A stretch of DNA of 64,000 bases from Candidatus Nanohalarchaeota archaeon (GCA_022729235.1 JALDAJ010000001.1:320001-384000), one strand, 5' to 3'. Counted from the stretch's first letter, positions 1 to 64,000 are shown. Program-made: numbers and translations. Notes: generated by a model from the letters alone, not told the origin.

Positions 1-568
1 CCATGAAATCATTGTCCAGTTTCTCCTCTTCCTCATCCCAGTATTCTTCCAGGAACTCCATCCATTCCTCATCGAGTTCCTCTCCGGGCTCGTATTCTTC
101 CTGCGCGAACTCGACAAGTTCCTGACGGCCGACATTCTCAAGATTTTTTAGCGCTCTCTTAGTTATCTCTTTATCGGAGCAAAGTGCAGCTCCCTGAGGA
201 GAGTTAACAAATTCCACACCGTATTCTTCTTCCAGCCTCTGCATCTGCAATACGTTTTCAGGAACTTTGTCCTCAGATAGATCTGACTTGAAGCTGGCCT
301 GACGGTAGAAAACGACAGTATCTTCAAGTTCCGAGACCGGGACACCGTTGACCTCAAGTTCTCCATTTCTCTCCTCTATATCATCCGGCTGCAAATCGGT
401 AACGCTCAATCCGCGACCACTCAGTTCGAGAACAGTATTGGCACGAGTCTTATTGTTCCAAGCACCTGCGTACAGAACATCAGCCTCATCTACAGATGTA
501 TCTCTCATCAAACCATTAGCTCTGCGCCTTCTTCTATCCAACTCCGAACTGAACAACCACCAGACCAT
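1..568 (-). CDS. RimK/LysX-like ATP-grasp ligase, N-terminal part (runs off the left edge)
   Basis: Not in the ORF track. Manual translation from ATG at 568: MVWWLFSS...VFYRQ...RLEEEYGVEFVNSPQGAALCSDKEITKRAL, matching the RimK pattern lE..Gv.vvNs..a...c.DK..t...L. The frame is open to the window edge. Confidence 0.6.
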   Translation of the reverse strand, partial: MVWWLFSSELDRRRRRANGLMRDTSVDEADVLYAGAWNNKTRANTVLELSGRGLSVTDLQPDDIEERNGELEVNGVPVSELEDTVVFYRQASFKSDLSEDKVPENVLQMQRLEEEYGVEFVNSPQGAALCSDKEITKRALKNLENVGRQELVEFAQEEYEPGEELDEEWMEFLEEYWDEEEEKLDNDFM

Positions 569-631
569 AGTTGTTACTTATTAATCAATACGTAAAAATG
601 TTGAGGTGTTAACTCTAAAACATACAGAATT

Positions 632-2167
632 CTAGAAAATATTTCTCGGGTCAGCAATATTCTTCGTTTTATCAATCAGTCTCCGTACCTCCTGCCTAAT
701 CTGGTAGAACTCGTTAATTATGGATCTCACATCGCCTCTTAAACTTTTCAAGCCATCGCGTAGGACTATTAGTTTTATATTGCCATCGTCATCCTCCATG
801 ACATCACTTGCTCCGGCCACTCCGCTAAACTCACTTCTTATCTGATTATATGCATTCTCAATAAGATTATTATTCAAAATAGATTCTATTAATCCGAGAG
901 CATCCTCCAATTCCTTTTTCTCAGCTTCGGTCATCTTTAGCTCTTCATTCAGATATTTTCTGGCAGATTCGATTTCCTTACCCTGATCCAGGAATGCATT
1001 ACGTAGCTTTTGTAACTCCTCCTCAAGCACTTCAAGTTCTTTGCCAATTTCGTATGAAGCACTCTCCAACTCCTCATCACCATACTTCTGTGCTAACTTA
1101 TCAAGAAGTTTATCTTCCTTTACAGCTCGCTCGACTTCGTTCGGGAGAGCTTCCCACATCTGCTCGACTTGACCATACTCTTGGACGAATCTAGTTAATT
1201 CACTGAATTCGTCCTTTTCTTCAACCAGTTCCTTATCCGCTATCTTTTTCAAGCGGATAACATCTTGTTCTAGCTGATAGAACCGATTCATCAGAACATC
1301 CAAAACATCTTCTAGTACATCTAAATCATTAGCAGGATCACTCCAATCACGCCTCAGAATCTGACTCAATCCCGCTCTGATTTCATCCGCAAGTTTTTCA
1401 AAGTTCTTGGCGCCTTCAACCGCTCTATCACTGTCTTCAAGAAAGGCCTTAGCGTCCTGTACCGCGTTATATATATCAGACTGACTTCTCTCGGCAAACT
1501 GCTCCAAATCATCCACTGCAATCTCCATAAGTTCAAGTGCCTTCTCTAGTTCTTGCTCAGCATGTCTAGCCTCGGCGTCACCTTCTTCCCCTCCTCTGCG
1601 CATAGCATCCTGCTCCTCTCGCTTGACCTCATTGAGAAGTTCATCTGCCTCTTTTTCCCTGTTCTTGGCATCGGCGAGGAGCTCTTTGTTGGCGGCTACT
1701 GCCTCTTTAGTTCCACCCCAGATACCGTACCTGAACATCCCGTATAGGACTGCGAAGGTTCCTATGGCGAATAGAAGGATTATCGAGTCGCGCGTAATAG
1801 CCAGTATAGGTGCAAACCAGCCGCTTCCAAGGAATACCAGGAATAATAGGATAGAGAACGCGACCAGTCTCCACTTGGATTCTTCCCTGCCTACCCCTGC
1901 TTTTCCTGTAAAGCGGTCGAGCCAGCCAAGCTTGTCCAGAAATGCCTCAAGACCTATAAAGAAACCATACCAGTAAACAGCTACAGCTGCCAGAGTTACA
2001 AGTGCGTTTTGGTCTGTCAGAGGAGCACCCACATATCTCTCGAATACGCCTCCCAGAACGCTTACAATAGCACTTGCTAGCTGATCTACCGGCGTATGTG
2101 TCGAAGCAGCAGCGAGAGAAACAAATGAAATCACACCTAGTAAATAGACAAGGATTTTTTTGTCCAT
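632..2167 (-). CDS. Membrane protein with a long acidic coiled-coil C-terminus
   Basis: 511 aa. Signal-like N-terminus, several hydrophobic segments in the first ~150 aa, then E/K/L-rich heptads. Confidence 0.75.
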   Translation of the reverse strand: MDKKILVYLLGVISFVSLAAASTHTPVDQLASAIVSVLGGVFERYVGAPLTDQNALVTLAAVAVYWYGFFIGLEAFLDKLGWLDRFTGKAGVGREESKWRLVAFSILLFLVFLGSGWFAPILAITRDSIILLFAIGTFAVLYGMFRYGIWGGTKEAVAANKELLADAKNREKEADELLNEVKREEQDAMRRGGEEGDAEARHAEQELEKALELMEIAVDDLEQFAERSQSDIYNAVQDAKAFLEDSDRAVEGAKNFEKLADEIRAGLSQILRRDWSDPANDLDVLEDVLDVLMNRFYQLEQDVIRLKKIADKELVEEKDEFSELTRFVQEYGQVEQMWEALPNEVERAVKEDKLLDKLAQKYGDEELESASYEIGKELEVLEEELQKLRNAFLDQGKEIESARKYLNEELKMTEAEKKELEDALGLIESILNNNLIENAYNQIRSEFSGVAGASDVMEDDDGNIKLIVLRDGLKSLRGDVRSIINEFYQIRQEVRRLIDKTKNIADPRNIF

Positions 2168-2199
2168 GGAGTAGTTAATCTCTTTGCCTTTTATAATTA

Positions 2200-2682
2200 T
2201 TAGTCACCCGTAGCTCCAGCAGTCGTTGAGAAACTTTTGAGCAGGAGATACGCAGCTAGAAGTCCGCCGACCGCCAGACCCAGATATATTATACCTCCGA
2301 AGACTATAGCCACGGCATCATTCACCAACTGGAAGAACTGTGTAGGCACCAGCATACCGGTTATGACCAGCGAGAGCATCATTGACTGCCTCTTTATCCG
2401 TTTTTTCTCCCCTTTTTTCTGGTAGGGATGGCGTAGCTTGTCGTCTTCCGCCAGAGTGAACATCATAGCCCTTTCAAGACCAAGCTGGAATACAAGAGCG
2501 ATCAGCAGGAACGGTGCAACCAGTTGCGTCAGTATCTCCTCCTGTGTCTCGTACTGAGGTATCTCAAAGCCAGCGTCGGCGTCTATACCTTCATCATAGT
2601 AGTGTGAGGCAGAAGCCACTCCTGTGAAAAATAAGGTAATCAACAGGAGAGCTCCCAGACGTTCATCCAAAATCGAGATCAC
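2200..2682 (-). CDS. Hypothetical membrane protein (signal peptide + ~3 TM)
   Basis: 160 aa. VASA-like cleavage site and hydrophobic segments (LVAPFLLIALVFQLGL). Overlaps the upstream gene. Confidence 0.75.
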   Translation of the reverse strand: MISILDERLGALLLITLFFTGVASASHYYDEGIDADAGFEIPQYETQEEILTQLVAPFLLIALVFQLGLERAMMFTLAEDDKLRHPYQKKGEKKRIKRQSMMLSLVITGMLVPTQFFQLVNDAVAIVFGGIIYLGLAVGGLLAAYLLLKSFSTTAGATGD

Positions 2683-2926
2683 CTTCTAAGTCTCCCCCTA
2701 TATCTCCCTGTCCTCTACCTTCCCGTACTTTTTCGAGGTAGACTGGAACAACTTCGTCAACCAGGAACCCTGCTACCAGACCCGCACCGCCGACCACGGC
2801 AAGCTCGGACAGGTATTCAGAGAGTCCTGTGAAATCACCTACCATCGCAGAGATAGCGGTATGTGAAAGCAGGTAACCCGCGACAGCTGCGGAGGGAAAT
2901 GCAACGAATTTCCAGGGGTCTCTCAT
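2663..2926 (-). CDS. Small 2-TM Gly-rich membrane protein
   Basis: 87 aa. GxxxG-rich helix (VVGGAGLVAGFLV) and an acidic tail. Confidence 0.7.
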   Translation of the reverse strand: MRDPWKFVAFPSAAVAGYLLSHTAISAMVGDFTGLSEYLSELAVVGGAGLVAGFLVDEVVPVYLEKVREGRGQGDIGGDLEGDLDFG

Positions 2927-2982
2927 GTTAGAATGCTGGATGACCTTGATTTATATGACTTGTTTGGTTTCCTAGAGCGAGG

Positions 2983-5019
2983 TCACGGCGAGCTGACCTT
3001 CTCAAGTTTCTTTTCGGCGTTCTCAAGAATTTTCTCCTCATTTCTCTTCCTTTCCATTATATTTCCTAATAGGCTCTTGACCCTCTGGTTTATCTCAACC
3101 GCCTCATGTATATTATGGAGGACTCTGTTCGCATCTACACCCCGGCTTGATATCTCCTTGTTAAGCTCCGTCACGCTATCTCTCAGAGACATTATTTCTG
3201 TTTCGCCCCAGAGCTGGTCAAGTTTCTCGGAGTTGTCATAATTTTCGTTCAGGAACTCTATATCCTGGAGACCTAAGTCTTCTTCCCTGTTTAAGATGCC
3301 CAAGCATTTCTGCATCTGATCATAGAGGTGGTCGAACAGCATAATCGTCTCCAGTGACTCTCCCAGGTCGTACGGGTCGCCTTCGTATACACCTCTGTTA
3401 ACAGCCTGCTCTGCTACCATGATTAGGAACTCCTCTCGTTCTCCGCTGAAGTCTTCATATGCTGTGTTGAGAGCTACGTGTATCCTATAAGCCTCCCTGT
3501 ATCTCTCCATCCACTCTTCTAGGTGAGCTAGCTCTCTTCTCACATGCTTCTCCTCATCTTTTTCCACATCACTGACCTCTCTCACTTCATCCTCGATTCC
3601 TCTCATATCTTGTATCATCTTAGCCGTTCCTGCCCCCGCACTATCAGCTGTGTCATATCCACTTTCCTTGCCGGCTTTTTCCAGGTAGCTCGTAACACCT
3701 CCACCTATAGACTTTGCGCGGAACTTACCGTCCTTGGTGAACCCATCTTCGAGTTCACTCAGAGCCTCTCTCAGATTTTTAAGGAGGTGTATAACACGGA
3801 TATACCGGTCATATATATGCTTGAGATCTTCTAACTCCTCTTTTTCGTCCCTGAGAACGGTTCTGGCTTCTTTCAGCACTTCTTCCAGCTCCTTCTCCTC
3901 CACCTTAAGAAGATTCTCTACGTCATGCCTGTCCAGGACGGAAAGAACTTTCTGGACGCTCTCGGTCGATCTCCCTCCCTCTCTTATTTCCTGTATGACG
4001 TACCATAGGAACTCGTTGTTCACCTCCCTGTGATGTTTCAGTTCCTGTAGAAGAATAGTCATGTTCTGCTGGTTCTGCACCACCATCTGGACGAGGTTCA
4101 CAAAGGTGTTGAAATTGATGTCGCCGTAGTCGTCACCTATATGGATATCGCCTGTCTTGATATCCTCTAGATGTACCGCGTTTCTTTCCTGCATCACGTT
4201 CATCATCTGCTCAAGCATCACCACGAACTGGTCTCCTGCCGGCGTGTCCACCTCGACACTTATCTCGTTCTCCAGGTCCTGTAGGATGTTGATTTCAGCG
4301 CTCAACTCATTTACATTGACGTTCAGCTGTTCTACCTCGGCTTTTAGCTCGTTTAACACGTTTATAATCATCTCATCTTTCTCGGAGACTCTATTCTCCA
4401 TGAGAAACGCCAAGATAGCTTCAAGATCATTGTCAACGTGAGCAAAGGCAGATGCCTCCGCAGACATTCCCTCACCCCCAGGAGCGCCACCGCCCGATAT
4501 CTCGTTCTTGATCTCTACTTCCATTTCCTGTATAGCCCCAACTATCGCATCCCCTATCTGGTTTATCTGGTTGACTATGACCTCTGTGTCTCCACCATCT
4601 ACACCGCGCCCTATCCGCATGATCTGCTCAAGCTCATTAGCTACCTCCACTATAGTTTCTCCTGAGTCGACGGCGACACCTCGTGATTCGAGGTCCTGGA
4701 CAACGTTTACCAGACCCCGGATAACAGTTGAGATATTTTCTATCTCTGCGCTTATGTTGTTGACCTGTTCTTGTGTCGCATCGATACTGCCTATGAGTTC
4801 GTCCGGTACTTCAAGCTCTATAGAATCAGGTATATCTGGACCTTCAGGCGGTTCCCCCGTTCCCTCGTCCTCTGGTTCAGGTCCCGGTCCTCTATCTCTG
4901 GGAGAGTCATTTCCTCTACGCGCAGGGGACGTTGAGCCCTCGTGCATGAAGATTATCACCATCAGCAATAGGAAAAGCCCGGCTAGAGTCGCCAGAACCG
5001 GGTCGCTGTGAAGACTCAT
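2983..5019 (-). CDS. N-terminally anchored coiled-coil/fibre-like protein
   Basis: 678 aa. One TM, a Pro/Glu/Gly linker, N/Q/I/V-rich heptads and an E/K/R-rich helical C-terminus. Confidence 0.75.
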   Translation of the reverse strand: MSLHSDPVLATLAGLFLLLMVIIFMHEGSTSPARRGNDSPRDRGPGPEPEDEGTGEPPEGPDIPDSIELEVPDELIGSIDATQEQVNNISAEIENISTVIRGLVNVVQDLESRGVAVDSGETIVEVANELEQIMRIGRGVDGGDTEVIVNQINQIGDAIVGAIQEMEVEIKNEISGGGAPGGEGMSAEASAFAHVDNDLEAILAFLMENRVSEKDEMIINVLNELKAEVEQLNVNVNELSAEINILQDLENEISVEVDTPAGDQFVVMLEQMMNVMQERNAVHLEDIKTGDIHIGDDYGDINFNTFVNLVQMVVQNQQNMTILLQELKHHREVNNEFLWYVIQEIREGGRSTESVQKVLSVLDRHDVENLLKVEEKELEEVLKEARTVLRDEKEELEDLKHIYDRYIRVIHLLKNLREALSELEDGFTKDGKFRAKSIGGGVTSYLEKAGKESGYDTADSAGAGTAKMIQDMRGIEDEVREVSDVEKDEEKHVRRELAHLEEWMERYREAYRIHVALNTAYEDFSGEREEFLIMVAEQAVNRGVYEGDPYDLGESLETIMLFDHLYDQMQKCLGILNREEDLGLQDIEFLNENYDNSEKLDQLWGETEIMSLRDSVTELNKEISSRGVDANRVLHNIHEAVEINQRVKSLLGNIMERKRNEEKILENAEKKLEKVSSP

Positions 5020-5051
5020 AGGGTAAAATTTCGTCGCTTGACTTATAATTT

Positions 5052-5282
5052 CTAGCTGAATTTATCCAGGCGTTCCAGAGTCTCCAGTATTCCCCATGCG
5101 TAAATCACGGCTTCGAATGCACGGATGAAGTCTTCTTCTTCAAGGAAGTGATACGTGTCGTCCCTGTATGCCAGGACGTTCTCCATCTGCTCCACCTCAC
5201 TATCTCGTTTTTCCAGCCTTTCTTCAAGCTTCTCCAGCCACTTCTCCGTCTCTTCCTTCAACTTCTCCTGTGTCTTATCCAC
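5052..5282 (-). CDS. DUF357 domain protein
   Basis: AYRDDTYHFLEEEDFIRAFEAVIYAWGILE matches DUF357. Coupled to dph5. Confidence 0.85.
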   Translation of the reverse strand: MDKTQEKLKEETEKWLEKLEERLEKRDSEVEQMENVLAYRDDTYHFLEEEDFIRAFEAVIYAWGILETLERLDKFS

Positions 5283-5985
5283 GGTGTTCCTCCAGGAACT
5301 CTGCCTCTTTGTGGTCGGCCTCTCCTGTTAATACAATTGAATGTGGCGGTCGCCCGAACTTCTCTTCCGTAATCTTATCAAGTCTTGCGACAGTTATCCA
5401 CTGCGAGCTCTGGTTGGCGCGTTCAAGGACCACCGCCTCCCGTTCTTTATCGATACCGAGGTCGATGAGTTTTTCCGCGGCGTCGGTCGCAGAATAGTCA
5501 ATATCGAGTAATACCAGCGTGTGTAAACCGATGGAGTCGTTCTCTTCAACGTGCGCCATTAAGGACTGGGGCTTTGCATCTTCAGGCAGTGTTACAACAC
5601 GACCGAACTTGTAGACGTTGAGACCTGTCTCCGCCACCGAAGTTAGGATCGAAGGCCCATGGACCACTTCTACCTTCACATCGCGCTCTTCCGCCCGGTG
5701 TTTGATATCGTAATGAGTGGTAGCTGTTAGAGGATCACCAGATACCAGGAAAGCGATATCCATCTCTCCCGCGCCTTCGACTATCAGGTCTTTCTGCTCG
5801 ACCTCTTCGCGCGACAGCTCTTCTATCTCCGTCCCTGTTTTCTCCTCTATTAAATCGAGATCGATGTCCTTGGTGTTCGTATAGAATTCGACGTACGCAT
5901 GATCGACCTCTTCGAGAGCTTCTAATCCTTTTTGAGTGATCTCGTTGTCGTCCAGTCCCAGACCTATCATGTAGAGCATAACCAT
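5275..5985 (-). CDS. dph5: Diphthine synthase
   Basis: MLYMIGLGL, EFYT, GDPLTATTH, YKFGRVVTLP and GLHTLVLLDI motifs. Confidence 0.95.
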   Translation of the reverse strand: MVMLYMIGLGLDDNEITQKGLEALEEVDHAYVEFYTNTKDIDLDLIEEKTGTEIEELSREEVEQKDLIVEGAGEMDIAFLVSGDPLTATTHYDIKHRAEERDVKVEVVHGPSILTSVAETGLNVYKFGRVVTLPEDAKPQSLMAHVEENDSIGLHTLVLLDIDYSATDAAEKLIDLGIDKEREAVVLERANQSSQWITVARLDKITEEKFGRPPHSIVLTGEADHKEAEFLEEHRG

Positions 5986-6020
5986 TATGCATAAAGCAGT
6001 TCTTATTAGCTGTACGGTCT

Positions 6021-7037
6021 ATGGAACAGGAAAAATTGGAGCGGCGTGTCAGAGAGATTTTTGAGCAACAGGGCTTTGAAGTAGAGCAAGACGGGAACGA
6101 GATCGTCGCGACAAAAGGCGATGACCGGAAGAAAATCCAGGTTTTCTCATCCGATGATTATACCGGAGAAGAACTGGTTGACAGAGTTGATGCCGACCTT
6201 GTCTTCGTGGATGAAGACCTGCCAGAAATCACGGACGAGTTGGAGTCCGAGGTTTCTATCATCAGAGACGAGAGAGATAAAGAAGATTACGACCTGCCCT
6301 CGTACGAGCTGATAGGCGACATCGCAGTCATCAACGACCTCGCGGGGCGCGACCAAGAGGAAGCGGTTGAAGGCATACTTGAGCACCACCCTTACGTTGA
6401 AACAGTATTATTGAAGGATGAGCCGTTGAGCGGAGAGTTCCGGGTCGGCGGATACGAGAAGCTGTATGGAGAGGAGATCGAGACCATTCACAAAGAGTAC
6501 GGCTGCCGTTACAGGGTCGACCCTACAAAGGCTTACTTCTCGGAGCGGCTTGCAACTGAACGGAAACGTGTTGTAGACCAGATAGAGGAGGACGAACGCG
6601 TTCTTGTTATAGGCGCCGGTGTAGGACCTTATCCTGTTCTAGCGGCGAGGAAAGCCGACCCTGAGAAAGTCGTGGCGGTCGAGAAGAACCCTGACGCATA
6701 CAGATATCTTAAGGAGAACATTGAACTGAACAACGTGGAGGACATCGTTAAAGCTGTTAAAGGTGACGCACTGGAAGAAGTTTCTGAAAACGAAAAGTTC
6801 GACAGAGTCATCATCGCGATACCGGAGTTCGCGGACGAGTTCCTGGAGCTAGCTTTTGACAACGCCAGAAAAGAGAGCGTCATCCATTACTACCGGTTCC
6901 TGGAGGATGAGCAGTGGGAAGAAATCATCGAAGAAATAGAAGAGACCGGTGAAAGCTACGAAGTACTGGACAAAGTTGTATGCGGCCAGAGAGGTCCCGG
7001 CGTTGATAGGGTTTGTATAGATATAGAAGCAAAGTGA
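6021..7037 (+). CDS. trm5: Trm5/TYW2 (Met10+) family tRNA methyltransferase
   Basis: LPSYELIGDIA, TIHKEYGCRYRVDPTKAYFSERLATER, GAGVGPY and VEKNPDA motifs. Confidence 0.85.
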   Translation: MEQEKLERRVREIFEQQGFEVEQDGNEIVATKGDDRKKIQVFSSDDYTGEELVDRVDADLVFVDEDLPEITDELESEVSIIRDERDKEDYDLPSYELIGDIAVINDLAGRDQEEAVEGILEHHPYVETVLLKDEPLSGEFRVGGYEKLYGEEIETIHKEYGCRYRVDPTKAYFSERLATERKRVVDQIEEDERVLVIGAGVGPYPVLAARKADPEKVVAVEKNPDAYRYLKENIELNNVEDIVKAVKGDALEEVSENEKFDRVIIAIPEFADEFLELAFDNARKESVIHYYRFLEDEQWEEIIEEIEETGESYEVLDKVVCGQRGPGVDRVCIDIEAK

Positions 7038-7089
7038 CCTTTCCCTAGCAAATTCAAAGTATTTATTACTTTTCTGTGATAACTACTTC

Positions 7090-8205
7090 ATGGTGGAACC
7101 GATAGAGGAAGTAAAGACCCAGATTAGGGACTACGAAGACTGGATGAGGCAAGTGAAAGACCCTGAGAAAGGGGTCGAAGACTACGACTTCATCGACCAG
7201 GCGATTCACAGCAACGACTCGATGCAAAGCGGGTTCGTTGCTAACATCGGAGCTTACCTGGCAGTGTACGGGTCAGATGACTCAGACGTAGACGATGAAC
7301 TCCTCGCAGAACTCGATCACAGACTCACCGACAGGGCACGAGAAGAAGCCGAATCACCGCCCCACGTAAGAGAAAAAACCAAACACCGAGACATAGTCTA
7401 TGGAAACGGACGAAGAGAAGGAAAAGGGCTCCTGGACAGAGGTTTCGGAGAACACGACTCTGGACACGGATTCCTCCAGAACATGATCGACGAGTTCGAG
7501 GACGAAACAGATAATGAAGAAGATACTATACCCCACAAACCCGAACCAACAGCTAACGGAGGTGAAAGAATGACAGACGGAAAAGGAGAAGACGATGGAG
7601 ACAGAGACGTTACTGACCTAGACCTGCTAACAGTAGACTTCAGCCAAGACGCAGAAGATGTCTTCCACGACGCAGAGAGAAGGAAAGAGCAAGCACTCAG
7701 CGAAGTGAAGGACGTAATACCCGACGACCACGATGTAAGACTAGATAGAGTAGAGGGATACCTAGATCAGACAACGAGAGAAGCCAAAAAGGCAATGGAC
7801 GAGCTGGAAGACCAGAGAGATGAAGTAGCACGCGAAGCCGCGTACATGCAGATGATAGTAACCGACGTACTCGTAGAAGTAGCAGAAGGATATGGCGAGC
7901 TCTACGAGACCGTAGACGAAGGAATAGACCAACTACTGCGAGAACACGACGGCGTTAGAGAACCTGAGCTCTGGGACACAGTGATGCCAGAGGGCGTCAA
8001 GAACAGAGCGCTAGGGCACGCCAGAGCCATCCTGGGAGACGACTACGAACCAGAAGTACCTGCAGAACTCATGGACGAGGACCCTTACCCGACAGAGGAA
8101 GAAGTCGAGGAATACCTAGAAGAAGGAGAAACAGAGGCAGCGTACTTCGAGGGACTCATGCGAGCATTCCAGGACAGGTTCACAAGGTACCGACATGAGG
8201 GTTGA
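7090..8205 (+). CDS. Acidic hypothetical protein (possible two-gene fusion)
   Basis: 371 aa. Internal GGAGGTGA plus in-frame ATG at 7570. The C-terminal half is paralogous to the next gene. Confidence 0.7.
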   Translation: MVEPIEEVKTQIRDYEDWMRQVKDPEKGVEDYDFIDQAIHSNDSMQSGFVANIGAYLAVYGSDDSDVDDELLAELDHRLTDRAREEAESPPHVREKTKHRDIVYGNGRREGKGLLDRGFGEHDSGHGFLQNMIDEFEDETDNEEDTIPHKPEPTANGGERMTDGKGEDDGDRDVTDLDLLTVDFSQDAEDVFHDAERRKEQALSEVKDVIPDDHDVRLDRVEGYLDQTTREAKKAMDELEDQRDEVAREAAYMQMIVTDVLVEVAEGYGELYETVDEGIDQLLREHDGVREPELWDTVMPEGVKNRALGHARAILGDDYEPEVPAELMDEDPYPTEEEVEEYLEEGETEAAYFEGLMRAFQDRFTRYRHEG

Positions 8206-8247
8206 ATCCCCACCATTCTTTTATTTATTACTGTTTAATAACAACTT

Positions 8248-8976
8248 ATGCCTTCGGAAGAAGATCCTGAAGAAGTTTTCCATCAGTCAGCGCAAGGTCT
8301 TGAAGACGCCCTGAGATACACCAGAGAACAGACGCCTGATGACGAAGAAATTGAAGAACTTGATGAACGCTGGACAGAATTAAGAAACAGACTAAGCAGA
8401 GACACAGGAGCGGCAGAAGACCAGAGAGATGAAGTAGCACACGAAGCCGCGTACCTCATGACAGTAGCCTCTGATGCCATCAGAGGTATCGCGGACAGAG
8501 GCGGTCGTTCATACGACCAGGCAGAAAACATACTTGACGAACTCGAAGACCTAGGAGGTCCGCGAGGACCAACATCGACCAGAAGGCGCGCCATAAGATG
8601 GGGGCTGGGAGCGCTGACTGCAGGTGCGCTAGGAGGTGCTGCCGTGGTTGCAGGTTCAGAAGCCTACGACCACCTGACAGACCCAGAATTTACACCCGAA
8701 ACATATGACCCTATGATAGAGGATCACGGCGACCTAAACGAACTGGGTAACGAGTACTCTGTAAGCAGTCACAAGAGTCTGAGAGAACTAGCCGGAGAGA
8801 TAGACAGCGCGCTGGACGACCACAGGAGAGTCAGCATAGGTCTCGACTCCCAGCTTCTAGGAGGATACGCAGATATAGGAATAAGGAGAAACAATCACGC
8901 AGAATGGACTCTCCAGTCAAGGACAGAACTGGGAGACGGGTACTCTAGGGCGCTCGAACTGGCGAGAGATATCTGA
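8248..8976 (+). CDS. Hypothetical protein with an internal twin-arginine-like TM segment
   Basis: 242 aa. TSTRRRAIRWGLGALTAGALGGAAVVAG near aa 110-135. Confidence 0.7.
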   Translation: MPSEEDPEEVFHQSAQGLEDALRYTREQTPDDEEIEELDERWTELRNRLSRDTGAAEDQRDEVAHEAAYLMTVASDAIRGIADRGGRSYDQAENILDELEDLGGPRGPTSTRRRAIRWGLGALTAGALGGAAVVAGSEAYDHLTDPEFTPETYDPMIEDHGDLNELGNEYSVSSHKSLRELAGEIDSALDDHRRVSIGLDSQLLGGYADIGIRRNNHAEWTLQSRTELGDGYSRALELARDI

Positions 8977-8987
8977 AACAATGCTGA

Positions 8988-9018
8988 TGTCACTTGAAAG
9001 TGACAAAACATATTTAAA
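8988..9018 (+). promoter_or_regulatory. Palindromic operator next to a putative BRE/TATA box
   Basis: TGTCACTT-GA-AAGTGACA (8988-9005), followed by TTTAAA about 30 nt upstream of ATG 9048. Confidence 0.5.
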
Positions 9019-9047
9019 GGTTGATGTGATAGACTGCACGTGATAAC

Positions 9048-10220
9048 ATGACAAAAGACAACGGAACTACACGCAGAAACCTCATGAGAGGCATGGTAGC
9101 AGTTGGTGCTGCAGCAGGTTCTTCTGGCTGTGTAGGTCCTGCTTCAGGAGTCATACTAGGACGATATGTTGAGGGTATCAACAAAGAACATTTCGAAAAC
9201 GCGGTTGAAGGGCTTAAAACAGAAGGAGAGGGCGTAATAGGCAATCTCGAAGAACTTGAACAGAGTGTCGAAAGCATACTATCCCTGAACGCGCAGGATT
9301 ACGAACCTACTCGCGGCGGATTCCCTGTGATGGACGGTATCCGGCTGGCATCAGAGGGAGAGACCCAGATAAGAGTGGAAGAGGACGGAGACGCAGAAAA
9401 CTTCTACGATGAAGCTCCCTCCGAATCACTCGATCTAACTCCCGAAGATCTAGTTGATGAGGTATCAAACAAGATAGGATTGACAGAAAAACAAACTGCT
9501 AGAGCACCGAACGACGAGCTTATACGGACTTTCTCCGACATGGTTCCATATGTCAGGGTTACTGATCAGTGGCAGCAACCTGAACTCGGTGACGAAGTGG
9601 TCGACGATTTCGTCGAACTCCGGGACGAGATGATCGAACTTGAGGAAAAGTTCGCCGAAAACATCCTAGAACTGGGCGCAGTATACAGACAGTTCAGGAG
9701 CGAAAGAAGGAGCCTCGAAGAAGCAGATACCGCGCCTAGAAGATGGATAAGAGATGATGGCTTTGAGAAGGATAGGCACTTCACGGCATCAGGCGCGGAG
9801 AATTACGCGGATGTCATCAGAGATTTAGAGGACTCCTACGGAGAAATGGCAGTAGAATGGACTCGACAATACGCGGCTGTCCACTCTGGACGGAGAATGA
9901 TGGAACACGTTACAGAGGAAGTTTGGGAGTTACAGGAGATTTTCAGTGAAGGAGAATACGACGAGACCGGACGTCCCAGAGATGAAGAACCAAATCAAGA
10001 AGAATGGAACGACATCAACTGGCAAGAATACTGCGACTGGGAGGACGACGAATGGGATGCAATAGAGAACTTCGCCGACGAGAACGATGTATCAGTCACC
10101 GAACTCAACTATGATGTGACTGCAAGTCAGGGCGGCTTCCTCGCTGAAGTTCAATACGTGGAAGACGATGAAGCGGTTGACACTATAACTATCGACTACG
10201 TGGAAGGTTGTGGAGCTTAA
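9048..10220 (+). CDS. Tat-type lipoprotein, unknown function
   Basis: TTRRNLMRG...SSGC signal and lipobox, followed by an acidic helical body. Confidence 0.75.
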   Translation: MTKDNGTTRRNLMRGMVAVGAAAGSSGCVGPASGVILGRYVEGINKEHFENAVEGLKTEGEGVIGNLEELEQSVESILSLNAQDYEPTRGGFPVMDGIRLASEGETQIRVEEDGDAENFYDEAPSESLDLTPEDLVDEVSNKIGLTEKQTARAPNDELIRTFSDMVPYVRVTDQWQQPELGDEVVDDFVELRDEMIELEEKFAENILELGAVYRQFRSERRSLEEADTAPRRWIRDDGFEKDRHFTASGAENYADVIRDLEDSYGEMAVEWTRQYAAVHSGRRMMEHVTEEVWELQEIFSEGEYDETGRPRDEEPNQEEWNDINWQEYCDWEDDEWDAIENFADENDVSVTELNYDVTASQGGFLAEVQYVEDDEAVDTITIDYVEGCGA

Positions 10221-10231
10221 GAGGTGATAAA

Positions 10232-12922
10232 TTGAGAAAAACATTGTTACTGATATTCACCCTATTTTTAGTCTCTTTTGCGGCAGGAGAGGTATCTTCT
10301 GTCTCAATAAATGAACTGCCTGCAGATACAAAGGTCGAGAACACGTTCGAAGTAGAAGGTTCAGCTACAGGAGACAATCTCCAGAAACTTTACCTCAGGT
10401 ACCGGCAGAAGGGAGAGACAAGCTGGAGAACAATATCCACACAAGAATGTGAAGGGGAAATAGCCTGCAGTGACTCGGACAAGAGCCCGGTTATAGAAGA
10501 AACGTCTACATATGAGTACAGTGTTGCCGCCACCTCGGACAGTGATTGGACCAGATCAGATATCAAAGAAGTCACGTACTACGAGGAATCAGATGACCGC
10601 GTTGATTCAGTGTCAATGAATAATCTTCCTTCCTCGAAAAGAGCTGGCGACACTGTCGAAATCAAAGGCAGTGCAACAGGAGAAGAACTTGATAGTATCG
10701 AAATAAGGAAAAAAGAAGGATTCTCCTGGTCAACTCTGAAATCCAAAGACTGTGAGCAGGAGATTGCTTGCAGTATATCAGAGTATTACACCTCCAACGT
10801 CGAGAGAGACGTAGAATTCAAAGTCAGAGCTGAAGCAGGAGGAGACTCTGATGGCACCGACAGTCAGATAATAAGTTTTTACGAAACAGACCCTAAATCT
10901 CCCGAAGCCAACCTTGAGATCTCACCTTCTGAAGGCGAGATCGGAGACATATTCACGTTCGATGCTTCCGGAAGTTTCGGAAGAGATGCAGAAATAGTGG
11001 AGTACAAATTCGACTTTACAGGAGATGGTAACTGGGAGGAAGAAGGATCGGAAAATATATGGAATGTGGAGGCTGACAGAGAGATATCCACGACCGCGGT
11101 AGTAAAAGTGGTGGATGTAAACGGACTTACTGATACAGATACCGCATCCTACACCGTCACTGATCCAGAATGCGACCTATCCGTGGAGAACTTTGAGGTC
11201 AGCGATACCAGAACAGTTACAGGCGAGGAAGTGACCGTGAGCCTGGACGTCGTGAACAACATGGATACGGAACAGGATGTAGATCTCAGTTTTGAAGCCG
11301 GCGATGAAAGCCAGGATATCTCCCAGGTGATACCTGCTGAAGGAGAGGAACTGTTCGACTGGAGCTTTGAACCCGAGGAAGACGTAGACCTGGAGACAGA
11401 AGTTGTATGTGAGGGAGATTCAATCTTCTTCGACACGACCCCTATCACGGTTGAGGACAAAGGACTCCTATCTGTCAACGTTGAAGACGAGAATGAAAAC
11501 GCCTTAGAGGGCGCTACTGTAGAGGTCAGACTGTCCGGCGAGGATGACCTGATTGAGGAAAGAGATACTGGCGGGGACGGAAAGGTCTCGTTCAGTCTCG
11601 ATCCAGGGACTTATGACGTGGAAGCTTCGAAGACCGGGTACAGGCCTGAGATTCAGGAAGAAGTTGAAGTCGAACTGGATAGGGAATCGGAGATTGACTT
11701 CACGCTGGAAAGCATCCCTGAAGAGCTCAGGATTGACGATGTCACTTATCGAGATCCTGTATGTAGCGGTGAAGACTTCGAAGTCAGTGTAACAGTAGAG
11801 AATACTATGGACCGCAGTCAGAACGTAAGAATACAGGGAGAAGGACTTGGCGCTATAACGAGAGGAACTAGATTCACTGTTCCAAGTCACGATAGCCGTA
11901 CAAGATCTGTCGTGTTCCCGAACATCCAGAGAGATGTGTCCGGAGCCGAGCAGACGTTCGAGATAACCCTCGAAAACAGTGAAACCGATTCCGTCGAGAG
12001 AGAAGTAGAGGTAGTCGACTGTCCGGGAGTCGTAGATCCACAAGCAGCCAGAGGAATCACCCTGGATATCAGCCCCAGAGAGACCGAGGCAGGTCAACCT
12101 GTTAAAGTAGCCGGATACGTCCAGGGCGTAAGAAGAGGTAAGGAAGTGAAAATAAACCTGAACGGAAACCACGTAGATACTGTAGACACTGCGCCCGACG
12201 GATACTACGAGGCATTTGTAAGATCGGAGTTCGCAGGTCAGAACGAAGTCACTGTCTCTGCAGACTCACAGCGCAGGACGAGAACTTTCACAGCAAGCCC
12301 GACGGTTGAAATAGGGTATATGAAGACTCCGAGAGCTGTTTTCCAGGGCGAACAGTTCGAAGTTTGTGGCATGGATATCGAATCACAGGTAACGCCGAGA
12401 GTATATCTTGAAGAAGACGGCGAAATCATAGACTCGAAGAATGAAAGAGGAGATGTCTGCTTCAACGTTACAACCCACGAGACCAGTAAGCACCGGTACC
12501 AGGTATCAGCAGAGGTAGACAGCGAGACAGCCACCATGTCTAAAGACATAGATGTACACCGGGCGGATCAAGAGGCAGTCAACTTCCCTGACAGAGTCGC
12601 AACTGTAAGATCAGGCTCCGGGATGGTACGGGTAACACTTTACAACAGCAACCCCGAGTCGAGAACATACGACGTAGAACTCCGGCAAGTCCCGAGAGAC
12701 TGGTTCTCACAGACAGAGAAACAGGTCACGCTCCAGCCCGGTGAGGAGCAGGAAGTATTCTTCTACTTCACACCGAAGGATCAAGGAGACTTCCAGGGAG
12801 ACCTTGAAGTCCAGAGCGATGGACAGTCCGTCCATTTCGAGAGGATTGACATAAGCAGCACGAGACCAGTGCATAACCAGAGAACGTTCCTTGACAGGCT
12901 TCTAAGCCTTTTCAGGCTTTAA
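10232..12922 (+). CDS. Large secreted multi-Ig-fold surface protein (PKD, CARDB, carboxypeptidase-regulatory-like domains)
   Basis: GAGGTGA SD before TTG 10232. Signal peptide, PKD motif FTFDASGS...YKFDFTGDG, and LSVNVEDENENALEGATV...PGTYDVEASKTGY. Confidence 0.8.
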   Translation: MRKTLLLIFTLFLVSFAAGEVSSVSINELPADTKVENTFEVEGSATGDNLQKLYLRYRQKGETSWRTISTQECEGEIACSDSDKSPVIEETSTYEYSVAATSDSDWTRSDIKEVTYYEESDDRVDSVSMNNLPSSKRAGDTVEIKGSATGEELDSIEIRKKEGFSWSTLKSKDCEQEIACSISEYYTSNVERDVEFKVRAEAGGDSDGTDSQIISFYETDPKSPEANLEISPSEGEIGDIFTFDASGSFGRDAEIVEYKFDFTGDGNWEEEGSENIWNVEADREISTTAVVKVVDVNGLTDTDTASYTVTDPECDLSVENFEVSDTRTVTGEEVTVSLDVVNNMDTEQDVDLSFEAGDESQDISQVIPAEGEELFDWSFEPEEDVDLETEVVCEGDSIFFDTTPITVEDKGLLSVNVEDENENALEGATVEVRLSGEDDLIEERDTGGDGKVSFSLDPGTYDVEASKTGYRPEIQEEVEVELDRESEIDFTLESIPEELRIDDVTYRDPVCSGEDFEVSVTVENTMDRSQNVRIQGEGLGAITRGTRFTVPSHDSRTRSVVFPNIQRDVSGAEQTFEITLENSETDSVEREVEVVDCPGVVDPQAARGITLDISPRETEAGQPVKVAGYVQGVRRGKEVKINLNGNHVDTVDTAPDGYYEAFVRSEFAGQNEVTVSADSQRRTRTFTASPTVEIGYMKTPRAVFQGEQFEVCGMDIESQVTPRVYLEEDGEIIDSKNERGDVCFNVTTHETSKHRYQVSAEVDSETATMSKDIDVHRADQEAVNFPDRVATVRSGSGMVRVTLYNSNPESRTYDVELRQVPRDWFSQTEKQVTLQPGEEQEVFFYFTPKDQGDFQGDLEVQSDGQSVHFERIDISSTRPVHNQRTFLDRLLSLFRL

Positions 12923-13012
12923 TTTATTCGTCTTTAAAAAGTGGTTAAGAACTGTCGCTATCAACGAATATATAAAAGTTAGATAAAGTGTTATTTCTAG
13001 GTGACAATAAAT

Positions 13013-14740
13013 ATGCGTTTCTGGAAGATCGCGGCTATATCACTAATCTTAACCATGTCTACAGGACTTGCTGCTGCCAGTCCAGCAGAAATGACGATTT
13101 TTCCGCAGGAATCAAGCGCGGAAATCAACTCTTTCACATCTTTCGAGATAACTGTAGAAAACACAGGTAACGTCGAAGACGTGTACACACTGCAACCAGA
13201 CGTGGAACAGGTAACAGTCGCGCCACAGGAAATCAGGCTGGATCCTGGTGAGCAGGAAACAGTACACGCATGGTACAACCCTGATGATACACAGGAAGCA
13301 GATACCTACTCATTTGAAGTCACCGCGACCTCCAGGGCTACAGGCGAAAGATACAGTGTTGGAGGGTTTGTTAACGTTATTACAGACCATGAAGTAAACC
13401 TCAACATTAATGACGCCTCGAGAACAGTCTGCCGGGGAGAAGTAGCACAGTACAATATCCAGGTAACCAACGACGGCATCCAGACCGAGGAATTCTCTCT
13501 TTCAACTCCAGTAGGACAGCTCTCCCAGGACACAGTCGAACTTGAGCCCGGAGAGACCGAGATAGTTGCTCTGACAGTCTCATCTGACGAAGCAACAGAC
13601 AGGAGCTTCAACGTTTTAGCATCCTCAACAACTAGTTACGCCGAGAACGCTATCAGCCTAAACTTTGAGGCAGAAACCTGCTACGCCTCAGATGTCTCGA
13701 TAGAGCCTGAATCACAGGAAGTAGGTGCATTCACCGAGGCAGAATACGAAATCGTTGTGGAAAATACAGGTACGAGGACAGATGAGTTCACCCTGTCAAC
13801 AGACATAGAAGAAATGGAAGAAGATACGGTAACTATAGAAGGCGGTTCCTCAGAAACAGTAACACTGTTCTACGTTCCCGAGGAACTTGGAACCCATGAG
13901 TTAACAGTTACAGCAGAAGGAATGTCCCAGAGTTCGGCTACTGCAACAGCCGAGGCATATAATGCGATGGACCTCGATCTGCAGTTCGACAGTGAGTCAA
14001 GAAGTGTATGTGAGAACGAAGAGGCCAGTTACATAGTCAACATAAGAAATACTGGGGAAGTAACCGAGACGTACACACTTGAGACTGATAGAGGAGAGCT
14101 TTCCGCTACAGAAGGCGAGCTAGCTCCTGGAGAATTAGGACAGGCAGAACTAGTAGTTGACACCACTGAACTCGAAACGGGAGAAACCTACGATGTACAG
14201 GTAGAAGGTACTGCCACAACATTTGGAGAACCATCAGCGACTGCAGATTCAGAACTCTCCGTTGAGAACTGCTGGGATCTTGAAATGGATGTCATACCTG
14301 AGAGAATGAGTGCAGGAGAGAACAGGAGCGTTATCTATGAGATTCAACTAGACAATACAGGAACACGAGAAAACACTTACCAGCTATCATACCAGGGACC
14401 TGACTGGATCTCCATAAGACCTGAAGAAGTAACAGTTGCCCCGGGCAACAGCGAAACCGCTTACATGTATGCAGGAATCCCATTTGAGGAAGAAGGAGAG
14501 GTCGGTATCAACGTCACCGCCGAAGGTGAACAGGTAAGCAGAACTGACTCTGTAACCCTGCTGATAGATGAAGAACTCCAGGAGTACATCGAAGACGGGA
14601 GGGATTTACTCACCGGTAGATTTACAGAAGCAGCCGCCATTATTTCCGATAGAGTCAGGGAAACAACCGACATCCAGCGAGCAATCCTATCCGTGATTGT
14701 AGGACTGGTGATTACACTGGCAGTTCTTTACAGCCAGTGA
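13013..14740 (+). CDS. COG1470/NEW3-CARDB repeat surface protein with a C-terminal TM anchor
   Basis: AGGTGA before ATG 13013. Five repeats of x-(V/I/L)-x-N-(T/D)-G...(Y/F)-x-L and a C-terminal hydrophobic helix. Confidence 0.8.
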   Translation: MRFWKIAAISLILTMSTGLAAASPAEMTIFPQESSAEINSFTSFEITVENTGNVEDVYTLQPDVEQVTVAPQEIRLDPGEQETVHAWYNPDDTQEADTYSFEVTATSRATGERYSVGGFVNVITDHEVNLNINDASRTVCRGEVAQYNIQVTNDGIQTEEFSLSTPVGQLSQDTVELEPGETEIVALTVSSDEATDRSFNVLASSTTSYAENAISLNFEAETCYASDVSIEPESQEVGAFTEAEYEIVVENTGTRTDEFTLSTDIEEMEEDTVTIEGGSSETVTLFYVPEELGTHELTVTAEGMSQSSATATAEAYNAMDLDLQFDSESRSVCENEEASYIVNIRNTGEVTETYTLETDRGELSATEGELAPGELGQAELVVDTTELETGETYDVQVEGTATTFGEPSATADSELSVENCWDLEMDVIPERMSAGENRSVIYEIQLDNTGTRENTYQLSYQGPDWISIRPEEVTVAPGNSETAYMYAGIPFEEEGEVGINVTAEGEQVSRTDSVTLLIDEELQEYIEDGRDLLTGRFTEAAAIISDRVRETTDIQRAILSVIVGLVITLAVLYSQ

Positions 14741-14777
14741 TTACAATCAATACGTGTCTTCCGGAAGCTCGATTAAG

Positions 14778-16352
14778 TCATCGTTGCTCTGTGAATACGT
14801 ACCGGATAGCCATCTTTCTCGCTCTATCATCATTCTCACTACCCTCGACCCTGAACCCTATCGTGTCAATCGAACCTATACTTACGATTTCATCTTGTAC
14901 CTCATTACCATTCTCATCGAATACTGTGACCTGGTAACCATAATCAGACCGTTCCAGCTCGTAGGTATAAAATCCTCCCATCCCAATAGTATCAAAACTT
15001 GCCTGTTCTTCTCCAGAGTCTCTAAGTGAAACTGTTGCAGGGTCATCGGCATCCCAGTCAGTCTTTAATTCAAATCTCATACGTTCAACTTGATAACCGT
15101 CATCGGTCAGGCTTGCCCTGACCTCTATAACATCATCGCTATTGCTGTCAATTTTGAACTCCATGCCTTCATCCTCAACCGAAGGTCTCCAGCTTGCTAC
15201 CTGCCAGTCCTCGTATTCAACGTATTCAAGATCGTCAACGTCATCAGCCATGTAGACATCCCAGTCCTGGCTTATAGAGTACCGCTTGTTGTATGCACCA
15301 GGGTATAGCAGATCCTGGGTGAAACCATCTCCTACCCAGATGTGCTCGGTCTTCGTCACCCTTATACCGTCGCCAGGAGTGTTATCCTCTGCGTATGCCG
15401 TAACACCGTATCTTCCCAGCTCATCCATCACTTCCTCAACGCTCTCAGTTCTATTTTCTATATCCTCAAATCCAATACTGCTTTTCGCGTCAAACTCTCC
15501 GCCACCGTCATAGTTCTCAATCCTGAACTCCAGCTCCTCATCGTATTCAGCTGCGAGGCTAGGCTTGACCAAGTCAAAATCTGGAGCCTGGAAGCTGAGA
15601 GTCTTCTCATCGTCCAAATCTTCCTCGTATACCGTGAACGAGTAGACTGCCCCTGGCTCGACATTGAAATAGTACTGATCCCCGCTCTCATCTAAATCGC
15701 CGGCATTTTTCACATCGTACTCATCAACTACCAGCTCGTAATCGTAATCCGATTCATCAGTCCTCTGTACCGTAAACTCATGATCATAGGCACAGGTTCC
15801 CGACTCCTCTCCAAATCCTTCTTCACACGGCTCGCTCTCCCAGACATCCTCACTGCCTTCTTCACAGTAATACCACCTATCATCCTTAACCATACCTTCT
15901 CGGAAGTACGTCTCATCCTCTCCACAATCCCCTCCTATCGTCCCGTAATGACTCCAGTCAAGTGAGGTATCTCGAAGTGTCGAGGGCATATCTCCTGACA
16001 CCAAATCAGCCAGTCGGTTCCGGAGTTCTCCAACGTTTTCGGAGGCTGCATCCTTTAGAACTGAAACAGCATAGTTCCTTGAAAAGTCAATCTCCTCATC
16101 CAAACACTGACCTATCTCACTTGTCACGTACTTTCGACAGCCGTGAAGACCGAGGAGAAAGTCCATGTTTTCATCTGTATAAGGAGGATTCTCATATTTC
16201 TCGTATCCGTAAAGCCCCAGCAAGAGTTCGTTGTCTATCTCTAGATCGTCCAAGTCAGAAGGACTTATGTCCGGAGCTTGAGAGGTAGCGAAAGGTAAGG
16301 ATAACCCGATTATAAGAAACAGAGCAAGGAATCTCCGCGAAATATGTCTCAC
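14778..16352 (-). CDS. Secreted acidic beta-rich protein
   Basis: 524 aa. Signal peptide and a Cys-rich segment. Last gene of an overlapping four-gene operon. Confidence 0.7.
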   Translation of the reverse strand: MRHISRRFLALFLIIGLSLPFATSQAPDISPSDLDDLEIDNELLLGLYGYEKYENPPYTDENMDFLLGLHGCRKYVTSEIGQCLDEEIDFSRNYAVSVLKDAASENVGELRNRLADLVSGDMPSTLRDTSLDWSHYGTIGGDCGEDETYFREGMVKDDRWYYCEEGSEDVWESEPCEEGFGEESGTCAYDHEFTVQRTDESDYDYELVVDEYDVKNAGDLDESGDQYYFNVEPGAVYSFTVYEEDLDDEKTLSFQAPDFDLVKPSLAAEYDEELEFRIENYDGGGEFDAKSSIGFEDIENRTESVEEVMDELGRYGVTAYAEDNTPGDGIRVTKTEHIWVGDGFTQDLLYPGAYNKRYSISQDWDVYMADDVDDLEYVEYEDWQVASWRPSVEDEGMEFKIDSNSDDVIEVRASLTDDGYQVERMRFELKTDWDADDPATVSLRDSGEEQASFDTIGMGGFYTYELERSDYGYQVTVFDENGNEVQDEIVSIGSIDTIGFRVEGSENDDRARKMAIRYVFTEQR

Positions 16353-17461
16353 CTCTCTTCACATTCAGGATTAAATGCTGGAGAGCTCCCTTTTAGTTCT
16401 TGGCAGACTGCATCTTCTGCCTCTTCATCACCGTAATCATCCGAACTATATCCATCTATTAATGCGACTGTCTCATCCCAGTCCCCCTGGGAAGCAACAT
16501 ACCGGTATTCAAGGTCATCTCCCTCACTGCCGCCCTCACTATCATCGTGTGTTGGCTGGGTGCCTGTCCCCCTGACTGTTACAGAGGTGTGTTCTTCCTT
16601 GTAGTAGTTGTAACTTGCTGTTATGGTTAGAGGTACTGTTGTCTGCGTATCGTCCTGTGGGTCGAAGTCTACATCAGAAATCTCGTAGGTCTGGAATCCA
16701 CGGGCTCCCCCGATAAGTTCCACGGTTTCATCACCATCCATTGGCTCAAGGTTTATATCCTCGGTTGCTGATACGCCGAGCTTGACTTTATCATCGTCCT
16801 CGTAGTATTCATCTCCCAGGTAAGGCGTTCCCCCACCTTCATTTCTTACAACGACTCTCAAGTCGTGCGTTACGTCTTCACCCCTGTATTCTATCGGGGT
16901 CCGGGTCTGGACCTCCATATGGATCGGACCATCAGAATTCTGTGTTGTCGGTCGGGAGAAACCTACTCCTGTCTCCCTGAACCTCCTTTCACTCATTATC
17001 TGTATTTCCGTACTGGCGGAGTTCTCGTAACCGAACATTATCCTTGCTGCCACAGGATAAGGAATATTCTCGTTATCACCCAGGTTTGGAGGAGTCATCG
17101 TCTTGACTTCGTGGTACTCCATAGCCTCCATCCCTGCATCAGGGTCAGCAGGATTCAAACTACCAAACTCAAAGTCGCCGTCGTCCTGCACCTCCCACCC
17201 CCTGTTTTCGGGTGCGCCCATCGTAAGGTCGAATATCTCTGCCTCAACTTCCGTGGCTTCAGCTTCTCCGGCGTTTCTAAGTGTCAACTGTAGCGTGGCT
17301 CTCTGGTTGTCATAGACTGTGCCCGGGGAAGCATTGAAACCGACTACTTCAACAGCGGTTGCGGAGGAGTCTATATCGTTTTCCGTATCGGTACATCCTG
17401 CCGCGACAACTGTGAGAGCTACGAATATAAGCACTATCTTTGACTTCTCCAGCTTTATCAC
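16349..17461 (-). CDS. Lipoprotein, Ig-like (paralog family A)
   Basis: VAAGC lipobox, LTLRNAG, IMFGYEN, GPIHMEV, ASYNYY. Confidence 0.75.
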   Translation of the reverse strand: MIKLEKSKIVLIFVALTVVAAGCTDTENDIDSSATAVEVVGFNASPGTVYDNQRATLQLTLRNAGEAEATEVEAEIFDLTMGAPENRGWEVQDDGDFEFGSLNPADPDAGMEAMEYHEVKTMTPPNLGDNENIPYPVAARIMFGYENSASTEIQIMSERRFRETGVGFSRPTTQNSDGPIHMEVQTRTPIEYRGEDVTHDLRVVVRNEGGGTPYLGDEYYEDDDKVKLGVSATEDINLEPMDGDETVELIGGARGFQTYEISDVDFDPQDDTQTTVPLTITASYNYYKEEHTSVTVRGTGTQPTHDDSEGGSEGDDLEYRYVASQGDWDETVALIDGYSSDDYGDEEAEDAVCQELKGSSPAFNPECEER

Positions 17462-18255
17462 GGCTTAGCTACCTCTATATCAAGGCTTGGTGATTTGACG
17501 TATTTATAAGATGTGGAGAAGATCAGGCTCCTCGTGACCCGGGGCTCTTCCTCTGAGCTTACCTCGCAGGTGAATTCCGCTATTCCTTCTGCTACGACCG
17601 GTTCTATTTCTGTGTCGCAGTCCTCAAATATTTCGGAAGGCTGGTACTCCATCGAGTAATTAGATACAATATTACCCGGTCCTTCTGGCGTTATCCTGAA
17701 GTCTACAAAACCTCTATCTGCGGGCATAGGCTCCCGGTAGGAAACTGTTACCTCTACCTCCCCGTTTGAATACTCCTCGACGCGCTCCGTCCTTTCGTCT
17801 ATATCCTGTGCAGGTCTGAACTCTATCGGTACAGGAGAATCCTTGTTCGACAGCTCGGAGTCGTAATCAAGGTTGAGCTGGAACGTTAACGGTCGAGAAC
17901 TGAATCCGGAGAGATCTGGTGGTGCCGTTACAATCCAGCTACATTCCATCCGGGGCGTGAAGTCTTCATCCGCAGATTCTATAGTCTCAGGGGTACAGGA
18001 TTTATCCCCGACTTCAAGGAAGGCGGTGTTGTATATAGATATCTCGTTTATCTCCACGTCACCCGTGTTGTGGTTCTCCAGCATCAGGTCTATACGTGCC
18101 TGTTGATTTGTTGTCATATGAGGATCGGAGATATCGAACTCCACTATCTGGAGACTTCCTTTATCTGTACCACCTATATCCGGCCCTGCGCCATTATCGA
18201 TGCAGCCTGAAGCAGCTATAACCAGTGCGATAGCGAGTACCGGTCGGCTATCCAC
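17458..18255 (-). CDS. Lipoprotein, Ig-like (paralog family A)
   Basis: AASGC lipobox, LMLENH, LDYDSE, TSYKYV. Confidence 0.75.
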   Translation of the reverse strand: MDSRPVLAIALVIAASGCIDNGAGPDIGGTDKGSLQIVEFDISDPHMTTNQQARIDLMLENHNTGDVEINEISIYNTAFLEVGDKSCTPETIESADEDFTPRMECSWIVTAPPDLSGFSSRPLTFQLNLDYDSELSNKDSPVPIEFRPAQDIDERTERVEEYSNGEVEVTVSYREPMPADRGFVDFRITPEGPGNIVSNYSMEYQPSEIFEDCDTEIEPVVAEGIAEFTCEVSSEEEPRVTRSLIFSTSYKYVKSPSLDIEVAKP

Positions 18256-19327
18256 GGGGCTCCACCTCGACCCTCCTCGAACCTATGTCCTTAACGTAAG
18301 TATAGTTTACCCTGGCGAACACCTCTGACATATCCGCCGGATCTTCTAAGTCATCACTTGATGGAACGGGTAAACTACAGGTTATAGGGCGTGACTGTCC
18401 CTCGAACATCCTAAGCTCTTCATCGTTACCGATGTCACACCAGGGACCCTCATCACCATAGTCCTGGAAATTATCCCATTCCCTGTTAGATACCAGACGG
18501 AGTTCAGAATCGCCTGTATAGCTCACTGTCATCGCGTCACCACCTGAGAACTGGGGGAGTTTAAAACCTTCTCCGTCCTCATCCTCTTCTATCCTGTCGA
18601 AGCCTTCATCCAGTTTGAGAGGTTCAGTAGCTCTTACAGACAGGCTTTCCTCGTCGATATCAACGATTCCCTTGGCATATCCCTGTTCGCCCTGGTTCTC
18701 CAGTTGCAAAATAATATCCATATAGCTGTCCCTGTCAGCGATAAAGGTCGCAGGTCTTTCAGCTGTACCGCCCCGTGTATCTATCCGGAACAGCAGAGGT
18801 CCAGAGGACGACATCGAGTGAAGCTCGGGCGATCCCTGTACCTGCTGACTTCGTTTTATCTGCACCTGTCTGTACGCACTCACACTGTAGTCGAACTCCA
18901 TCTCGAACTCGAAATCACACCTGTCTCCAATAGTAGGTATATCTCCGTCCTGGTTCAGTCTCCAGCTTAATCTAAGCTCCTGTCTGGGCTGCAGAGTTAC
19001 AGTCTGTGTATCCTCATCATAGTCTCCAGAAGTCATAACATCAAAATCTGTTCTGTCAAATTCAAACAGGTCGCGGCAGTAGTTTTTCAGGACTTCACGC
19101 CCTCTCTCATCGTCACCCAGGCGTACGTCTGCAGGGAGGAGCCCTACATTAGCGACCTCCAGTTCGGCAGTAACTGTTGCATCCTCGTGTATCTCACCGG
19201 GTGTAACGGATAGGCTGTGGACTGCGATAGCCTGTGAGGACTCCTGATGGGTGCCGTTAACTTCTATACACCCTGAAGCGATAACGGCGAGAAACAACAG
19301 ACTTAAAGCTGCTTTCCGGCTCTCCAT
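18248..19327 (-). CDS. Lipoprotein, Ig-like (paralog family A)
   Basis: Start moved to ATG 19327 (MESRKAA...IASGC). LEVANVG, EFDYSV, GPLLFRI, VNYTYV. Confidence 0.75.
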   Translation of the reverse strand: MESRKAALSLLFLAVIASGCIEVNGTHQESSQAIAVHSLSVTPGEIHEDATVTAELEVANVGLLPADVRLGDDERGREVLKNYCRDLFEFDRTDFDVMTSGDYDEDTQTVTLQPRQELRLSWRLNQDGDIPTIGDRCDFEFEMEFDYSVSAYRQVQIKRSQQVQGSPELHSMSSSGPLLFRIDTRGGTAERPATFIADRDSYMDIILQLENQGEQGYAKGIVDIDEESLSVRATEPLKLDEGFDRIEEDEDGEGFKLPQFSGGDAMTVSYTGDSELRLVSNREWDNFQDYGDEGPWCDIGNDEELRMFEGQSRPITCSLPVPSSDDLEDPADMSEVFARVNYTYVKDIGSRRVEVEPRG

Positions 19328-19333
19328 ATTATA

Positions 19334-20128
19334 ATGGGTATATTTTCCGCGGTTAAAAGCTTTGTAGTAGAAAACTTCTGGCACCCTGCAACAGGTATAG
19401 CAGGACCATATAACGTATTCAATACTTCTGTCTATGCCGTATTGTTTGCAGTTGCAGCAGCTTATCTCGGCTATCCCTTACTGAATAAGCTCGGCGTCGC
19501 ACTTGACAGGCGTTTCTTCATCGGTATCACACCGTTCGTGTTTCTCGGAGGTGCGACAAGAGTCCTCCATGACCGGGCGGTAATCGATTCCGTACTACTG
19601 GTGACTCCATTTATCTATATCATCATGTTCTTCCTGACTGTTTCACTGCTTTTTGCATCACTCTACTTATTTGGTGACGACTACTACAGACCCCTAGCCG
19701 GTGCAGGATCGGCACTATTACTCGCCGTACTAAGTCTTTACAGCTACAGCAACCTGGGTGCGCTGGCGCTTACACTGGGCATACTCTCCACGGTACTGGT
19801 TACAGGATACTTCCTCCTGAAACACACCCGTCCCGACCTCCTGACCTACAGCTTCGGTATTCCTGTAGTAGCGCATTACTGGGACGCATCCACGACAATT
19901 GTAGCCCTACGTTTTGGAGCGACGGAGAAGCACGTGCTCGCGAACTTCTTCATCGACCTGATGGGCTCCAGCGGGATGATAGTTATGAAGACTCTAGTGA
20001 TTGTGCCCGCGGTCTACTACATAGACAGGGAACTGGAAGGTGACGAGAAACAGTACTATCTCTTCCTCATCGCCCTACTGGGAATCGCGCTGGGAGTGAG
20101 AAACATTCTATCCGTGATGTCGGTCTAA
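19334..20128 (+). CDS. DUF63 family polytopic membrane protein
   Basis: YNVFNTSVYA, PFVFLGGATRVL, AHYWDASTT, EKHVL and LGIALGVRN motifs. Confidence 0.85.
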   Translation: MGIFSAVKSFVVENFWHPATGIAGPYNVFNTSVYAVLFAVAAAYLGYPLLNKLGVALDRRFFIGITPFVFLGGATRVLHDRAVIDSVLLVTPFIYIIMFFLTVSLLFASLYLFGDDYYRPLAGAGSALLLAVLSLYSYSNLGALALTLGILSTVLVTGYFLLKHTRPDLLTYSFGIPVVAHYWDASTTIVALRFGATEKHVLANFFIDLMGSSGMIVMKTLVIVPAVYYIDRELEGDEKQYYLFLIALLGIALGVRNILSVMSV

Positions 20129-22995
20129 GGCATACAGTAAGTTATAGGACCAATACTGTCGCAACCTGTCAAAGCAGCTCCGTCCTCCGAGCCCTCCCCC
20201 GAGCCATCACCACAGTCTGTATCAGCAGTGTACCCGAGCAGTCTGGTTCTAGAATCTTCTTCATACTCCTGTAGAGTCTCCTCACACAGAACTCCTTCCT
20301 CGACTTCGACCTCTCCACCTGTCTCCAGAAGGATGAAGTCCTCACCCGTGCTCATGAACTCCCAGTCATCAGGATCTATACCTGTCGCTACTTCCTGCTT
20401 GTGATCATCCACCGTGATGTCTCCAACATCGTCCTCTCCCAGTATCTCAGCAAGACCAGGTCCGAAGTTGTATCCAACAAAATCCTCCTTTATCCATACC
20501 AGATCGATTGCAACTTCTCTGCTTTCAATCCTTGCCTCCCTCCCATCTACATCTTCTAGAGGCGTTCTATCCCAGCGATGCTCTCCGTCAGAAGGACCGC
20601 TTACCGCGGTACATCCGATACGAGTATCAATAATCCCGCTGCACTCCGTCATCCATGGATAATCCGCGCCTTCCTTATCACTTCCATTGTACTGCTCGGT
20701 GACCAGTAGCGGGCAGTTGTAACGCGAACCGCAATGCCTGTTATATATTTCAAAACTATCCATCCTTTCCTCTACCGCGACAGTGTAATTAGCCAGGGCG
20801 CGCATCCTGAGCGTCTCCCCGGTCTGGCTTATGTCGTCCGGATTCGATAGCATCATCCAACACGGGAACATGTCGGGCTCGTCGTAGGTCTCGAACCATA
20901 TCCTGTTACCTTCATCATCTTTCAACAGGGTATCGGCGACACTAGAATCAAGCTCCATCATGTTCTCTCCCTCAACCTCCTTGTCAAACGCACACTCATA
21001 TGGACCAGGATCATCCTCCTCCTGCTCTCTCAGCATATTTTCGTACGGCTCAGTCGCATTCGATTTCTCAAAAACGATGCCCTGGACCTGGTACCTGATC
21101 CCGAACCTGTCCGAATTGAGCCCGACATCAACAGCGAACGGGTCAGAGGCATCTATAGGATTTTCCGTAGGCACCATGTCTTCAAAGTAGGTAACCGGTG
21201 ATTCAACCTCTAGCGCTGCCTGAACCGGGGTGTCAGCGGTCTCCGCTACTCTCGTCTCCGTGGTTATCTCCTCCGTAAGCACCAGGTGCTCCTCGTCCAT
21301 CGCCCGGAAGTCCAGTACGCTCTCGGACTCATAGTCATACTTGACTTCCATCATAACCGTCCTGTGTACTCCCAGCGATGGCTGTAGCATCTCGCAATCC
21401 CTGAACGTGAGTCCGTCCCCGAGCTCCTCATCCGCAACCAGGTATCTTGTTCCTGCTGTAGCGGTGCCCGGATATAGATCATTCCCTGTAAACTCTTTTC
21501 CTCTATCCTCTACTCCTCTCGCGTCATGCGCGTTGATTCCTCTCCAGCCGGTGTCACAGTACTCCTGATCACTGTCTATCACTCTTATCCGGTAGCTGAC
21601 ATTCTCAGCAGGAATCCCGTACACCCCATATCTCGGATTCGAAATCCTGAAACTGACCGGGATTTGGTGATCCATATTCCCTCTTCTACCTACCTCTATA
21701 CGTTCACCCTGACCTACCTCGAACCCATCTATCTCCAGGCCGAATTTATCCCCTACTGCTTTAGAGGTAGGTCTCTGGGTGTTGTTCGCCGCCCACTGCC
21801 TGTAACACGCGGTTGCTGCTTCAGGGTCCATAGGATTGTTTATATAACAGGATGCACGGTTGCTCACCTGGAAACCTACGCCCTGCAACGGCGCGAACTC
21901 CGTCTCTATTCCTGCGAGGTGTCTATCCTCGAACTGACTGGTATAATGTTCCCCTACACCCAGGATCCCGGCTGCAAACCCTAGTATGTAAGGACCGGTA
22001 AAGTAGAGGAAAGTAAAGTATACAACAGTAATAATTACACCCGTCCAGAAGAACACTACAAATCCAATCGCGACTAAAAAGACGAGCGACCAGAAAATAG
22101 CCCATAAAATCGCAACTATCACGATTAAGATAGTTCCGCCGGAAGCACCTACAGCACCTCCTGCTCCTGCAACAGCACTTCCTTCTCCTACTACACTGGT
22201 CGCGGCAGTCCTGGCACCCTGTTTAGCAGCCTGTCCAGCCGCCTTTTTGACCGTCTGTTTCCCTGCCTGCTTCTCAAACTCTTTCATTGCCTGATTAACT
22301 CCCTTTTTACCTGCCTGTCTTGCTTCTTTCTTTGCCCTGTCGGCTACAAGATCTGAAGCCTCATTCATCTTACTCCTGAGCATACTGCCTCCAAGAGGCA
22401 AATGCTTCTCCGCACTCCTACCTATATTATTGAATGTCTCCAGGATGTCATGCGGTATTATCGAACCCCTGCTCCCTGACGGAGCCTTCGCCACTGCATC
22501 CATATCGCCCTTAAAGAACTTCGCTGCAAACGTGAAACTAACGAAACCGAAAACTGCGGGAAGCAGCCACATCAAAAGACCTGCAACGCTCATTATACCT
22601 CCGCCAATAAAACTCATTCCGATACCGGAACCTATCATATCAAATCCTGCTTCAAAGAACGGTCGTCCTAAAACAAGAAAGAAACCGGCGTAGGAACAAA
22701 GGATAACAGTGCCAGCCAAAACCCTGTGGTCCGTCGCCGCACCATAACCTTTCTGCCAGAATTCGACTGCTTTACGCTCGCTCCTGAGCAGTACATAAAT
22801 CGGGAGCTGGACAAATATCCAGATAGGGATTCTGAAATACACAAGATAGCAGAGTCTTGCAGCCAGACCTGCTGAGAAAATTACCACGCCAAGAACTATT
22901 CTACCTCCTCTATACAAGAACACGTATATGAATAAAGGCGCCATCGCGAATGGCAGGCTGATAAGGACTAACAGTAACCATCCCCACCACTTCAC
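20125..22995 (-). CDS. Large multi-TM protein with an extracellular domain related to lipoprotein family A
   Basis: 956 aa. N-terminal TMs, K/A/Q/G-rich linker, TM hairpin, then a Cys-rich acidic ectodomain with VKYDYES, TPVQAALEV and ANYTV. Confidence 0.75.
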   Translation of the reverse strand: MKWWGWLLLVLISLPFAMAPLFIYVFLYRGGRIVLGVVIFSAGLAARLCYLVYFRIPIWIFVQLPIYVLLRSERKAVEFWQKGYGAATDHRVLAGTVILCSYAGFFLVLGRPFFEAGFDMIGSGIGMSFIGGGIMSVAGLLMWLLPAVFGFVSFTFAAKFFKGDMDAVAKAPSGSRGSIIPHDILETFNNIGRSAEKHLPLGGSMLRSKMNEASDLVADRAKKEARQAGKKGVNQAMKEFEKQAGKQTVKKAAGQAAKQGARTAATSVVGEGSAVAGAGGAVGASGGTILIVIVAILWAIFWSLVFLVAIGFVVFFWTGVIITVVYFTFLYFTGPYILGFAAGILGVGEHYTSQFEDRHLAGIETEFAPLQGVGFQVSNRASCYINNPMDPEAATACYRQWAANNTQRPTSKAVGDKFGLEIDGFEVGQGERIEVGRRGNMDHQIPVSFRISNPRYGVYGIPAENVSYRIRVIDSDQEYCDTGWRGINAHDARGVEDRGKEFTGNDLYPGTATAGTRYLVADEELGDGLTFRDCEMLQPSLGVHRTVMMEVKYDYESESVLDFRAMDEEHLVLTEEITTETRVAETADTPVQAALEVESPVTYFEDMVPTENPIDASDPFAVDVGLNSDRFGIRYQVQGIVFEKSNATEPYENMLREQEEDDPGPYECAFDKEVEGENMMELDSSVADTLLKDDEGNRIWFETYDEPDMFPCWMMLSNPDDISQTGETLRMRALANYTVAVEERMDSFEIYNRHCGSRYNCPLLVTEQYNGSDKEGADYPWMTECSGIIDTRIGCTAVSGPSDGEHRWDRTPLEDVDGREARIESREVAIDLVWIKEDFVGYNFGPGLAEILGEDDVGDITVDDHKQEVATGIDPDDWEFMSTGEDFILLETGGEVEVEEGVLCEETLQEYEEDSRTRLLGYTADTDCGDGSGEGSEDGAALTGCDSIGPITYCMP

Positions 22996-24150
22996 TTACT
23001 CTTCCACCCTTTCACTCAGTACCTGGAAGTTGTTTAGCTGGTAGGCTGTGTCGCTGCTGATAACTACTACGTTATCGCCTTCGATAAGGTCTTCTGCAGA
23101 CACTTCCACCTCGTTTTCCCCGTTTTCAGGCGTCAATTCATATACTTCCTCCCCGTTAATCTCTATCTCCATAGGTCTCGGTGAAGGCAACATCTGCTGG
23201 TAGTCGAATCTTACCAGTGTCCGTGTATCATCGCTTTGGGCAAAGCTGAGTTCTGCACTATCCATCTCGAACACGTCCCTGAGCGTCTGGGTGTCCGTAG
23301 TACCTATTGAACGCATCGTCACCTGGGCGTTTTCTATCTCATACTCCGCTTCACCATCAGTTTCAAACGTTATGGAGTTGTAACCCGGGACCAGGTCTGC
23401 ATCTCCACGGTCAAGCTTGACTTCTTCTGCAAGAACTCTGACCTGTTCATGGGAGTATACCTGATTACCGTTAACATATATTTCAAGAGGGTCTGTCCTG
23501 ACCGAACTGGCTATTCCGAAGGTCAGTTCCGCGTCAACGAAGTCCTGTAACTCGTAGTCGTAGATACGGAACGAGTCTCTGTAATCATGGAACCTCCTGT
23601 CGTTTACCGTGACCTCTACATCTTCAACAGTATATGTGGTGCTGGAAAGTAGTCCTCCCCTGGTTGTTCCGAGCACTATCTCGTTCATACCGTGATTTAG
23701 TACGCCTTCAGGGATCTCTACATCCTGGCTGCTTCCGGATATCATCTGTTCCTCGAAAACTCTTTCATCATTCGCCTCGACGTATACTGCTCCGTCACCG
23801 TCGCGACCAAGAATATCGAATTCAACGTTACCTTCCCGGGGCTGTGTCGCGTTGTACTCCACAACCACATTATCGCTTCCGAAAAGCCTGTTTTCCAGTC
23901 TTTCCTGCCTTGTCCTGTACGCCTGTACGTCCCCGCGCGTCTCACCGACCGTGAAATCTCCGAGGGTTACAGTGCGTAAATCATGCTCGGCGCTCCCTAC
24001 CTCTCCAAAGCTTTCTGACATGAAAACAACCTGTTCACCGGGCTCTTCTCCTGTAACTTCGAAGTCCTGCGCCACTATAAACGCCAGACCGAACACGGCG
24101 AGCCCTACAACTATTATTACCGGGAACGGCGGTATCCCATCATCTCCCAT
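22996..24150 (-). CDS. Membrane-anchored beta-sandwich repeat surface protein
   Basis: N-terminal TM and three repeats like (V/I)x(A/V/I)NG...L..G.N.I. Confidence 0.7.
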   Translation of the reverse strand: MGDDGIPPFPVIIVVGLAVFGLAFIVAQDFEVTGEEPGEQVVFMSESFGEVGSAEHDLRTVTLGDFTVGETRGDVQAYRTRQERLENRLFGSDNVVVEYNATQPREGNVEFDILGRDGDGAVYVEANDERVFEEQMISGSSQDVEIPEGVLNHGMNEIVLGTTRGGLLSSTTYTVEDVEVTVNDRRFHDYRDSFRIYDYELQDFVDAELTFGIASSVRTDPLEIYVNGNQVYSHEQVRVLAEEVKLDRGDADLVPGYNSITFETDGEAEYEIENAQVTMRSIGTTDTQTLRDVFEMDSAELSFAQSDDTRTLVRFDYQQMLPSPRPMEIEINGEEVYELTPENGENEVEVSAEDLIEGDNVVVISSDTAYQLNNFQVLSERVEE

Positions 24151-24203
24151 ATAGTAACGGTATAGATTCGAGGTTTTTATTTGTGGTCTGACCGGAGATA
24201 GAT

Positions 24204-25193
24204 ATGGAACTGCTTAAAACGGATAGGAGCGATGGGTATGCGAAGATAAGGGTCGAGAACGAGGATGACCTGTGGTACCTGAAGGACATAATAGGAAAAG
24301 GAGACAGGGTCAAGGCGATGACTCAGAGGACGAAACTGGACGGTAGAGAAAAGAAAACGCTGAAACTTACGCTGGGAGTCGAGAAGATGAATTACGAGAA
24401 AGGTCGCCTCAGGGTCACAGGAGAGATAACACACGCAGCGGACGACGTTGAACTCGGCTACCACACCTTCAATCTGGAACCAGGGAAAGAGTTCGAGCTA
24501 TGGAAGGAGTTCTCAGGTGATGAGTGGTCGCGCCTGCAGGAGGCGGAGACAAAAGAATCGTACAAGGTGCTTTTCTGCCTGGTGGAGAAGGGAAAAGCCG
24601 ACCTGTTCCTCGTGGAAGAATCAGGTATTTCCGATTTGTCCAAGCTACAGGAAAACATTCCCGGCAAGCTTTACGACGACCAGGAGACAGGGGAAGAGTT
24701 CCACAAAGAAGTGGTGAGCGTGATAGAGCGCTCCGCGGAGGGAGTTGACAACGTTGTGCTCGCCGGACCAGGCTTCCAGAAGCAGAAAGTCCATAATCTC
24801 CTGCCAGAAGATGTGACGGATAAGACGCTTATCGAAGATACGTCCTCAACCGGCGAGACCGGTCTCAATGAGGCAATCAAGCGCGGGGCGTTGAAGAAAG
24901 TGGTCGAGGAGTCCCGCGTAGGCGAGGAGACAGGGCTTGTCAAAGATTTCCTTGAGGAGCTGGAGCAGAACGGGAACGTGGATTACGGAGAACCTGTGAA
25001 GGAACTTGCGGGACAGGGAGCTGTCAAGAAGCTTCTTGTAACGCAGGAAAAATCCCGGGAAGAACAGGAATTAATCAGTACTGTTGAGCAACAGGGCGGA
25101 GATGTAGAGATGATTCATACCGATCACGAAGCCGGTAAGAGACTGGAGAACTTTGGAGGTATAGCTGCTTTCCTACGCTATAAACCGAAGTAG
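24204..25193 (+). CDS. pelA: mRNA surveillance protein Pelota
   Basis: ENEDDLWYL, RLRVTGEI, GYHTFN, AGPGF and FGGIAAFLRY motifs. Confidence 0.95.
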   Translation: MELLKTDRSDGYAKIRVENEDDLWYLKDIIGKGDRVKAMTQRTKLDGREKKTLKLTLGVEKMNYEKGRLRVTGEITHAADDVELGYHTFNLEPGKEFELWKEFSGDEWSRLQEAETKESYKVLFCLVEKGKADLFLVEESGISDLSKLQENIPGKLYDDQETGEEFHKEVVSVIERSAEGVDNVVLAGPGFQKQKVHNLLPEDVTDKTLIEDTSSTGETGLNEAIKRGALKKVVEESRVGEETGLVKDFLEELEQNGNVDYGEPVKELAGQGAVKKLLVTQEKSREEQELISTVEQQGGDVEMIHTDHEAGKRLENFGGIAAFLRYKPK

Positions 25194-26309
25194 CTATGGT
25201 CGGGACTGGAGGGTTACAGGAACATCAAGTCTTTCGCCGTCGCGTATAACAGTTACATCAACTGTCTCCCCGACTTCTGTCTCCCGCTCAAGATATAGAA
25301 GGATGTCGCTTATATCATTCATATCTTCGCCGTTTATCGCCACTATCACATCCCCTCCGATAACTCTTTCTCGACCATCTATCTCAATGGTCTCGTTTCC
25401 GGCTCTTATGCCTGCTTCATCTGACGGACCGCCATCAACAACTTCGACAATGTGGAAACCTTTCTCTTCTTCAAGATCCATCTCCTCTGCTATATCCGGA
25501 TCAATCGTCGTTCCAGAGACTCCTAGCCATGGGTGCTCATGCCCTCCTTCACCTATGATCTCTGATACTACTCGCTCTACAGTGTTTGAAGGTACCGCAA
25601 GCCCTACCCCGGAAAAGGCTCCGGAACGGGTCTCGATAGCGGTGTTGACACCTATGACCTCTCCTCTATCATTAAGCAGAGGTCCTCCAGAGTTGCCGGG
25701 ATTAATCGCGGCGTCTGTCTGTATAACATTAGGAATCGAGAAATCGCCTTCGGTCCTTATAAGACGGTCTTTCTGTGAGACTATTCCTGCGGTCATTGTC
25801 CCACTGAGACCGAACGGGTTGCCGATAGCGATCGCTGTCTCTCCTACCTGGACCTCTGTCGAGTCAGCTAGTTCAAGAGGTGTCAGTCCTTGCTTATCTA
25901 CTTTAAGAACCGCGAGATCTGAGTAGACATCGTGTCCAACCACCTCTGCGTCCACTGTTTCCTCTTCGGTGAAGGTGACCCGGATATCCTCCGCTCTTTC
26001 TATGACATGATGGTTCGTCACTATGTATCCTTCATCTGAATAAACGAACCCTGAGCCCTGCACCGGTTCAGGACCAGTAGAGCTTATCGAGACGACCGAC
26101 TGGTCCGCCCTCTGGAAAAGCTCTGTCAGAGAGGTCTGGCTAGTATGATCCAGTTTTATCTCGCTCTCCTGTCCCTGTAGCCCCTGGACCTGTTCCTCAA
26201 TACTTTCGATCCTGTCATCCATCTGCTGGTACATGAGCGCTCCGCCAGTAACGGAACCGAAAAGAAAAATCGCCAGCGCTCCCAGGGCTTCTGTTTTCCC
26301 TAAATCCAT
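25194..26309 (-). CDS. htrA: HtrA/DegP-family serine protease with PDZ domain
   Basis: GSGF, TNHHV, DLAV and QTDAAINPGNSGGPL motifs, plus an N-terminal TM. Confidence 0.95.
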   Translation of the reverse strand: MDLGKTEALGALAIFLFGSVTGGALMYQQMDDRIESIEEQVQGLQGQESEIKLDHTSQTSLTELFQRADQSVVSISSTGPEPVQGSGFVYSDEGYIVTNHHVIERAEDIRVTFTEEETVDAEVVGHDVYSDLAVLKVDKQGLTPLELADSTEVQVGETAIAIGNPFGLSGTMTAGIVSQKDRLIRTEGDFSIPNVIQTDAAINPGNSGGPLLNDRGEVIGVNTAIETRSGAFSGVGLAVPSNTVERVVSEIIGEGGHEHPWLGVSGTTIDPDIAEEMDLEEEKGFHIVEVVDGGPSDEAGIRAGNETIEIDGRERVIGGDVIVAINGEDMNDISDILLYLERETEVGETVDVTVIRDGERLDVPVTLQSRP

Positions 26310-26346
26310 GACTAAGTTAAAGAGAAGGAGTTTTTTATGACCACGG

Positions 26347-27243
26347 CTATCCGAAGGTTAGTGCGTACATCCTCGTTTTTCTATCCGGACTTAGTGTTAG
26401 CTCCGCCTTCCTGTACTGCGCCTTAATCAATGAATAAAAACGTGGCTTCTTCGCCCGCACATAGCTCCTGCCACCTTCCACTCTCAGGTCTTCACCTGCA
26501 AAAGAATGTGGAACCGGTTCTCCATCAATCCTTACCTCGATATCGCGTATACCGTCGTTAGGCTCCGCGACAATCCCGACCTCAGATGCCCTGAAGTAGA
26601 AGAAAAGTTCGCCGTCATCAGCTTCCAGGTACTCTCTCTCCTGCCGCCATTCCCCATCTAGATACACCCTGTCCAGTTTTCTGTTACCCGGCGCGGAAAA
26701 CTCTTTTTCACCCCTGAAGTTACCTCTACTATTTATGCCCCGGCACCCCTGGAAACCCAGGTATGTCCCCGGAGAGACTTCCCTGTCCGTTCCACGGTCT
26801 TCCTGGACTACCTCCTTCTCTTCTACACCCAGGGTGTCCGCTATGGCTGTCTCGATATCCTTTAATCGGTCTCTACCGCTGTTCTGCCAGACTATCTCAC
26901 CGTCCCGGACCAGAAACTGTCGGGCACCCCGGTTCACCCCGTAAGCCTCCCTGATAGCGCTAGAGGCTTGTGCGACAGGATAACTTATTCCCTGTCTCTT
27001 GACCTCTGCCTCCAAGTTACCAGTTTTACGCTCGAACCCGAACTCCGGGTTATGTACGCCCACAACATCCAGCGGGTATTCACCGTGTATCTTCTGCAGT
27101 TTCTCTGCTCTATCCAGACAGCACGGACAGCTGTAGGACCAGAAATCGAGCAGGTACTCTCCTTTACCAATAGACTCTGGACCATAATTCAGCCAGTCCT
27201 CCACCTGTAGTTCTGGTGCCCGAGAGTTCAGAAGCGGCATCAA
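26347..27243 (-). CDS. DipZ-like thioredoxin with a C-terminal beta domain
   Basis: DFWSYSCPCC, GVHNPEFGFE, SPGTYLG and YALTFG motifs. Confidence 0.8.
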   Translation of the reverse strand: MMPLLNSRAPELQVEDWLNYGPESIGKGEYLLDFWSYSCPCCLDRAEKLQKIHGEYPLDVVGVHNPEFGFERKTGNLEAEVKRQGISYPVAQASSAIREAYGVNRGARQFLVRDGEIVWQNSGRDRLKDIETAIADTLGVEEKEVVQEDRGTDREVSPGTYLGFQGCRGINSRGNFRGEKEFSAPGNRKLDRVYLDGEWRQEREYLEADDGELFFYFRASEVGIVAEPNDGIRDIEVRIDGEPVPHSFAGEDLRVEGGRSYVRAKKPRFYSLIKAQYRKAELTLSPDRKTRMYALTFG

Positions 27244-27273
27244 CTAGGATTTAAGTCTGGCTGTAAATAACGC

Positions 27274-27654
27274 TTGTGTATGGACTGGAGAAAATACCTC
27301 TTCGAGCTCACACCTCTCGCGAAAGCGGATAAAGAGGTACGTGGCTTCCTGGAACAGGGACTGGAACCTCACCAGTTCGAGAGGTACGAGAAATCATTGA
27401 ACAGGTACCGGTACGTCAAAGTTACTCAGATCGTCCTGAAAGTGCTTCTCTACGCAAGTATAATAACTTCGGTTGCAGCGACCGTCGGATTCAGAGGCGA
27501 GTTAATAATCCTGGAGAGATTAGCCTCCTACATCGGTACGACAGTTATACTTCTCCTGTACATAGTCACCAGTTATGTGGCCTTGATAAGGCGTGAGGCG
27601 TACCACGTCCAGCGCGAAATCCTTCTAGCGCAGGCAGACTGGAGCGATTACTAA
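27274..27654 (+). CDS. Small 2-TM membrane protein
   Basis: 126-aa ORF with two hydrophobic segments. The real start is probably the second Met (MDWRKY). Confidence 0.65.
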   Translation: MCMDWRKYLFELTPLAKADKEVRGFLEQGLEPHQFERYEKSLNRYRYVKVTQIVLKVLLYASIITSVAATVGFRGELIILERLASYIGTTVILLLYIVTSYVALIRREAYHVQREILLAQADWSDY

Positions 27655-28235
27655 CCCGTCCTTACCTCGTGACAGTCCCTGCACCGTGCTTCGTATTTCT
27701 CGTCAGCTCCCACAACGATAGTAGGGTCATCTCTATGGGCAGGGTCTCCATCGATTATCCTCTGGGTTCTGGTCGCTGGTTCCCCGCATTTCACACATAT
27801 CGCCTGTAGTTTGTCAACATACTCAGATCTCGCTATTAACTCGTGGACAGGTTCGAAAGGTTCGCCCCGGAAATCCGTGTCAAGCCCTGCCAGTATAACT
27901 CTACGTCCGTTATCTGCTAACTTCTCACATATCTCAATAAGCTCTGCAGAGAAGAAGTTCGCCTCGTCAAAAGCCACTACCTCCTCTCCATTAAGCCTCT
28001 CCTCTGCTTCCCCAACATCTTCGGGATCAATAACCTCCGCCTCCCACTGCTTCCCGTTATGCGAGCCGATGCTGTCCTCGCTGTAACGGTCATCTATAGA
28101 CGGCTTGAAAACCACAACATCCTGACCGGCGATCTCCGCCCGATCCAGCCTTCTTATCAGTTCATCAGTTTTACCGGAAAACATGCATCCCGTGATAACT
28201 TCCATCCATCCACCTGAAAGAGAGCGGGGACTCAT
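27651..28235 (-). CDS. tdk: Thymidine kinase
   Basis: GCMFSGKT P-loop, DEANFF, GLDTDFRGEPF and YEARCRDCH motifs. Confidence 0.96.
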   Translation of the reverse strand: MSPRSLSGGWMEVITGCMFSGKTDELIRRLDRAEIAGQDVVVFKPSIDDRYSEDSIGSHNGKQWEAEVIDPEDVGEAEERLNGEEVVAFDEANFFSAELIEICEKLADNGRRVILAGLDTDFRGEPFEPVHELIARSEYVDKLQAICVKCGEPATRTQRIIDGDPAHRDDPTIVVGADEKYEARCRDCHEVRTG

Positions 28236-28268
28236 CAGTTCAAAACCGGAAACCTGACGATTAAGTAA

Positions 28269-29057
28269 CTATCCTCGACTGAATATTTCTCTCAGCTCCA
28301 AAATCTCTTCCGCATCGTTTTCGTCCGTAGTGTTATCGTTTCTCAATAGCTCCAGGTTCTCCCGGTGAAACGGCGGTGAGAAGAATCCCAGGTATCTGAA
28401 CTGGGCTTCGATGAGGGGCTGGGTGTGAGGCACCAAGAAGCACCTGCATCCCTTCTCCCGGTAGAGATGTCGCGCCATCTCACCCATCTTGATTCTTTCC
28501 TTCCCTGCCGCGTTAAGAGTCTCGTTATTGTAATCCTCCAGAGTCTCGACTATTAAATCCGTGAAATCATCACCATGAATAGGTTGCATCTCAGTCTTGA
28601 TATCTGGGAACAACCTTGTGAACGCGAACTTACCCATAAGTTCCAGCAGTTTGTTTTCCTCACCGTAGACAGTCGATGGGCGGATAATAGTGTAGTCGTT
28701 TCCAGAGTTTTCCACGAGTTCTTCCGCCGCCTTCTTCGTCCTGAGAAAGCTGTGATCGATCTCGCCCGCGCCGAGCGCGCTTAGATAAATCACTTTACCG
28801 CAGTCGACAGCATCCAGCAGGTTCTTTGTCCCCTCAACATGGACCTTCCAGTACTCTTCCTCTCCATGGAAACCCGGCGAAAGACCTATAGTATGTATAA
28901 GAACATCGAAATAGCCTTCCACATTGAAATCCCTGGTGATATCCTCCTCGTAGTCCGCATCAGAACGGTCCAGGTAATCTACATCATGACCCTGCGACTC
29001 CAGCTTTTCGCCCAGCCTTGAACCGATGAAACCTTTACCTGCGATTAAAACCTTCAT
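28269..29057 (-). CDS. Atypical SDR / NAD(P)H-binding protein (NDUFA9-like)
   Basis: GKGFIG, HVEGTKNL, LSALGA and IIRPSTVYG motifs. Confidence 0.8.
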   Translation of the reverse strand: MKVLIAGKGFIGSRLGEKLESQGHDVDYLDRSDADYEEDITRDFNVEGYFDVLIHTIGLSPGFHGEEEYWKVHVEGTKNLLDAVDCGKVIYLSALGAGEIDHSFLRTKKAAEELVENSGNDYTIIRPSTVYGEENKLLELMGKFAFTRLFPDIKTEMQPIHGDDFTDLIVETLEDYNNETLNAAGKERIKMGEMARHLYREKGCRCFLVPHTQPLIEAQFRYLGFFSPPFHRENLELLRNDNTTDENDAEEILELREIFSRG

Positions 29058-29108
29058 ACCCTGAAATAGTCGATACGTATTTAGAACCGTTGTGGTGTAG
29101 AACCACTA

Positions 29109-30464
29109 TCACCCCAGTGCTTCTAAAGACCATACCATGCTGGAATCGAAGTCATTGTAAACATCAACACTCACGACCTCTGTCATCTCTTCCTCCGTCA
29201 CACTGTAAATCACCAGTTTTCCGTCTTGAACCACTGCCAGCTCATCGTTCCCGTCACCAGTGTAGTCAAACGTTTTCGCAGTGTAAAACGCCTCGAAGCT
29301 GTTCGAGAACCTTTCCGTGTACAGGTCTTCCATCGTTTCAGCTTTTACAACGTGAGCGAGGCTGTCCGATGACAGCGCGGCAACAAGGTTGCCTTCATCC
29401 CGCTCGATGAGGAACGGATAGAAATTCCGGACCGTGTCAGGCGACACCACCTGGTCATCCTCTACGAGCGATTCACCGTCAAACCGGTACTTTATCAGGG
29501 AGGCGTCGTTATTGTAAGGCTCGTCTCTCTGACCGACTCCGCCGATAACCGAGTTGTCTTCAGGATTGATTTTCACCTTCCTGATGTGGCTTTCATCCAG
29601 CTCGCCGGAGCTGTACGTTTTCCACTCTCCATTATCCCGGGTGAATAACTTGACGACACCGCTCTGCTCCTCGTCCCATGTGTTCGGCATCGAGGGCGTC
29701 GCAACTATATCATTCCTGCCGTCACCCGTTACGTCACCGGTCTCGACCTCGTGACTGTATGTGTTGTCGGCGCCGTACTCCTCGCGGTCGATTACCTCTT
29801 TATCCCAGTCACTTGAATCAAAAATCGCGGTTATCCCGTCGAAATGCGTCGTCACCAGCACCTCATTCACGCCGTCTCCGTCAACATCCGCGACATCGAT
29901 ATCACGTATCCTGTCGTCCAGCTGTCCGATTATCTCGTAACTGACCTCTGCATTTTCTCCGACCATTCCTCCTAACAGGTATCCGCTGTCATAGGTTCCA
30001 GCGTAGAAGTCGTACTCCGATTCGTCGCCCGCCTTCTCTATCGTGTGAACGGTCAGTTCGCCCTCTACCTGCGTTGAAATAATCTCTCCCCCGCTGAGCG
30101 CGACGATGTTGCCCTCGGAGACATCCTGGTCAATGACCGCGAGATAAACACGCTCAAGCTGTCTCTCGATCCCTTCCTGGCTGACAAGAGGTAGTCTATC
30201 AGCCATCTCCAGCATCCTGTATACCATTCCCCGGTCTTCACTCTCCTGCTCGCTCTTCGCCTTCAAAAGCTCGGACTCGCCGATGAGAAACGTGAAGTCC
30301 TCGACACTCTCCGCGTCGTACGACTCCTTGACGATAGATTCCTCCTCGCCCGATGACAGGCTCCAAAAAACCAGCAGAACTCCCAGTGAAATGAGCATGA
30401 AGCCCAGAACCAGCTGCAGATTAGAGGAGAACACCGTGTCCATGAATCTCTTTTCCCCGCGCAC
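29109..30464 (-). CDS. Membrane-anchored FG-GAP/VCBS beta-propeller protein
   Basis: DVDGDGVNEV, DVTGDGRNDI and DYTGDGNDEL Ca-binding loops, plus an N-terminal TM. Confidence 0.8.
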   Translation of the reverse strand: MRGEKRFMDTVFSSNLQLVLGFMLISLGVLLVFWSLSSGEEESIVKESYDAESVEDFTFLIGESELLKAKSEQESEDRGMVYRMLEMADRLPLVSQEGIERQLERVYLAVIDQDVSEGNIVALSGGEIISTQVEGELTVHTIEKAGDESEYDFYAGTYDSGYLLGGMVGENAEVSYEIIGQLDDRIRDIDVADVDGDGVNEVLVTTHFDGITAIFDSSDWDKEVIDREEYGADNTYSHEVETGDVTGDGRNDIVATPSMPNTWDEEQSGVVKLFTRDNGEWKTYSSGELDESHIRKVKINPEDNSVIGGVGQRDEPYNNDASLIKYRFDGESLVEDDQVVSPDTVRNFYPFLIERDEGNLVAALSSDSLAHVVKAETMEDLYTERFSNSFEAFYTAKTFDYTGDGNDELAVVQDGKLVIYSVTEEEMTEVVSVDVYNDFDSSMVWSLEALG

Positions 30465-30497
30465 CTGTTTAAATCATGACCTGACAGAAGCAAGAAA

Positions 30498-30584
30498 CGC
30501 CGGGGCGGGCACGAAATTCTCTGGAGAATTTCTGGAGCAGAAGTTCTCTGTGGAGAACTTCAAGATTTGAACCCGTCAAATCCC
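30498..30584 (-). repeat. Degenerate copy of a tRNA 3' end interrupted by tandem hairpins
   Basis: CGCCGGGGCGGG and GATTTGAACCCG resemble the tRNA 3' end. They flank two hairpins at 30513-30532 and 30540-30561. Confidence 0.55.
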
Positions 30585-30600
30585 AACGAGGCGCTAAAAG

Positions 30601-30690
30601 CGTCGGGGGCGGGATTTGAACCCGCGTGGGAGCATTGCACCCCCAGTGGCTTAGCAAGCCACCGCAATGGCCAGGCTATGCGACCCCGAC
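30601..30690 (-). tRNA. tRNA-Ser(GCT)
   Basis: Acceptor stem GTCGGGG/CCCCGAC plus discriminator G. Anticodon arm GTGGC-TTGCTAA-GCCAC, long variable arm, T-arm GCGGG-TTCAAAT-CCCGC. CCA is not encoded. Confidence 0.95.
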
Positions 30691-30823
30691 ACGCAGTATG
30701 GAAAAGTAGGCGTGCAAATGTTTAAAATCCCTGAGTTAGTGGTTGAATATTTGCTATAAAAAGAGGTAGTCGCTAAGATGGAAACAAGAAGATAAAAAAG
30801 ATTAACTATCTTCTAGTGACACC

Positions 30824-31228
30824 ATGAAACGTCGAAGATTTCTGGAATTAGCTGGCGGAACAGGATCTGTGACCCTTGCAGGATGTATTGAAACTGATCC
30901 TCTCTGTAAAGACTATGAGCTTCACACCGATTCTTTGAATGGTCGCCAAGAACGAAAAATCAATTCTGAAGAAGGCACTGCTATCTTCAAACTACTATCA
31001 GTATCTGAAGATGAAGTCGCAAGGATGTATATAGAGGATGAAAGTACGGGAGAGTATCAAGTACATGAATTTGAGGATGGTCAGTACGATTTAGAAGATA
31101 TAACAGATGGCAGAATAGACTATCTACCGGATTTAGTGGTTAGTGACGTGAGAACCGAGGAGTACGCTCTGACCTTAGAAGATGACGGCATTATGGATTT
31201 CCACTTCGATCACAGTGGCCCTTGCTAA
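30824..31228 (+). CDS. Small Tat-type lipoprotein
   Basis: MKRRRFLELAGGTGSVTLAGC signal and lipobox. Confidence 0.8.
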   Translation: MKRRRFLELAGGTGSVTLAGCIETDPLCKDYELHTDSLNGRQERKINSEEGTAIFKLLSVSEDEVARMYIEDESTGEYQVHEFEDGQYDLEDITDGRIDYLPDLVVSDVRTEEYALTLEDDGIMDFHFDHSGPC

Positions 31229-31322
31229 GAGCCTAAAACGAATCAGTTCTATGAAGTGCAAGCTATCTACCAAGTTATTTAAATTTCTGGAGGGTTATTC
31301 TGGGTTAGAGGTCAAGAAAACT

Positions 31323-31613
31323 ATGGCGGAAAATATAACCGACTTTTCAGACATCACCGACAAAGACGTCTTCACGAGAAACGGTTCCTACTGCGGAAAG
31401 CTGAAGGATGTAGAGCTTAACCTTGGTAAGTTCGGCGTCCGTGCGGTTGTTGTAGGCGCGAAAAAAGGTTCTTACCTGGCTCAAAAGGTAGGCGGTGCAA
31501 AGAATGTCGTCATCCCTTACAACATGGTTGAGGCGCTGGATGACGTTATCATAATCAAGGACTTCCAGACATCAGAAATGGGAGAGGAAACAGAGACGGC
31601 GGAAACTGCTTAA
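31323..31613 (+). CDS. PRC-barrel protein, CdpB-like (archaeal cell division)
   Basis: Start at ATG 31323. ITDKDVFTRNGSYCGKLKDV...VVIPYNMVEALDDVIII fits the PRC-barrel/CdpB pattern. Confidence 0.8.
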   Translation: MAENITDFSDITDKDVFTRNGSYCGKLKDVELNLGKFGVRAVVVGAKKGSYLAQKVGGAKNVVIPYNMVEALDDVIIIKDFQTSEMGEETETAETA

Positions 31614-31638
31614 AAGAACCGAGCTTTAACCTTCTATC

Positions 31639-31938
31639 ATGGTACTGGAGCTACTGGTAACAGTCTTATACGAGACAGTCCAGCATTCATGGGCGATCGC
31701 CACAGTTGCTCTAAAATACGTACTCCTTGTTTCTGTAGTAGGTCTGGGCTACCGTAGAGAGCTTGATGCGACTACATTTATCGAGATTATCGAAAAGTAT
31801 TCCCGAGAGACCGTTACTGCGATAGTTGTGCTTGGGTTCCTGTTCGCGATGGTAGATACGAAGCCCGAGCCGGTATTCAGAGTTTTGAGCGAGATAGTTG
31901 CGCTGGCATATTTCGCATTCCTTTTCTGGCGCTTCTAG
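31639..31938 (+). CDS. Small membrane protein
   Basis: 99 aa with about 3 hydrophobic segments. Confidence 0.65.
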   Translation: MVLELLVTVLYETVQHSWAIATVALKYVLLVSVVGLGYRRELDATTFIEIIEKYSRETVTAIVVLGFLFAMVDTKPEPVFRVLSEIVALAYFAFLFWRF

Positions 31939-32264
31939 TTCAGTTTCTCCTTTATCTGTTCGTGCCAGGCATCAAGCGCATCCTCTGTGATATCCCTGAT
32001 CTCGTCCATCGGTAAAGCAGTGTAAACGTAGTAAACGGTCTTGTCAGTCTTACCCTCTCTCATAACCAGGTCCTTGTCGAGCATGTCCTGTAGTGCGCGC
32101 TGTACCGTGGATCGGTTCCGGTTAACTCTGGATGCGAGTTCCTGGACGGTGAGTTTGGCATCACGTAATTCATCAAAAGCATCCTGCTGGAGATTATTAA
32201 GGTCGAAAACATCGAAAACGATTTCCTCCTCATCCTTCCCGTCCAGATCAAGAAAGTCCATCAT
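31935..32264 (-). CDS. wHTH transcriptional regulator (TrmB-like)
   Basis: LTVQELASRVNRNRSTVQRALQDMLDKDLVMRE...YYVY. Confidence 0.85.
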   Translation of the reverse strand: MMDFLDLDGKDEEEIVFDVFDLNNLQQDAFDELRDAKLTVQELASRVNRNRSTVQRALQDMLDKDLVMREGKTDKTVYYVYTALPMDEIRDITEDALDAWHEQIKEKLN

Positions 32265-32293
32265 CTAGAACATAGGATAATCAAGCATAAAAA

Positions 32294-32491
32294 TCAGCCC
32301 CCTGCGATGACATCAAGAATCTTTATCTCATCGCCTTCCTTAAGCTCGTGCTTCCCTGATATCACCGTGCCGTTTCTGGACACCAGTACTTCTTCTCGTT
32401 CTATACCTTCCTGATCCAGTAAATCCGATACCGTCGAGCTTCCTTCCAGTTTTACCTCTCTCTCGACCTCTTCTTCGAGGTCGTCTCTCAC
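32294..32491 (-). CDS. MoaD/ThiS-family ubiquitin-like SAMP
   Basis: Beta-grasp pattern TVSDLL...VSRNG...LKEGDEIKIL with a C-terminal GG. Confidence 0.9.
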   Translation of the reverse strand: MRDDLEEEVEREVKLEGSSTVSDLLDQEGIEREEVLVSRNGTVISGKHELKEGDEIKILDVIAGG

Positions 32492-32808
32492 TAGCGTGAC
32501 CCTGATCCCGGATCACCTCTCTCCTCGATTCTCCTCTCGTATTTTTCCATCGCCGCCTCGAGCGCGTCCTCCACGCTGATGTCGAAACCGTTAGCGACCG
32601 CAAGAAGCGAGAACATCACGTCACCTATCTCATCTTTCTTTACTTCCATCTCTTCCGGCGATAATCCGTAGTCGGAGGACTTCGTGACATCCTTTGCGAC
32701 CTCTCCTACTTCCGAAACAAGATCGAGAATTCTGAACTCCAGTTCCGAATCCATGTCATGACGAGCCATGAACTCTTCAACCTTCTCCTGATGCGCTCCT
32801 AGTTCCAT
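32491..32808 (-). CDS. MazG-like NTP pyrophosphohydrolase
   Basis: LVSEVGEVAK...DEIGDVMFSL...AMEKYERR. Confidence 0.9.
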   Translation of the reverse strand: MELGAHQEKVEEFMARHDMDSELEFRILDLVSEVGEVAKDVTKSSDYGLSPEEMEVKKDEIGDVMFSLLAVANGFDISVEDALEAAMEKYERRIEERGDPGSGSR

Positions 32809-32843
32809 GTACCTGTTTTACCGTTAATCAATAAAAATAGGTT

Positions 32844-33017
32844 TCACTCATTGCCCTTGACGCCATAGGCATACGCGTAAACGCCGGCTACTCCTCCCAC
32901 GAGCGTAGCGTAGAAAACTGTCAACGCAGACATCTGGAATATAATCGCGCCCTCGCCGAGGATAGCCATGCCCAGTAGTGCGGACGCGGCGTACTTGTGT
33001 TCCTCTGATACGTCCAT
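32844..33017 (-). CDS. Small 57-aa membrane protein (not in the ORF track)
   Basis: Manual translation MDVSEEHKYAASALLGMAILGEGAIIFQMSALTVFYATLVGGVAGVYAYAYGVKGNE. GAGGTGA lies upstream. Confidence 0.6.
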   Translation of the reverse strand: MDVSEEHKYAASALLGMAILGEGAIIFQMSALTVFYATLVGGVAGVYAYAYGVKGNE

Positions 33018-33032
33018 AAACCTCGTTTCACC

Positions 33033-33896
33033 TCATACTTCAAGTATTTCCTGTCGCGCAGCGTGGAAAAGATACTCCTGCGCATAACCCGAGTAATCGC
33101 CGAAATAGGACCTCAGATTATGGGATGTCTTCTGGTAGTCCTCAGAATGCAAATCAGGATAATGCTGCTTCACCGCTTTCTGCGCCCAGGTATCGATAGG
33201 GTACGCCTCCAGAAAGTTGAGCGAGAACAAGAGTACGCAGTCCGCCACCTTATCGCCTACCCCGTGAAGCGCCTTCAGTTCTTCCCACGCCTCCTCGTAG
33301 TCTAAATCCTTCATCTCTTCCGGATCAACGACTCCCTCCTGCAGCATCTCTACTGTTTCGACTATGTATTTCGCCCGGTAACCGATACCGAGTTCTCTCA
33401 GCTCTTCCTCTGTCGCTTCCGAAAGCTCCTCCAGCGACGGAAACCTGAAAAGCTCGTTTCCGTCGACCTCTAAGGTTTCCCCGTACTTCCTCGCCATAGA
33501 GTTATGCATCGCCTTTATCCGCGGAATCCTCATCTGCGGCGAGCACAGGTAGCTGATCAGGCACGGGAAGAACTCATCCTGGACAATCCGGAGACCCCAG
33601 AGCTCTTCCTTTGCAAGATCCAGCATCCTGTCCTCAGGAAAAGTGGAGAAAATCTCTTCTAGATTGTAATCAAGTCCCAGCGCCTTTTTCACCTCTTCTC
33701 GTGAGAGTTCAGTCTCGACGAACAGCGTGTCGCCTTCCTGCTCGACAATCAGAGGTTCGCCTTTCCTAACAGTGTAGAATCTCGAACCTCCCTCGCCATA
33801 GAGCTCGCCGTCAATCCTGTGCCAGCAGAAGGTCTGCCCACAGGTCATCGTCAACTCGAGATCAAAGTCTTCAGCAGGAATCGAGAACTGGTTCAT
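33033..33896 (-). CDS. 8-oxoguanine DNA glycosylase (OGG1-type HhH-GPD)
   Basis: DLELTMTCGQTFCW, GIGYRAKYI, GVGDKVADCVLL, YPIDTW and GYAQEYLF motifs. Start moved to MNQFS at 33896. Confidence 0.9.
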   Translation of the reverse strand: MNQFSIPAEDFDLELTMTCGQTFCWHRIDGELYGEGGSRFYTVRKGEPLIVEQEGDTLFVETELSREEVKKALGLDYNLEEIFSTFPEDRMLDLAKEELWGLRIVQDEFFPCLISYLCSPQMRIPRIKAMHNSMARKYGETLEVDGNELFRFPSLEELSEATEEELRELGIGYRAKYIVETVEMLQEGVVDPEEMKDLDYEEAWEELKALHGVGDKVADCVLLFSLNFLEAYPIDTWAQKAVKQHYPDLHSEDYQKTSHNLRSYFGDYSGYAQEYLFHAARQEILEV

Positions 33897-33921
33897 GAAG
33901 AATAAGAGATTGCCAATTATT

Positions 33922-34515
33922 TTAACTTCCAGAATCGATTTCAACCCTACTTCTGATTTCAGAGGCGACATCGTCTAAAAGCTCTTCTAGAGACTCTTGT
34001 CCCATTACAGACAGGTCTACGTCACTTCTCATCATCAGGTCTTTTTCCTCTCTGGAGCTTAAGTAGTTCTCATCGTAGCCGAACTCCTCTTCCAGACTAC
34101 AAGCTAGTGCCGCCTTAGCTCTCTCTGCAAAGTACTCGGATACAAGATACTCGCCATATCTTTCAAGCCGTTCTTCTGACCTCTTGGTAAGCTCCTGTAC
34201 CTCTAGTAGAACTTCTAATCTGCGTGACTTTACCGTTTGCCCCAGCCAGTGCCCTATCTCATGCGCCAGAACCTCCTTACTAGGCTCTTCAATAGCTATC
34301 CTTTCCTCATCCGGAATATACATTGCCTCAGTACCGGCTATATAGTAAGCTATAGCATCGTGACTGAAACCTTTGGACGCGTAGTATTCAGCAAGCTTCT
34401 TCCTGTCCCCAACGGTCATCTCATCTATTTCTGGATATCCGCATCTAGGAAAGCCAGATTGTATAGTAGTTCTGACTTCCTCAGACCACCCAAACAAATC
34501 ATCAGCGATTGACAT
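33922..34515 (-). CDS. Zincin-like HExxH protein
   Basis: VLAHEIGHW with a downstream EYFAE third-ligand-like motif. Confidence 0.65.
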   Translation of the reverse strand: MSIADDLFGWSEEVRTTIQSGFPRCGYPEIDEMTVGDRKKLAEYYASKGFSHDAIAYYIAGTEAMYIPDEERIAIEEPSKEVLAHEIGHWLGQTVKSRRLEVLLEVQELTKRSEERLERYGEYLVSEYFAERAKAALACSLEEEFGYDENYLSSREEKDLMMRSDVDLSVMGQESLEELLDDVASEIRSRVEIDSGS

Positions 34516-34544
34516 ATAGAAACCGAGAAAAATTAATCTTTTAC

Positions 34545-34715
34545 CTATTCTTTCGTAAACTTGAAGAATCCCGTGCCCTCGTCCGCCGGCTTTTTCTTCG
34601 TCTTCTTCGCGTCTCGTTTGAGGTAGCTTCTACCGCAGCGGTGACACTCCACGCGTTTCCTCGCCTTGGACCGTTGCTTGAACCCGCAGTCAGGGCACTG
34701 GTAGTAGACAGGCAT
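34545..34715 (-). CDS. Small CPxCG zinc-finger protein (56 aa, not in the ORF track)
   Basis: Manual translation MPVYYQCPDCGFKQRSKARKRVECHRCGRSYLKRDAKKTKKKPADEGTGFFKFTKE. Confidence 0.75.
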   Translation of the reverse strand: MPVYYQCPDCGFKQRSKARKRVECHRCGRSYLKRDAKKTKKKPADEGTGFFKFTKE

Positions 34716-34777
34716 ACCTTACATTTGACAGGTAACGGTGAAAAACCTTAATATTAGTGATAATAAAACGGTTTTTG

Positions 34778-35068
34778 ATGAAGAAATCGATTATAAAGGG
34801 TTCAGCAGTAGGAATAGTATTTACAGGTCTCTCATATATCGTCGTAAGATTTATAGGTTTCAAATGGGAGAGTCTTACAGTTTTGATGTATCTCTACGTT
34901 GTTCTCGGCGTTTTAATGGCTGTTATATCCGAGACAGACAACCTAAGTCAGGATTTAGGAGGTATTTTGGACAGGATAGTAGTGGTTGTTGAGGGCGAAG
35001 AACTGGAGCTGAAGAAGCTTGTTTCCGGGGAAAAATATAGGGTGAAAGGAGAGCTAGAGAAGCTCTAG
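34778..35068 (+). CDS. Small 2-TM membrane protein
   Basis: Starts MKKSIIKG, has two hydrophobic segments, and is AT-richer than its neighbours. Confidence 0.55.
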   Translation: MKKSIIKGSAVGIVFTGLSYIVVRFIGFKWESLTVLMYLYVVLGVLMAVISETDNLSQDLGGILDRIVVVVEGEELELKKLVSGEKYRVKGELEKL

Positions 35069-35943
35069 TAGCTCTCCTCGGCGACTTTTACACCTTCAGT
35101 GTCGTAGAGTGTTGCTGTGTCACCACCAGTATTCCAGAGTATTCCTGAATTAAACTCTGCTGGCTCTACGGCATCACCTACTTCATCCGAGCTGCTGGTG
35201 TAGACGTGAAGCGATTCACGCGGCTCGAGAACCACATTCCCGAACTCATGTGAGTAATAGCCGTCTGTAAGCTCCCAGCCGTTAAGGTTCACTTCTTCGA
35301 ACTCGTTGTTGACCAGTACGGCGTGCTGTCTGTCGTTGTCACCGAAGCCTCCGGCAGTCGACTCATTTGCCACAATCTCTACATTAGGAAGCTCCTGTTG
35401 CCTGATCCTTTCGCTTTTATCTTCCAGTTCCTCCTTCTTCTCTTCTAGAATCGGTCTGAGTTCGTGTCGGATTCTCTCTATCTCCTGCCTGTCAGAACCC
35501 GAGAACTGTGTTTTCTCCGCACCGTTCCTGGTCTCTGTCTTCAGTTCTCCATACGGCGTTGAGACTTTCTCGACCTCGGCATCACTTGATTCAACAACCT
35601 TCAGAGTCCCTTTTGATGTGGTGAGAGTCCACTCTGTTCTAGAGGGATGTCTATCGACCTCCAGCTCCGATGTGGGATCTTCTATCGACGCGCTCGCAGA
35701 GTCCGAAGTTATCGATGTCGTGAACTCGCTGAACGCAGTCTTTATAGAAGCCTGGAAGCTGTCCGGAGAGGTGGACCTTGTAACTTTTTCCGGCACATCT
35801 CCCTGGGCGTCTACGTCCGGCATACCTGCAGATATATCTTCTGAAAAGCTTTCAGACATATCAACAGAGCTTGAAGCTGCCGGAACAGCCATTAATCCTA
35901 CAAGTACCGATGCAGCAATTGCTGCGTGATATATAGATGTCAT
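35065..35943 (-). CDS. Secreted lamin-tail-domain (LTD) protein
   Basis: Signal peptide, then VNLNGWELTD...LEPRESLHVYT...LWNTGGDTATLYD. Confidence 0.8.
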   Translation of the reverse strand: MTSIYHAAIAASVLVGLMAVPAASSSVDMSESFSEDISAGMPDVDAQGDVPEKVTRSTSPDSFQASIKTAFSEFTTSITSDSASASIEDPTSELEVDRHPSRTEWTLTTSKGTLKVVESSDAEVEKVSTPYGELKTETRNGAEKTQFSGSDRQEIERIRHELRPILEEKKEELEDKSERIRQQELPNVEIVANESTAGGFGDNDRQHAVLVNNEFEEVNLNGWELTDGYYSHEFGNVVLEPRESLHVYTSSSDEVGDAVEPAEFNSGILWNTGGDTATLYDTEGVKVAEESY

Positions 35944-36098
35944 ATTTAGTTATAATACTACACTCTTCTTATAAAACTTTTCGGATTTATACAGCCTACA
36001 AAAACTATAAAATCTCTTTAAACATCAAAAAACTATTTTAAACCGTTTTTATATGCAAAAAATCCATATAAAGAGTTTTCAATACATATAATATCCAT

Positions 36099-37277
36099 TT
36101 ACATCAGACCAGTATAGAAAGCTATAGCCGGGACCAGAAGTACAGCCATGCACGGTGCGCGCTCGCCGCTTAATAGGGCAGCGTAACCTATACAGGTGGC
36201 GGTGAAAAACACCAGGAGCCCCGGAACACCAGTCAGGTACAGAGTTGATGCAGCAAGAACTAGAGCCACCACGTAGAAGATTTTCGCGAAGTCAACCACA
36301 CCGAGAGCCCTCACAAACAATCTAGAGGTCTTGAAAGCGATCAGGGAAGATACCGCGACCGCTACAAGAGAAAGTCCCGCGAGGAACATCACGGTGTAAG
36401 CACCTATCTCGGATATGCTAGCGAGCGCGACCGACGCCCCAGACCGGCTCTTACCGATCATATACAGGGCGAGAAACGAAGTGATTATATCTGACGTATT
36501 GACTCCTCCCATACCCGCAAGGAACTCTCTACGTGAAGACATGATGGGTGCGAGAAAAGAAGTCGAAACCGCCGCACCCAGACCAGGAAATATCCCTGCA
36601 ACGAGACCTGCAAGGAAGCCCGCAATACCGCCTCTGAAAGACTCTCCCGGTTCAAGAGCTACTTCTCGCTGGTCAGGGATATCAAAGCCCGATCTTAATG
36701 CATGTATAACCGCAGGCATCGCGAAAAGCCCTGAAAAAATAGGGACGAGTACGAACTGCTGGTTGACCTGCATGGTAAAAGAGATAACACCCAGCAGCCC
36801 GGAAAGCATAGCGACAACCGCAGAGAACCGGACGTTACTCCTGAAGACTATGAAGAACAGGAAGAATGCCAGCAGATACTCCATAACATCTTCCAGAACG
36901 CCATAAACAGACTCAAGAAAGAGCAGCAGAAACGGCATAGCCAGAGTTAGCGCAATAATCGAGAGCGCACCACCGACAACAGTGTAGTCGAAAGCCTCCA
37001 GCCCTCTCCCGTCAATCGCCATCTCAGTCCCAGGAGGAGACGATAACGCAGTTTCCGCCTCAGGAGCACCGAGAAAAATCGCAGGCAGGAAATCGTGGAA
37101 CGTGTGCGAAACCGATAGACCGGCGACAAGACTCATATAAACCATGAAATCGATATCAAAACCAAAATAAACCGGTAAAGTAGTGAAAACAACTGTATTA
37201 GGATGAATACCAGGAATAAGACCTGTAAAAATACCTATAGTTATTCCAATGCCTAAAAACACCAGGTATTCGAGCAT
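36099..37277 (-). CDS. TctA-family (DUF112) permease-like protein
   Basis: GIFTGLIPGIHPN, HTFHDFLPAIFLGAP and GIFPGLGAA motifs. Confidence 0.85.
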   Translation of the reverse strand: MLEYLVFLGIGITIGIFTGLIPGIHPNTVVFTTLPVYFGFDIDFMVYMSLVAGLSVSHTFHDFLPAIFLGAPEAETALSSPPGTEMAIDGRGLEAFDYTVVGGALSIIALTLAMPFLLLFLESVYGVLEDVMEYLLAFFLFFIVFRSNVRFSAVVAMLSGLLGVISFTMQVNQQFVLVPIFSGLFAMPAVIHALRSGFDIPDQREVALEPGESFRGGIAGFLAGLVAGIFPGLGAAVSTSFLAPIMSSRREFLAGMGGVNTSDIITSFLALYMIGKSRSGASVALASISEIGAYTVMFLAGLSLVAVAVSSLIAFKTSRLFVRALGVVDFAKIFYVVALVLAASTLYLTGVPGLLVFFTATCIGYAALLSGERAPCMAVLLVPAIAFYTGLM

Positions 37278-37327
37278 ATTTACAGGGAGCCATCACGGAT
37301 ATAAAAAACACGCTTGAATGTAAACCC

Positions 37328-37639
37328 ATGTTTGGCGGCAAAGACATGTCGAAGATGATGAAACAGATGGGGATGGACCTCGAAGAAATCGATGCAGACA
37401 AAGTAGAAGTAACGGCGGGTGACAAGAAACTGGTTTTCCACTCGCCTGACCTGTCCAAGATAGAGGCGCAGGGACAGGAGATCTTCCAGCTACAGGGCGA
37501 CTACACCGAAGAATCAGCAGGCGTCCCAGACGAAGACGTTGAACTCGTCATGGACAAGACAGGCGCGAGCGAGGAAGAAGCCCGCGAAGCTCTTGAAGGT
37601 ACGGACGACGTCGCTGAAGCCGTAATGGAGCTTCAGTAG
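37328..37639 (+). CDS. nac: Nascent polypeptide-associated complex protein
   Basis: MMKQMGMD...QGQEIFQLQG...DVELVMDKTGASEEEAREAL...DVAEAVM. Confidence 0.95.
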   Translation: MFGGKDMSKMMKQMGMDLEEIDADKVEVTAGDKKLVFHSPDLSKIEAQGQEIFQLQGDYTEESAGVPDEDVELVMDKTGASEEEAREALEGTDDVAEAVMELQ

Positions 37640-37817
37640 CGTACTATAGAATTTTAAGAAAGATATTCAAAGAATAGTCTACAAGTACGCTATAAAGGTG
37701 TAATTTATCTCTGAACACCACGACATCCTTACTAAGGCTATAAACAAGGAGCTTCACAGGATAAGCGATAAGAAAACAGACTCTTCTTCTTTCAAATCCT
37801 CAAATATACGTTACCGG

Positions 37818-38348
37818 ATGAATGTCAGTGGTAAAACGTATAATGTACAGATAGGTGCGTTCAATCACGATCCCTTTGTCAGGATGTTCAAACAGATTCA
37901 AGAGGACTTCAAAGGCAAAACCGAGAGTTATGACGAATTCCTGCTGGAGAGACTTGAAAAAGTAGCTGTACAGGCAATTCTTTCTAAAGACTCTGAAGTT
38001 TTGAATTCCATTCATAGACTTATCGAGAAAATCCGGGAAATAAAGGAAGTTGATGACTTTGGTTCAGAACTACTGAACCGGATGTACTATCCTGCTTCCG
38101 TAGCAGTCTATATCCCTCGTTTTCCGCGAGCCAGAAAAATTAATTTCCTAGATAATTTACTTCAGAAAAGAGTTACTCCCGACTCAGTATCCATACACTT
38201 CGAGGGAGACAAAATCGGGGAAGTAGAGTCAAACATATTCACGCTCATTCCCGGCAATTACCGGATAGAAGCAATCTACGATGAGAACGAATATCAGTTA
38301 CAGAAAGAGATTTCGGGATCATCTGTTCTCATGCTGAACAAGAAATAA
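37818..38348 (+). CDS. Hypothetical protein
   Basis: 176-aa, AT-richer ORF. The frame stays open upstream to 37704. Confidence 0.55.
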   Translation: MNVSGKTYNVQIGAFNHDPFVRMFKQIQEDFKGKTESYDEFLLERLEKVAVQAILSKDSEVLNSIHRLIEKIREIKEVDDFGSELLNRMYYPASVAVYIPRFPRARKINFLDNLLQKRVTPDSVSIHFEGDKIGEVESNIFTLIPGNYRIEAIYDENEYQLQKEISGSSVLMLNKK

Positions 38349-38349
38349 T

Positions 38350-39975
38350 CTATCCGCTATCTTCCAGGTATTCGAGCATCTTGGAGTATGCCGGTCTGGT
38401 GATGGAGATTCCGATGATGATTCCGATAATGGTCGTGGTTGCGAACCCACGGATGTCGATCAGCGCATCGCCTGTTCCAGCAAGAGGGAATGACAGTACT
38501 GCAACCATCGCTGCCAGTGCTCCTATCGCGACGTAGTGCTTGTTGGTGCCGCGAGTGAAGAAGGTGTAACCTATCAGTCCAAGTCCTGCTGCTCCTACTG
38601 CGAGGTTGGCGAAGCTCGGTGAAAGGATAGGTGTCATCGCACCGATTGTCGAAGCGGCTGATGTGAAGATGACGAAGAACGCCTGTTTCATCCGCTCCGT
38701 CCAGGAGCGCACCATCTCACGCCCTGATTCGTCCGTGATGATTATCTGGTCGTCCACTCCTGTACCGACTGCTGCGATTATGCCTGCGACCGCGGAAAGC
38801 GTGAGTTCGCCGACCGTTGAGAACCATATACCGAGCATTATCAGTACCTCGGAAGATCCTGTTATGAACAGTGGTAGCACGATCTTCGGTCGTTTATAGC
38901 GGAGGAAGACTATCATCGCGACTGCTACAAGCGCGAGACCCACTGCAACTATTGAGACTCTCATAAAGTCCGCTCCCAGAGAGGAACCTAGAACCGTCTC
39001 GCTTTCAAGTGAAACAGTTACAGGCAGAGAACCAGACTTCAGGACTGTCTGTATCCTCTCCGCTTCCTGTCGGGCATCCTCTGCCTCGTCCCTTGTTATC
39101 TGTATAGACCGATCCGTACCAGCGCTACCCGGAAGCCCCAGAATATTCAGTTCCGCCCTCATGTCACCGTCAAGGAAGAACCTGAGACCAACGTTTGACC
39201 CGTCTTCGTGAGTCATAGGTGCATCCGGATCCAGCGAGTGGAAGTTGCTGGTTATCATACCGTACCGGTCTCCGGCTTCGTTACTAAGTGTTATCGGGAA
39301 TATTACAGTGGTGCCTTCAGTCCTCTGTCTCTCATCCTGTACATCTACTATCTCGTCCCCGGTGTAGGCCACAACTTCAAGGTTCGCGGTTCCGTCAGTT
39401 TCATTCACGTAGACGAATTCGACCTCGTCAAGCTCGAACCTGTCACCAGGCTGGTAGGTTCCGAGAAGTTCATCGGTTTCGCTGTAAACCTCTACATCAC
39501 TGTTGACACGGTCGAACCTGTACTCATCCTCCAGTTCAAAGTTCTTCGAGTCATGAACTGGCAGCGTCACGCGCGCCTCAAAGGTTCCTTCCTGTGTTAT
39601 AAGCTCCTGTAATGTTTCATCTGTATCCCCAACCTGTGCCGTCACTCTGACCTTCCAGCCGTCGATGTTAACAACGTTGACCGTTGGGTCCATCACCATC
39701 GGTATCTCGTTCGCTCTCAGGTTGAGTACTTCTGCGACGTCCTGCGCCTGCTCTCTCAGTTCCTCTCCTTCCTTGTCGGAGTCGAGCGACAGGAGTATCC
39801 TTGTTCCCCCAGTGAACTCTGTTCCGAGGTTGTCCTCGAGCCCCTTGAAAGCTATGCTGTAATCACCGTCCTCCTGCACCCATGTCGGCTGCATCCCGAT
39901 TATCGATATGCCTATGAAGAACAGCAGTAGTAGTATCCTCCATTCTTTCAGTAGTCCTTTCACATCTAGCTCCAT
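38350..39975 (-). CDS. secD: Protein translocase subunit SecD
   Basis: LGTEFTGGT, LKSGSLP, SSLG, AGIIAAVGTGVDDQIII motifs. Confidence 0.92.
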   Translation of the reverse strand: MELDVKGLLKEWRILLLLFFIGISIIGMQPTWVQEDGDYSIAFKGLEDNLGTEFTGGTRILLSLDSDKEGEELREQAQDVAEVLNLRANEIPMVMDPTVNVVNIDGWKVRVTAQVGDTDETLQELITQEGTFEARVTLPVHDSKNFELEDEYRFDRVNSDVEVYSETDELLGTYQPGDRFELDEVEFVYVNETDGTANLEVVAYTGDEIVDVQDERQRTEGTTVIFPITLSNEAGDRYGMITSNFHSLDPDAPMTHEDGSNVGLRFFLDGDMRAELNILGLPGSAGTDRSIQITRDEAEDARQEAERIQTVLKSGSLPVTVSLESETVLGSSLGADFMRVSIVAVGLALVAVAMIVFLRYKRPKIVLPLFITGSSEVLIMLGIWFSTVGELTLSAVAGIIAAVGTGVDDQIIITDESGREMVRSWTERMKQAFFVIFTSAASTIGAMTPILSPSFANLAVGAAGLGLIGYTFFTRGTNKHYVAIGALAAMVAVLSFPLAGTGDALIDIRGFATTTIIGIIIGISITRPAYSKMLEYLEDSG

Positions 39976-41000
39976 ACTTTCACCTGTGAAACGTCTATCG
40001 CAGGGATTTGCCAGTCGTCTTCAACGTATCTCTTGAGTATGTAGGCGTTACCGAACCATGTAAGAGGTATGTCCGCGAGTAGCCCTACCACCATGACCGC
40101 GGCGATCTGGGAGAACGTTGATGAGGCTCCTATCAGCATGTGTGAGGCGATGTAAAGTATGGAGAAGCCTGCTATACCTCCTACGCTCATAGTTATACCT
40201 GTCTTAACCGAGCTCCAGATACGCTCCTGTAGCGATCCACGGCGCTTCTTTAACACTCTAGTGGACAGCACGATGTCTGTGTCCACCGAGTAACCGATAA
40301 GCATCAGAAGTGCTGCGACCGATGCCAGTGTCAGAGGTATTCCGAGCACGTACATCGCGGCAAGCGAGATCATGATGTCGCCCGCCGCCGCGAATATGAC
40401 CGCTACGGAAGGTGTTATATCTTTGAACGCGACGAAAATCACTATACTCATTATGGTGAACGCGAGAACCACTGCCAGAATCGCCTGCTGGAAGAACGCG
40501 GCGGATACCGCGGCTGAAACAGTGTCGATACTTATCTCGTCTGCATCAAGTTCTATACCTAGCTCCCTGAACACCTCCATGATTTCTCCCCGGTCCTCCT
40601 GGTCGTCGATGTCATCCTTTATTGTAACCATAAGGAGTCGGTCGCCATCAGCAGTCTCACCGGTCCGGGCGTCCGCGTCATAGCCTCTGTCTGCAAACGC
40701 TCTCTCGACATCCAGGATTCCTATCTCTCCCTGTATAGGGACTCTTATCTCTGCGCCTCCCGCGAACTCGACACCTTTATCCATCATGTCGCTCGACGCG
40801 ACTGTTACAGAGCGGTTCTCATCTATCTGTATGTACGGCGAATCAGCCGTAGAGAAGTAGCCATACCCGAGAACCAGGACTGCAGCCAGCCAGAGGACTA
40901 CAGGAATGACTGCGTACCTGTCGTAGTTCTCGTAAACGTGGTTAAAGTATGTGTCAAAATCCACAGTCAGAGTTTCCCCATGGAATCCTTTTAAACTCAC
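39966..41000 (-). CDS. secF: Protein translocase subunit SecF
   Basis: GVEFAGG and LMLIGYSVDTDIVL motifs. The exact start is uncertain. Confidence 0.92.
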   Translation of the reverse strand: MSLKGFHGETLTVDFDTYFNHVYENYDRYAVIPVVLWLAAVLVLGYGYFSTADSPYIQIDENRSVTVASSDMMDKGVEFAGGAEIRVPIQGEIGILDVERAFADRGYDADARTGETADGDRLLMVTIKDDIDDQEDRGEIMEVFRELGIELDADEISIDTVSAAVSAAFFQQAILAVVLAFTIMSIVIFVAFKDITPSVAVIFAAAGDIMISLAAMYVLGIPLTLASVAALLMLIGYSVDTDIVLSTRVLKKRRGSLQERIWSSVKTGITMSVGGIAGFSILYIASHMLIGASSTFSQIAAVMVVGLLADIPLTWFGNAYILKRYVEDDWQIPAIDVSQVKVWS

Positions 41001-41051
41001 TGGGGCAGTATAAGGGAGGGCATAAAAATATCCTGTTTAAAGAAGAAGATT

Positions 41052-43529
41052 ATGCGCGAGCGATTACAGGATATACTGCGTCAGGTAGACGATTTCTTCA
41101 CTGTTGAAGGGTTGAAGCGCAACTGGGATATTATCTCGATTTTCGTCATATTTGTACTCGCAGTATGGCTGCGCTACCTGCCCGCGGACGGGATGCAGTA
41201 CCTGCAGGCGCTCGATCCTTACCTAGGTTTCAGGCTGTCCCAGCACCTCGCATACGAGGGTAGTCTGCCTGCACTGGACTTTATGCGTTACTTCCCCTAT
41301 GCCTTCCCGGTATATACCGAACATATAGGCGCCATCCTCTTCCCGGCAGTGTTCTACTGGATGGGTCCTTTCCTGTTCTTTGAGAACTACCTCGCCTGGG
41401 CTCAGTTCTATCCTGCATTGATGGGTGGTCTCAGCGTTGTTTTCGCGTACCTCTTCAGCAAAGAAGTATGGAATAAAACCGCAGGAGTCTCGGGAGCATT
41501 CTTCCTCGCAACAATCGCAGGCGTGATGCAGAGGACGTCAGCAGGCTGGTTTATCAAGGAGTCCGCAGGTGTGATGTTCATGATGATGTCACTCTACTTC
41601 TTTGTCAGAGCCTGGAAAAGAAATGAATGGCTCCCCGGAATTATCTCCGGGCTCGCCCTCGCCGGTTTCACTATAACGTGGGGTGGTTCAAAGATGCTGT
41701 GGCTCCTGTACCCGTTAACAGTCGGTACAGTTATGCTGCTGGACGAAGATACTGAGCGACTGATGAAGGCGTACACACCTACTATAATAATCGGCGGAGG
41801 GATCGCTGCTACACTCCAACCTTCCCGGTTCTGGTTCACCGGACACCTTTTCATGGCGAATATCGCATTGGTAGGGTTCCTCTGGAGCCGTAAGCTAGTA
41901 GAAGAACTACAGATACTCGAAGATAACCAGTTAAAATACTACACACCAGGCACGTTAATATTCGGGCTTCTGGCAGTGGCGCTTTCTCCCCTGTACTCCA
42001 ACTTTATCGCAAGACAGGTTTCCAGGCTGATGACTGACGTACTGGCAGCCGGGGGAGGAGCAACCATCGCAGGAACTGTCGCGGAGAACCAGGCACCCTC
42101 CCTGGGACAGCTGGTCTCCCAGTTCGGCGCGCTCCCGGCAGCCCAGATCAATCCACTACTCGGTAATCTATCACACGTAACCGGTCCGTGGCCGCTTGCG
42201 TTCCTGGCTGTTGCTTTCATGGGAACGACCATCGCGTTCATGATTCTCCGGAAATACGGGATGGTTGAGAACGTAATAGACGACTCCGCTTACTACTCCG
42301 GATTCGGCGTGGTCCTGCTCGCATGGATAATCGGTTTCGCTATTTTCTTCCAGGAGAACGTGTTGTTCGCCATCATCCCTGCAATACTGATGGCTCTGGT
42401 CGGGATAATCTTTGTACACTCATTTGATGGTTACGGGAAACACGAAATCGAATTCAAATGGTACTACCTCCTGCCGTTCTTCTGGGTACTGACAAACGTC
42501 CTTGGCGCGGTCAACATGTCAAGGCTGATACCGCTAGCCTCATTCCCTGTCGCTGTAACCGCAGGCTACACGCTTTCACTGGCGATAAACAAGCTACCCA
42601 GATTCGAGCTCGAAGAACTATTTGTCGATGTGAATCACCGGCAGGTCTTATCAGTCGCGCTCCTGGTAATTCTAGTGCCAGTAGTAGCTGTGAACTTCGC
42701 CTCAGGCTACGCGACTGTGCAGAGTATCGGCGGATCACCCAACGCGCTCTGGATGGAAAGCCTTGAGTGGATGGATGAAGAGACTGAACCAGGGGAGACC
42801 ATCCTTTCATGGTGGGACTACGGGTACCACTTCCAGGCTATCGGGAGAAGCCCATCGATAGCAGACGGTGGTAACGCAGGTCACTATACCTCCGATCCGC
42901 GGACGAACAAGGTGAACTATCCTATAGCAGACTTCCTTACCTCAAACAATCCGGAAAATCATACCGAGTTATTCGAGAGACACTCCGCGGACTACCTGGT
43001 GCTCGACAACACGATGATAGGAAAATACTCGGCGGTATCACAGATTTCGAACCTGGACAACGAAGAATTCGAGTCGATGATACAGATAGGAAACCAGCCC
43101 TTGAGAAACGTACTTAGTGAAGGAGATGATAGGACAGTCGCAACCATCAGAGGAAGAGGGGTCAGCATATACGTACCCCTGTCAGTAGACGAGGAGGATA
43201 TAGAAATCTCGGACGCACCTACTTTCGATGTGCGTGGTCAGAGAAGTCCTATCGACTGCATCCTAACAGATGAGGGGCGGAAGGACTTCAACGTATCAGG
43301 TCAGACATCAGAGTACTGCCTGGCAGAAGACCCTTATTTCAGTTTTGAGAGATCGCTGACCACGAATGTACCTGCCCGTGTGGTACTGGTTCCGAAAGAT
43401 ATAGCCGATGTCAGCCTTGTAAGGCTCTACCTCATGGACGGGTACGATATGGATTTCGTGGAGAAAATACCCGAGGCATCCAATGACTACCTCAAGGTCT
43501 GGGACATAAACAAGGAAGAACTAGGATGA
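41052..43529 (+). CDS. aglB: Oligosaccharyltransferase (STT3 family)
   Basis: LDPY, TVAE, SWWDYG, DGGN and DNTMIGK motifs, with many TMs. Confidence 0.95.
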   Translation: MRERLQDILRQVDDFFTVEGLKRNWDIISIFVIFVLAVWLRYLPADGMQYLQALDPYLGFRLSQHLAYEGSLPALDFMRYFPYAFPVYTEHIGAILFPAVFYWMGPFLFFENYLAWAQFYPALMGGLSVVFAYLFSKEVWNKTAGVSGAFFLATIAGVMQRTSAGWFIKESAGVMFMMMSLYFFVRAWKRNEWLPGIISGLALAGFTITWGGSKMLWLLYPLTVGTVMLLDEDTERLMKAYTPTIIIGGGIAATLQPSRFWFTGHLFMANIALVGFLWSRKLVEELQILEDNQLKYYTPGTLIFGLLAVALSPLYSNFIARQVSRLMTDVLAAGGGATIAGTVAENQAPSLGQLVSQFGALPAAQINPLLGNLSHVTGPWPLAFLAVAFMGTTIAFMILRKYGMVENVIDDSAYYSGFGVVLLAWIIGFAIFFQENVLFAIIPAILMALVGIIFVHSFDGYGKHEIEFKWYYLLPFFWVLTNVLGAVNMSRLIPLASFPVAVTAGYTLSLAINKLPRFELEELFVDVNHRQVLSVALLVILVPVVAVNFASGYATVQSIGGSPNALWMESLEWMDEETEPGETILSWWDYGYHFQAIGRSPSIADGGNAGHYTSDPRTNKVNYPIADFLTSNNPENHTELFERHSADYLVLDNTMIGKYSAVSQISNLDNEEFESMIQIGNQPLRNVLSEGDDRTVATIRGRGVSIYVPLSVDEEDIEISDAPTFDVRGQRSPIDCILTDEGRKDFNVSGQTSEYCLAEDPYFSFERSLTTNVPARVVLVPKDIADVSLVRLYLMDGYDMDFVEKIPEASNDYLKVWDINKEELG

Positions 43530-44650
43530 TACTGCTCGCGCTGTCACTGGCACTGGGGTTCCTCACAGTATTTATGGGAACACCTTACACCAGACGGTAC
43601 CTCATACACTCAGGGATAATCGCGGTCGACCAGCAAAAAGAGGGTAAACCAAGACTGGCGACCTCAGGAGGTATACCCGTATTGTTTGGTTTCCTGATTT
43701 CGGTAACCAGCTACCTCGCGCTCTCCGTTTTCTTTGACTCTTCAGAACTTAACCGTCTCGAGGCTCTCGCCGCCCTGAACTCGGTATTCATCATCGCGCT
43801 GATAGGGCTTCTCGATGATATACACATCGATATCAAGTCGGTGATAGAAGACGGGCTGGATCTTGAACCCGGCGAACTTGAGATAGATTCCTACCCAGAG
43901 GTAGACTCGCTCCCACACCAGGAGCTCGTAGAAAAGGTATCAATCGGAAAGAAAGAATCAGATGACTTAATAAGAAAAGGTATAGGACAGGTCCCAAAGA
44001 TGCTGTTCGTTCTTCCCGCCGCACTACCCCTGATTGCGGTAGGGGCTGGCTCATGGGTCATGGTATTGCCTGTTGTAGGGACAGTCAACTGGGGTGTCGT
44101 GTATCCTCTTGTCCTGTTACCGATAGGTCTGCTCTTTGTCTCGAACGTTGCGAATATGCTTGCAGGGACCAACGGACTCGCGGCATCTCTCAGCCTCGTG
44201 ACATCTACCTCCCTCGGAATAGTCGGAATTCTAGCAGGAAGCATGGAAGCTGCGCTTATAGCGTTCAGCCTCTCCACCGGTCTACTTGCTTTCCTATACT
44301 ACAACTTCTATCCCGCATCGGTACTGCCCGGTGATTCGCTGACCTACCTGGCAGGTGCGGCGATGTTCTCTGCCATGGTGATAGGTGACATGGAGAAATT
44401 CGGTTTGTTTGTTTTCACACCCTGGATCATCGAGTTCTTCCTAAAGGCGCGGAGCGGTTTCCAGGCGCATTCATGGGGTGTTTTACAGGATGATGGAACG
44501 CTAAAACCGCAACACAAAAAGAACTACTCGCTTACCCATCCGTTGATGAGGAGAGGTTTCAACGAGAAACAGGTAACCCTCGTGCTCACGGGGATACAAA
44601 CATTAATCTGTCTGACAGGTCTTGTATTATACACGCAAGGGATACTATGA
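43526..44650 (+). CDS. MraY/GPT-family polyprenyl-phosphate HexNAc-1-P transferase (AglH/Alg7-like)
   Basis: TSGG, GLLDD, NMLAGTNGL, YNFYPASVLPGDSLTY and IEFFLKAR motifs. Confidence 0.88.
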   Translation: MILLALSLALGFLTVFMGTPYTRRYLIHSGIIAVDQQKEGKPRLATSGGIPVLFGFLISVTSYLALSVFFDSSELNRLEALAALNSVFIIALIGLLDDIHIDIKSVIEDGLDLEPGELEIDSYPEVDSLPHQELVEKVSIGKKESDDLIRKGIGQVPKMLFVLPAALPLIAVGAGSWVMVLPVVGTVNWGVVYPLVLLPIGLLFVSNVANMLAGTNGLAASLSLVTSTSLGIVGILAGSMEAALIAFSLSTGLLAFLYYNFYPASVLPGDSLTYLAGAAMFSAMVIGDMEKFGLFVFTPWIIEFFLKARSGFQAHSWGVLQDDGTLKPQHKKNYSLTHPLMRRGFNEKQVTLVLTGIQTLICLTGLVLYTQGIL

Positions 44651-46422
44651 AGGATACAGCAAAAGAAATAATAGAAGAGACGAAGGAATCGTTCAGGAAC
44701 CCGTACTACCTGGTGCTCCTTATTATACTCGGGGTAGCGACATTCCTCAGGTTCAGGTATGCCTTTTTCGAGGGTATGTGGGTCGATGAGGGAAGACACG
44801 CCTACATAGGAGTCGAGATAGCACAGCACCTGTCCGAGTACGCTACGGAGCATCATGGACAGGTAACAGAGTTTCTCCCCCTGTACATGTACATGATAGC
44901 GTTCTCCACATACCTTTTCAGTACGGAATTTGCTGTCAGAGTTGTAAGTCCTGTGATGGGTGTCGCAGGGGTGGCGCTGACATACTTCCTCGGTAGGGAG
45001 ATGAAGAATAAAGAAGTAGGCTTAATCGCCGCCGCGCTTGTAGCTGTGAACCCGATTTACTGGTTCCTTAGCACCCGTATACTGACCGGGGCGACATTTG
45101 CCACACTTTATACTGCGACGGTGCTCGCGCTTTACTACGGTCTTGAAGACAGGGAGTTCTCCAAGTACGCTTTATGGGCTCTAGGACCACTGGTGGCGCT
45201 AACCCTGATGACCAGACAGGCTGCCTATACTCTGGGGCTCGTGATACCGCTGTACTTGCTCTATGTGAAGAGAGATGAGCTGAGAGAACTGATTCTGGAG
45301 GAAGTGAGTGTCAAAGAAACCCGGCTCTACCAGAACACATTAACAGATACTAATTACTACATAGCCGCTGCCCTGGGACTAGTAACTATAGCCCCGTGGG
45401 CGGTGAGAAACATGTTCACCTGCGGCGCCCCTCTATGCGGGGTTGAGCGAGCACTAGGGTTCGCCGGTGCGACCTCTATTCCTGCGTGGGCAAGTACAGG
45501 AGGAGCTTTCTACTACGTCTTCAACCTTCCCTCCATCGTGACGTTAGGTGTTTCCCTACTAGTAGTGTTCCGGGTAATCCAGTACTTCACCGAATGGACG
45601 GACAGAGATGCCGACACACTGGTGAAGTATGTATCCCTGACGATAGGAGCTGTACTGGCAGCCTACCTGGTACTGCCAGGTCTTGTCCCACTGGTTCTTC
45701 TCACCTCGATAGCCCTTTACGCTACAAACAACGCGGAGAAACTCCTCTGGCTAGTTATCGGGATAGGTATAGGTTTCCACTCTATCCCTGAGATAAAGGT
45801 GCCGCGCTACGCCGTGTTCGTAATACCACAGCTCCTTATAGTGGCCTCCCTAGCCATGTACTCCATCAGTGACTGGATATCACGACAACTAGAAAGTACG
45901 GTATTAACTCCCTGGCGAATCGCTGCAGTGCTTGTACTTCCGCTGGTTTTCATCTCATACAGCCAGGGAATGCACAACATCGCGCAGGGAGGCTTCGACA
46001 ACCTTGAACCGGCCGGTAACTGGTTGGTCGAGAACACTGACGAGGATGCGGAGATAATCGCGACCTCGCCCACACAGACAAGATATTACGCGTATCCAAG
46101 ATTTACTCACAGGATGCCTAATAGCGAAGAAGAGCTAAGATCTCTTATCAAGGATAACAATGTGAGCTACGTCCAGGTCGACGCCTATGAACGGGCGCAG
46201 GCGGACTGGACACAGACCGGGCTCCCGCCCTACAGGCTGAAAGTCTCGACCAGGCAGGAGCTCCAGGCAGGTAGTATATCACCGCAGGAAGTCGTCGAAG
46301 GTTACGGCGAACCACCGGAATACCTTGAACCAGTTGAGAGCTTTGGACAGACCCAGATACCTCTCACAGAGCAACCCCAGCCCATGGTTATAATCTACAG
46401 GGTTAACCAGTCAGTACCATGA
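44647..46422 (+). CDS. GT-C fold glycosyltransferase (ArnT/PMT, GT39/83-like)
   Basis: WVDEGRH, PLYMY, VRVVSPVMG...YFLGRE and PRY motifs, polytopic. Confidence 0.85.
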   Translation: MKDTAKEIIEETKESFRNPYYLVLLIILGVATFLRFRYAFFEGMWVDEGRHAYIGVEIAQHLSEYATEHHGQVTEFLPLYMYMIAFSTYLFSTEFAVRVVSPVMGVAGVALTYFLGREMKNKEVGLIAAALVAVNPIYWFLSTRILTGATFATLYTATVLALYYGLEDREFSKYALWALGPLVALTLMTRQAAYTLGLVIPLYLLYVKRDELRELILEEVSVKETRLYQNTLTDTNYYIAAALGLVTIAPWAVRNMFTCGAPLCGVERALGFAGATSIPAWASTGGAFYYVFNLPSIVTLGVSLLVVFRVIQYFTEWTDRDADTLVKYVSLTIGAVLAAYLVLPGLVPLVLLTSIALYATNNAEKLLWLVIGIGIGFHSIPEIKVPRYAVFVIPQLLIVASLAMYSISDWISRQLESTVLTPWRIAAVLVLPLVFISYSQGMHNIAQGGFDNLEPAGNWLVENTDEDAEIIATSPTQTRYYAYPRFTHRMPNSEEELRSLIKDNNVSYVQVDAYERAQADWTQTGLPPYRLKVSTRQELQAGSISPQEVVEGYGEPPEYLEPVESFGQTQIPLTEQPQPMVIIYRVNQSVP

Positions 46423-47309
46423 TAGCGATAATAATACCTGCGCTTAACGAGGAAGAAGCCATAGAATCAGTTATAGAAGGATTCCCGGCGAGCTACAGAA
46501 ATCACAGTATGGAGACGTACGTGATAGACGGTGGTTCAACAGATGGAACCCAGGAACTCGCGGAGAGTGCCGGTGCAAAAGTTATCAAGCAGAGACGTGG
46601 AGGCGGAAAAGGGAACGGGGTCAGCCAGGCTCTGGAAGAGATAGACGCAGATATATACGTAATGATAGACGGGGACTCCACCTATGACCCAAAAGAGATA
46701 GACAGACTCGTCGACCCTATAATAGAGGGAGAAGCGGAACACGTCATAGGCAGGCGTTCTGACCGGGAGAAAGGTGCTATACCACGTATCAACCTTGTCG
46801 GGAACTACGTCTTCAACCTGATAACCCGCCTGATGACAGGCAAGGACATCCGTGACATGCTATCAGGTTACCGGGCGTTTACCAGGGAATCCCTGGAACA
46901 CACACATTTCACAAGACCGGGTTTCGGCATAGAAACTGAGATGACGTTTACAGCGCTCGAGAACCATGTGCCGATAAAAGAAGTTGAAATCAGCTACGGC
47001 AACAGGAAGGGTAATAGTAAGCTCCACCCGATGAGAGATGGTTGGCGGATAATCAACACGATAATCTGGAGTATAAGGGACATGAACCCGCTCAAGTTCT
47101 TCTCGACTATATCGCTTTTACTCCTGGTACTTGCGGCATATCCCTCCTACCTGACCATCCAGCAGAAACTGTCCGAGGGCATCATACAGCACCCAGGAAC
47201 CGCGATAGCTGCGGGTGTCCTGGCTATACTTGCGGTGCAACTCTTCGTCTTCGGTATGCTAGCCGACCAGATCAAAAACGTGGAGAAACGGCTCAGAAAT
47301 CGTCGATAA
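46419..47309 (+). CDS. aglJ: GT2 dolichol-phosphate glycosyltransferase, AglJ-like
   Basis: IPALNEE, DGGSTDGT, GKG, DGDSTY, DMLSGYRAFT, GFGIETE, KLHPMRDG and NPLKFF motifs, plus 2 TM. Confidence 0.82.
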   Translation: MIAIIIPALNEEEAIESVIEGFPASYRNHSMETYVIDGGSTDGTQELAESAGAKVIKQRRGGGKGNGVSQALEEIDADIYVMIDGDSTYDPKEIDRLVDPIIEGEAEHVIGRRSDREKGAIPRINLVGNYVFNLITRLMTGKDIRDMLSGYRAFTRESLEHTHFTRPGFGIETEMTFTALENHVPIKEVEISYGNRKGNSKLHPMRDGWRIINTIIWSIRDMNPLKFFSTISLLLLVLAAYPSYLTIQQKLSEGIIQHPGTAIAAGVLAILAVQLFVFGMLADQIKNVEKRLRNRR

Positions 47310-48795
47310 CCGATTCATCCATCTCAACATTCTCCGATGTTACAGGTAAAGCCCGCCCGTCCATGTCACCGGGCACGCTCTCACCAAGCATAGTCAGCAG
47401 GGTCGGTGCTACATCGGTTATGTGACACTTCTCCAGTTCACTTTCCTCAATATCCGGTCCCGCGGCAGCGATGACGCCCTCCAGCCGGTGATGTCCGGAC
47501 TCGGTGTTGAATGGTTCGGAGAACACGTTGTTGGAGCCGAACTCGAAGTAACGGTGTGCCTGGTAATGCATCCCTGTAGTATGGTAAACCAGGTCGGGGG
47601 CAGTATCAGAATTCCTGCCGTGGAACAGCTTCTCTCCTGGTTCTATGTTCTCGACCACTTTCTCTCCCCCGTCCTCAAGATCCTGCAAGAGCTCAACGAC
47701 CTCCTGTTCTGCGTCACCATCCAGCAGGAAGATAGGTCCGAAGTGCATCGCGGAGTAAGCTTTCGACCGCTGGAAATCCACGTCCTTAAAGGAGAGAAAC
47801 GGTAGCGACAGCAGCCTGCGGACCCAGTCCCTATCAGGGTTATCCGTATTTGCCTTGACAAGCACCTCTTCAAGCCCCAGCCTCCTGACTATGCGGTATA
47901 TGTTCTCCATTGTAAGACCCAGTTTGAACGCGAGGTATCTTACCAGCGGTAACGGTCTCCTCTTGATTTTCAGTAGTCCTTCGTCCATCAGCAGCTTGTT
48001 GGGGTTCATACCTCTGTAGAGACCCGTAAACCCATGATCCGAGACCAGAACAACATTTGTTTCTCCCAGTCCGCCCGCTTCTTCTATCAGTTCCCCGATA
48101 GCGGAGTCGATTTCCTGGTAGACACGTTCGACTTCTCCCCTGTAATCAGACTCCTCGAACTCCGGGTGCTCCTTATCGTGGTATTTCCAGAACCAGTGGG
48201 ATATCCTGTCACCGACAGTAAAAACCGGCATGAAAACCTCAGGGCTGCGCTCCTTCATGAGCCTTAACGCAGTTCTCTTCCGGGTCTCAAGCGTCTCATA
48301 GCACTGTTCAATTAATTTCTCCTCATTTGAACCGTTATACGTCCCCGGTGTCTCTATCCGGTAGTCTTCTTCCTCCAGTATAGTTACCACTTCAGAATCA
48401 CCAGACGCCTTTTCTATAGACGGCGTCATCATACCCGACACCATAAACCCGTTGACCTCGCGCGGCGGGTACGTTGCGGGAATGTTCAGCGTCCCGACAG
48501 TGTAGTCTTCTGAAAATATATCAAATATCGTATCATCCTCGACATCATCGAAGCTTACAATCTCCAGACCCTTCCTTGTGGGACGGGTAAAGTCGAATAT
48601 CCCGTGTTTCCCCGGATTTTTCCCGGTCAACATTGATGTCCAGGCAGAAGGCGTTATAGGTATCGACGTAGACTCGAGTTCGCCGAAGACTCCTTGCTCC
48701 GCTATCCTCTTGATGTTAGGCAGCTTTCCATCATCCATGAGTTCCTGCGTCAGTTCGTGGTCCGCACCGTCAAAACCTATGACAAGAAGCTGCAT
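47293..48795 (-). CDS. AlkP-superfamily phosphodiesterase/nucleotide pyrophosphatase (COG3379-like)
   Basis: GFDGA, PITPSAWTSMLTGKNPGKHGIFDF, DRISH, SDHGF and SGHH motifs. No signal peptide. Confidence 0.88.
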   Translation of the reverse strand: MQLLVIGFDGADHELTQELMDDGKLPNIKRIAEQGVFGELESTSIPITPSAWTSMLTGKNPGKHGIFDFTRPTRKGLEIVSFDDVEDDTIFDIFSEDYTVGTLNIPATYPPREVNGFMVSGMMTPSIEKASGDSEVVTILEEEDYRIETPGTYNGSNEEKLIEQCYETLETRKRTALRLMKERSPEVFMPVFTVGDRISHWFWKYHDKEHPEFEESDYRGEVERVYQEIDSAIGELIEEAGGLGETNVVLVSDHGFTGLYRGMNPNKLLMDEGLLKIKRRPLPLVRYLAFKLGLTMENIYRIVRRLGLEEVLVKANTDNPDRDWVRRLLSLPFLSFKDVDFQRSKAYSAMHFGPIFLLDGDAEQEVVELLQDLEDGGEKVVENIEPGEKLFHGRNSDTAPDLVYHTTGMHYQAHRYFEFGSNNVFSEPFNTESGHHRLEGVIAAAGPDIEESELEKCHITDVAPTLLTMLGESVPGDMDGRALPVTSENVEMDESVIDDF

Positions 48796-48848
48796 ATGCC
48801 TTAATTATCTCCAATGCTTTTGTATCAGTTTGTACCTAACTAGGCGAC

Positions 48849-49766
48849 GTGAACTGGAAGAAAATAGCCAAGAACATTACAGCGATAGCGTTACTGGTAG
48901 CGCTTTTTGTCCTCGTTGACCCTCAGGAATTAGCAGGCAGTCTGTCAGGAGCCGACCCTGTCCTCTACTTGACGGGAGTAACCCTTTTTTTGACCACATA
49001 TATCGCTGCCGCTCTGAGGTGGCAGAGGCTGTCGAGATCGATAGGGTATGATCTATCTATTGGGGACGCATTCAAGATCATCGCGGTCTCCTACAGCTTC
49101 AACAAACTGTTCCCTGGCAATGCGGGAGATGTGGGTCGTTCGAAGATATTCGAACAGTTCCACGATGTGGAGAACCATGGAAATGTACTGGGGATAGTGG
49201 CGCTGGAGCGCTACCTTGGAATTGTTTCGCTTCTGGGGATAATAGGTGTCGCATTCCTTTTCATCGATTTTCCTGTCGAAGCTCTTGGGTGGATCCTGTC
49301 TCTGTTTGCTGGTATTTTAGTAGCCTTCAGCTTTCTGCTGCTCATGGATGAAGGATTCATAGAAAAAATCAAGGCACTGGTACCGATTGGATCCGGTTTC
49401 GTCAGTGATCTCTTGAAAGGGTACAGAAGTTCAAGTCGTCGAGATGTAACGGTAAACCTCATCTACTCGCTGTACATACGTTTAACCGAGGCACTGGTGT
49501 TCTACATCCTTATACTCGCCCTCACTCTTGAAACCGGGTTCTGGGAAGGCGCCTTTGTAACATCAATAATGAGTCTTGTATCCGGACTTCCTATATCACC
49601 TGGCGGGCTCGGACCGGTGGATGCGACAGGTACCGGTCTTCTGGTGGTCGCGGGCGTCACATATTCCTCGGCGCTCTCACTGGTGATTCTCCAGAGAAGT
49701 GTCGGCCTGGTATTGATGGCGGTGATAGGGGCTTTAGTATATCTGCTGCATGAGTACTTACTCTGA
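48849..49766 (+). CDS. LPG_synthase_TM / UPF0104 flippase-like membrane protein
   Basis: ALRW, PGNAGDVGR, ALER, PISPGGLGP and LQR motifs. Confidence 0.88.
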   Translation: MNWKKIAKNITAIALLVALFVLVDPQELAGSLSGADPVLYLTGVTLFLTTYIAAALRWQRLSRSIGYDLSIGDAFKIIAVSYSFNKLFPGNAGDVGRSKIFEQFHDVENHGNVLGIVALERYLGIVSLLGIIGVAFLFIDFPVEALGWILSLFAGILVAFSFLLLMDEGFIEKIKALVPIGSGFVSDLLKGYRSSSRRDVTVNLIYSLYIRLTEALVFYILILALTLETGFWEGAFVTSIMSLVSGLPISPGGLGPVDATGTGLLVVAGVTYSSALSLVILQRSVGLVLMAVIGALVYLLHEYLL

Positions 49767-50135
49767 TACTTCCTGTCTCTGCTCAACATAAGGGTCTTCT
49801 ACCCGGGTGATATCTTCGGGGCGGTACGGGAATGATATCTCAAGGATACGTGCGACCTCGCTCCCTATGTTCTGCACCTGGTGTTTCTGCCCGGAGCGTA
49901 TGACCATGGCTTCTCCTTTCTCAAGGTCTCTCATCTCCCCATTCACCCTTATCACGACATTACCCTCTTCAAGATAGATGATATCCTGTTGTTCATCGTG
50001 GTAAGAGTAAGAAGTCATCTCCTGTGCATTTATCACGAGCCTTCTCATACCGAGCATCCCTGCTCTATCTCCGACATCGACCTGGGTCATCAGAACCTGG
50101 TCTTCATACCCCCAGGGCTTATCTATCCTCCCCAT
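49758..50135 (-). CDS. Cupin (mannose-6-phosphate isomerase type II C-terminal-like)
   Basis: DKPWG...SYSYH...KHQVQN...EIS...DITRVED. Confidence 0.8.
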   Translation of the reverse strand: MGRIDKPWGYEDQVLMTQVDVGDRAGMLGMRRLVINAQEMTSYSYHDEQQDIIYLEEGNVVIRVNGEMRDLEKGEAMVIRSGQKHQVQNIGSEVARILEISFPYRPEDITRVEDPYVEQRQEVSE

Positions 50136-50160
50136 ACGGCATAAAGAGAGGTCAAAACTC

Positions 50161-51099
50161 TTATACGTGACTGCGGTAGAACTTAACAGTCTTCTTTAGA
50201 CCTTCCTCAAAATCATATTCAGGTTCGAATCCCAGTACATCACTGGACTTGGAAATATCAGCTTTCGTTGCCTGGACATAGTTATCACGAGGATTCTCAA
50301 CATGTTTCGGCTCGATACTTTTCTCCAGTACCTCGTTTAACTTCTCCACTACCGAGTTGAATGAAACATCCCTACCGGTCCCGATATTGAAGTACCTGCC
50401 GTCAAGTTCTTCTCTTCTCTCCGCTGCCAGTATGTTGGCGTTAACGATGTCTTCTACAAAAGTGAAGTCCCGTGTCTGGTTTCCATCACCCCATATAACC
50501 GGTCTTTCATCATCCATCATCCTCCACAGGAACTGGGTCACTACATTCGCGTACTTATCCTTCGCCCGTTCACGGGGTCCGTAGACCGCGAAGTAACGTA
50601 GACCGGTGGTCTGAATCTTCTCATTGTATGAGTAAACCTGGGCATACCTCTCACGAGCCATCTTCGATGCGGTGTAAAGGTTTGTAGGCACCTCTCCCGT
50701 GTCTTCCCTGTGCGGCGGGTCGATGCTGCCGTACATAGAACTTGTCGATGCGTACACGACCTTCTCGACGCCTTCCTCTACAGCCACTTCCACTGTATTA
50801 ATGAAGCCTTCAACATTTACCCTCGCACCTTTCCGCGGATTATCCATGTGCATCGGTGCCGAGCTCCGGGCTGCCTGGTGGAACACTGTATCGCAACCTT
50901 TCACCGCGTCTTCTACCTTCTCACGGTCGAGGACGCTGCCTTCGATGAACTCGATATCGTTTCTCACTTCTGACAGGTTATCCTCGCTCCCGAGAAACAG
51001 GTCATCAAGGACCGTTACCTCCAAACCACGATCAACAAGTTCGTGGACAAGGTTCGACCCTATAAAACCTGCTCCCCCGGTGACTAGAACGTTCTCCAT
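50161..51099 (-). CDS. NDP-sugar epimerase/dehydratase
   Basis: TGGAGFIG, YTASK, LRYFAVYGP and GDGNQTRDF motifs. Confidence 0.92.
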   Translation of the reverse strand: MENVLVTGGAGFIGSNLVHELVDRGLEVTVLDDLFLGSEDNLSEVRNDIEFIEGSVLDREKVEDAVKGCDTVFHQAARSSAPMHMDNPRKGARVNVEGFINTVEVAVEEGVEKVVYASTSSMYGSIDPPHREDTGEVPTNLYTASKMARERYAQVYSYNEKIQTTGLRYFAVYGPRERAKDKYANVVTQFLWRMMDDERPVIWGDGNQTRDFTFVEDIVNANILAAERREELDGRYFNIGTGRDVSFNSVVEKLNEVLEKSIEPKHVENPRDNYVQATKADISKSSDVLGFEPEYDFEEGLKKTVKFYRSHV

Positions 51100-51155
51100 G
51101 TTAACGGTTTTTTAACAAAAACTTAAAACTCAATCTTCCGGAAACTTCTCTATAC

Positions 51156-51581
51156 ATGAGCCTCTCATACCTCCGTTCAGTGATGGTCGGCGAGTCAAAA
51201 GCCTATGGATTCACTATCGCGTTCTGGGGGTCCGGTATAATACTGGTAGACTTCCTGGGGATGCCAGGACTTACTGAGGCGCTTTTATTCGGTTTTGGAG
51301 CAGTCATGGGTTTTGGGTTGTTAGCGATCTTTGCATTTAGAGGTAACCTGATGGAGGAAAGTCCAACGAACCTGCTCGTCTTCAGCTCTGTCCACTACCT
51401 GTCTGCATTATTCCCTGTTGCAGTCTCCTACCTGATCGTACAGTACGTCGCCAGTACGGCAGCAGCTTTTTTCCTCGCCGGTATGAATGTATCGGTTTTC
51501 TATAACCTGTTGATGGTTGTAGAGAAGATGTTTGCCGATAAAGGTATTGCAATTGAGAGAAAGATTGAATCTTTCTTTTAG
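51156..51581 (+). CDS. Small 4-TM membrane protein
   Basis: 141-aa hydrophobic ORF containing ESKAYGFTIAFWGSG. Confidence 0.7.
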   Translation: MSLSYLRSVMVGESKAYGFTIAFWGSGIILVDFLGMPGLTEALLFGFGAVMGFGLLAIFAFRGNLMEESPTNLLVFSSVHYLSALFPVAVSYLIVQYVASTAAAFFLAGMNVSVFYNLLMVVEKMFADKGIAIERKIESFF

Positions 51582-52327
51582 TCATCTATGTCCATCCAGC
51601 CCCCGCCGTAGATGTAGCCAGCAAGAGACCTCTCCGAGGCAAGTTGCTCGAATACGTCCTCAAGGCTGTCACTGTCAAGCCGGTCAAATATCTCCGGGTC
51701 AAGCACATAAGTCCCCGCGTTTATCAGCCTTGAAGGCTCTTTTCCAGGCTCAGGCTTCTCCTCGAAGCCCAGTATCCGACTCCCTTTCAACCGGGCGACC
51801 CCATACTTTGAAGGGTCTTCGACAGTTGTCAGCGCCATAGTCGCGAGCACGTCTTCCTCCCTGTGGAGGCTCATCATCTCGTTCAGGTCAACGTCGCTTA
51901 TCACGTGACCGTTCAGTACGGCAAACATACCCTCGACCGCATCCTCTACAGTTCTCAGCGCTGCAGCCGTTCCCCGTGGGTCTTCTTCAAATACGTAATC
52001 CAAAGCCATACCGGAACTACTGGAGCCGAAATACTCCTCTATACCCTCGTTCCGACCAGCCAGGAGCACGACCCGGTTAACTCCTTCATCGGAAAGGTGT
52101 TCAAGCACGTGTTCAAGGACAGGTTTACCCTCATACTCCTCCATGGAACGGTTCTCTTCGTCACCACAAAGGACAACCGCAGTATCTACAGATTTACCCC
52201 GGAAGTAACCGTCTACGAGGTCTTCAACCATCTGTGAACGGTTAAGACCCTTGCCCGACGCCTCCTCATCGATTTTCTCGACCAGTTCTTCCTCAAGTGT
52301 AAGGGAAACTCGTTTCTTGGGCATCAT
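51578..52327 (-). CDS. RHH domain fused to a degenerate sugar-phosphate nucleotidyltransferase
   Basis: KKRVSLTL...LNRSQMVE (RHH). PRGTAAAL, PSKYGV, FEEKP and INAGTY are present, but GxGTR...PK is missing. Confidence 0.85.
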   Translation of the reverse strand: MMPKKRVSLTLEEELVEKIDEEASGKGLNRSQMVEDLVDGYFRGKSVDTAVVLCGDEENRSMEEYEGKPVLEHVLEHLSDEGVNRVVLLAGRNEGIEEYFGSSSSGMALDYVFEEDPRGTAAALRTVEDAVEGMFAVLNGHVISDVDLNEMMSLHREEDVLATMALTTVEDPSKYGVARLKGSRILGFEEKPEPGKEPSRLINAGTYVLDPEIFDRLDSDSLEDVFEQLASERSLAGYIYGGGWMDIDD

Positions 52328-52359
52328 GAAAAACTGAGGTACTCAGACTTTAATTATTC

Positions 52360-53277
52360 GTGCCCGAAACTCTTTCCGTGATAGCGGTAACAGGCGGTGC
52401 TGGGTTCATCGGTTCAAGGCTCGCGGAGAGACTGGTTGAAGAAAATGAAGTAATAGTGGTAGACAACCTGTCCTCTGGTAAAAAGGAGAATATTCCCGAA
52501 GGAGCAGAGTTCGTAGAGAAAGACATAAAGAACGCTGAACTAGACGTAATCTTCGATAAGGTCGATACAGTCTTCCACTTCGCAGCCAATCCCAAAGTCA
52601 ATACGTTCCCTGACGACAGAGGGAAGGATTTCGAGGAGAACCTGGTAGGAACCAAGAACGTTCTCGATGCATGTGTTGACGCAGATGTAGAAGAACTGGT
52701 GTTTGCATCTTCTTCCGTCGTGTACGGAGAAAACGCGGAGATACCGACACCTGAAACGCATGAGATAGATCCTATCTCAATGTACGCCGCGACGAAATGC
52801 GGTGCAGAACACATGTGCCAGGTCTACTCCCAGATATTTGGCATCGACCTGACGGTACTCCGGTACGCGAACATCATCGGACCAAGGAATCAGAAGGGTG
52901 TGATCTGGGACTTCATACACAAGCTGGAAGAGAGTTCTGAAGAACTTGAGATACTCGGCAACGGGAAGCAGAGGAAGTCCTACCTCTACATCAGCGATGC
53001 TGTTGACGCGACCCTGGAAGCGTGGAAGTCGCCAGAAACAGTGTACAACATCGGAAGCGGAGATGCGGTTTCAGTAGATAAGATAGCGGAGATAGTATCA
53101 GACGAGATGTCGCTGAATCCTGAACTCTCCTACACGGGCGGCGAGAAAGGCTGGAAAGGAGACGTACCCGAGATGCGGCTCAGCATCGAGAAGCTGAAGA
53201 ACGAGGGATGGTCACCGGAGGGAAACTCAGTGGAAAGTGTGAGGAAGACCGCGAGAAGACTTCTCGAAAACCGTTAA
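52360..53277 (+). CDS. NDP-sugar 4-epimerase-like
   Basis: TGGAGFIG, PISMYAATK, LGNGKQRKSY and GWKGDV motifs. Confidence 0.9.
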   Translation: MPETLSVIAVTGGAGFIGSRLAERLVEENEVIVVDNLSSGKKENIPEGAEFVEKDIKNAELDVIFDKVDTVFHFAANPKVNTFPDDRGKDFEENLVGTKNVLDACVDADVEELVFASSSVVYGENAEIPTPETHEIDPISMYAATKCGAEHMCQVYSQIFGIDLTVLRYANIIGPRNQKGVIWDFIHKLEESSEELEILGNGKQRKSYLYISDAVDATLEAWKSPETVYNIGSGDAVSVDKIAEIVSDEMSLNPELSYTGGEKGWKGDVPEMRLSIEKLKNEGWSPEGNSVESVRKTARRLLENR

Positions 53278-53648
53278 TCTTCTACTCTCTTCTCTAACTT
53301 GATCCTGTCTGTAAACCGGTCGTACTTTTTATCGCTCGACACAATCCGGTCACCCCCAGATCTTACGAGGTGTAGGGCATCAAAAGGCGTGAAACCATCC
53401 TCTTCAATGTATAAAGCCGCGACCTCTATCGCTTCACTATCTCCTTTCACCTCGATAAGTTCTACAGTCTCCGAGACCAGCTTTACAACATTCATGCCCT
53501 CCCTATAACCAACCATCATCAGCTCGACCAGAGTGTATTCCGAAGTCCACAGGTCATTCTTGTGCTCCCTGAAAACCTCTTCCGCAGCTTCTGTTAACCA
53601 GTCTTCTTCCTGTATGAGCGCCAGCAAGAAATCGGTATCAGCGTACAT
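53274..53648 (-). CDS. vapC: PIN-domain (VapC) toxin
   Basis: Start MYADTDFLLAL at 53648, with TLVE, TPFDALH and SSDKKYD motifs. Confidence 0.88.
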   Translation of the reverse strand: MYADTDFLLALIQEEDWLTEAAEEVFREHKNDLWTSEYTLVELMMVGYREGMNVVKLVSETVELIEVKGDSEAIEVAALYIEEDGFTPFDALHLVRSGGDRIVSSDKKYDRFTDRIKLEKRVED

Positions 53649-53649
53649 C

Positions 53650-53874
53650 CTATCTTCCTGCCTGCTCCTTTGCCTCTTCAAGAGCTTCTTTTTTGAGTTC
53701 ATCAACAGACTTATCTACATCAGAGAAATTTTGCCTGAGAGCTTCCAGCGGGTCGCTGGACACCGGTATCAGAACCAGTCTATCGCCCTTGCGAACTAGG
53801 TGAAACCGTTCACCCAGATCCCTCCGAACATCCTTCGGAATGTAAATCCGCCCATCTGATACATCCACTTCCAT
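53650..53874 (-). CDS. AbrB/MazE-type antitoxin
   Basis: DGRIYIPKDVRRDLG...LVLIP, directly upstream of the PIN gene. Confidence 0.88.
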   Translation of the reverse strand: MEVDVSDGRIYIPKDVRRDLGERFHLVRKGDRLVLIPVSSDPLEALRQNFSDVDKSVDELKKEALEEAKEQAGR

Positions 53875-53970
53875 AAAAACCCGTTATACTCCAAAATTTA
53901 AATATTTTTCCGAAAAGTTAGAAAATCGGAAACCGTTAACCTGATGAGTGTTGGACATCAATTCACAGCC

Positions 53971-54366
53971 ATGACTCAAGAAGACTTACCGGAGAGCGAT
54001 GAAGAGTGGCGCGAGAAGCTGTCTGGGGATGAGTACCGCATCCTCCGCGAATCAGGCACTGAGCCGCGCGGAACCGGCAAATACCTGGAGAAAGACGATG
54101 AAGGAGTCTACCGCTGTAAAGCCTGTGGTCAGGAACTCTTCCCAAGCAACTACAAGTTCCCGAGCGATGGCTGGCCCAGTTTCTACGATGCAAAAGAAGA
54201 TAGCGTCGAGTTCAGGAAAGACGAGAGCCACGGCATGACAAGGACTGAAGTAGTGTGTTCTAACTGTAAGTCTCACCTCGGACACGTGTTTGAAGACGGA
54301 CCGGAACCTACTGGTAAGCGCTTCTGCGTGAACTCCGTAGCGCTAGAATTCGAAGAAAAAGGATGA
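53971..54366 (+). CDS. msrB: Peptide methionine (R)-sulfoxide reductase
   Basis: GTE, YRCKACG, GWPSF, SHLGHVFEDGP and RFCVNS motifs. Confidence 0.96.
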   Translation: MTQEDLPESDEEWREKLSGDEYRILRESGTEPRGTGKYLEKDDEGVYRCKACGQELFPSNYKFPSDGWPSFYDAKEDSVEFRKDESHGMTRTEVVCSNCKSHLGHVFEDGPEPTGKRFCVNSVALEFEEKG

Positions 54367-54395
54367 TAGAAAAGTAGAGGTATAGGCTCTCTACA

Positions 54396-55310
54396 TCACA
54401 TATATCCAAGCTGTCTCAGGCGATTCATTATCTCTTTGTCGTCCTTGTTCTGGGCTCTTCCAGCGCGTTCCTTAGTGTTCTCCACATCCTGGAGCCACGC
54501 CGGCATCTCATCGCTCTTGTCTGTCGAGACCTCCGAGCCGAGCGAGCGGTATCCTGCCCAGTACTTCGGGCTAATCGGGACATCCTCCTTGGAAACTCCT
54601 TCCGGCAGGTCGTCCTCGCTTTCAGGGTACTCGTCAAGTTCCACATCAGTCACATCCGGCACCATGTGGAACCAGGATACGTCCCAGACCTCTCTTTCGT
54701 CGAACTGAAGGATAGGGTGGACGCGCATGTGTCCGGGATTGTCTCTCGGAGAGTAGAAGTCCTCGTCACCTCTCGACTCGTGTTCATCCCACCGCACACC
54801 GTTGATTACCGCGTCGATACCATGGTTCTCCAGCAGTTCGTTCATCGGAACCGTCTTCAGAAGGTGGTTGCCCGCCTCAGTATCCATCAGCCACGGCACC
54901 TCCTCGTAGTCTCCAACGCGTTCCGCCTCTCTCTGGTTCCGTTCGTTTAACTCTTCGACAGGTACTTTGTCACCGGGCTTGTCAGCCTTTTCTATCAGGT
55001 CCTCGTTCTTCGCGACCATGATGTCGAAGCCCCATTTCTCCGCTATCTCTTTTACGTAGTCCTCCAGCTCGTCAAAGTGCTGTCCATGGTCCACGAACAT
55101 GAACCGTGGTTTCTCGAATCCTTCGTCCTCACAGACTCTCTTCACGAGCCACGCCGTTAAAGTAGAGTCTTTACCACCGGTGAAGCCGATGACAGTGTTC
55201 CCAGAGTCGTGCTCCTCAAGGGCGCGCTTAACGACTTCCTCGCCGGCGCGAATCTTGGCTTTTAACGGTGCGTTCTCGATCTCGTCACGTGTTACAGGCG
55301 GTTCAGGCAT
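54396..55310 (-). CDS. PAPS-reductase-family PP-loop protein, most like sulfate adenylyltransferase subunit CysD
   Basis: FTGGKDS, GVRWDE..SR..E.FYSPR, RVHPI..F.E..VW, GYRSLG and an ERAGRAQ...LGYM tail. It lacks the C-terminal ECG of CysH. Confidence 0.8.
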   Translation of the reverse strand: MPEPPVTRDEIENAPLKAKIRAGEEVVKRALEEHDSGNTVIGFTGGKDSTLTAWLVKRVCEDEGFEKPRFMFVDHGQHFDELEDYVKEIAEKWGFDIMVAKNEDLIEKADKPGDKVPVEELNERNQREAERVGDYEEVPWLMDTEAGNHLLKTVPMNELLENHGIDAVINGVRWDEHESRGDEDFYSPRDNPGHMRVHPILQFDEREVWDVSWFHMVPDVTDVELDEYPESEDDLPEGVSKEDVPISPKYWAGYRSLGSEVSTDKSDEMPAWLQDVENTKERAGRAQNKDDKEIMNRLRQLGYM

Positions 55311-56065
55311 TAGTTTTCACCAGTATTTTTTGTTGCATAGAGAATCCCTGTTCCGGAACTATGAGATACGAAATCTATCTCGAACCCGTTTTCCTCTAGT
55401 TTTTCGATTATCGGTTTCTCGGTGCTGTGAGTCTCCATGGCTATTTTCTGTATCTTCACGAGATTCTCGGGCGTGATAGCCTCGAATATATCGGCTTCAC
55501 TGCTTTCGCAGTCGACCTTGAGAAACTGTATTTCGCCTACCTCGTCCACAACATCATTTATTGAGACCGTTTCTATCTCCTGGTCGCCCTCATCTCTTAC
55601 CGAGTTAGTACCTGTCTGACCGGATTTTTTGAGTTTCTCAGTTCCTGTGGTGGCGTAAACCGCCTTATTCCGTGTATCAACGTTTTCTAGGTCGTTACGC
55701 CTCACGTTCTCCTCAAATATCTCGAAGTTCTCTTCCTCTGGCTCGAAGCTGTAGACTTTCCCGGCGTTCCTGGCAGCCAGGACAGTAAATGAACCTATGT
55801 GGGCGCCGATATCTACCACGGTGTCACCTTCTTCAACGCCGAAGTTCTTGGTGTAGTCTTCGTCTACAAAGATCTCTCTCAGGACGTACCTGTCATCAGT
55901 GTTCCCTCTCGCCAGGAATTCTTCGCCTTCACGCGTCCAGTAAGTAATCCTGTCTTTCCTGAGCAACTTGTTGAGGTAAAAATCATACCAGTTATCGAAA
56001 ACTCTTATACGTCCTTTAAACGCCTTTAAAGCCTCGGAAAACTTAACCACTACTTTCCACTCCAT
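55310..56065 (-). CDS. FkbM-family methyltransferase
   Basis: VVDIGAHIGSFT, SFEP and LKVDCE motifs. Confidence 0.9.
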   Translation of the reverse strand: MEWKVVVKFSEALKAFKGRIRVFDNWYDFYLNKLLRKDRITYWTREGEEFLARGNTDDRYVLREIFVDEDYTKNFGVEEGDTVVDIGAHIGSFTVLAARNAGKVYSFEPEEENFEIFEENVRRNDLENVDTRNKAVYATTGTEKLKKSGQTGTNSVRDEGDQEIETVSINDVVDEVGEIQFLKVDCESSEADIFEAITPENLVKIQKIAMETHSTEKPIIEKLEENGFEIDFVSHSSGTGILYATKNTGEN

Positions 56066-56825
56066 AGTAAGCTTTTATCGCTTTCCCGACGTCCTCAGGC
56101 TGTCCTATCTTGTAGTCAAGGTTTTTCTTGATAAGTACCGCGTCCTCGTGGTGGTCACCCTCCAGCTCTCCGTGAGGTGTTTCCTCCGGTAGAGTCTGTA
56201 CACGACCTTCTCCAAACTCCGCGAACCCGTGGTCGCTCAGGACTATCAGCGGCTCGTCAGAATCAAAGTCATAGTACTCCAGTAGTTCTCCGAGGACGTC
56301 ATCCATCCTCCGGTACCAGTCCAGGACAAGTTCTTTGTCGTTCCAGTAGAAATGACTGACGCGGTCGAGCTGCATGAAGACAACGGCGAAAAAGTCCGGC
56401 TCCTCTTCAAGGACTTCTCTGCATTTCCTGAGTAGTTTCCTGCGGTCTGCTTCCAGCTCGTCGAGGTCGCTGGATACGCCGAAACCTTCCGGCTCGTAAT
56501 CCGTATTATAGTTAATCGGCGGTATCACCGCAGGTACCTGTAGAACGCGGGCTTCAACCTCTTTGTCAAACTCCTCCCAGACAAATGTGCCGTCGATGTC
56601 TCCCTGTTTCTGTAGTTCGTCATCGACCACGAAGTCTTTATGGCCGTGTTCTTCCTGTCTCAACCCTGTGAAGATTGATGTCCAGAGAGGCGCGCTTTTA
56701 GGCGTTTCTTCGACGGTAATGGTCTTGTACTCGCACTCTCGCATGAGCCTGTCGAAGTTCGGTAACTCGTCCCTGTGAGGCTTGATGATATCCCATGTCG
56801 CGGCGTCTATCCCTATTACCTTCAT
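56043..56825 (-). CDS. Short AlkP-superfamily phosphodiesterase-like protein
   Basis: Start MKVIGIDAATW at 56825, with SAPLWTSIFTG...HG..DF, DRVSH, SDHGF and GDH motifs. Confidence 0.85.
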   Translation of the reverse strand: MKVIGIDAATWDIIKPHRDELPNFDRLMRECEYKTITVEETPKSAPLWTSIFTGLRQEEHGHKDFVVDDELQKQGDIDGTFVWEEFDKEVEARVLQVPAVIPPINYNTDYEPEGFGVSSDLDELEADRRKLLRKCREVLEEEPDFFAVVFMQLDRVSHFYWNDKELVLDWYRRMDDVLGELLEYYDFDSDEPLIVLSDHGFAEFGEGRVQTLPEETPHGELEGDHHEDAVLIKKNLDYKIGQPEDVGKAIKAYYGVESSG

Positions 56826-56885
56826 TCGAAAACTCGCCTCGCGTGTTTTCTGCAAGAAGATTTTGTAAATCTTCGTTCGAAACTC
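56825..56885. repeat. Twin-hairpin element flanked by a short direct repeat
   Basis: Hairpins at 56828-56850 and 56856-56874, with TTCGAAA(A)CTC at both ends. Confidence 0.55.
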
Positions 56886-56908
56886 ACCTGATTTTCAACC
56901 ATTATCCT

Positions 56909-57109
56909 CTACTCCATGTATCCTAGTTCCTTCAGTTTCTTCCCGATTTGTTTAGCTTCTTCCTCGGATATCTTTTCCTCGGATTCCATATCCTTGACCG
57001 CTACGTGCTCCAGGAAGCTCCTGACGGAGCCGAAGGACTGGTCCTCGATGTAATCTTTAACGTCTTCCACGAAATCTCGCTTGAATGAGACGGTCGTATA
57101 ATCCGACAT
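56909..57109 (-). CDS. CopG/RHH-like small protein with an LxxLGY tail
   Basis: YTTVSFKRDFVEDVKDYI...FGSVRSFL...KKLKELGYME. Confidence 0.8.
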   Translation of the reverse strand: MSDYTTVSFKRDFVEDVKDYIEDQSFGSVRSFLEHVAVKDMESEEKISEEEAKQIGKKLKELGYME

Positions 57110-57110
57110 C

Positions 57111-57128
57111 TTAATTAAATTTAATTAA
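57111..57128. promoter_or_regulatory. Perfect 18-bp palindrome, putative operator of the RHH gene
   Basis: TTAATTAAATTTAATTAA lies between the ATG (57109) and a TTATAA box near 57136-57141. Confidence 0.5.
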
Positions 57129-57204
57129 CAACCGCTTATAAGTCCTTGGAGATCCTCTGTCCGCACTGGAACCCTATTAAATCCAGAAGACCGGAAACTA
57201 GTGT

Positions 57205-58737
57205 ATGTCGAACAGAACCCTGAATATACTGGTAAAGGGTGCAGGACTCGCCGCATTGGGAATGGTGATTTCCAAGTTCCTGAGCTACCTCTACCGCGCC
57301 GTAGTCGCCCGGATGATAGGACCGGAGGCTTACGGTCAGCTCTCGCTGGCGCTGATGGTTCTGAACGTTGTCGGCGTAATCGCTTACCTCGGGCTTGACA
57401 CAGGGATGCAGAAGTTTATCGCGAAGTACCGCGAAAAGAATGAACCGTCCTCTATCAGAGGTACATTTCTCTCCGCCTTCCACATCGGTATACCCGTTGC
57501 TCTCACGATGAGCGCTATCATGTTTCTTTCAGCAGACTTTGTCGCAATGAACATATTCGAGAGTCCTGAACTCGCACCTCTCATAAAGGTGCTGGCGTTC
57601 GTGCCGCCTTTCGGCGTGGTCTCCCAGATCAGTCTTTCAACCACTCTCGGCTTCGAGAAAATGAAGTACCGTGTACTGACAAAACAGGTATTCCAGAACA
57701 TCGTACAGCTACTGGCGACGGTAGGCTTCATCTACATGGGATACGGCGTCGTAGGCGCGGCAGGAGGCTGGCTTGTAGGAACAGTGCTTGGTGCATTCGC
57801 CATACTCTACTTCGCCTGGAAGTTGATCGGACCGTTGAAAGGCACCACCAGGGACTACAACCACCATGAGCTTTTCAACTACTCCTTCCCTCTTCTGCTC
57901 TCCGGCGTGATCGGCACTCTGCTCGGGATGGCGGATACCGCGCTGATAGGTTATTTCATGGACGATGCCTCGGTAGGATTCTACAACGCCGCTCTTCCTA
58001 TCGCTGCACTAATACTCCTGCCTTACAGCGCATTCAGCGGTCTCGCATTGCCCTCGATGTCCCGCGTGGTTGAAAGCGAAGAGCTGGAGCTGTCCTCGGT
58101 ACTGAAAACTCTTACACGGTGGACTTTCCTCGTATCATTCCCTGCAGCAGTCCTCATGATACTGTTCTCCGAGCAGGTCCTGCACCTGCTGTTCGGTCGA
58201 GAGTACACTGTCGCATCAACCGCATTAATCATCCTTTCTCTGGGCTACATGTTCTCGACAGCGGTAGGACACCTCGGAAAGGTCATCAAGGCGATAGGCA
58301 GGACAGAGATAATCTTCAGGAACACTGTCGGCAACCTATTTCTCAACATAATACTGAACGTGATACTCATCCCCCGGTACGGCATCGTCGGCGCGGCGAT
58401 AGCGACCGCCGTATCGACCGTTTTCGTCAATACTCTACTGTTGATAGAGACCTACTACTTCGAGAGAACGCATCCGTTCTCCCGGCACAACTGGAAACCC
58501 GTGGCGGCGGCGATACCTGGAGTCATACTGATCTACTTCGCGCTTGAAACCCTCTATACAACGGTGCCGTTCTGGACACTGGTACCCGGTGGAATCGCGT
58601 TCGGTGTAATCTACCTTCTCGCGGTGATAGGTCTCGGAGCTGTACGGGAAGAAGACCGCGACATAATCGTCGGCGGGTTCAGGATGATAAACCAGGAAGA
58701 ACTTGGCGAGAAAGTCGCCGACCTTTTAATTAGATAA
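57205..58737 (+). CDS. Wzx/MOP-family oligosaccharide flippase
   Basis: ARMIGPEAYG, DTALIGYF...VGFYNAA and LIPRYGIVGAAIAT motifs. Confidence 0.92.
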   Translation: MSNRTLNILVKGAGLAALGMVISKFLSYLYRAVVARMIGPEAYGQLSLALMVLNVVGVIAYLGLDTGMQKFIAKYREKNEPSSIRGTFLSAFHIGIPVALTMSAIMFLSADFVAMNIFESPELAPLIKVLAFVPPFGVVSQISLSTTLGFEKMKYRVLTKQVFQNIVQLLATVGFIYMGYGVVGAAGGWLVGTVLGAFAILYFAWKLIGPLKGTTRDYNHHELFNYSFPLLLSGVIGTLLGMADTALIGYFMDDASVGFYNAALPIAALILLPYSAFSGLALPSMSRVVESEELELSSVLKTLTRWTFLVSFPAAVLMILFSEQVLHLLFGREYTVASTALIILSLGYMFSTAVGHLGKVIKAIGRTEIIFRNTVGNLFLNIILNVILIPRYGIVGAAIATAVSTVFVNTLLLIETYYFERTHPFSRHNWKPVAAAIPGVILIYFALETLYTTVPFWTLVPGGIAFGVIYLLAVIGLGAVREEDRDIIVGGFRMINQEELGEKVADLLIR

Positions 58738-58759
58738 AAGCCTTCCATAAATAACGTAC

Positions 58760-59437
58760 GTGATAAAACGCAGATTAAAATCAGGGGTAAAGGAAAACAA
58801 AGCATCAGCACTGTTCCTGCTACAAATATACAAACACATCTTCCGGTTCTATTACAGGTTCAAGACATGGTGGATGTACGGCAGGAGATACGAGGCTGAC
58901 ATGGATCCTTTTAACCTGATCTGGGTAAATCCTGCGGAAATCGAGAACAAGTTGGAAAAGAAGGAACGGAAATACTTTTTTGCAAGCCATGTCCGGGGCG
59001 GAGACTGGGACCTCAAAACCGACGATTTTGAGAATTCAGGGCAGTTCAGGCGCGTAAAGAAAGTAGTGGAGGACGGAGATGGCGATGAAAAGACAAGAGA
59101 ACTCTACAATTCAATCAGGAAAAATGGGTACAAGACGCAGGAAGAACTCTCTAAAGAGACTGTCACAGCCACTTCCAAGGATACCACCATCGATCCCTAC
59201 CTGGGAGAGATAAACGAGATAATGGTATGCATAGGTAGAGAAGGAGACATACTATTCCGGGATGGCGGGCACCGTTTATCGATAGCTAAAATACTGGATA
59301 TAGAGAGCATACCTGTCAGAGTAGTCAAGAGACACCGAAAATGGCAGGAAAAAAGAGACAGGGCTATAAATAATCCTGAAAGCCTCGACGATAGATACCT
59401 GAGACATCCTGACATCAAGCCGCTTCTCAAAGACTAA
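58760..59437 (+). CDS. ParB/Srx-like domain protein
   Basis: LYNSIRKNGY...IGREGDILFRDGGHRLSIAKIL..ESIPVRVVKRH. Confidence 0.75.
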   Translation: MIKRRLKSGVKENKASALFLLQIYKHIFRFYYRFKTWWMYGRRYEADMDPFNLIWVNPAEIENKLEKKERKYFFASHVRGGDWDLKTDDFENSGQFRRVKKVVEDGDGDEKTRELYNSIRKNGYKTQEELSKETVTATSKDTTIDPYLGEINEIMVCIGREGDILFRDGGHRLSIAKILDIESIPVRVVKRHRKWQEKRDRAINNPESLDDRYLRHPDIKPLLKD

Positions 59438-59649
59438 TCCAGGTATCCCAGTCCGCGTAGCCGTTTCTTGACCTCTTCTTCCTCTTCCTCACTGTAAGAA
59501 GACTCCTGCTGTTCTTTCTCCTTCTTTATCTTATCGACGACCTGCTCAAGAAGGTGCTCGATGTATTCTCCCGTATCATCGAAGTCTTTTTCCTCTGCAC
59601 GCGCCTCTAGAACACTGTAAATATCATCGTCTACTTCAACTGTCGCCAT
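59434..59649 (-). CDS. CopG/RHH-like small protein with an LxxLGY tail
   Basis: TVEVDDDIYSVLEARAEEKDF...EYIEHLL...YSEEEEEEVKKRLRGLGYLD. Confidence 0.82.
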   Translation of the reverse strand: MATVEVDDDIYSVLEARAEEKDFDDTGEYIEHLLEQVVDKIKKEKEQQESSYSEEEEEEVKKRLRGLGYLD

Positions 59650-59686
59650 CTTTTAACCACTACCTCTAGCTTGAAACACTCATCTT

Positions 59687-60286
59687 TTATAGGTCAAGGG
59701 AGCCGAGCTTCTCACGGAACTCCTCGTTTCTGAGTAACGGTTCCGAGTCCCTATACGCACTCACCAGGTCGTTCCTACCACTCATTTGCTCTTCCACATC
59801 CCGGAGTATTCTTTTTCCTTTCCCACCACCGTCGAAGTATTCGTACAGCGACTCACACATCGCCAGATAGTTGAACATCGGGCTTTCCTCCCTGTAACGC
59901 TTCATACCGATAAGGTGTAGCCCGTCGTCCGCCCGGATGATATTCCCGTAGTTGAAGTTCGGGAAGTACACCTCGACACCTTTTTCTTCCAGCTGTTCCG
60001 AGAACCTGTACGCAGCCTCCATCAACTCACCGATGTTCCGGGAACGCGGGCGGAACTTCCTGCCCTCAATGAACCTGTCCTCTACAAGGCAGTACCCGTC
60101 TACCTCTTTTACGACCTCGAAAGGTTGTACCTCTATCTCGCGGTTAGCGGAGTTAACCCTCTCTATACTCTCCGCCGTGGAGAAATCAATCCTGTTCTCC
60201 GGCACCATCTTCAGTACTCTACCTTTGTCCGGCTGTATACTGGTGAGCGCGTTGCCAGTCCGGATTATACCGTCCTCGAAACTCAC
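59687..60286 (-). CDS. Hypothetical protein, possibly a degenerate kinase-like fold
   Basis: VLK, E.RFIEG and NFNYGNII...LHLIG resemble APH/PKL motifs without the catalytic Asp residues. Confidence 0.5.
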   Translation of the reverse strand: MSFEDGIIRTGNALTSIQPDKGRVLKMVPENRIDFSTAESIERVNSANREIEVQPFEVVKEVDGYCLVEDRFIEGRKFRPRSRNIGELMEAAYRFSEQLEEKGVEVYFPNFNYGNIIRADDGLHLIGMKRYREESPMFNYLAMCESLYEYFDGGGKGKRILRDVEEQMSGRNDLVSAYRDSEPLLRNEEFREKLGSLDL

Positions 60287-61185
60287 TGTCTCTCACCCAC
60301 GATAACATAATGCGGTGCGAAGAACCCTAGAAACCAGGAAGGCAGTAACGAAAACATTTTTGCACCTACACCCTGTTTCCGGTTCTCCGGCACGAACACG
60401 TTGCTGAAGAAGTACCTTAGTTTTTCCAGCGGCACCATGAAGCGCGGGAACCTGTAGCTCCTCAAGGGCGCATAGAACTTGACGTTTTCAAAACCTGATT
60501 CCTCCAAGAGTTCCTCGTAACCTTTTCTCGAATGCGTATAAACCTCGTAACCTCCTTTACCTCTCAGTTTAGAGTAAGCGTTAGCGAGCTTTCTCGGCAA
60601 CAGGTTAGTCCCCCAGAGACCGTTGTGGTCCTTCCAGCCCAGGAAGTACTGGGCGCCGAAACGGTTCTCGATACCGATCACAACCTTCCCGCCCTCATCC
60701 AGCTGGTCGTTCACGTGCTCTAGAAACTCTCTCTGGCTCTCCCTCGGATCTTCACTGTTCGTAGAAACCGGTATCCACTCCAGAACACCTACCATGTAGG
60801 CGGCGTCGAAATTATCGTCGAAATCCATCTCCGCGGCGTTTCCCGCCACTACTTCAACGTTCTCTCTCCCTTCATCTTCAGCTCTTAGCTCCGTTAATTC
60901 GGCGCACTTCTCGTTCACGTCGACCGCCGTGACCCTGTCGCAGATATCGGAAAGCTTCATAGAAAGCGCGCCGTAACCACAGCCGACTTCGAGTACGCGG
61001 TCGCAGTCATCGACCGCGAAGGCGAGGTAGCTGTCTATCAAACCATTATTGAACCTGTTAAGAAACCCTGGAAACTCCTTTCTACAATCACTTAGTGCTT
61101 CCGATAAACCATCCCTCCTAGCCTTTTCTATAAAATCTCCTAGAAAATCCTTCCCCGCCAGACCATAACGCTCAGACATAAACAA
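60283..61185 (-). CDS. Class I SAM-dependent methyltransferase
   Basis: VLEVGCGYG, GVLEW and GIENRFG...DH motifs. Confidence 0.88.
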   Translation of the reverse strand: MFMSERYGLAGKDFLGDFIEKARRDGLSEALSDCRKEFPGFLNRFNNGLIDSYLAFAVDDCDRVLEVGCGYGALSMKLSDICDRVTAVDVNEKCAELTELRAEDEGRENVEVVAGNAAEMDFDDNFDAAYMVGVLEWIPVSTNSEDPRESQREFLEHVNDQLDEGGKVVIGIENRFGAQYFLGWKDHNGLWGTNLLPRKLANAYSKLRGKGGYEVYTHSRKGYEELLEESGFENVKFYAPLRSYRFPRFMVPLEKLRYFFSNVFVPENRKQGVGAKMFSLLPSWFLGFFAPHYVIVGERQ

Positions 61186-61214
61186 AACTTAGAACCCGGG
61201 ATTTGTATAGGCTT

Positions 61215-61940
61215 TCAGTCCCTGAGATCGTACTCCCTGTTAGCCTCTCTCAATCTTTCCGGAGTACCAACATCTATCCTGTCTCCCTTTATCTCCCTGT
61301 AACCGACTTTCTCTCCGTCCTCCCTCATCTTATCGATCGCGTCAGTTAACTGGTATTCTCCACCGGCACCCGTGCCTATCTTCTCTATAGCGTCAAATAT
61401 CGAGGGCTCGAAAACGTACATCCCCGAGATAGCTAAATCCGAAGGCGCCTCACCTTCAGATGGTTTCTCGACTAGACCATTAACGATACCGTCCTCACCA
61501 TCTATAACACCGTAGGAAGTTACATCGTCTGGGCAGAAAGCTCCAATCGTCGCCTCAAGACCGTTTTCCTGGTGGAAATCGACCAGGTCGGGCATCGCTC
61601 TCTTGTCATCCACGTAGTTGTCGCCGAGGATGACCGCAAAAGTTTCGTCACCTATAACGTGTTCCCCTGCTTTAACCGCGCCCGCGAGACCGTCCCTATC
61701 GTCCTGGACCACGTATGTCAGCTGTACTCCCAGTTCTTCACCGGAACCGAGATAATCGATTATAGCGTGCTGTTTCCAGCCGACAACGATAGTAATATCG
61801 GTTATACCCGCTTCCTTCATGTCTTCTATAGCGTGGTGGATAACGGCTTTCTCTCCAACCGGTAGAAGTTCCTTGGGGTAAGCATTGGTAAACGGCTCCA
61901 TGCGCGTGCCCTTACCCGCCGCAGGAATCAGACCCTTCAT
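61215..61940 (-). CDS. Glucose-1-phosphate nucleotidyltransferase (AglF/RfbA-like)
   Basis: GLIPAAGKGTRMEPFT..YPKELLP, LGDN, EKP, EYQLTDA and DVGT motifs. Confidence 0.92.
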   Translation of the reverse strand: MKGLIPAAGKGTRMEPFTNAYPKELLPVGEKAVIHHAIEDMKEAGITDITIVVGWKQHAIIDYLGSGEELGVQLTYVVQDDRDGLAGAVKAGEHVIGDETFAVILGDNYVDDKRAMPDLVDFHQENGLEATIGAFCPDDVTSYGVIDGEDGIVNGLVEKPSEGEAPSDLAISGMYVFEPSIFDAIEKIGTGAGGEYQLTDAIDKMREDGEKVGYREIKGDRIDVGTPERLREANREYDLRD

Positions 61941-62051
61941 CAGTTGAAATTCAGGTCGAGAATCTTTTATGGTTAGTCATAGACGTAGTCCTGGAAGATA
62001 CATAGAACTATAGCCGTTAGAGATAAAAGTATCACGATAGTATAGAGATTT

Positions 62052-62252
62052 ATGACATCGAAGTCTGTTCCCACGAAATTCCCTGAAAAAATGCTAGAAG
62101 AACTCAATGAAGCGGTAGAAGAAGGATGGTATGCGAACAGGTCAGAGCTTGTTAGAGACGCTGTAAGAGAGAGGTTACGGGAGCTGAAGTCAGAAAGACT
62201 GGAAGAAGCCATCAAGGAAGACGTGGAATGGGGTCTGAAAAGTGATCGATGA
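62052..62252 (+). CDS. RHH antitoxin
   Basis: EGWYANRSELVRDAVRE. Overlaps the PIN gene. Confidence 0.85.
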   Translation: MTSKSVPTKFPEKMLEELNEAVEEGWYANRSELVRDAVRERLRELKSERLEEAIKEDVEWGLKSDR

Positions 62253-62724
62253 AGCTGTTCTGGACGCCGGACCAGTTATACATCTAGAGCAGATAGAAAG
62301 CCTGGAGCTGCTGGATTTTATCGGAAAGATGTACGTTTCTGGAGAAGTGGCGGATGAGATAGGAAAAGGCATTACAGAACAAATCAACGTGGTGGAAAAA
62401 CCGCTCGAAGGAGAAGCAAAAGACAACGCAAAATACCTCAGCAACAAGTACAACATAGAACTCGGTGAGGCAACCGCGATATCGCTCTGCCAGCAAAAAG
62501 GTGTAAAGATACTATTTACAGACGACCTAAACGCAAGAAAAGTCGCGGAGAGAGTCGGTCTGGAGCCTCACGGGACACTAGCCATAGTCACAAGAGCCTA
62601 CTCCGAAGGTATAATAGAGGAAGAGAAAGCAAAGACAGTGATCGAACAACTACGGAAAGACTCCCGCCTCTTCCTAACATCAGACCTTGTAAGATGGGCG
62701 AAAGAAAGGATAGAAAAACACTGA
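62242..62724 (+). CDS. PIN-domain toxin (DUF3368/COG2405-like)
   Basis: VLDAGPVIHL, LGEATAI, TDDLNAR and HGTL motifs. Confidence 0.88.
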   Translation: MIDEAVLDAGPVIHLEQIESLELLDFIGKMYVSGEVADEIGKGITEQINVVEKPLEGEAKDNAKYLSNKYNIELGEATAISLCQQKGVKILFTDDLNARKVAERVGLEPHGTLAIVTRAYSEGIIEEEKAKTVIEQLRKDSRLFLTSDLVRWAKERIEKH

Positions 62725-62774
62725 AAAGTTCGAAGTCCCATATCGCATAACCAACAACCACCATGTTAGATTTT

Positions 62775-62799
62775 TCTATCAAATGATAGATTTTTATAA
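62775..62799 (+). promoter_or_regulatory. Palindromic operator plus TATA box of the MNT-HEPN pair
   Basis: TCTATCA-AA-TGATAGA followed by TTTTATAA, about 25 nt before ATG 62821. Confidence 0.5.
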
Positions 62800-62820
62800 C
62801 ACCAGATATAATTTTTGAAC

Positions 62821-63342
62821 ATGTACAGCGAGAACAAGCTGAAAGTGTTAGAACAGTTCTTTGAGAGACCGACGCACAGGTTCCAGCTCAGGGAGTTATC
62901 CAGAGCGTCAGATGTATCTCTGCCATCGGTCAAGAACTACATCGAGGAATTCATGGAACAGAGCCTCGTTGAACGCGATGAGGACGGAGTATACCCTGGA
63001 TACTCGGCATCCATGAACCAGAAATTCAAGCTTGAGAAAAAACTCTACACAGTCCGGAAGCTCCACAAAACAGGACTGATCGATAAAATCGTCGATGAAG
63101 TAACACCTGATGCAGTAGTGCTTTTCGGCTCAGCGGCAAAAGGAGAGGACATAGAACAGAGCGATATCGACATACTGGCAGTTTCCTCCGAAAAACAGAT
63201 ACATCTAGAGGAGTTCGAAGAAGAGTTAAACAGGGAGATAAACGTTACATTCGTGAAGACAGAGGAGCTGAAAAAGAACGAAGAGTTCGCGAACAGCGTC
63301 GCGAACGGCATAGTACTAGACGGATACCTGGTGGTCAGATGA
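62821..63342 (+). CDS. wHTH-MNT minimal nucleotidyltransferase antitoxin
   Basis: LRELSRASDVSLPSV (HTH) and LFGSAAKGED...SDIDIL. Confidence 0.9.
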   Translation: MYSENKLKVLEQFFERPTHRFQLRELSRASDVSLPSVKNYIEEFMEQSLVERDEDGVYPGYSASMNQKFKLEKKLYTVRKLHKTGLIDKIVDEVTPDAVVLFGSAAKGEDIEQSDIDILAVSSEKQIHLEEFEEELNREINVTFVKTEELKKNEEFANSVANGIVLDGYLVVR

Positions 63343-63770
63343 ACTGGGGAGAATGCAAGGGAGAGAAAGTATTCGAAAGACAGGTCAACCCGGAGGAAGC
63401 CAGATCGCTCCTGAAAATGGCAAGGCTAAGGAAAAAAGATAATGAAAGAAGGGAAGTCAGGGACGAAAACGTATCACTGATAATCGAAAGCCACTGGGAA
63501 ACGATCAAACAACTCTCCACAGGACTCCTGATACTCGAAGGCTACAAATCATACTCACAGGAATGCCTCATAGAATTCCTGAAAGAGTTCCACGAAATAC
63601 CGGAAAAAGACATCCAGAAGATGAACCAGGTCAGAAAACTCAGGAACGACATCGACTACCGCGGAAAATTCCTCGACCAGGACTACCTCGAAAGAAACCA
63701 GGAACAGATACACAACATAATCCACAAACTCGAACAAAAACTCGAAACCAAGCTTGAAGATGATACCTAG
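63339..63770 (+). CDS. HEPN-domain protein (toxin partner)
   Basis: Overlaps the MNT gene (ATGA). GYKSYSQECLI and RKLRNDIDYRG motifs. Confidence 0.8.
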   Translation: MNWGECKGEKVFERQVNPEEARSLLKMARLRKKDNERREVRDENVSLIIESHWETIKQLSTGLLILEGYKSYSQECLIEFLKEFHEIPEKDIQKMNQVRKLRNDIDYRGKFLDQDYLERNQEQIHNIIHKLEQKLETKLEDDT

Positions 63771-63849
63771 CGTTCTCTATTATTTTCCAACCCTCTAATG
63801 TTCAAACAGAAACCAACATAGTTAAAACAAAACAAATTACCAACAAAAC

Positions 63850-64000
63850 ATGGAAATCTCGATAATAGGAACCGGATACGTAGGTCTTCCGGCAGGCGCC
63901 GGACTAGCTAAACACGGACATAACGTGCGGTGTGTCGATATCGACGAGGAGAAAGTCGAGAAGATCAATAAAGGTGAATGCCCGATCTTCGAGGAAGGTT
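63850..64000 (+). CDS. aglM: UDP-glucose 6-dehydrogenase, N-terminal part (runs off the right edge)
   Basis: MEISIIGTGYVGL...HNVRCVDIDEEKVEKINKGECPIFEEG. Confidence 0.88.
   Translation, partial: MEISIIGTGYVGLPAGAGLAKHGHNVRCVDIDEEKVEKINKGECPIFEEG

Follow-up and report, generated by a model that had tools for sequence, protein, structure and literature searches.

What glycan chemistry is carried out in the aglB island of a Nanohaloarchaeal genome, and why do an enzyme and two tiny proteins encoded there share one end peptide? The shared end peptide suggests that a glycan-modifying machine is assembled and regulated here in a manner not previously described. In the explanation that we favor, to which we give about an even chance as a whole, the aglB island in the window (the entire 64-kb stretch of DNA analyzed) includes a conserved module for glycan modification, in which a CysD-like enzyme and AlkP-fold enzymes sulfate glycans and the parts of the module and their regulator share a docking helix.

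Tail Motif and Gene Order in the Island

The initial annotation had stated that three genes of the island end alike, and this was confirmed: among 1151 stop-to-stop frames of at least 30 amino acids, taken from all frames of the window, exactly three end in L[RK]xLGY. They encode the CysD-like enzyme (54396–55310, minus strand, ending IMNRLRQLGYM) and the tiny proteins s66 (56909–57109, minus strand, IGKKLKELGYME) and s71 (59434–59649, minus strand, VKKRLRGLGYLD), and span at most 5.3 kb. The same three are the only frames ending in LGY plus 0–3 residues, and [LIVM][RK]xLGY was found in no other frame of the window.

The island is anchored by the oligosaccharyltransferase AglB (41052–43529, plus strand; STT3 2.3e-17 in Pfam); after it come GT4, PMT_2, and GT2 genes as far as 47309, and the order recurs in related genomes. 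The operon runs s66, AlkP270, FkbM, CysD-like, so that s66 lies upstream of the 56043 gene (AlkP270) on the same strand, as had been reported. The FkbM-type methyltransferase gene (55310–56065, minus strand; Methyltransf_21 1e-13 in Pfam, TIGR01444 2.5e-26) shares 23 nt with the AlkP270 gene and a single base with the CysD-like gene, at the junction of its TAA stop and the CysD-like ATG (TAATG); an FkbM-type gene is absent from the equivalent position in 16 related loci. Downstream of the CysD-like gene, a sugar-1-phosphate nucleotidyltransferase with an N-terminal RHH domain (51578–52327, minus strand; NTP_transferase 2.8e-25, RHH_1 2.1e-6) is a conserved part of the island, present in 18 of 23 Nanohaloarchaeal loci. 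Divergent from s66 is a polysaccharide flippase-type membrane protein (57205–58737, plus strand; Polysacc_synt_3 1.8e-33), and s71 closes a run of minus-strand genes that otherwise comprises an NTP-transferase, a methyltransferase, and an unknown ORF of 199 aa.

CysD-Like Enzyme and Search for Canonical Sulfation Genes

The CysD-like PP-loop enzyme (304 aa, tail codons at 54399–54431) matches PAPS_reduct in Pfam at 8.7e-24. Its top NCBIfam model is CysD PRK05253, with 76.3 bits against a cut-off of 195; this sub-threshold likeness is the sole basis for proposing sulfate as the probable substrate. The nearest PDB relative is also CysD (1zun_A, E 1.4e-7, with aligned C-termini), and every top-scoring curated model and nearest Atlas cluster is CysD or sulfate adenylyltransferase. 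The family has 2959 members with a nearly invariant end: among the 120 best proteins, 97 have GYM or GYC at the C-terminus, and 21 run 7–20 residues past GYM.

As the initial annotation had stated, the window yielded no cysN, cysC, or P-loop sulfotransferase, and neither did seven related islands, where cysN and cysC were sought within 10 kb. Among the 60 window ORFs scanned, 18 of which had no Pfam match of any kind, no match was found to the APS kinase, EF-Tu-type GTPase, ATP-sulfurylase, or sulfotransferase families. The visible DNA is 64 kb, whereas the genome measures about 1.03 Mb, so that cysN, cysC, or sat may be encoded outside the window. The CysD-like protein might then be a conventional assimilatory ATP sulfurylase subunit, whose GTPase and APS kinase are encoded elsewhere and whose place in the island reflects PAPS supply to ordinary sulfotransferases. 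Such a role would suit a family that is near-universal in Halobacteria (at least 422 confirmed matches), a canonical sulfotransferase gene located 2.7 kb from the Desulfolutivibrio sulfodismutans homologue, and a PDB entry named adenylyl-sulfate kinase (7yq0) that ends KKLMELGYL, a weak match of E 0.24. We nevertheless regard it as highly improbable, given the lack of cysN and cysC in the window and around the seven islands, fusion partners that are AlkP domains and not GTPase or kinase (see below), and the stretch of a second Desulfolutivibrio plasmid, in which a sulfotransferase was not seen.

AlkP-Fold Enzymes and Their Association with CysD-Like Genes

Both AlkP-fold enzymes of the window lack the tail. 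AlkP500 (47293–48795, minus strand; PF01663 2.2e-31 in Pfam) is a full-size COG3379-type enzyme ending SVIDDF; it has 15266 relatives at E up to 0.001, and its nearest representatives end GIDI, GIDF, or GIDY. The Thr of its PITPSAW segment was aligned with the Thr of LTFPNHY in Xanthomonas NPP 2gsn, which we take to be the NPP nucleophile. AlkP270 (56043–56855, minus strand; Phosphodiest PF01663 8.6e-25 in Pfam) is a minimal form, whose likely start is ATG 56825 (260 aa), as in the stored database protein, and not TTG 56855. Its family comprises 48 proteins of about 257 aa, and 36 sequences show no variation at D7, S44, D154, H158, D198, and H199, which include the metal ligands, and almost none at H225/H226.

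The co-occurrence test proposed in the initial annotation was run and gave a positive result. A small LGY gene is located at most 312 bp upstream, on the same strand, of 15 of the 16 AlkP270-type genes in related loci, and the CysD-like gene is immediately preceded by an AlkP-family gene in 13 of 23 Nanohaloarchaeal loci. In Halobacteria, 25 of 57 loci have an AlkP gene no more than 250 bp from the CysD-like one, in divergent, tandem, or convergent orientation, and the tail is absent from all 25 of these AlkP genes. Two unrelated natural fusions join an AlkP domain to a CysD-like domain: one (L021, 5420–7132) is AlkP270 plus CysD-like, 570 aa in length and ending LGYM, and the other (P0283) is PF01663 plus PAPS_reduct, ends KKLRQAGYW, and matches the window CysD-like protein in its C-terminal part at E 1e-29. 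Two archaeal groups show a glycosylation context, with sugar-nucleotide and glycosyltransferase genes, and so does a plasmid of Halopiger (NC_015658.1). This plasmid encodes a tailed sulfatase and a tailed AlkP protein, while the closest AlkP gene to its CysD-like gene has no tail. In many haloarchaea, an AlkP or glycan neighbor of the CysD-like gene is missing: the neighbors in Haloferax are DUF7110 and a diphthamide-synthase-type gene, and there is no AlkP or glycan neighbor in Natrinema thermotolerans, Halarchaeum, and a Haloarcula plasmid. Since the adjacency on the Halobacteria tree belongs mostly to one Halorubrum-type clade and Halorutilus, it represents few independent events.

The module may alternatively move a phosphoryl-type group, with the PP-loop enzyme adenylylating a phosphate-bearing compound and NPP-type enzymes transferring a phospho-group to the glycan. 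AlkP270 and AlkP500 are of the PF01663 phosphodiesterase family with sulfatase scores under the cut-off, an FAD synthase ranks second among the PDB relatives of the CysD-like protein (E 2.8e-4), a PiT-type gene annotated as inorganic phosphate transporter adjoins the Halopiger homologue, and a methyltransferase is inserted in the window operon, all of which suit this reading. We consider it unlikely, however, since the top curated models and nearest Atlas clusters all indicate CysD or sulfate adenylyltransferase, the CysD-specific C-terminal blocks (RSLG, ERxGR, and the GY end) are kept, tailed sulfatase-family proteins occur in the same islands, and haloarchaea are known to make sulfated N-glycans and to have sulfotransferases of the AlkP type (PMC11980604).

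Reach of the Tail Beyond the Island

The tail is not special to the aglB island. Judging from sequence comparison, the tail of the CysD-like protein is inherited from CysD, whose Escherichia coli form ends GYF, and the tail is also the usual end of non-halophile COG3379 enzymes. Among the best 150 COG3379-type representatives, 95 have L..[LMIV]GY plus 0–4 residues as their C-terminus; the acidic RLxxLGY tail ascribed to haloarchaeal COG3379 and sulfatase proteins is therefore real and wider than stated. Of these, 78 of the 95 are not acidic (net acidic fraction at most 0.02) and none of the 95 reaches the acidity of the window proteins (at least 0.08). The tail was also found on sulfatase-like proteins of the same islands, which lack the sulfatase site motif C/S-x-P-x-R and have Thr in its place.

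The tail might be a group carrier and not a docking tag only: the Tyr of the tail would receive a sulfate (or adenylyl) group in the CysD-like active site and then pass it to the AlkP active site, in cis where the AlkP enzyme is tailed and in trans where a tiny protein supplies the tail. AlkP-fold enzymes can make good use of aryl sulfates as sulfuryl donors, Tyr is kept in 97 of 97 CysD-like and 36 of 36 small-protein tails, and no CysN that could pull uphill APS synthesis was seen in the window and seven related islands. True CysD, however, has the GYF end and yet releases free APS, about 13 of the 150 best COG3379 representatives, judged by eye, have a basic end without Tyr (e.g., LRKLGKI or LKTAGRI), and the tiny-protein tail sits on a presumed transcription factor and has 0–3 variable residues after Tyr. 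We therefore hold the group-carrier reading to be very unlikely, even with a precedent in the sulfonucleotide reductases of the same PAPS_reduct superfamily, whose essential C-terminal Cys attacks (P)APS and carries sulfite covalently (PMC1175818).

Tiny Proteins and Palindromes

The first operon gene, s66, encodes an RHH-like N-terminal half, an acidic linker, and the tail, in which L59, L62, G63, and Y64 are invariant among 14 homologues. s71 is its homologous paralogue (hhalign 97.3%), and s71-type genes directly follow a tail-less AlkP gene in other genomes. The description of both as RHH-like stands only in part: s66-family members have weak RHH/CcdA matches in Pfam and the Atlas clusters nearest to s66 are named CopG, but neither s66 nor s71 has a Pfam match and hhalign gives 4–6% against a bona fide RHH domain, so that RHH membership appears weak.

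A perfect 18-bp palindrome, TTAATTAAATTTAATTAA (57111–57128), is a candidate operator 1 nt upstream of the s66 ATG, near a TATA-like CTTATAAG (57135–57142). It occurs once in the window, against a chance expectation of 0.06, and its type is also found before the type-A small genes of two further loci (L003 and L019). The palindrome type covaries with the N-terminal domain type of the tiny protein, and palindromes are limited to these promoters: of 13 sites in 334 kb, eight precede small genes, three precede CysD-like genes (in three genomes), and two are unassigned. Upstream of s71 there is a GTGAT-type ribosome-binding motif and no palindrome. Sites at the genes' own start codons and before the CysD-like gene fit autoregulating ribbon-helix-helix-like regulators, which presumably bind DNA; the suggested link of enzyme state to transcription is to this extent compatible with the data.

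These small genes also bear on whether the tail is a mere structural end-piece, that is, a helix cap or self-association helix, the tiny proteins being ordinary RHH repressors with a look-alike C-terminal helix. L-x-x-L-G-aromatic also occurs inside unrelated solved proteins, such as the RNA polymerase alpha CTD (DEIAEKLNDLGY), the s66-family end is similar to the final helix of ribosomal protein L7/L12 (E 0.036), and a free end is not needed because some CysD-like proteins continue past GYM, as noted above. In position-equivalent tiny genes, however, the N-terminal half has changed type and the tail has not, and in some AlkP enzymes the tail follows a long acidic linker. Its carriers are also restricted, since 108 of 112 [LM]GY-ending ORFs in 80 loci are CysD-like, AlkP, sulfatase-like, or tiny operon proteins and the other four look, by eye, like chance, and AlkP genes beside a tail-bearing partner are tail-less in 25 of 25 cases, against 63% tailed in the family at large (best 150 representatives). 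An end-piece without further role thus seems distinctly unlikely.

Proposed Mechanism

In the sulfation module that we favor, the CysD-like PP-loop enzyme would activate an oxyanion, most likely sulfate, to APS, and the AlkP-fold enzymes would use this product, by way of a two-metal site and a Ser or Thr nucleophile, to place the group on sugars without CysN, CysC, or a P-loop sulfotransferase. Conserved adjacency, translational coupling, and the two natural fusions show that the two kinds of enzyme act as a physical pair. The tail would be a short amphipathic helix ending L-x-x-L-G-Y-hydrophobic, a docking peptide probably inherited from CysD; it is in cis on most COG3379 and some sulfatase-like enzymes, and where the AlkP partner is tail-less the CysD-like or tiny protein carries it. 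The tiny proteins would be RHH-like autoregulators acting on the palindrome at their own and, in some genomes, the CysD-like promoter, as operator covariation indicates, and regulators bearing the enzymes' tail could detect unoccupied docking sites and thereby adjust transcription to complex assembly. The sulfation module first proposed for this locus is thus partly supported, by co-occurrence, fusions, glycosylation context, the lack of canonical cysN, cysC, and sulfotransferase genes, the autoregulator-like appearance of the tiny proteins, and the published AlkP-superfamily N-glycan sulfotransferases of an aglB cluster (PMC11980604); the tail is not special to the island.

Comparison with Known Systems

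CysD of the CysDN ATP sulfurylase (E. coli b2752; Pseudomonas syringae, PDB 1zun) shares with the window protein the PAPS_reduct/PP-loop fold, the TGGKDS loop, the RWDE, RSLG, and ERxGR blocks, and a C-terminus of GY plus one hydrophobic residue. The window protein, in contrast, scores far under the CysD cut-offs, its gene has no CysN GTPase or CysC nearby, and both adjacency and fusion pair it with an AlkP-fold enzyme. In the sulfonucleotide reductases (CysH/APS reductase), a mobile conserved C-terminal segment likewise works at the sulfonucleotide site (PMC1175818), whereas the CysD-like family has no conserved Cys in its list of invariant columns, conserves Tyr instead, and has no evident redox partner.

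AlkP500 is a full-length member of COG3379/PF01663, "predicted AlkP superfamily phosphohydrolase/phosphomutase", a family for which no printed function was found (a full-text search for "COG3379" returned one unrelated paper). The LGY tail is the commonest end in this family, but both window enzymes are without it, and AlkP270 is a minimal form with only 48 relatives found. Agl30/Agl31 (VNG1056C/VNG1057C) of Halobacterium salinarum, N-glycan sulfotransferases of the aglB cluster, are similar in belonging to the AlkP superfamily without a P-loop, in their aglB-anchored cluster, and in acting on glycans; the words "donor", "PAPS", and "phosphosulfate" do not occur, and no CysD-like partner is named, in the text of that paper (PMC11980604). 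Tailed sulfatase-family relatives are present in islands related to that of the window, whereas the two window enzymes are of PF01663 and not of the sulfatase family; the likeness to Agl30/Agl31 drawn here is one of superfamily and gene context.

The tiny proteins resemble RHH regulators and antitoxins of the CopG and CcdA type, which have a partner-binding C-terminal tail, in their small size, their strand-helix-helix-like N-terminus, a gene that is first in its operon directly before the presumed partner, and a palindrome at their own promoter. Unlike these, the window proteins have no Pfam match, the tiny gene has a fixed position in a chromosomal glycosylation island, its downstream partner is a metabolic enzyme, and the tail of the tiny protein copies that of the enzymes.

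Glycosylation island and operon

Pfam scans of the window ORFs place an aglB-anchored glycosylation island from 41052 onward. A first block of AglB, GT4, PMT_2 and GT2 genes beginning at 41052 is followed by the gene of AlkP500, a 500-aa PF01663 enzyme (47293-48795, minus strand), then by genes for an LPG-synthase-type membrane protein, a cupin and two epimerases, and then by a nucleotidyltransferase gene with an N-terminal RHH domain, a PIN/MazE pair and MsrB. The nucleotidyltransferase (51578-52327, minus strand) is of the sugar-1-phosphate type and its N-terminal domain matches RHH_1 (2.1e-6); the fusion is kept at the same island position in 18 of 23 Nanohaloarchaeal loci, which points to an enzyme with possible DNA binding as well. 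The PIN-domain/MazE-type toxin-antitoxin pair (53274-53874, minus strand) lies within the island with an epimerase on one side and MsrB on the other, and a comparable pair adjoins the CysD-like gene in a related locus (L001).

The genes of main interest form a minus-strand operon composed of the tiny gene s66 (57109-56909), the minimal AlkP-fold gene AlkP270 (from 56855 or 56825 to 56043), an FkbM methyltransferase gene (56065-55310) and the CysD-like PP-loop gene (55310-54396). AlkP270 and the FkbM gene overlap by 23 nt, and the TAA stop of the latter has one base in common with the ATG of the CysD-like gene, which has GGTGA 8 nt upstream. A flippase gene is transcribed divergently from s66. 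The tiny paralogue s71 (59649-59434, minus strand) is the last gene of a separate minus-strand run. The ORFs on either side of it (58760-59437, plus strand, 225 aa; 59687-60286, minus strand, 199 aa) lack relatives in Pfam, NCBIfam and the PDB as well as BLAST counterparts in 80 related loci, and the 225-aa ORF runs convergently 4 nt into the end of s71. Large ORFs of 370-956 aa in 14778-24150 and 632-5019, both on the minus strand, have no Pfam match at 1e-5. The sole RNA gene detected in the window by Rfam and ARAGORN is one tRNA-Ser, distant from the module.

The CysD-like enzyme

The CysD-like protein belongs to the PAPS_reduct superfamily (PF01507, 84.9 bits against a gathering cut-off of 22.5). 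Its best curated models are those of CysD, and the scores are far below their cut-offs (PRK05253, 76.3 vs 195; TIGR02039, 52.9 vs 396.6). The best solved relative is 1zun_A, the CysD of the CysND complex (E 1.4e-7), and in the Atlas the closest clusters bear the names sulfate adenylyltransferase or nodulation protein. T44-G-G-K-D-S49, R173-W-D-E, R255-S-L-G, E281-R-x-G-R and L-G-Y-M are invariant in 14 sequences, so that the PP-loop, the C-terminal blocks and the GY-hydrophobic end of a CysD are all present. Since the family has no invariant Cys, the protein is not a reductase. The archaeal C-terminal consensus is T-x-ERAGRAQ-DKE-x-(I/L)M-x-(R/K)LR-x-LGYM; this end aligns with that of 1zun_A by HMMER and also matches the end of E. 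coli K-12 CysD, and the tail of the CysD-like protein is therefore an inherited CysD feature. Identity is 80-90% within Nanohaloarchaea and about 53% to Halobacteria, while a homologue on a Desulfolutivibrio plasmid is 36% identical over the full length and ends in AMAQLRALGYM.

Two tandem CysD-like paralogues are found in Haloferax and Halobonum (L055, Haloferax gibbonsii, 9213-12765; also L035, L042, L057 and L068), with a DUF7110 gene and a diphthamide-synthase-type (PF01902) PP-loop gene alongside and no AlkP gene nearby. These copies led us to suspect that Agl7 (HVO_2046) might be a CysD-like protein, a suspicion that the Haloferax CysD-like locus did not bear out, since it is not the agl5-15 cluster.

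Pairing of CysD-like and AlkP genes

Species-representative genomes were scanned with the CysD-like alignment; 599 stretches matched, at least 422 were confirmed, and the 80 best loci (23 Nanohaloarchaeal and 57 Halobacteria) were retained. In the Nanohaloarchaeal set, 13 of 23 CysD-like genes have an AlkP-family gene immediately upstream in the same orientation (L002-L009, L012, L015, L016, L018 and L019), and three more have one within 800 bp (L011, L017 and L022). The two are fused in L021, and in L013 the CysD-like gene is preceded by a small LGY gene only; in the remaining loci the contig end is too close to the CysD-like gene for adjacency to be judged. The downstream order is that of the window: epimerase, RHH-nucleotidyltransferase, membrane protein, epimerase, cupin, GT4 and AglB. 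Among Halobacteria, 25/57 loci have a 450-aa PF01663 gene no more than 250 bp from the CysD-like gene; its orientation is divergent, tandem or convergent, and the tail is missing in all 25. In a tree these 25 loci fall mostly into one Halorubrum/Halopenitus/Haloparvum clade plus Halorutilus, and the associations thus number roughly three independent ones overall rather than 25.

The strongest evidence that the CysD-like and AlkP proteins act together is given by two fusions with different AlkP subtypes. In L021 (Ca. Nanohalalkaliarchaeum) a single 570-aa frame, with no stop codon at the junction, joins AlkP270-type and CysD-like domains and ends in LGYM. The database protein P0283 (739 aa), of basic composition, combines a complete COG3379 domain with a PAPS_reduct domain; the latter matches the window CysD-like protein over its whole length (E 1e-29) and ends in KKLRQAGYW, and P0283 scores 114.9 with the CysD model (cut-off 195).

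The small LGY genes follow the same arrangement. One is located at most 312 bp upstream of 15 of 16 AlkP270-type genes, L016 being the exception, so that the co-occurrence across genomes proposed in the initial annotation was borne out. The candidate glycan-modification module described there is real and wider than first thought, taking in the tail motif with its family-wide conservation, the operon, the CysD-like/AlkP pairing and fusion, the glycosylation context and an operator pattern.

AlkP enzymes

Both window enzymes match PF01663 (110.2 and 88.5 bits against a cut-off of 23) and have the two-metal ligands and Ser/Thr nucleophile of NPP-type AlkP enzymes. Since both begin directly at the first metal-binding strand, neither has a signal peptide, in agreement with their initial description as signal-less. 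AlkP500 aligns weakly with Xanthomonas NPP, and its Thr falls at the segment whose Thr we take to be the NPP nucleophile; its score for sulfatase PF00884 (17.7) is below the cut-off of 25. AlkP270 has 48 relatives, all of about 257 aa, and no solved relative was found by sequence. As D7, S44, D154, H158, D198 and H199 are invariant in 36 sequences, it appears to be a minimal but complete two-metal enzyme that uses Ser as its nucleophile.

Formylglycine-type sulfatases carry the maturation motif C/S-x-P-x-R. It is absent from the catalytic N-terminal segment of five sulfatase-like proteins of related islands, where W-T-[LM]-[PS]-S-H, with Thr in its place, replaces it; a looser pattern gave only two matches, both at unrelated distal sites. 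With Thr at the motif site, these proteins would fit transferases better than classical sulfatases. Further COG3379 fusions were found in P0205 (862 aa) and P0186 (1104 aa): in one case a class I methyltransferase domain is attached, and in the other two AlkP domains stand in tandem. The methyltransferase fusion brings to mind the methyltransferase gene that lies inside the operon of the window.

Distribution of the LGY tail

Three of the 1151 window frames of at least 30 aa terminate in LGY plus 0-3 residues, and [LIVM][RK]xLGY has no further occurrence in any of these frames. This is not chance, and the resemblance of the three C-termini, noted initially in the aglB island, extends to conservation within each family. 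L59, L62, G63 and Y64 are invariant in 14 homologues of s66, and R63, L64, L67, G68, Y69 and L70 in eight of s71. Among the best 120 of 2959 CysD-like sequences, 92 end in LGY plus 0-3 residues, five in MGYM or AGYM, and two are fragments; the other group, considered below, is extended. The common core of the tail is hydrophobic, x, x, basic, L, x, x, L, G, Y, hydrophobic.

Over the 80 loci, [LM]GY plus 0-3 residues terminates 112 of 10,655 ORFs, and all but four of the 112 were judged by eye to be CysD-like, small or larger proteins. Six of eight larger tailed ORFs scanned belong to the AlkP superfamily (four Sulfatase, two Phosphodiest), one has no match and one is a fragment. AlkP500 has 15,266 relatives at E up to 0.001, and of the best 150 representatives 95 close with (I/V)-K-E-R-L-(R/K)-x-L-G-Y-(L/I) after an acidic stretch and about 13 with a basic Tyr-less variant. 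The tail noted in the initial annotation for haloarchaeal COG3379 proteins is thus common in the family. The amino-acid make-up of 78 of the 95 tailed representatives is not acidic, and the tail is therefore not a halophile trait. The subfamily of AlkP500 itself (47293-48795; P0184, P0185 and P0188) has no LGY tail and its own conserved end, SVIDDF, AGIDI, EGIDF or LGIDY. In the 23 Nanohaloarchaeal loci there are 50 AlkP-fold ORFs, up to nine per 20 kb; 46 lack the tail, and a small LGY gene directly adjoins 15 of these 46.

A PDB search with a profile of the tail only gave nothing significant. With the s66-family profile, a weak match (E 0.24) was obtained to 7yq0_A, a solved 'adenylyl-sulfate kinase' of 175 aa, whose last residues are VEEEVEAVLKKLMELGYL, the tail motif KKLMELGYL being the very end of the chain. 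Positions 34-63 of the same profile show a borderline similarity (E 0.036) to the final helix of ribosomal protein L7/L12 from bacteria (GVSKQEAEEIKKKLEAVG); this likeness of linker and tail may be only a common helix-cap pattern.

Extra residues, 7-20 in number and mostly hydrophobic, follow GYM in 21 of the same 120 CysD-like proteins, with the usual stop codon absent (for example L008, L018, L019, P0016, P0024 and P0134; GYMAVPLFAVGLQ...), and this extension could be membrane-associating. Although these 21 proteins speak for it, a membrane-targeting helix seems unlikely as the role of the tail, because acidic residues flank it and a transcription factor and a kinase carry it as well.

Tiny proteins and palindromes

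By hhalign, homology between the products of s66 and s71 extends from end to end (97.3%, E 2.5e-11). The small genes that precede AlkP270 are of two N-terminal types, MSDYTT(V/I)S... (type A, as in the window) and M-x-RKTISLP... (type B), with the tail common to both. As would suit an RHH regulator acting at its own promoter, s66 has a perfect 18-bp palindrome, unique in the window, 1 nt before its ATG, and we regard this as a candidate operator. In the type A genes of the window and L019, TAATTAAAT-N-TAATTA stands after a TATA-like box and before the ATG; in L003 it is upstream of the TATA-like box, so that the palindrome is present in 3/3 type A genes. Type B genes have another palindrome, ATGCATAA(G/C)TTATGCAT, with 13 sites at up to two mismatches in 334,258 bases: eight directly before a small-gene ATG, three 13-22 nt before CysD-like genes (L001, L010 and L017), two in rearranged or partial contigs, and none elsewhere. 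Genes of the s71 type sit after tail-less AlkP genes and have a GTGAT ribosome-binding-like motif and no palindrome. The change of palindrome type with N-terminal domain type argues for DNA-binding regulators, each with its own operator.

The profile evidence on the N-terminal fold can at best hint at RHH membership. In Pfam, s66 and s71 have no RHH match; a relative in L022 scores 20.6 with RHH_1 (cut-off 20.5, E 4.3e-4) and a type B relative 20.4 with CcdA (cut-off 22.4). The Atlas clusters nearest to the Halorubrum homologue P0012 are named CopG (scores 0.92 and 0.89), and no kinship with the RHH domain of the neighbouring nucleotidyltransferase emerged from hhalign (4-6%).

Substrate and role of the tail

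APS kinase, ATP-sulfurylase, EF-Tu-type GTPase and sulfotransferase families have no match in the 60 window ORFs scanned, consistent with the absence of cysN, cysC and a P-loop sulfotransferase remarked on initially, nor in 62 further ORFs of seven related islands; thus no GTP_EFTU-type match to a CysN GTPase accompanies the CysD-like gene in either set. A CysD-like enzyme that adjoins an AlkP enzyme, is coupled to it in translation or is fused with it is a concrete candidate for sulfate activation and handover, and we lean slightly towards sulfate as the substrate against phosphate-type groups. The Halopiger plasmid NC_015658.1 has, in order, a tail-less AlkP, a PiT-type transporter, a CysD-like gene, GT4 and a tailed sulfatase, followed by GT4, a tailed AlkP, GT4 and a sulfatase. 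Its PiT-family gene (L082, 6705-7826), annotated as 'inorganic phosphate transporter', is divergent from and adjoins the CysD-like gene; the product could import sulfate or phosphate, and this bears on substrate identity.

For the tail, we give about an even chance to a docking helix between proteins, and the tiny regulators may sense docking sites. We consider it improbable that the tail acts as a mobile carrier of sulfuryl groups, with sulfate from ATP being loaded on its Tyr by the CysD-like enzyme. Sulfonucleotide reductases are described as carrying sulfite on a C-terminal Cys (Carroll 2005, PMC1175818), and the carrier idea is drawn by likeness to such CysH relatives. Tailed AlkP or sulfatase-like enzymes would then deliver the sulfuryl group to glycans, the tiny tailed proteins would serve the tail-less AlkP enzymes as deliverers, and they might double as transcription factors reporting the loading state. 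Sulfation by this route would need neither PAPS nor a GTPase and would run through a peptidyl aryl-sulfate. Under the docking reading, a transcription factor and the enzymes under its control would share one docking peptide. Feedback of this kind would be unusual, and a few proteins with a single 18-bp DNA site would suffice to test it.

Relation to known systems

The literature covered, to which subscription journals and supplements do not belong, gave nothing on the tail, the CysD-like/AlkP pairing or the tiny regulators, and none of the matches listed for Nanohaloarchaea joined with CysD or sulfatase terms names Nanohaloarchaea. The CysD-like/AlkP link is a first functional lead both for the very large COG3379 family (15,266 relatives at the E limit stated) and for its unexplained C-terminal motif.

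Haloarchaeal N-glycans are sulfated; the low-salt glycan of Hfx. volcanii is reported to contain a sulfated hexose, and Agl7 (HVO_2046) contributes to its sulfation (Kaminski 2013, PMC3892788). In Halobacterium salinarum, the AlkP-superfamily proteins VNG1056C (Agl30) and VNG1057C (Agl31) are reported to be N-glycan sulfotransferases (Zaretsky 2025, PMC11980604), and the words donor, PAPS and phosphosulfate are absent from the text of that paper. In a comparison that leaves sequence kinship aside, what Agl30 and Agl31 have in common with the window AlkP enzymes is their location in an aglB island alone.
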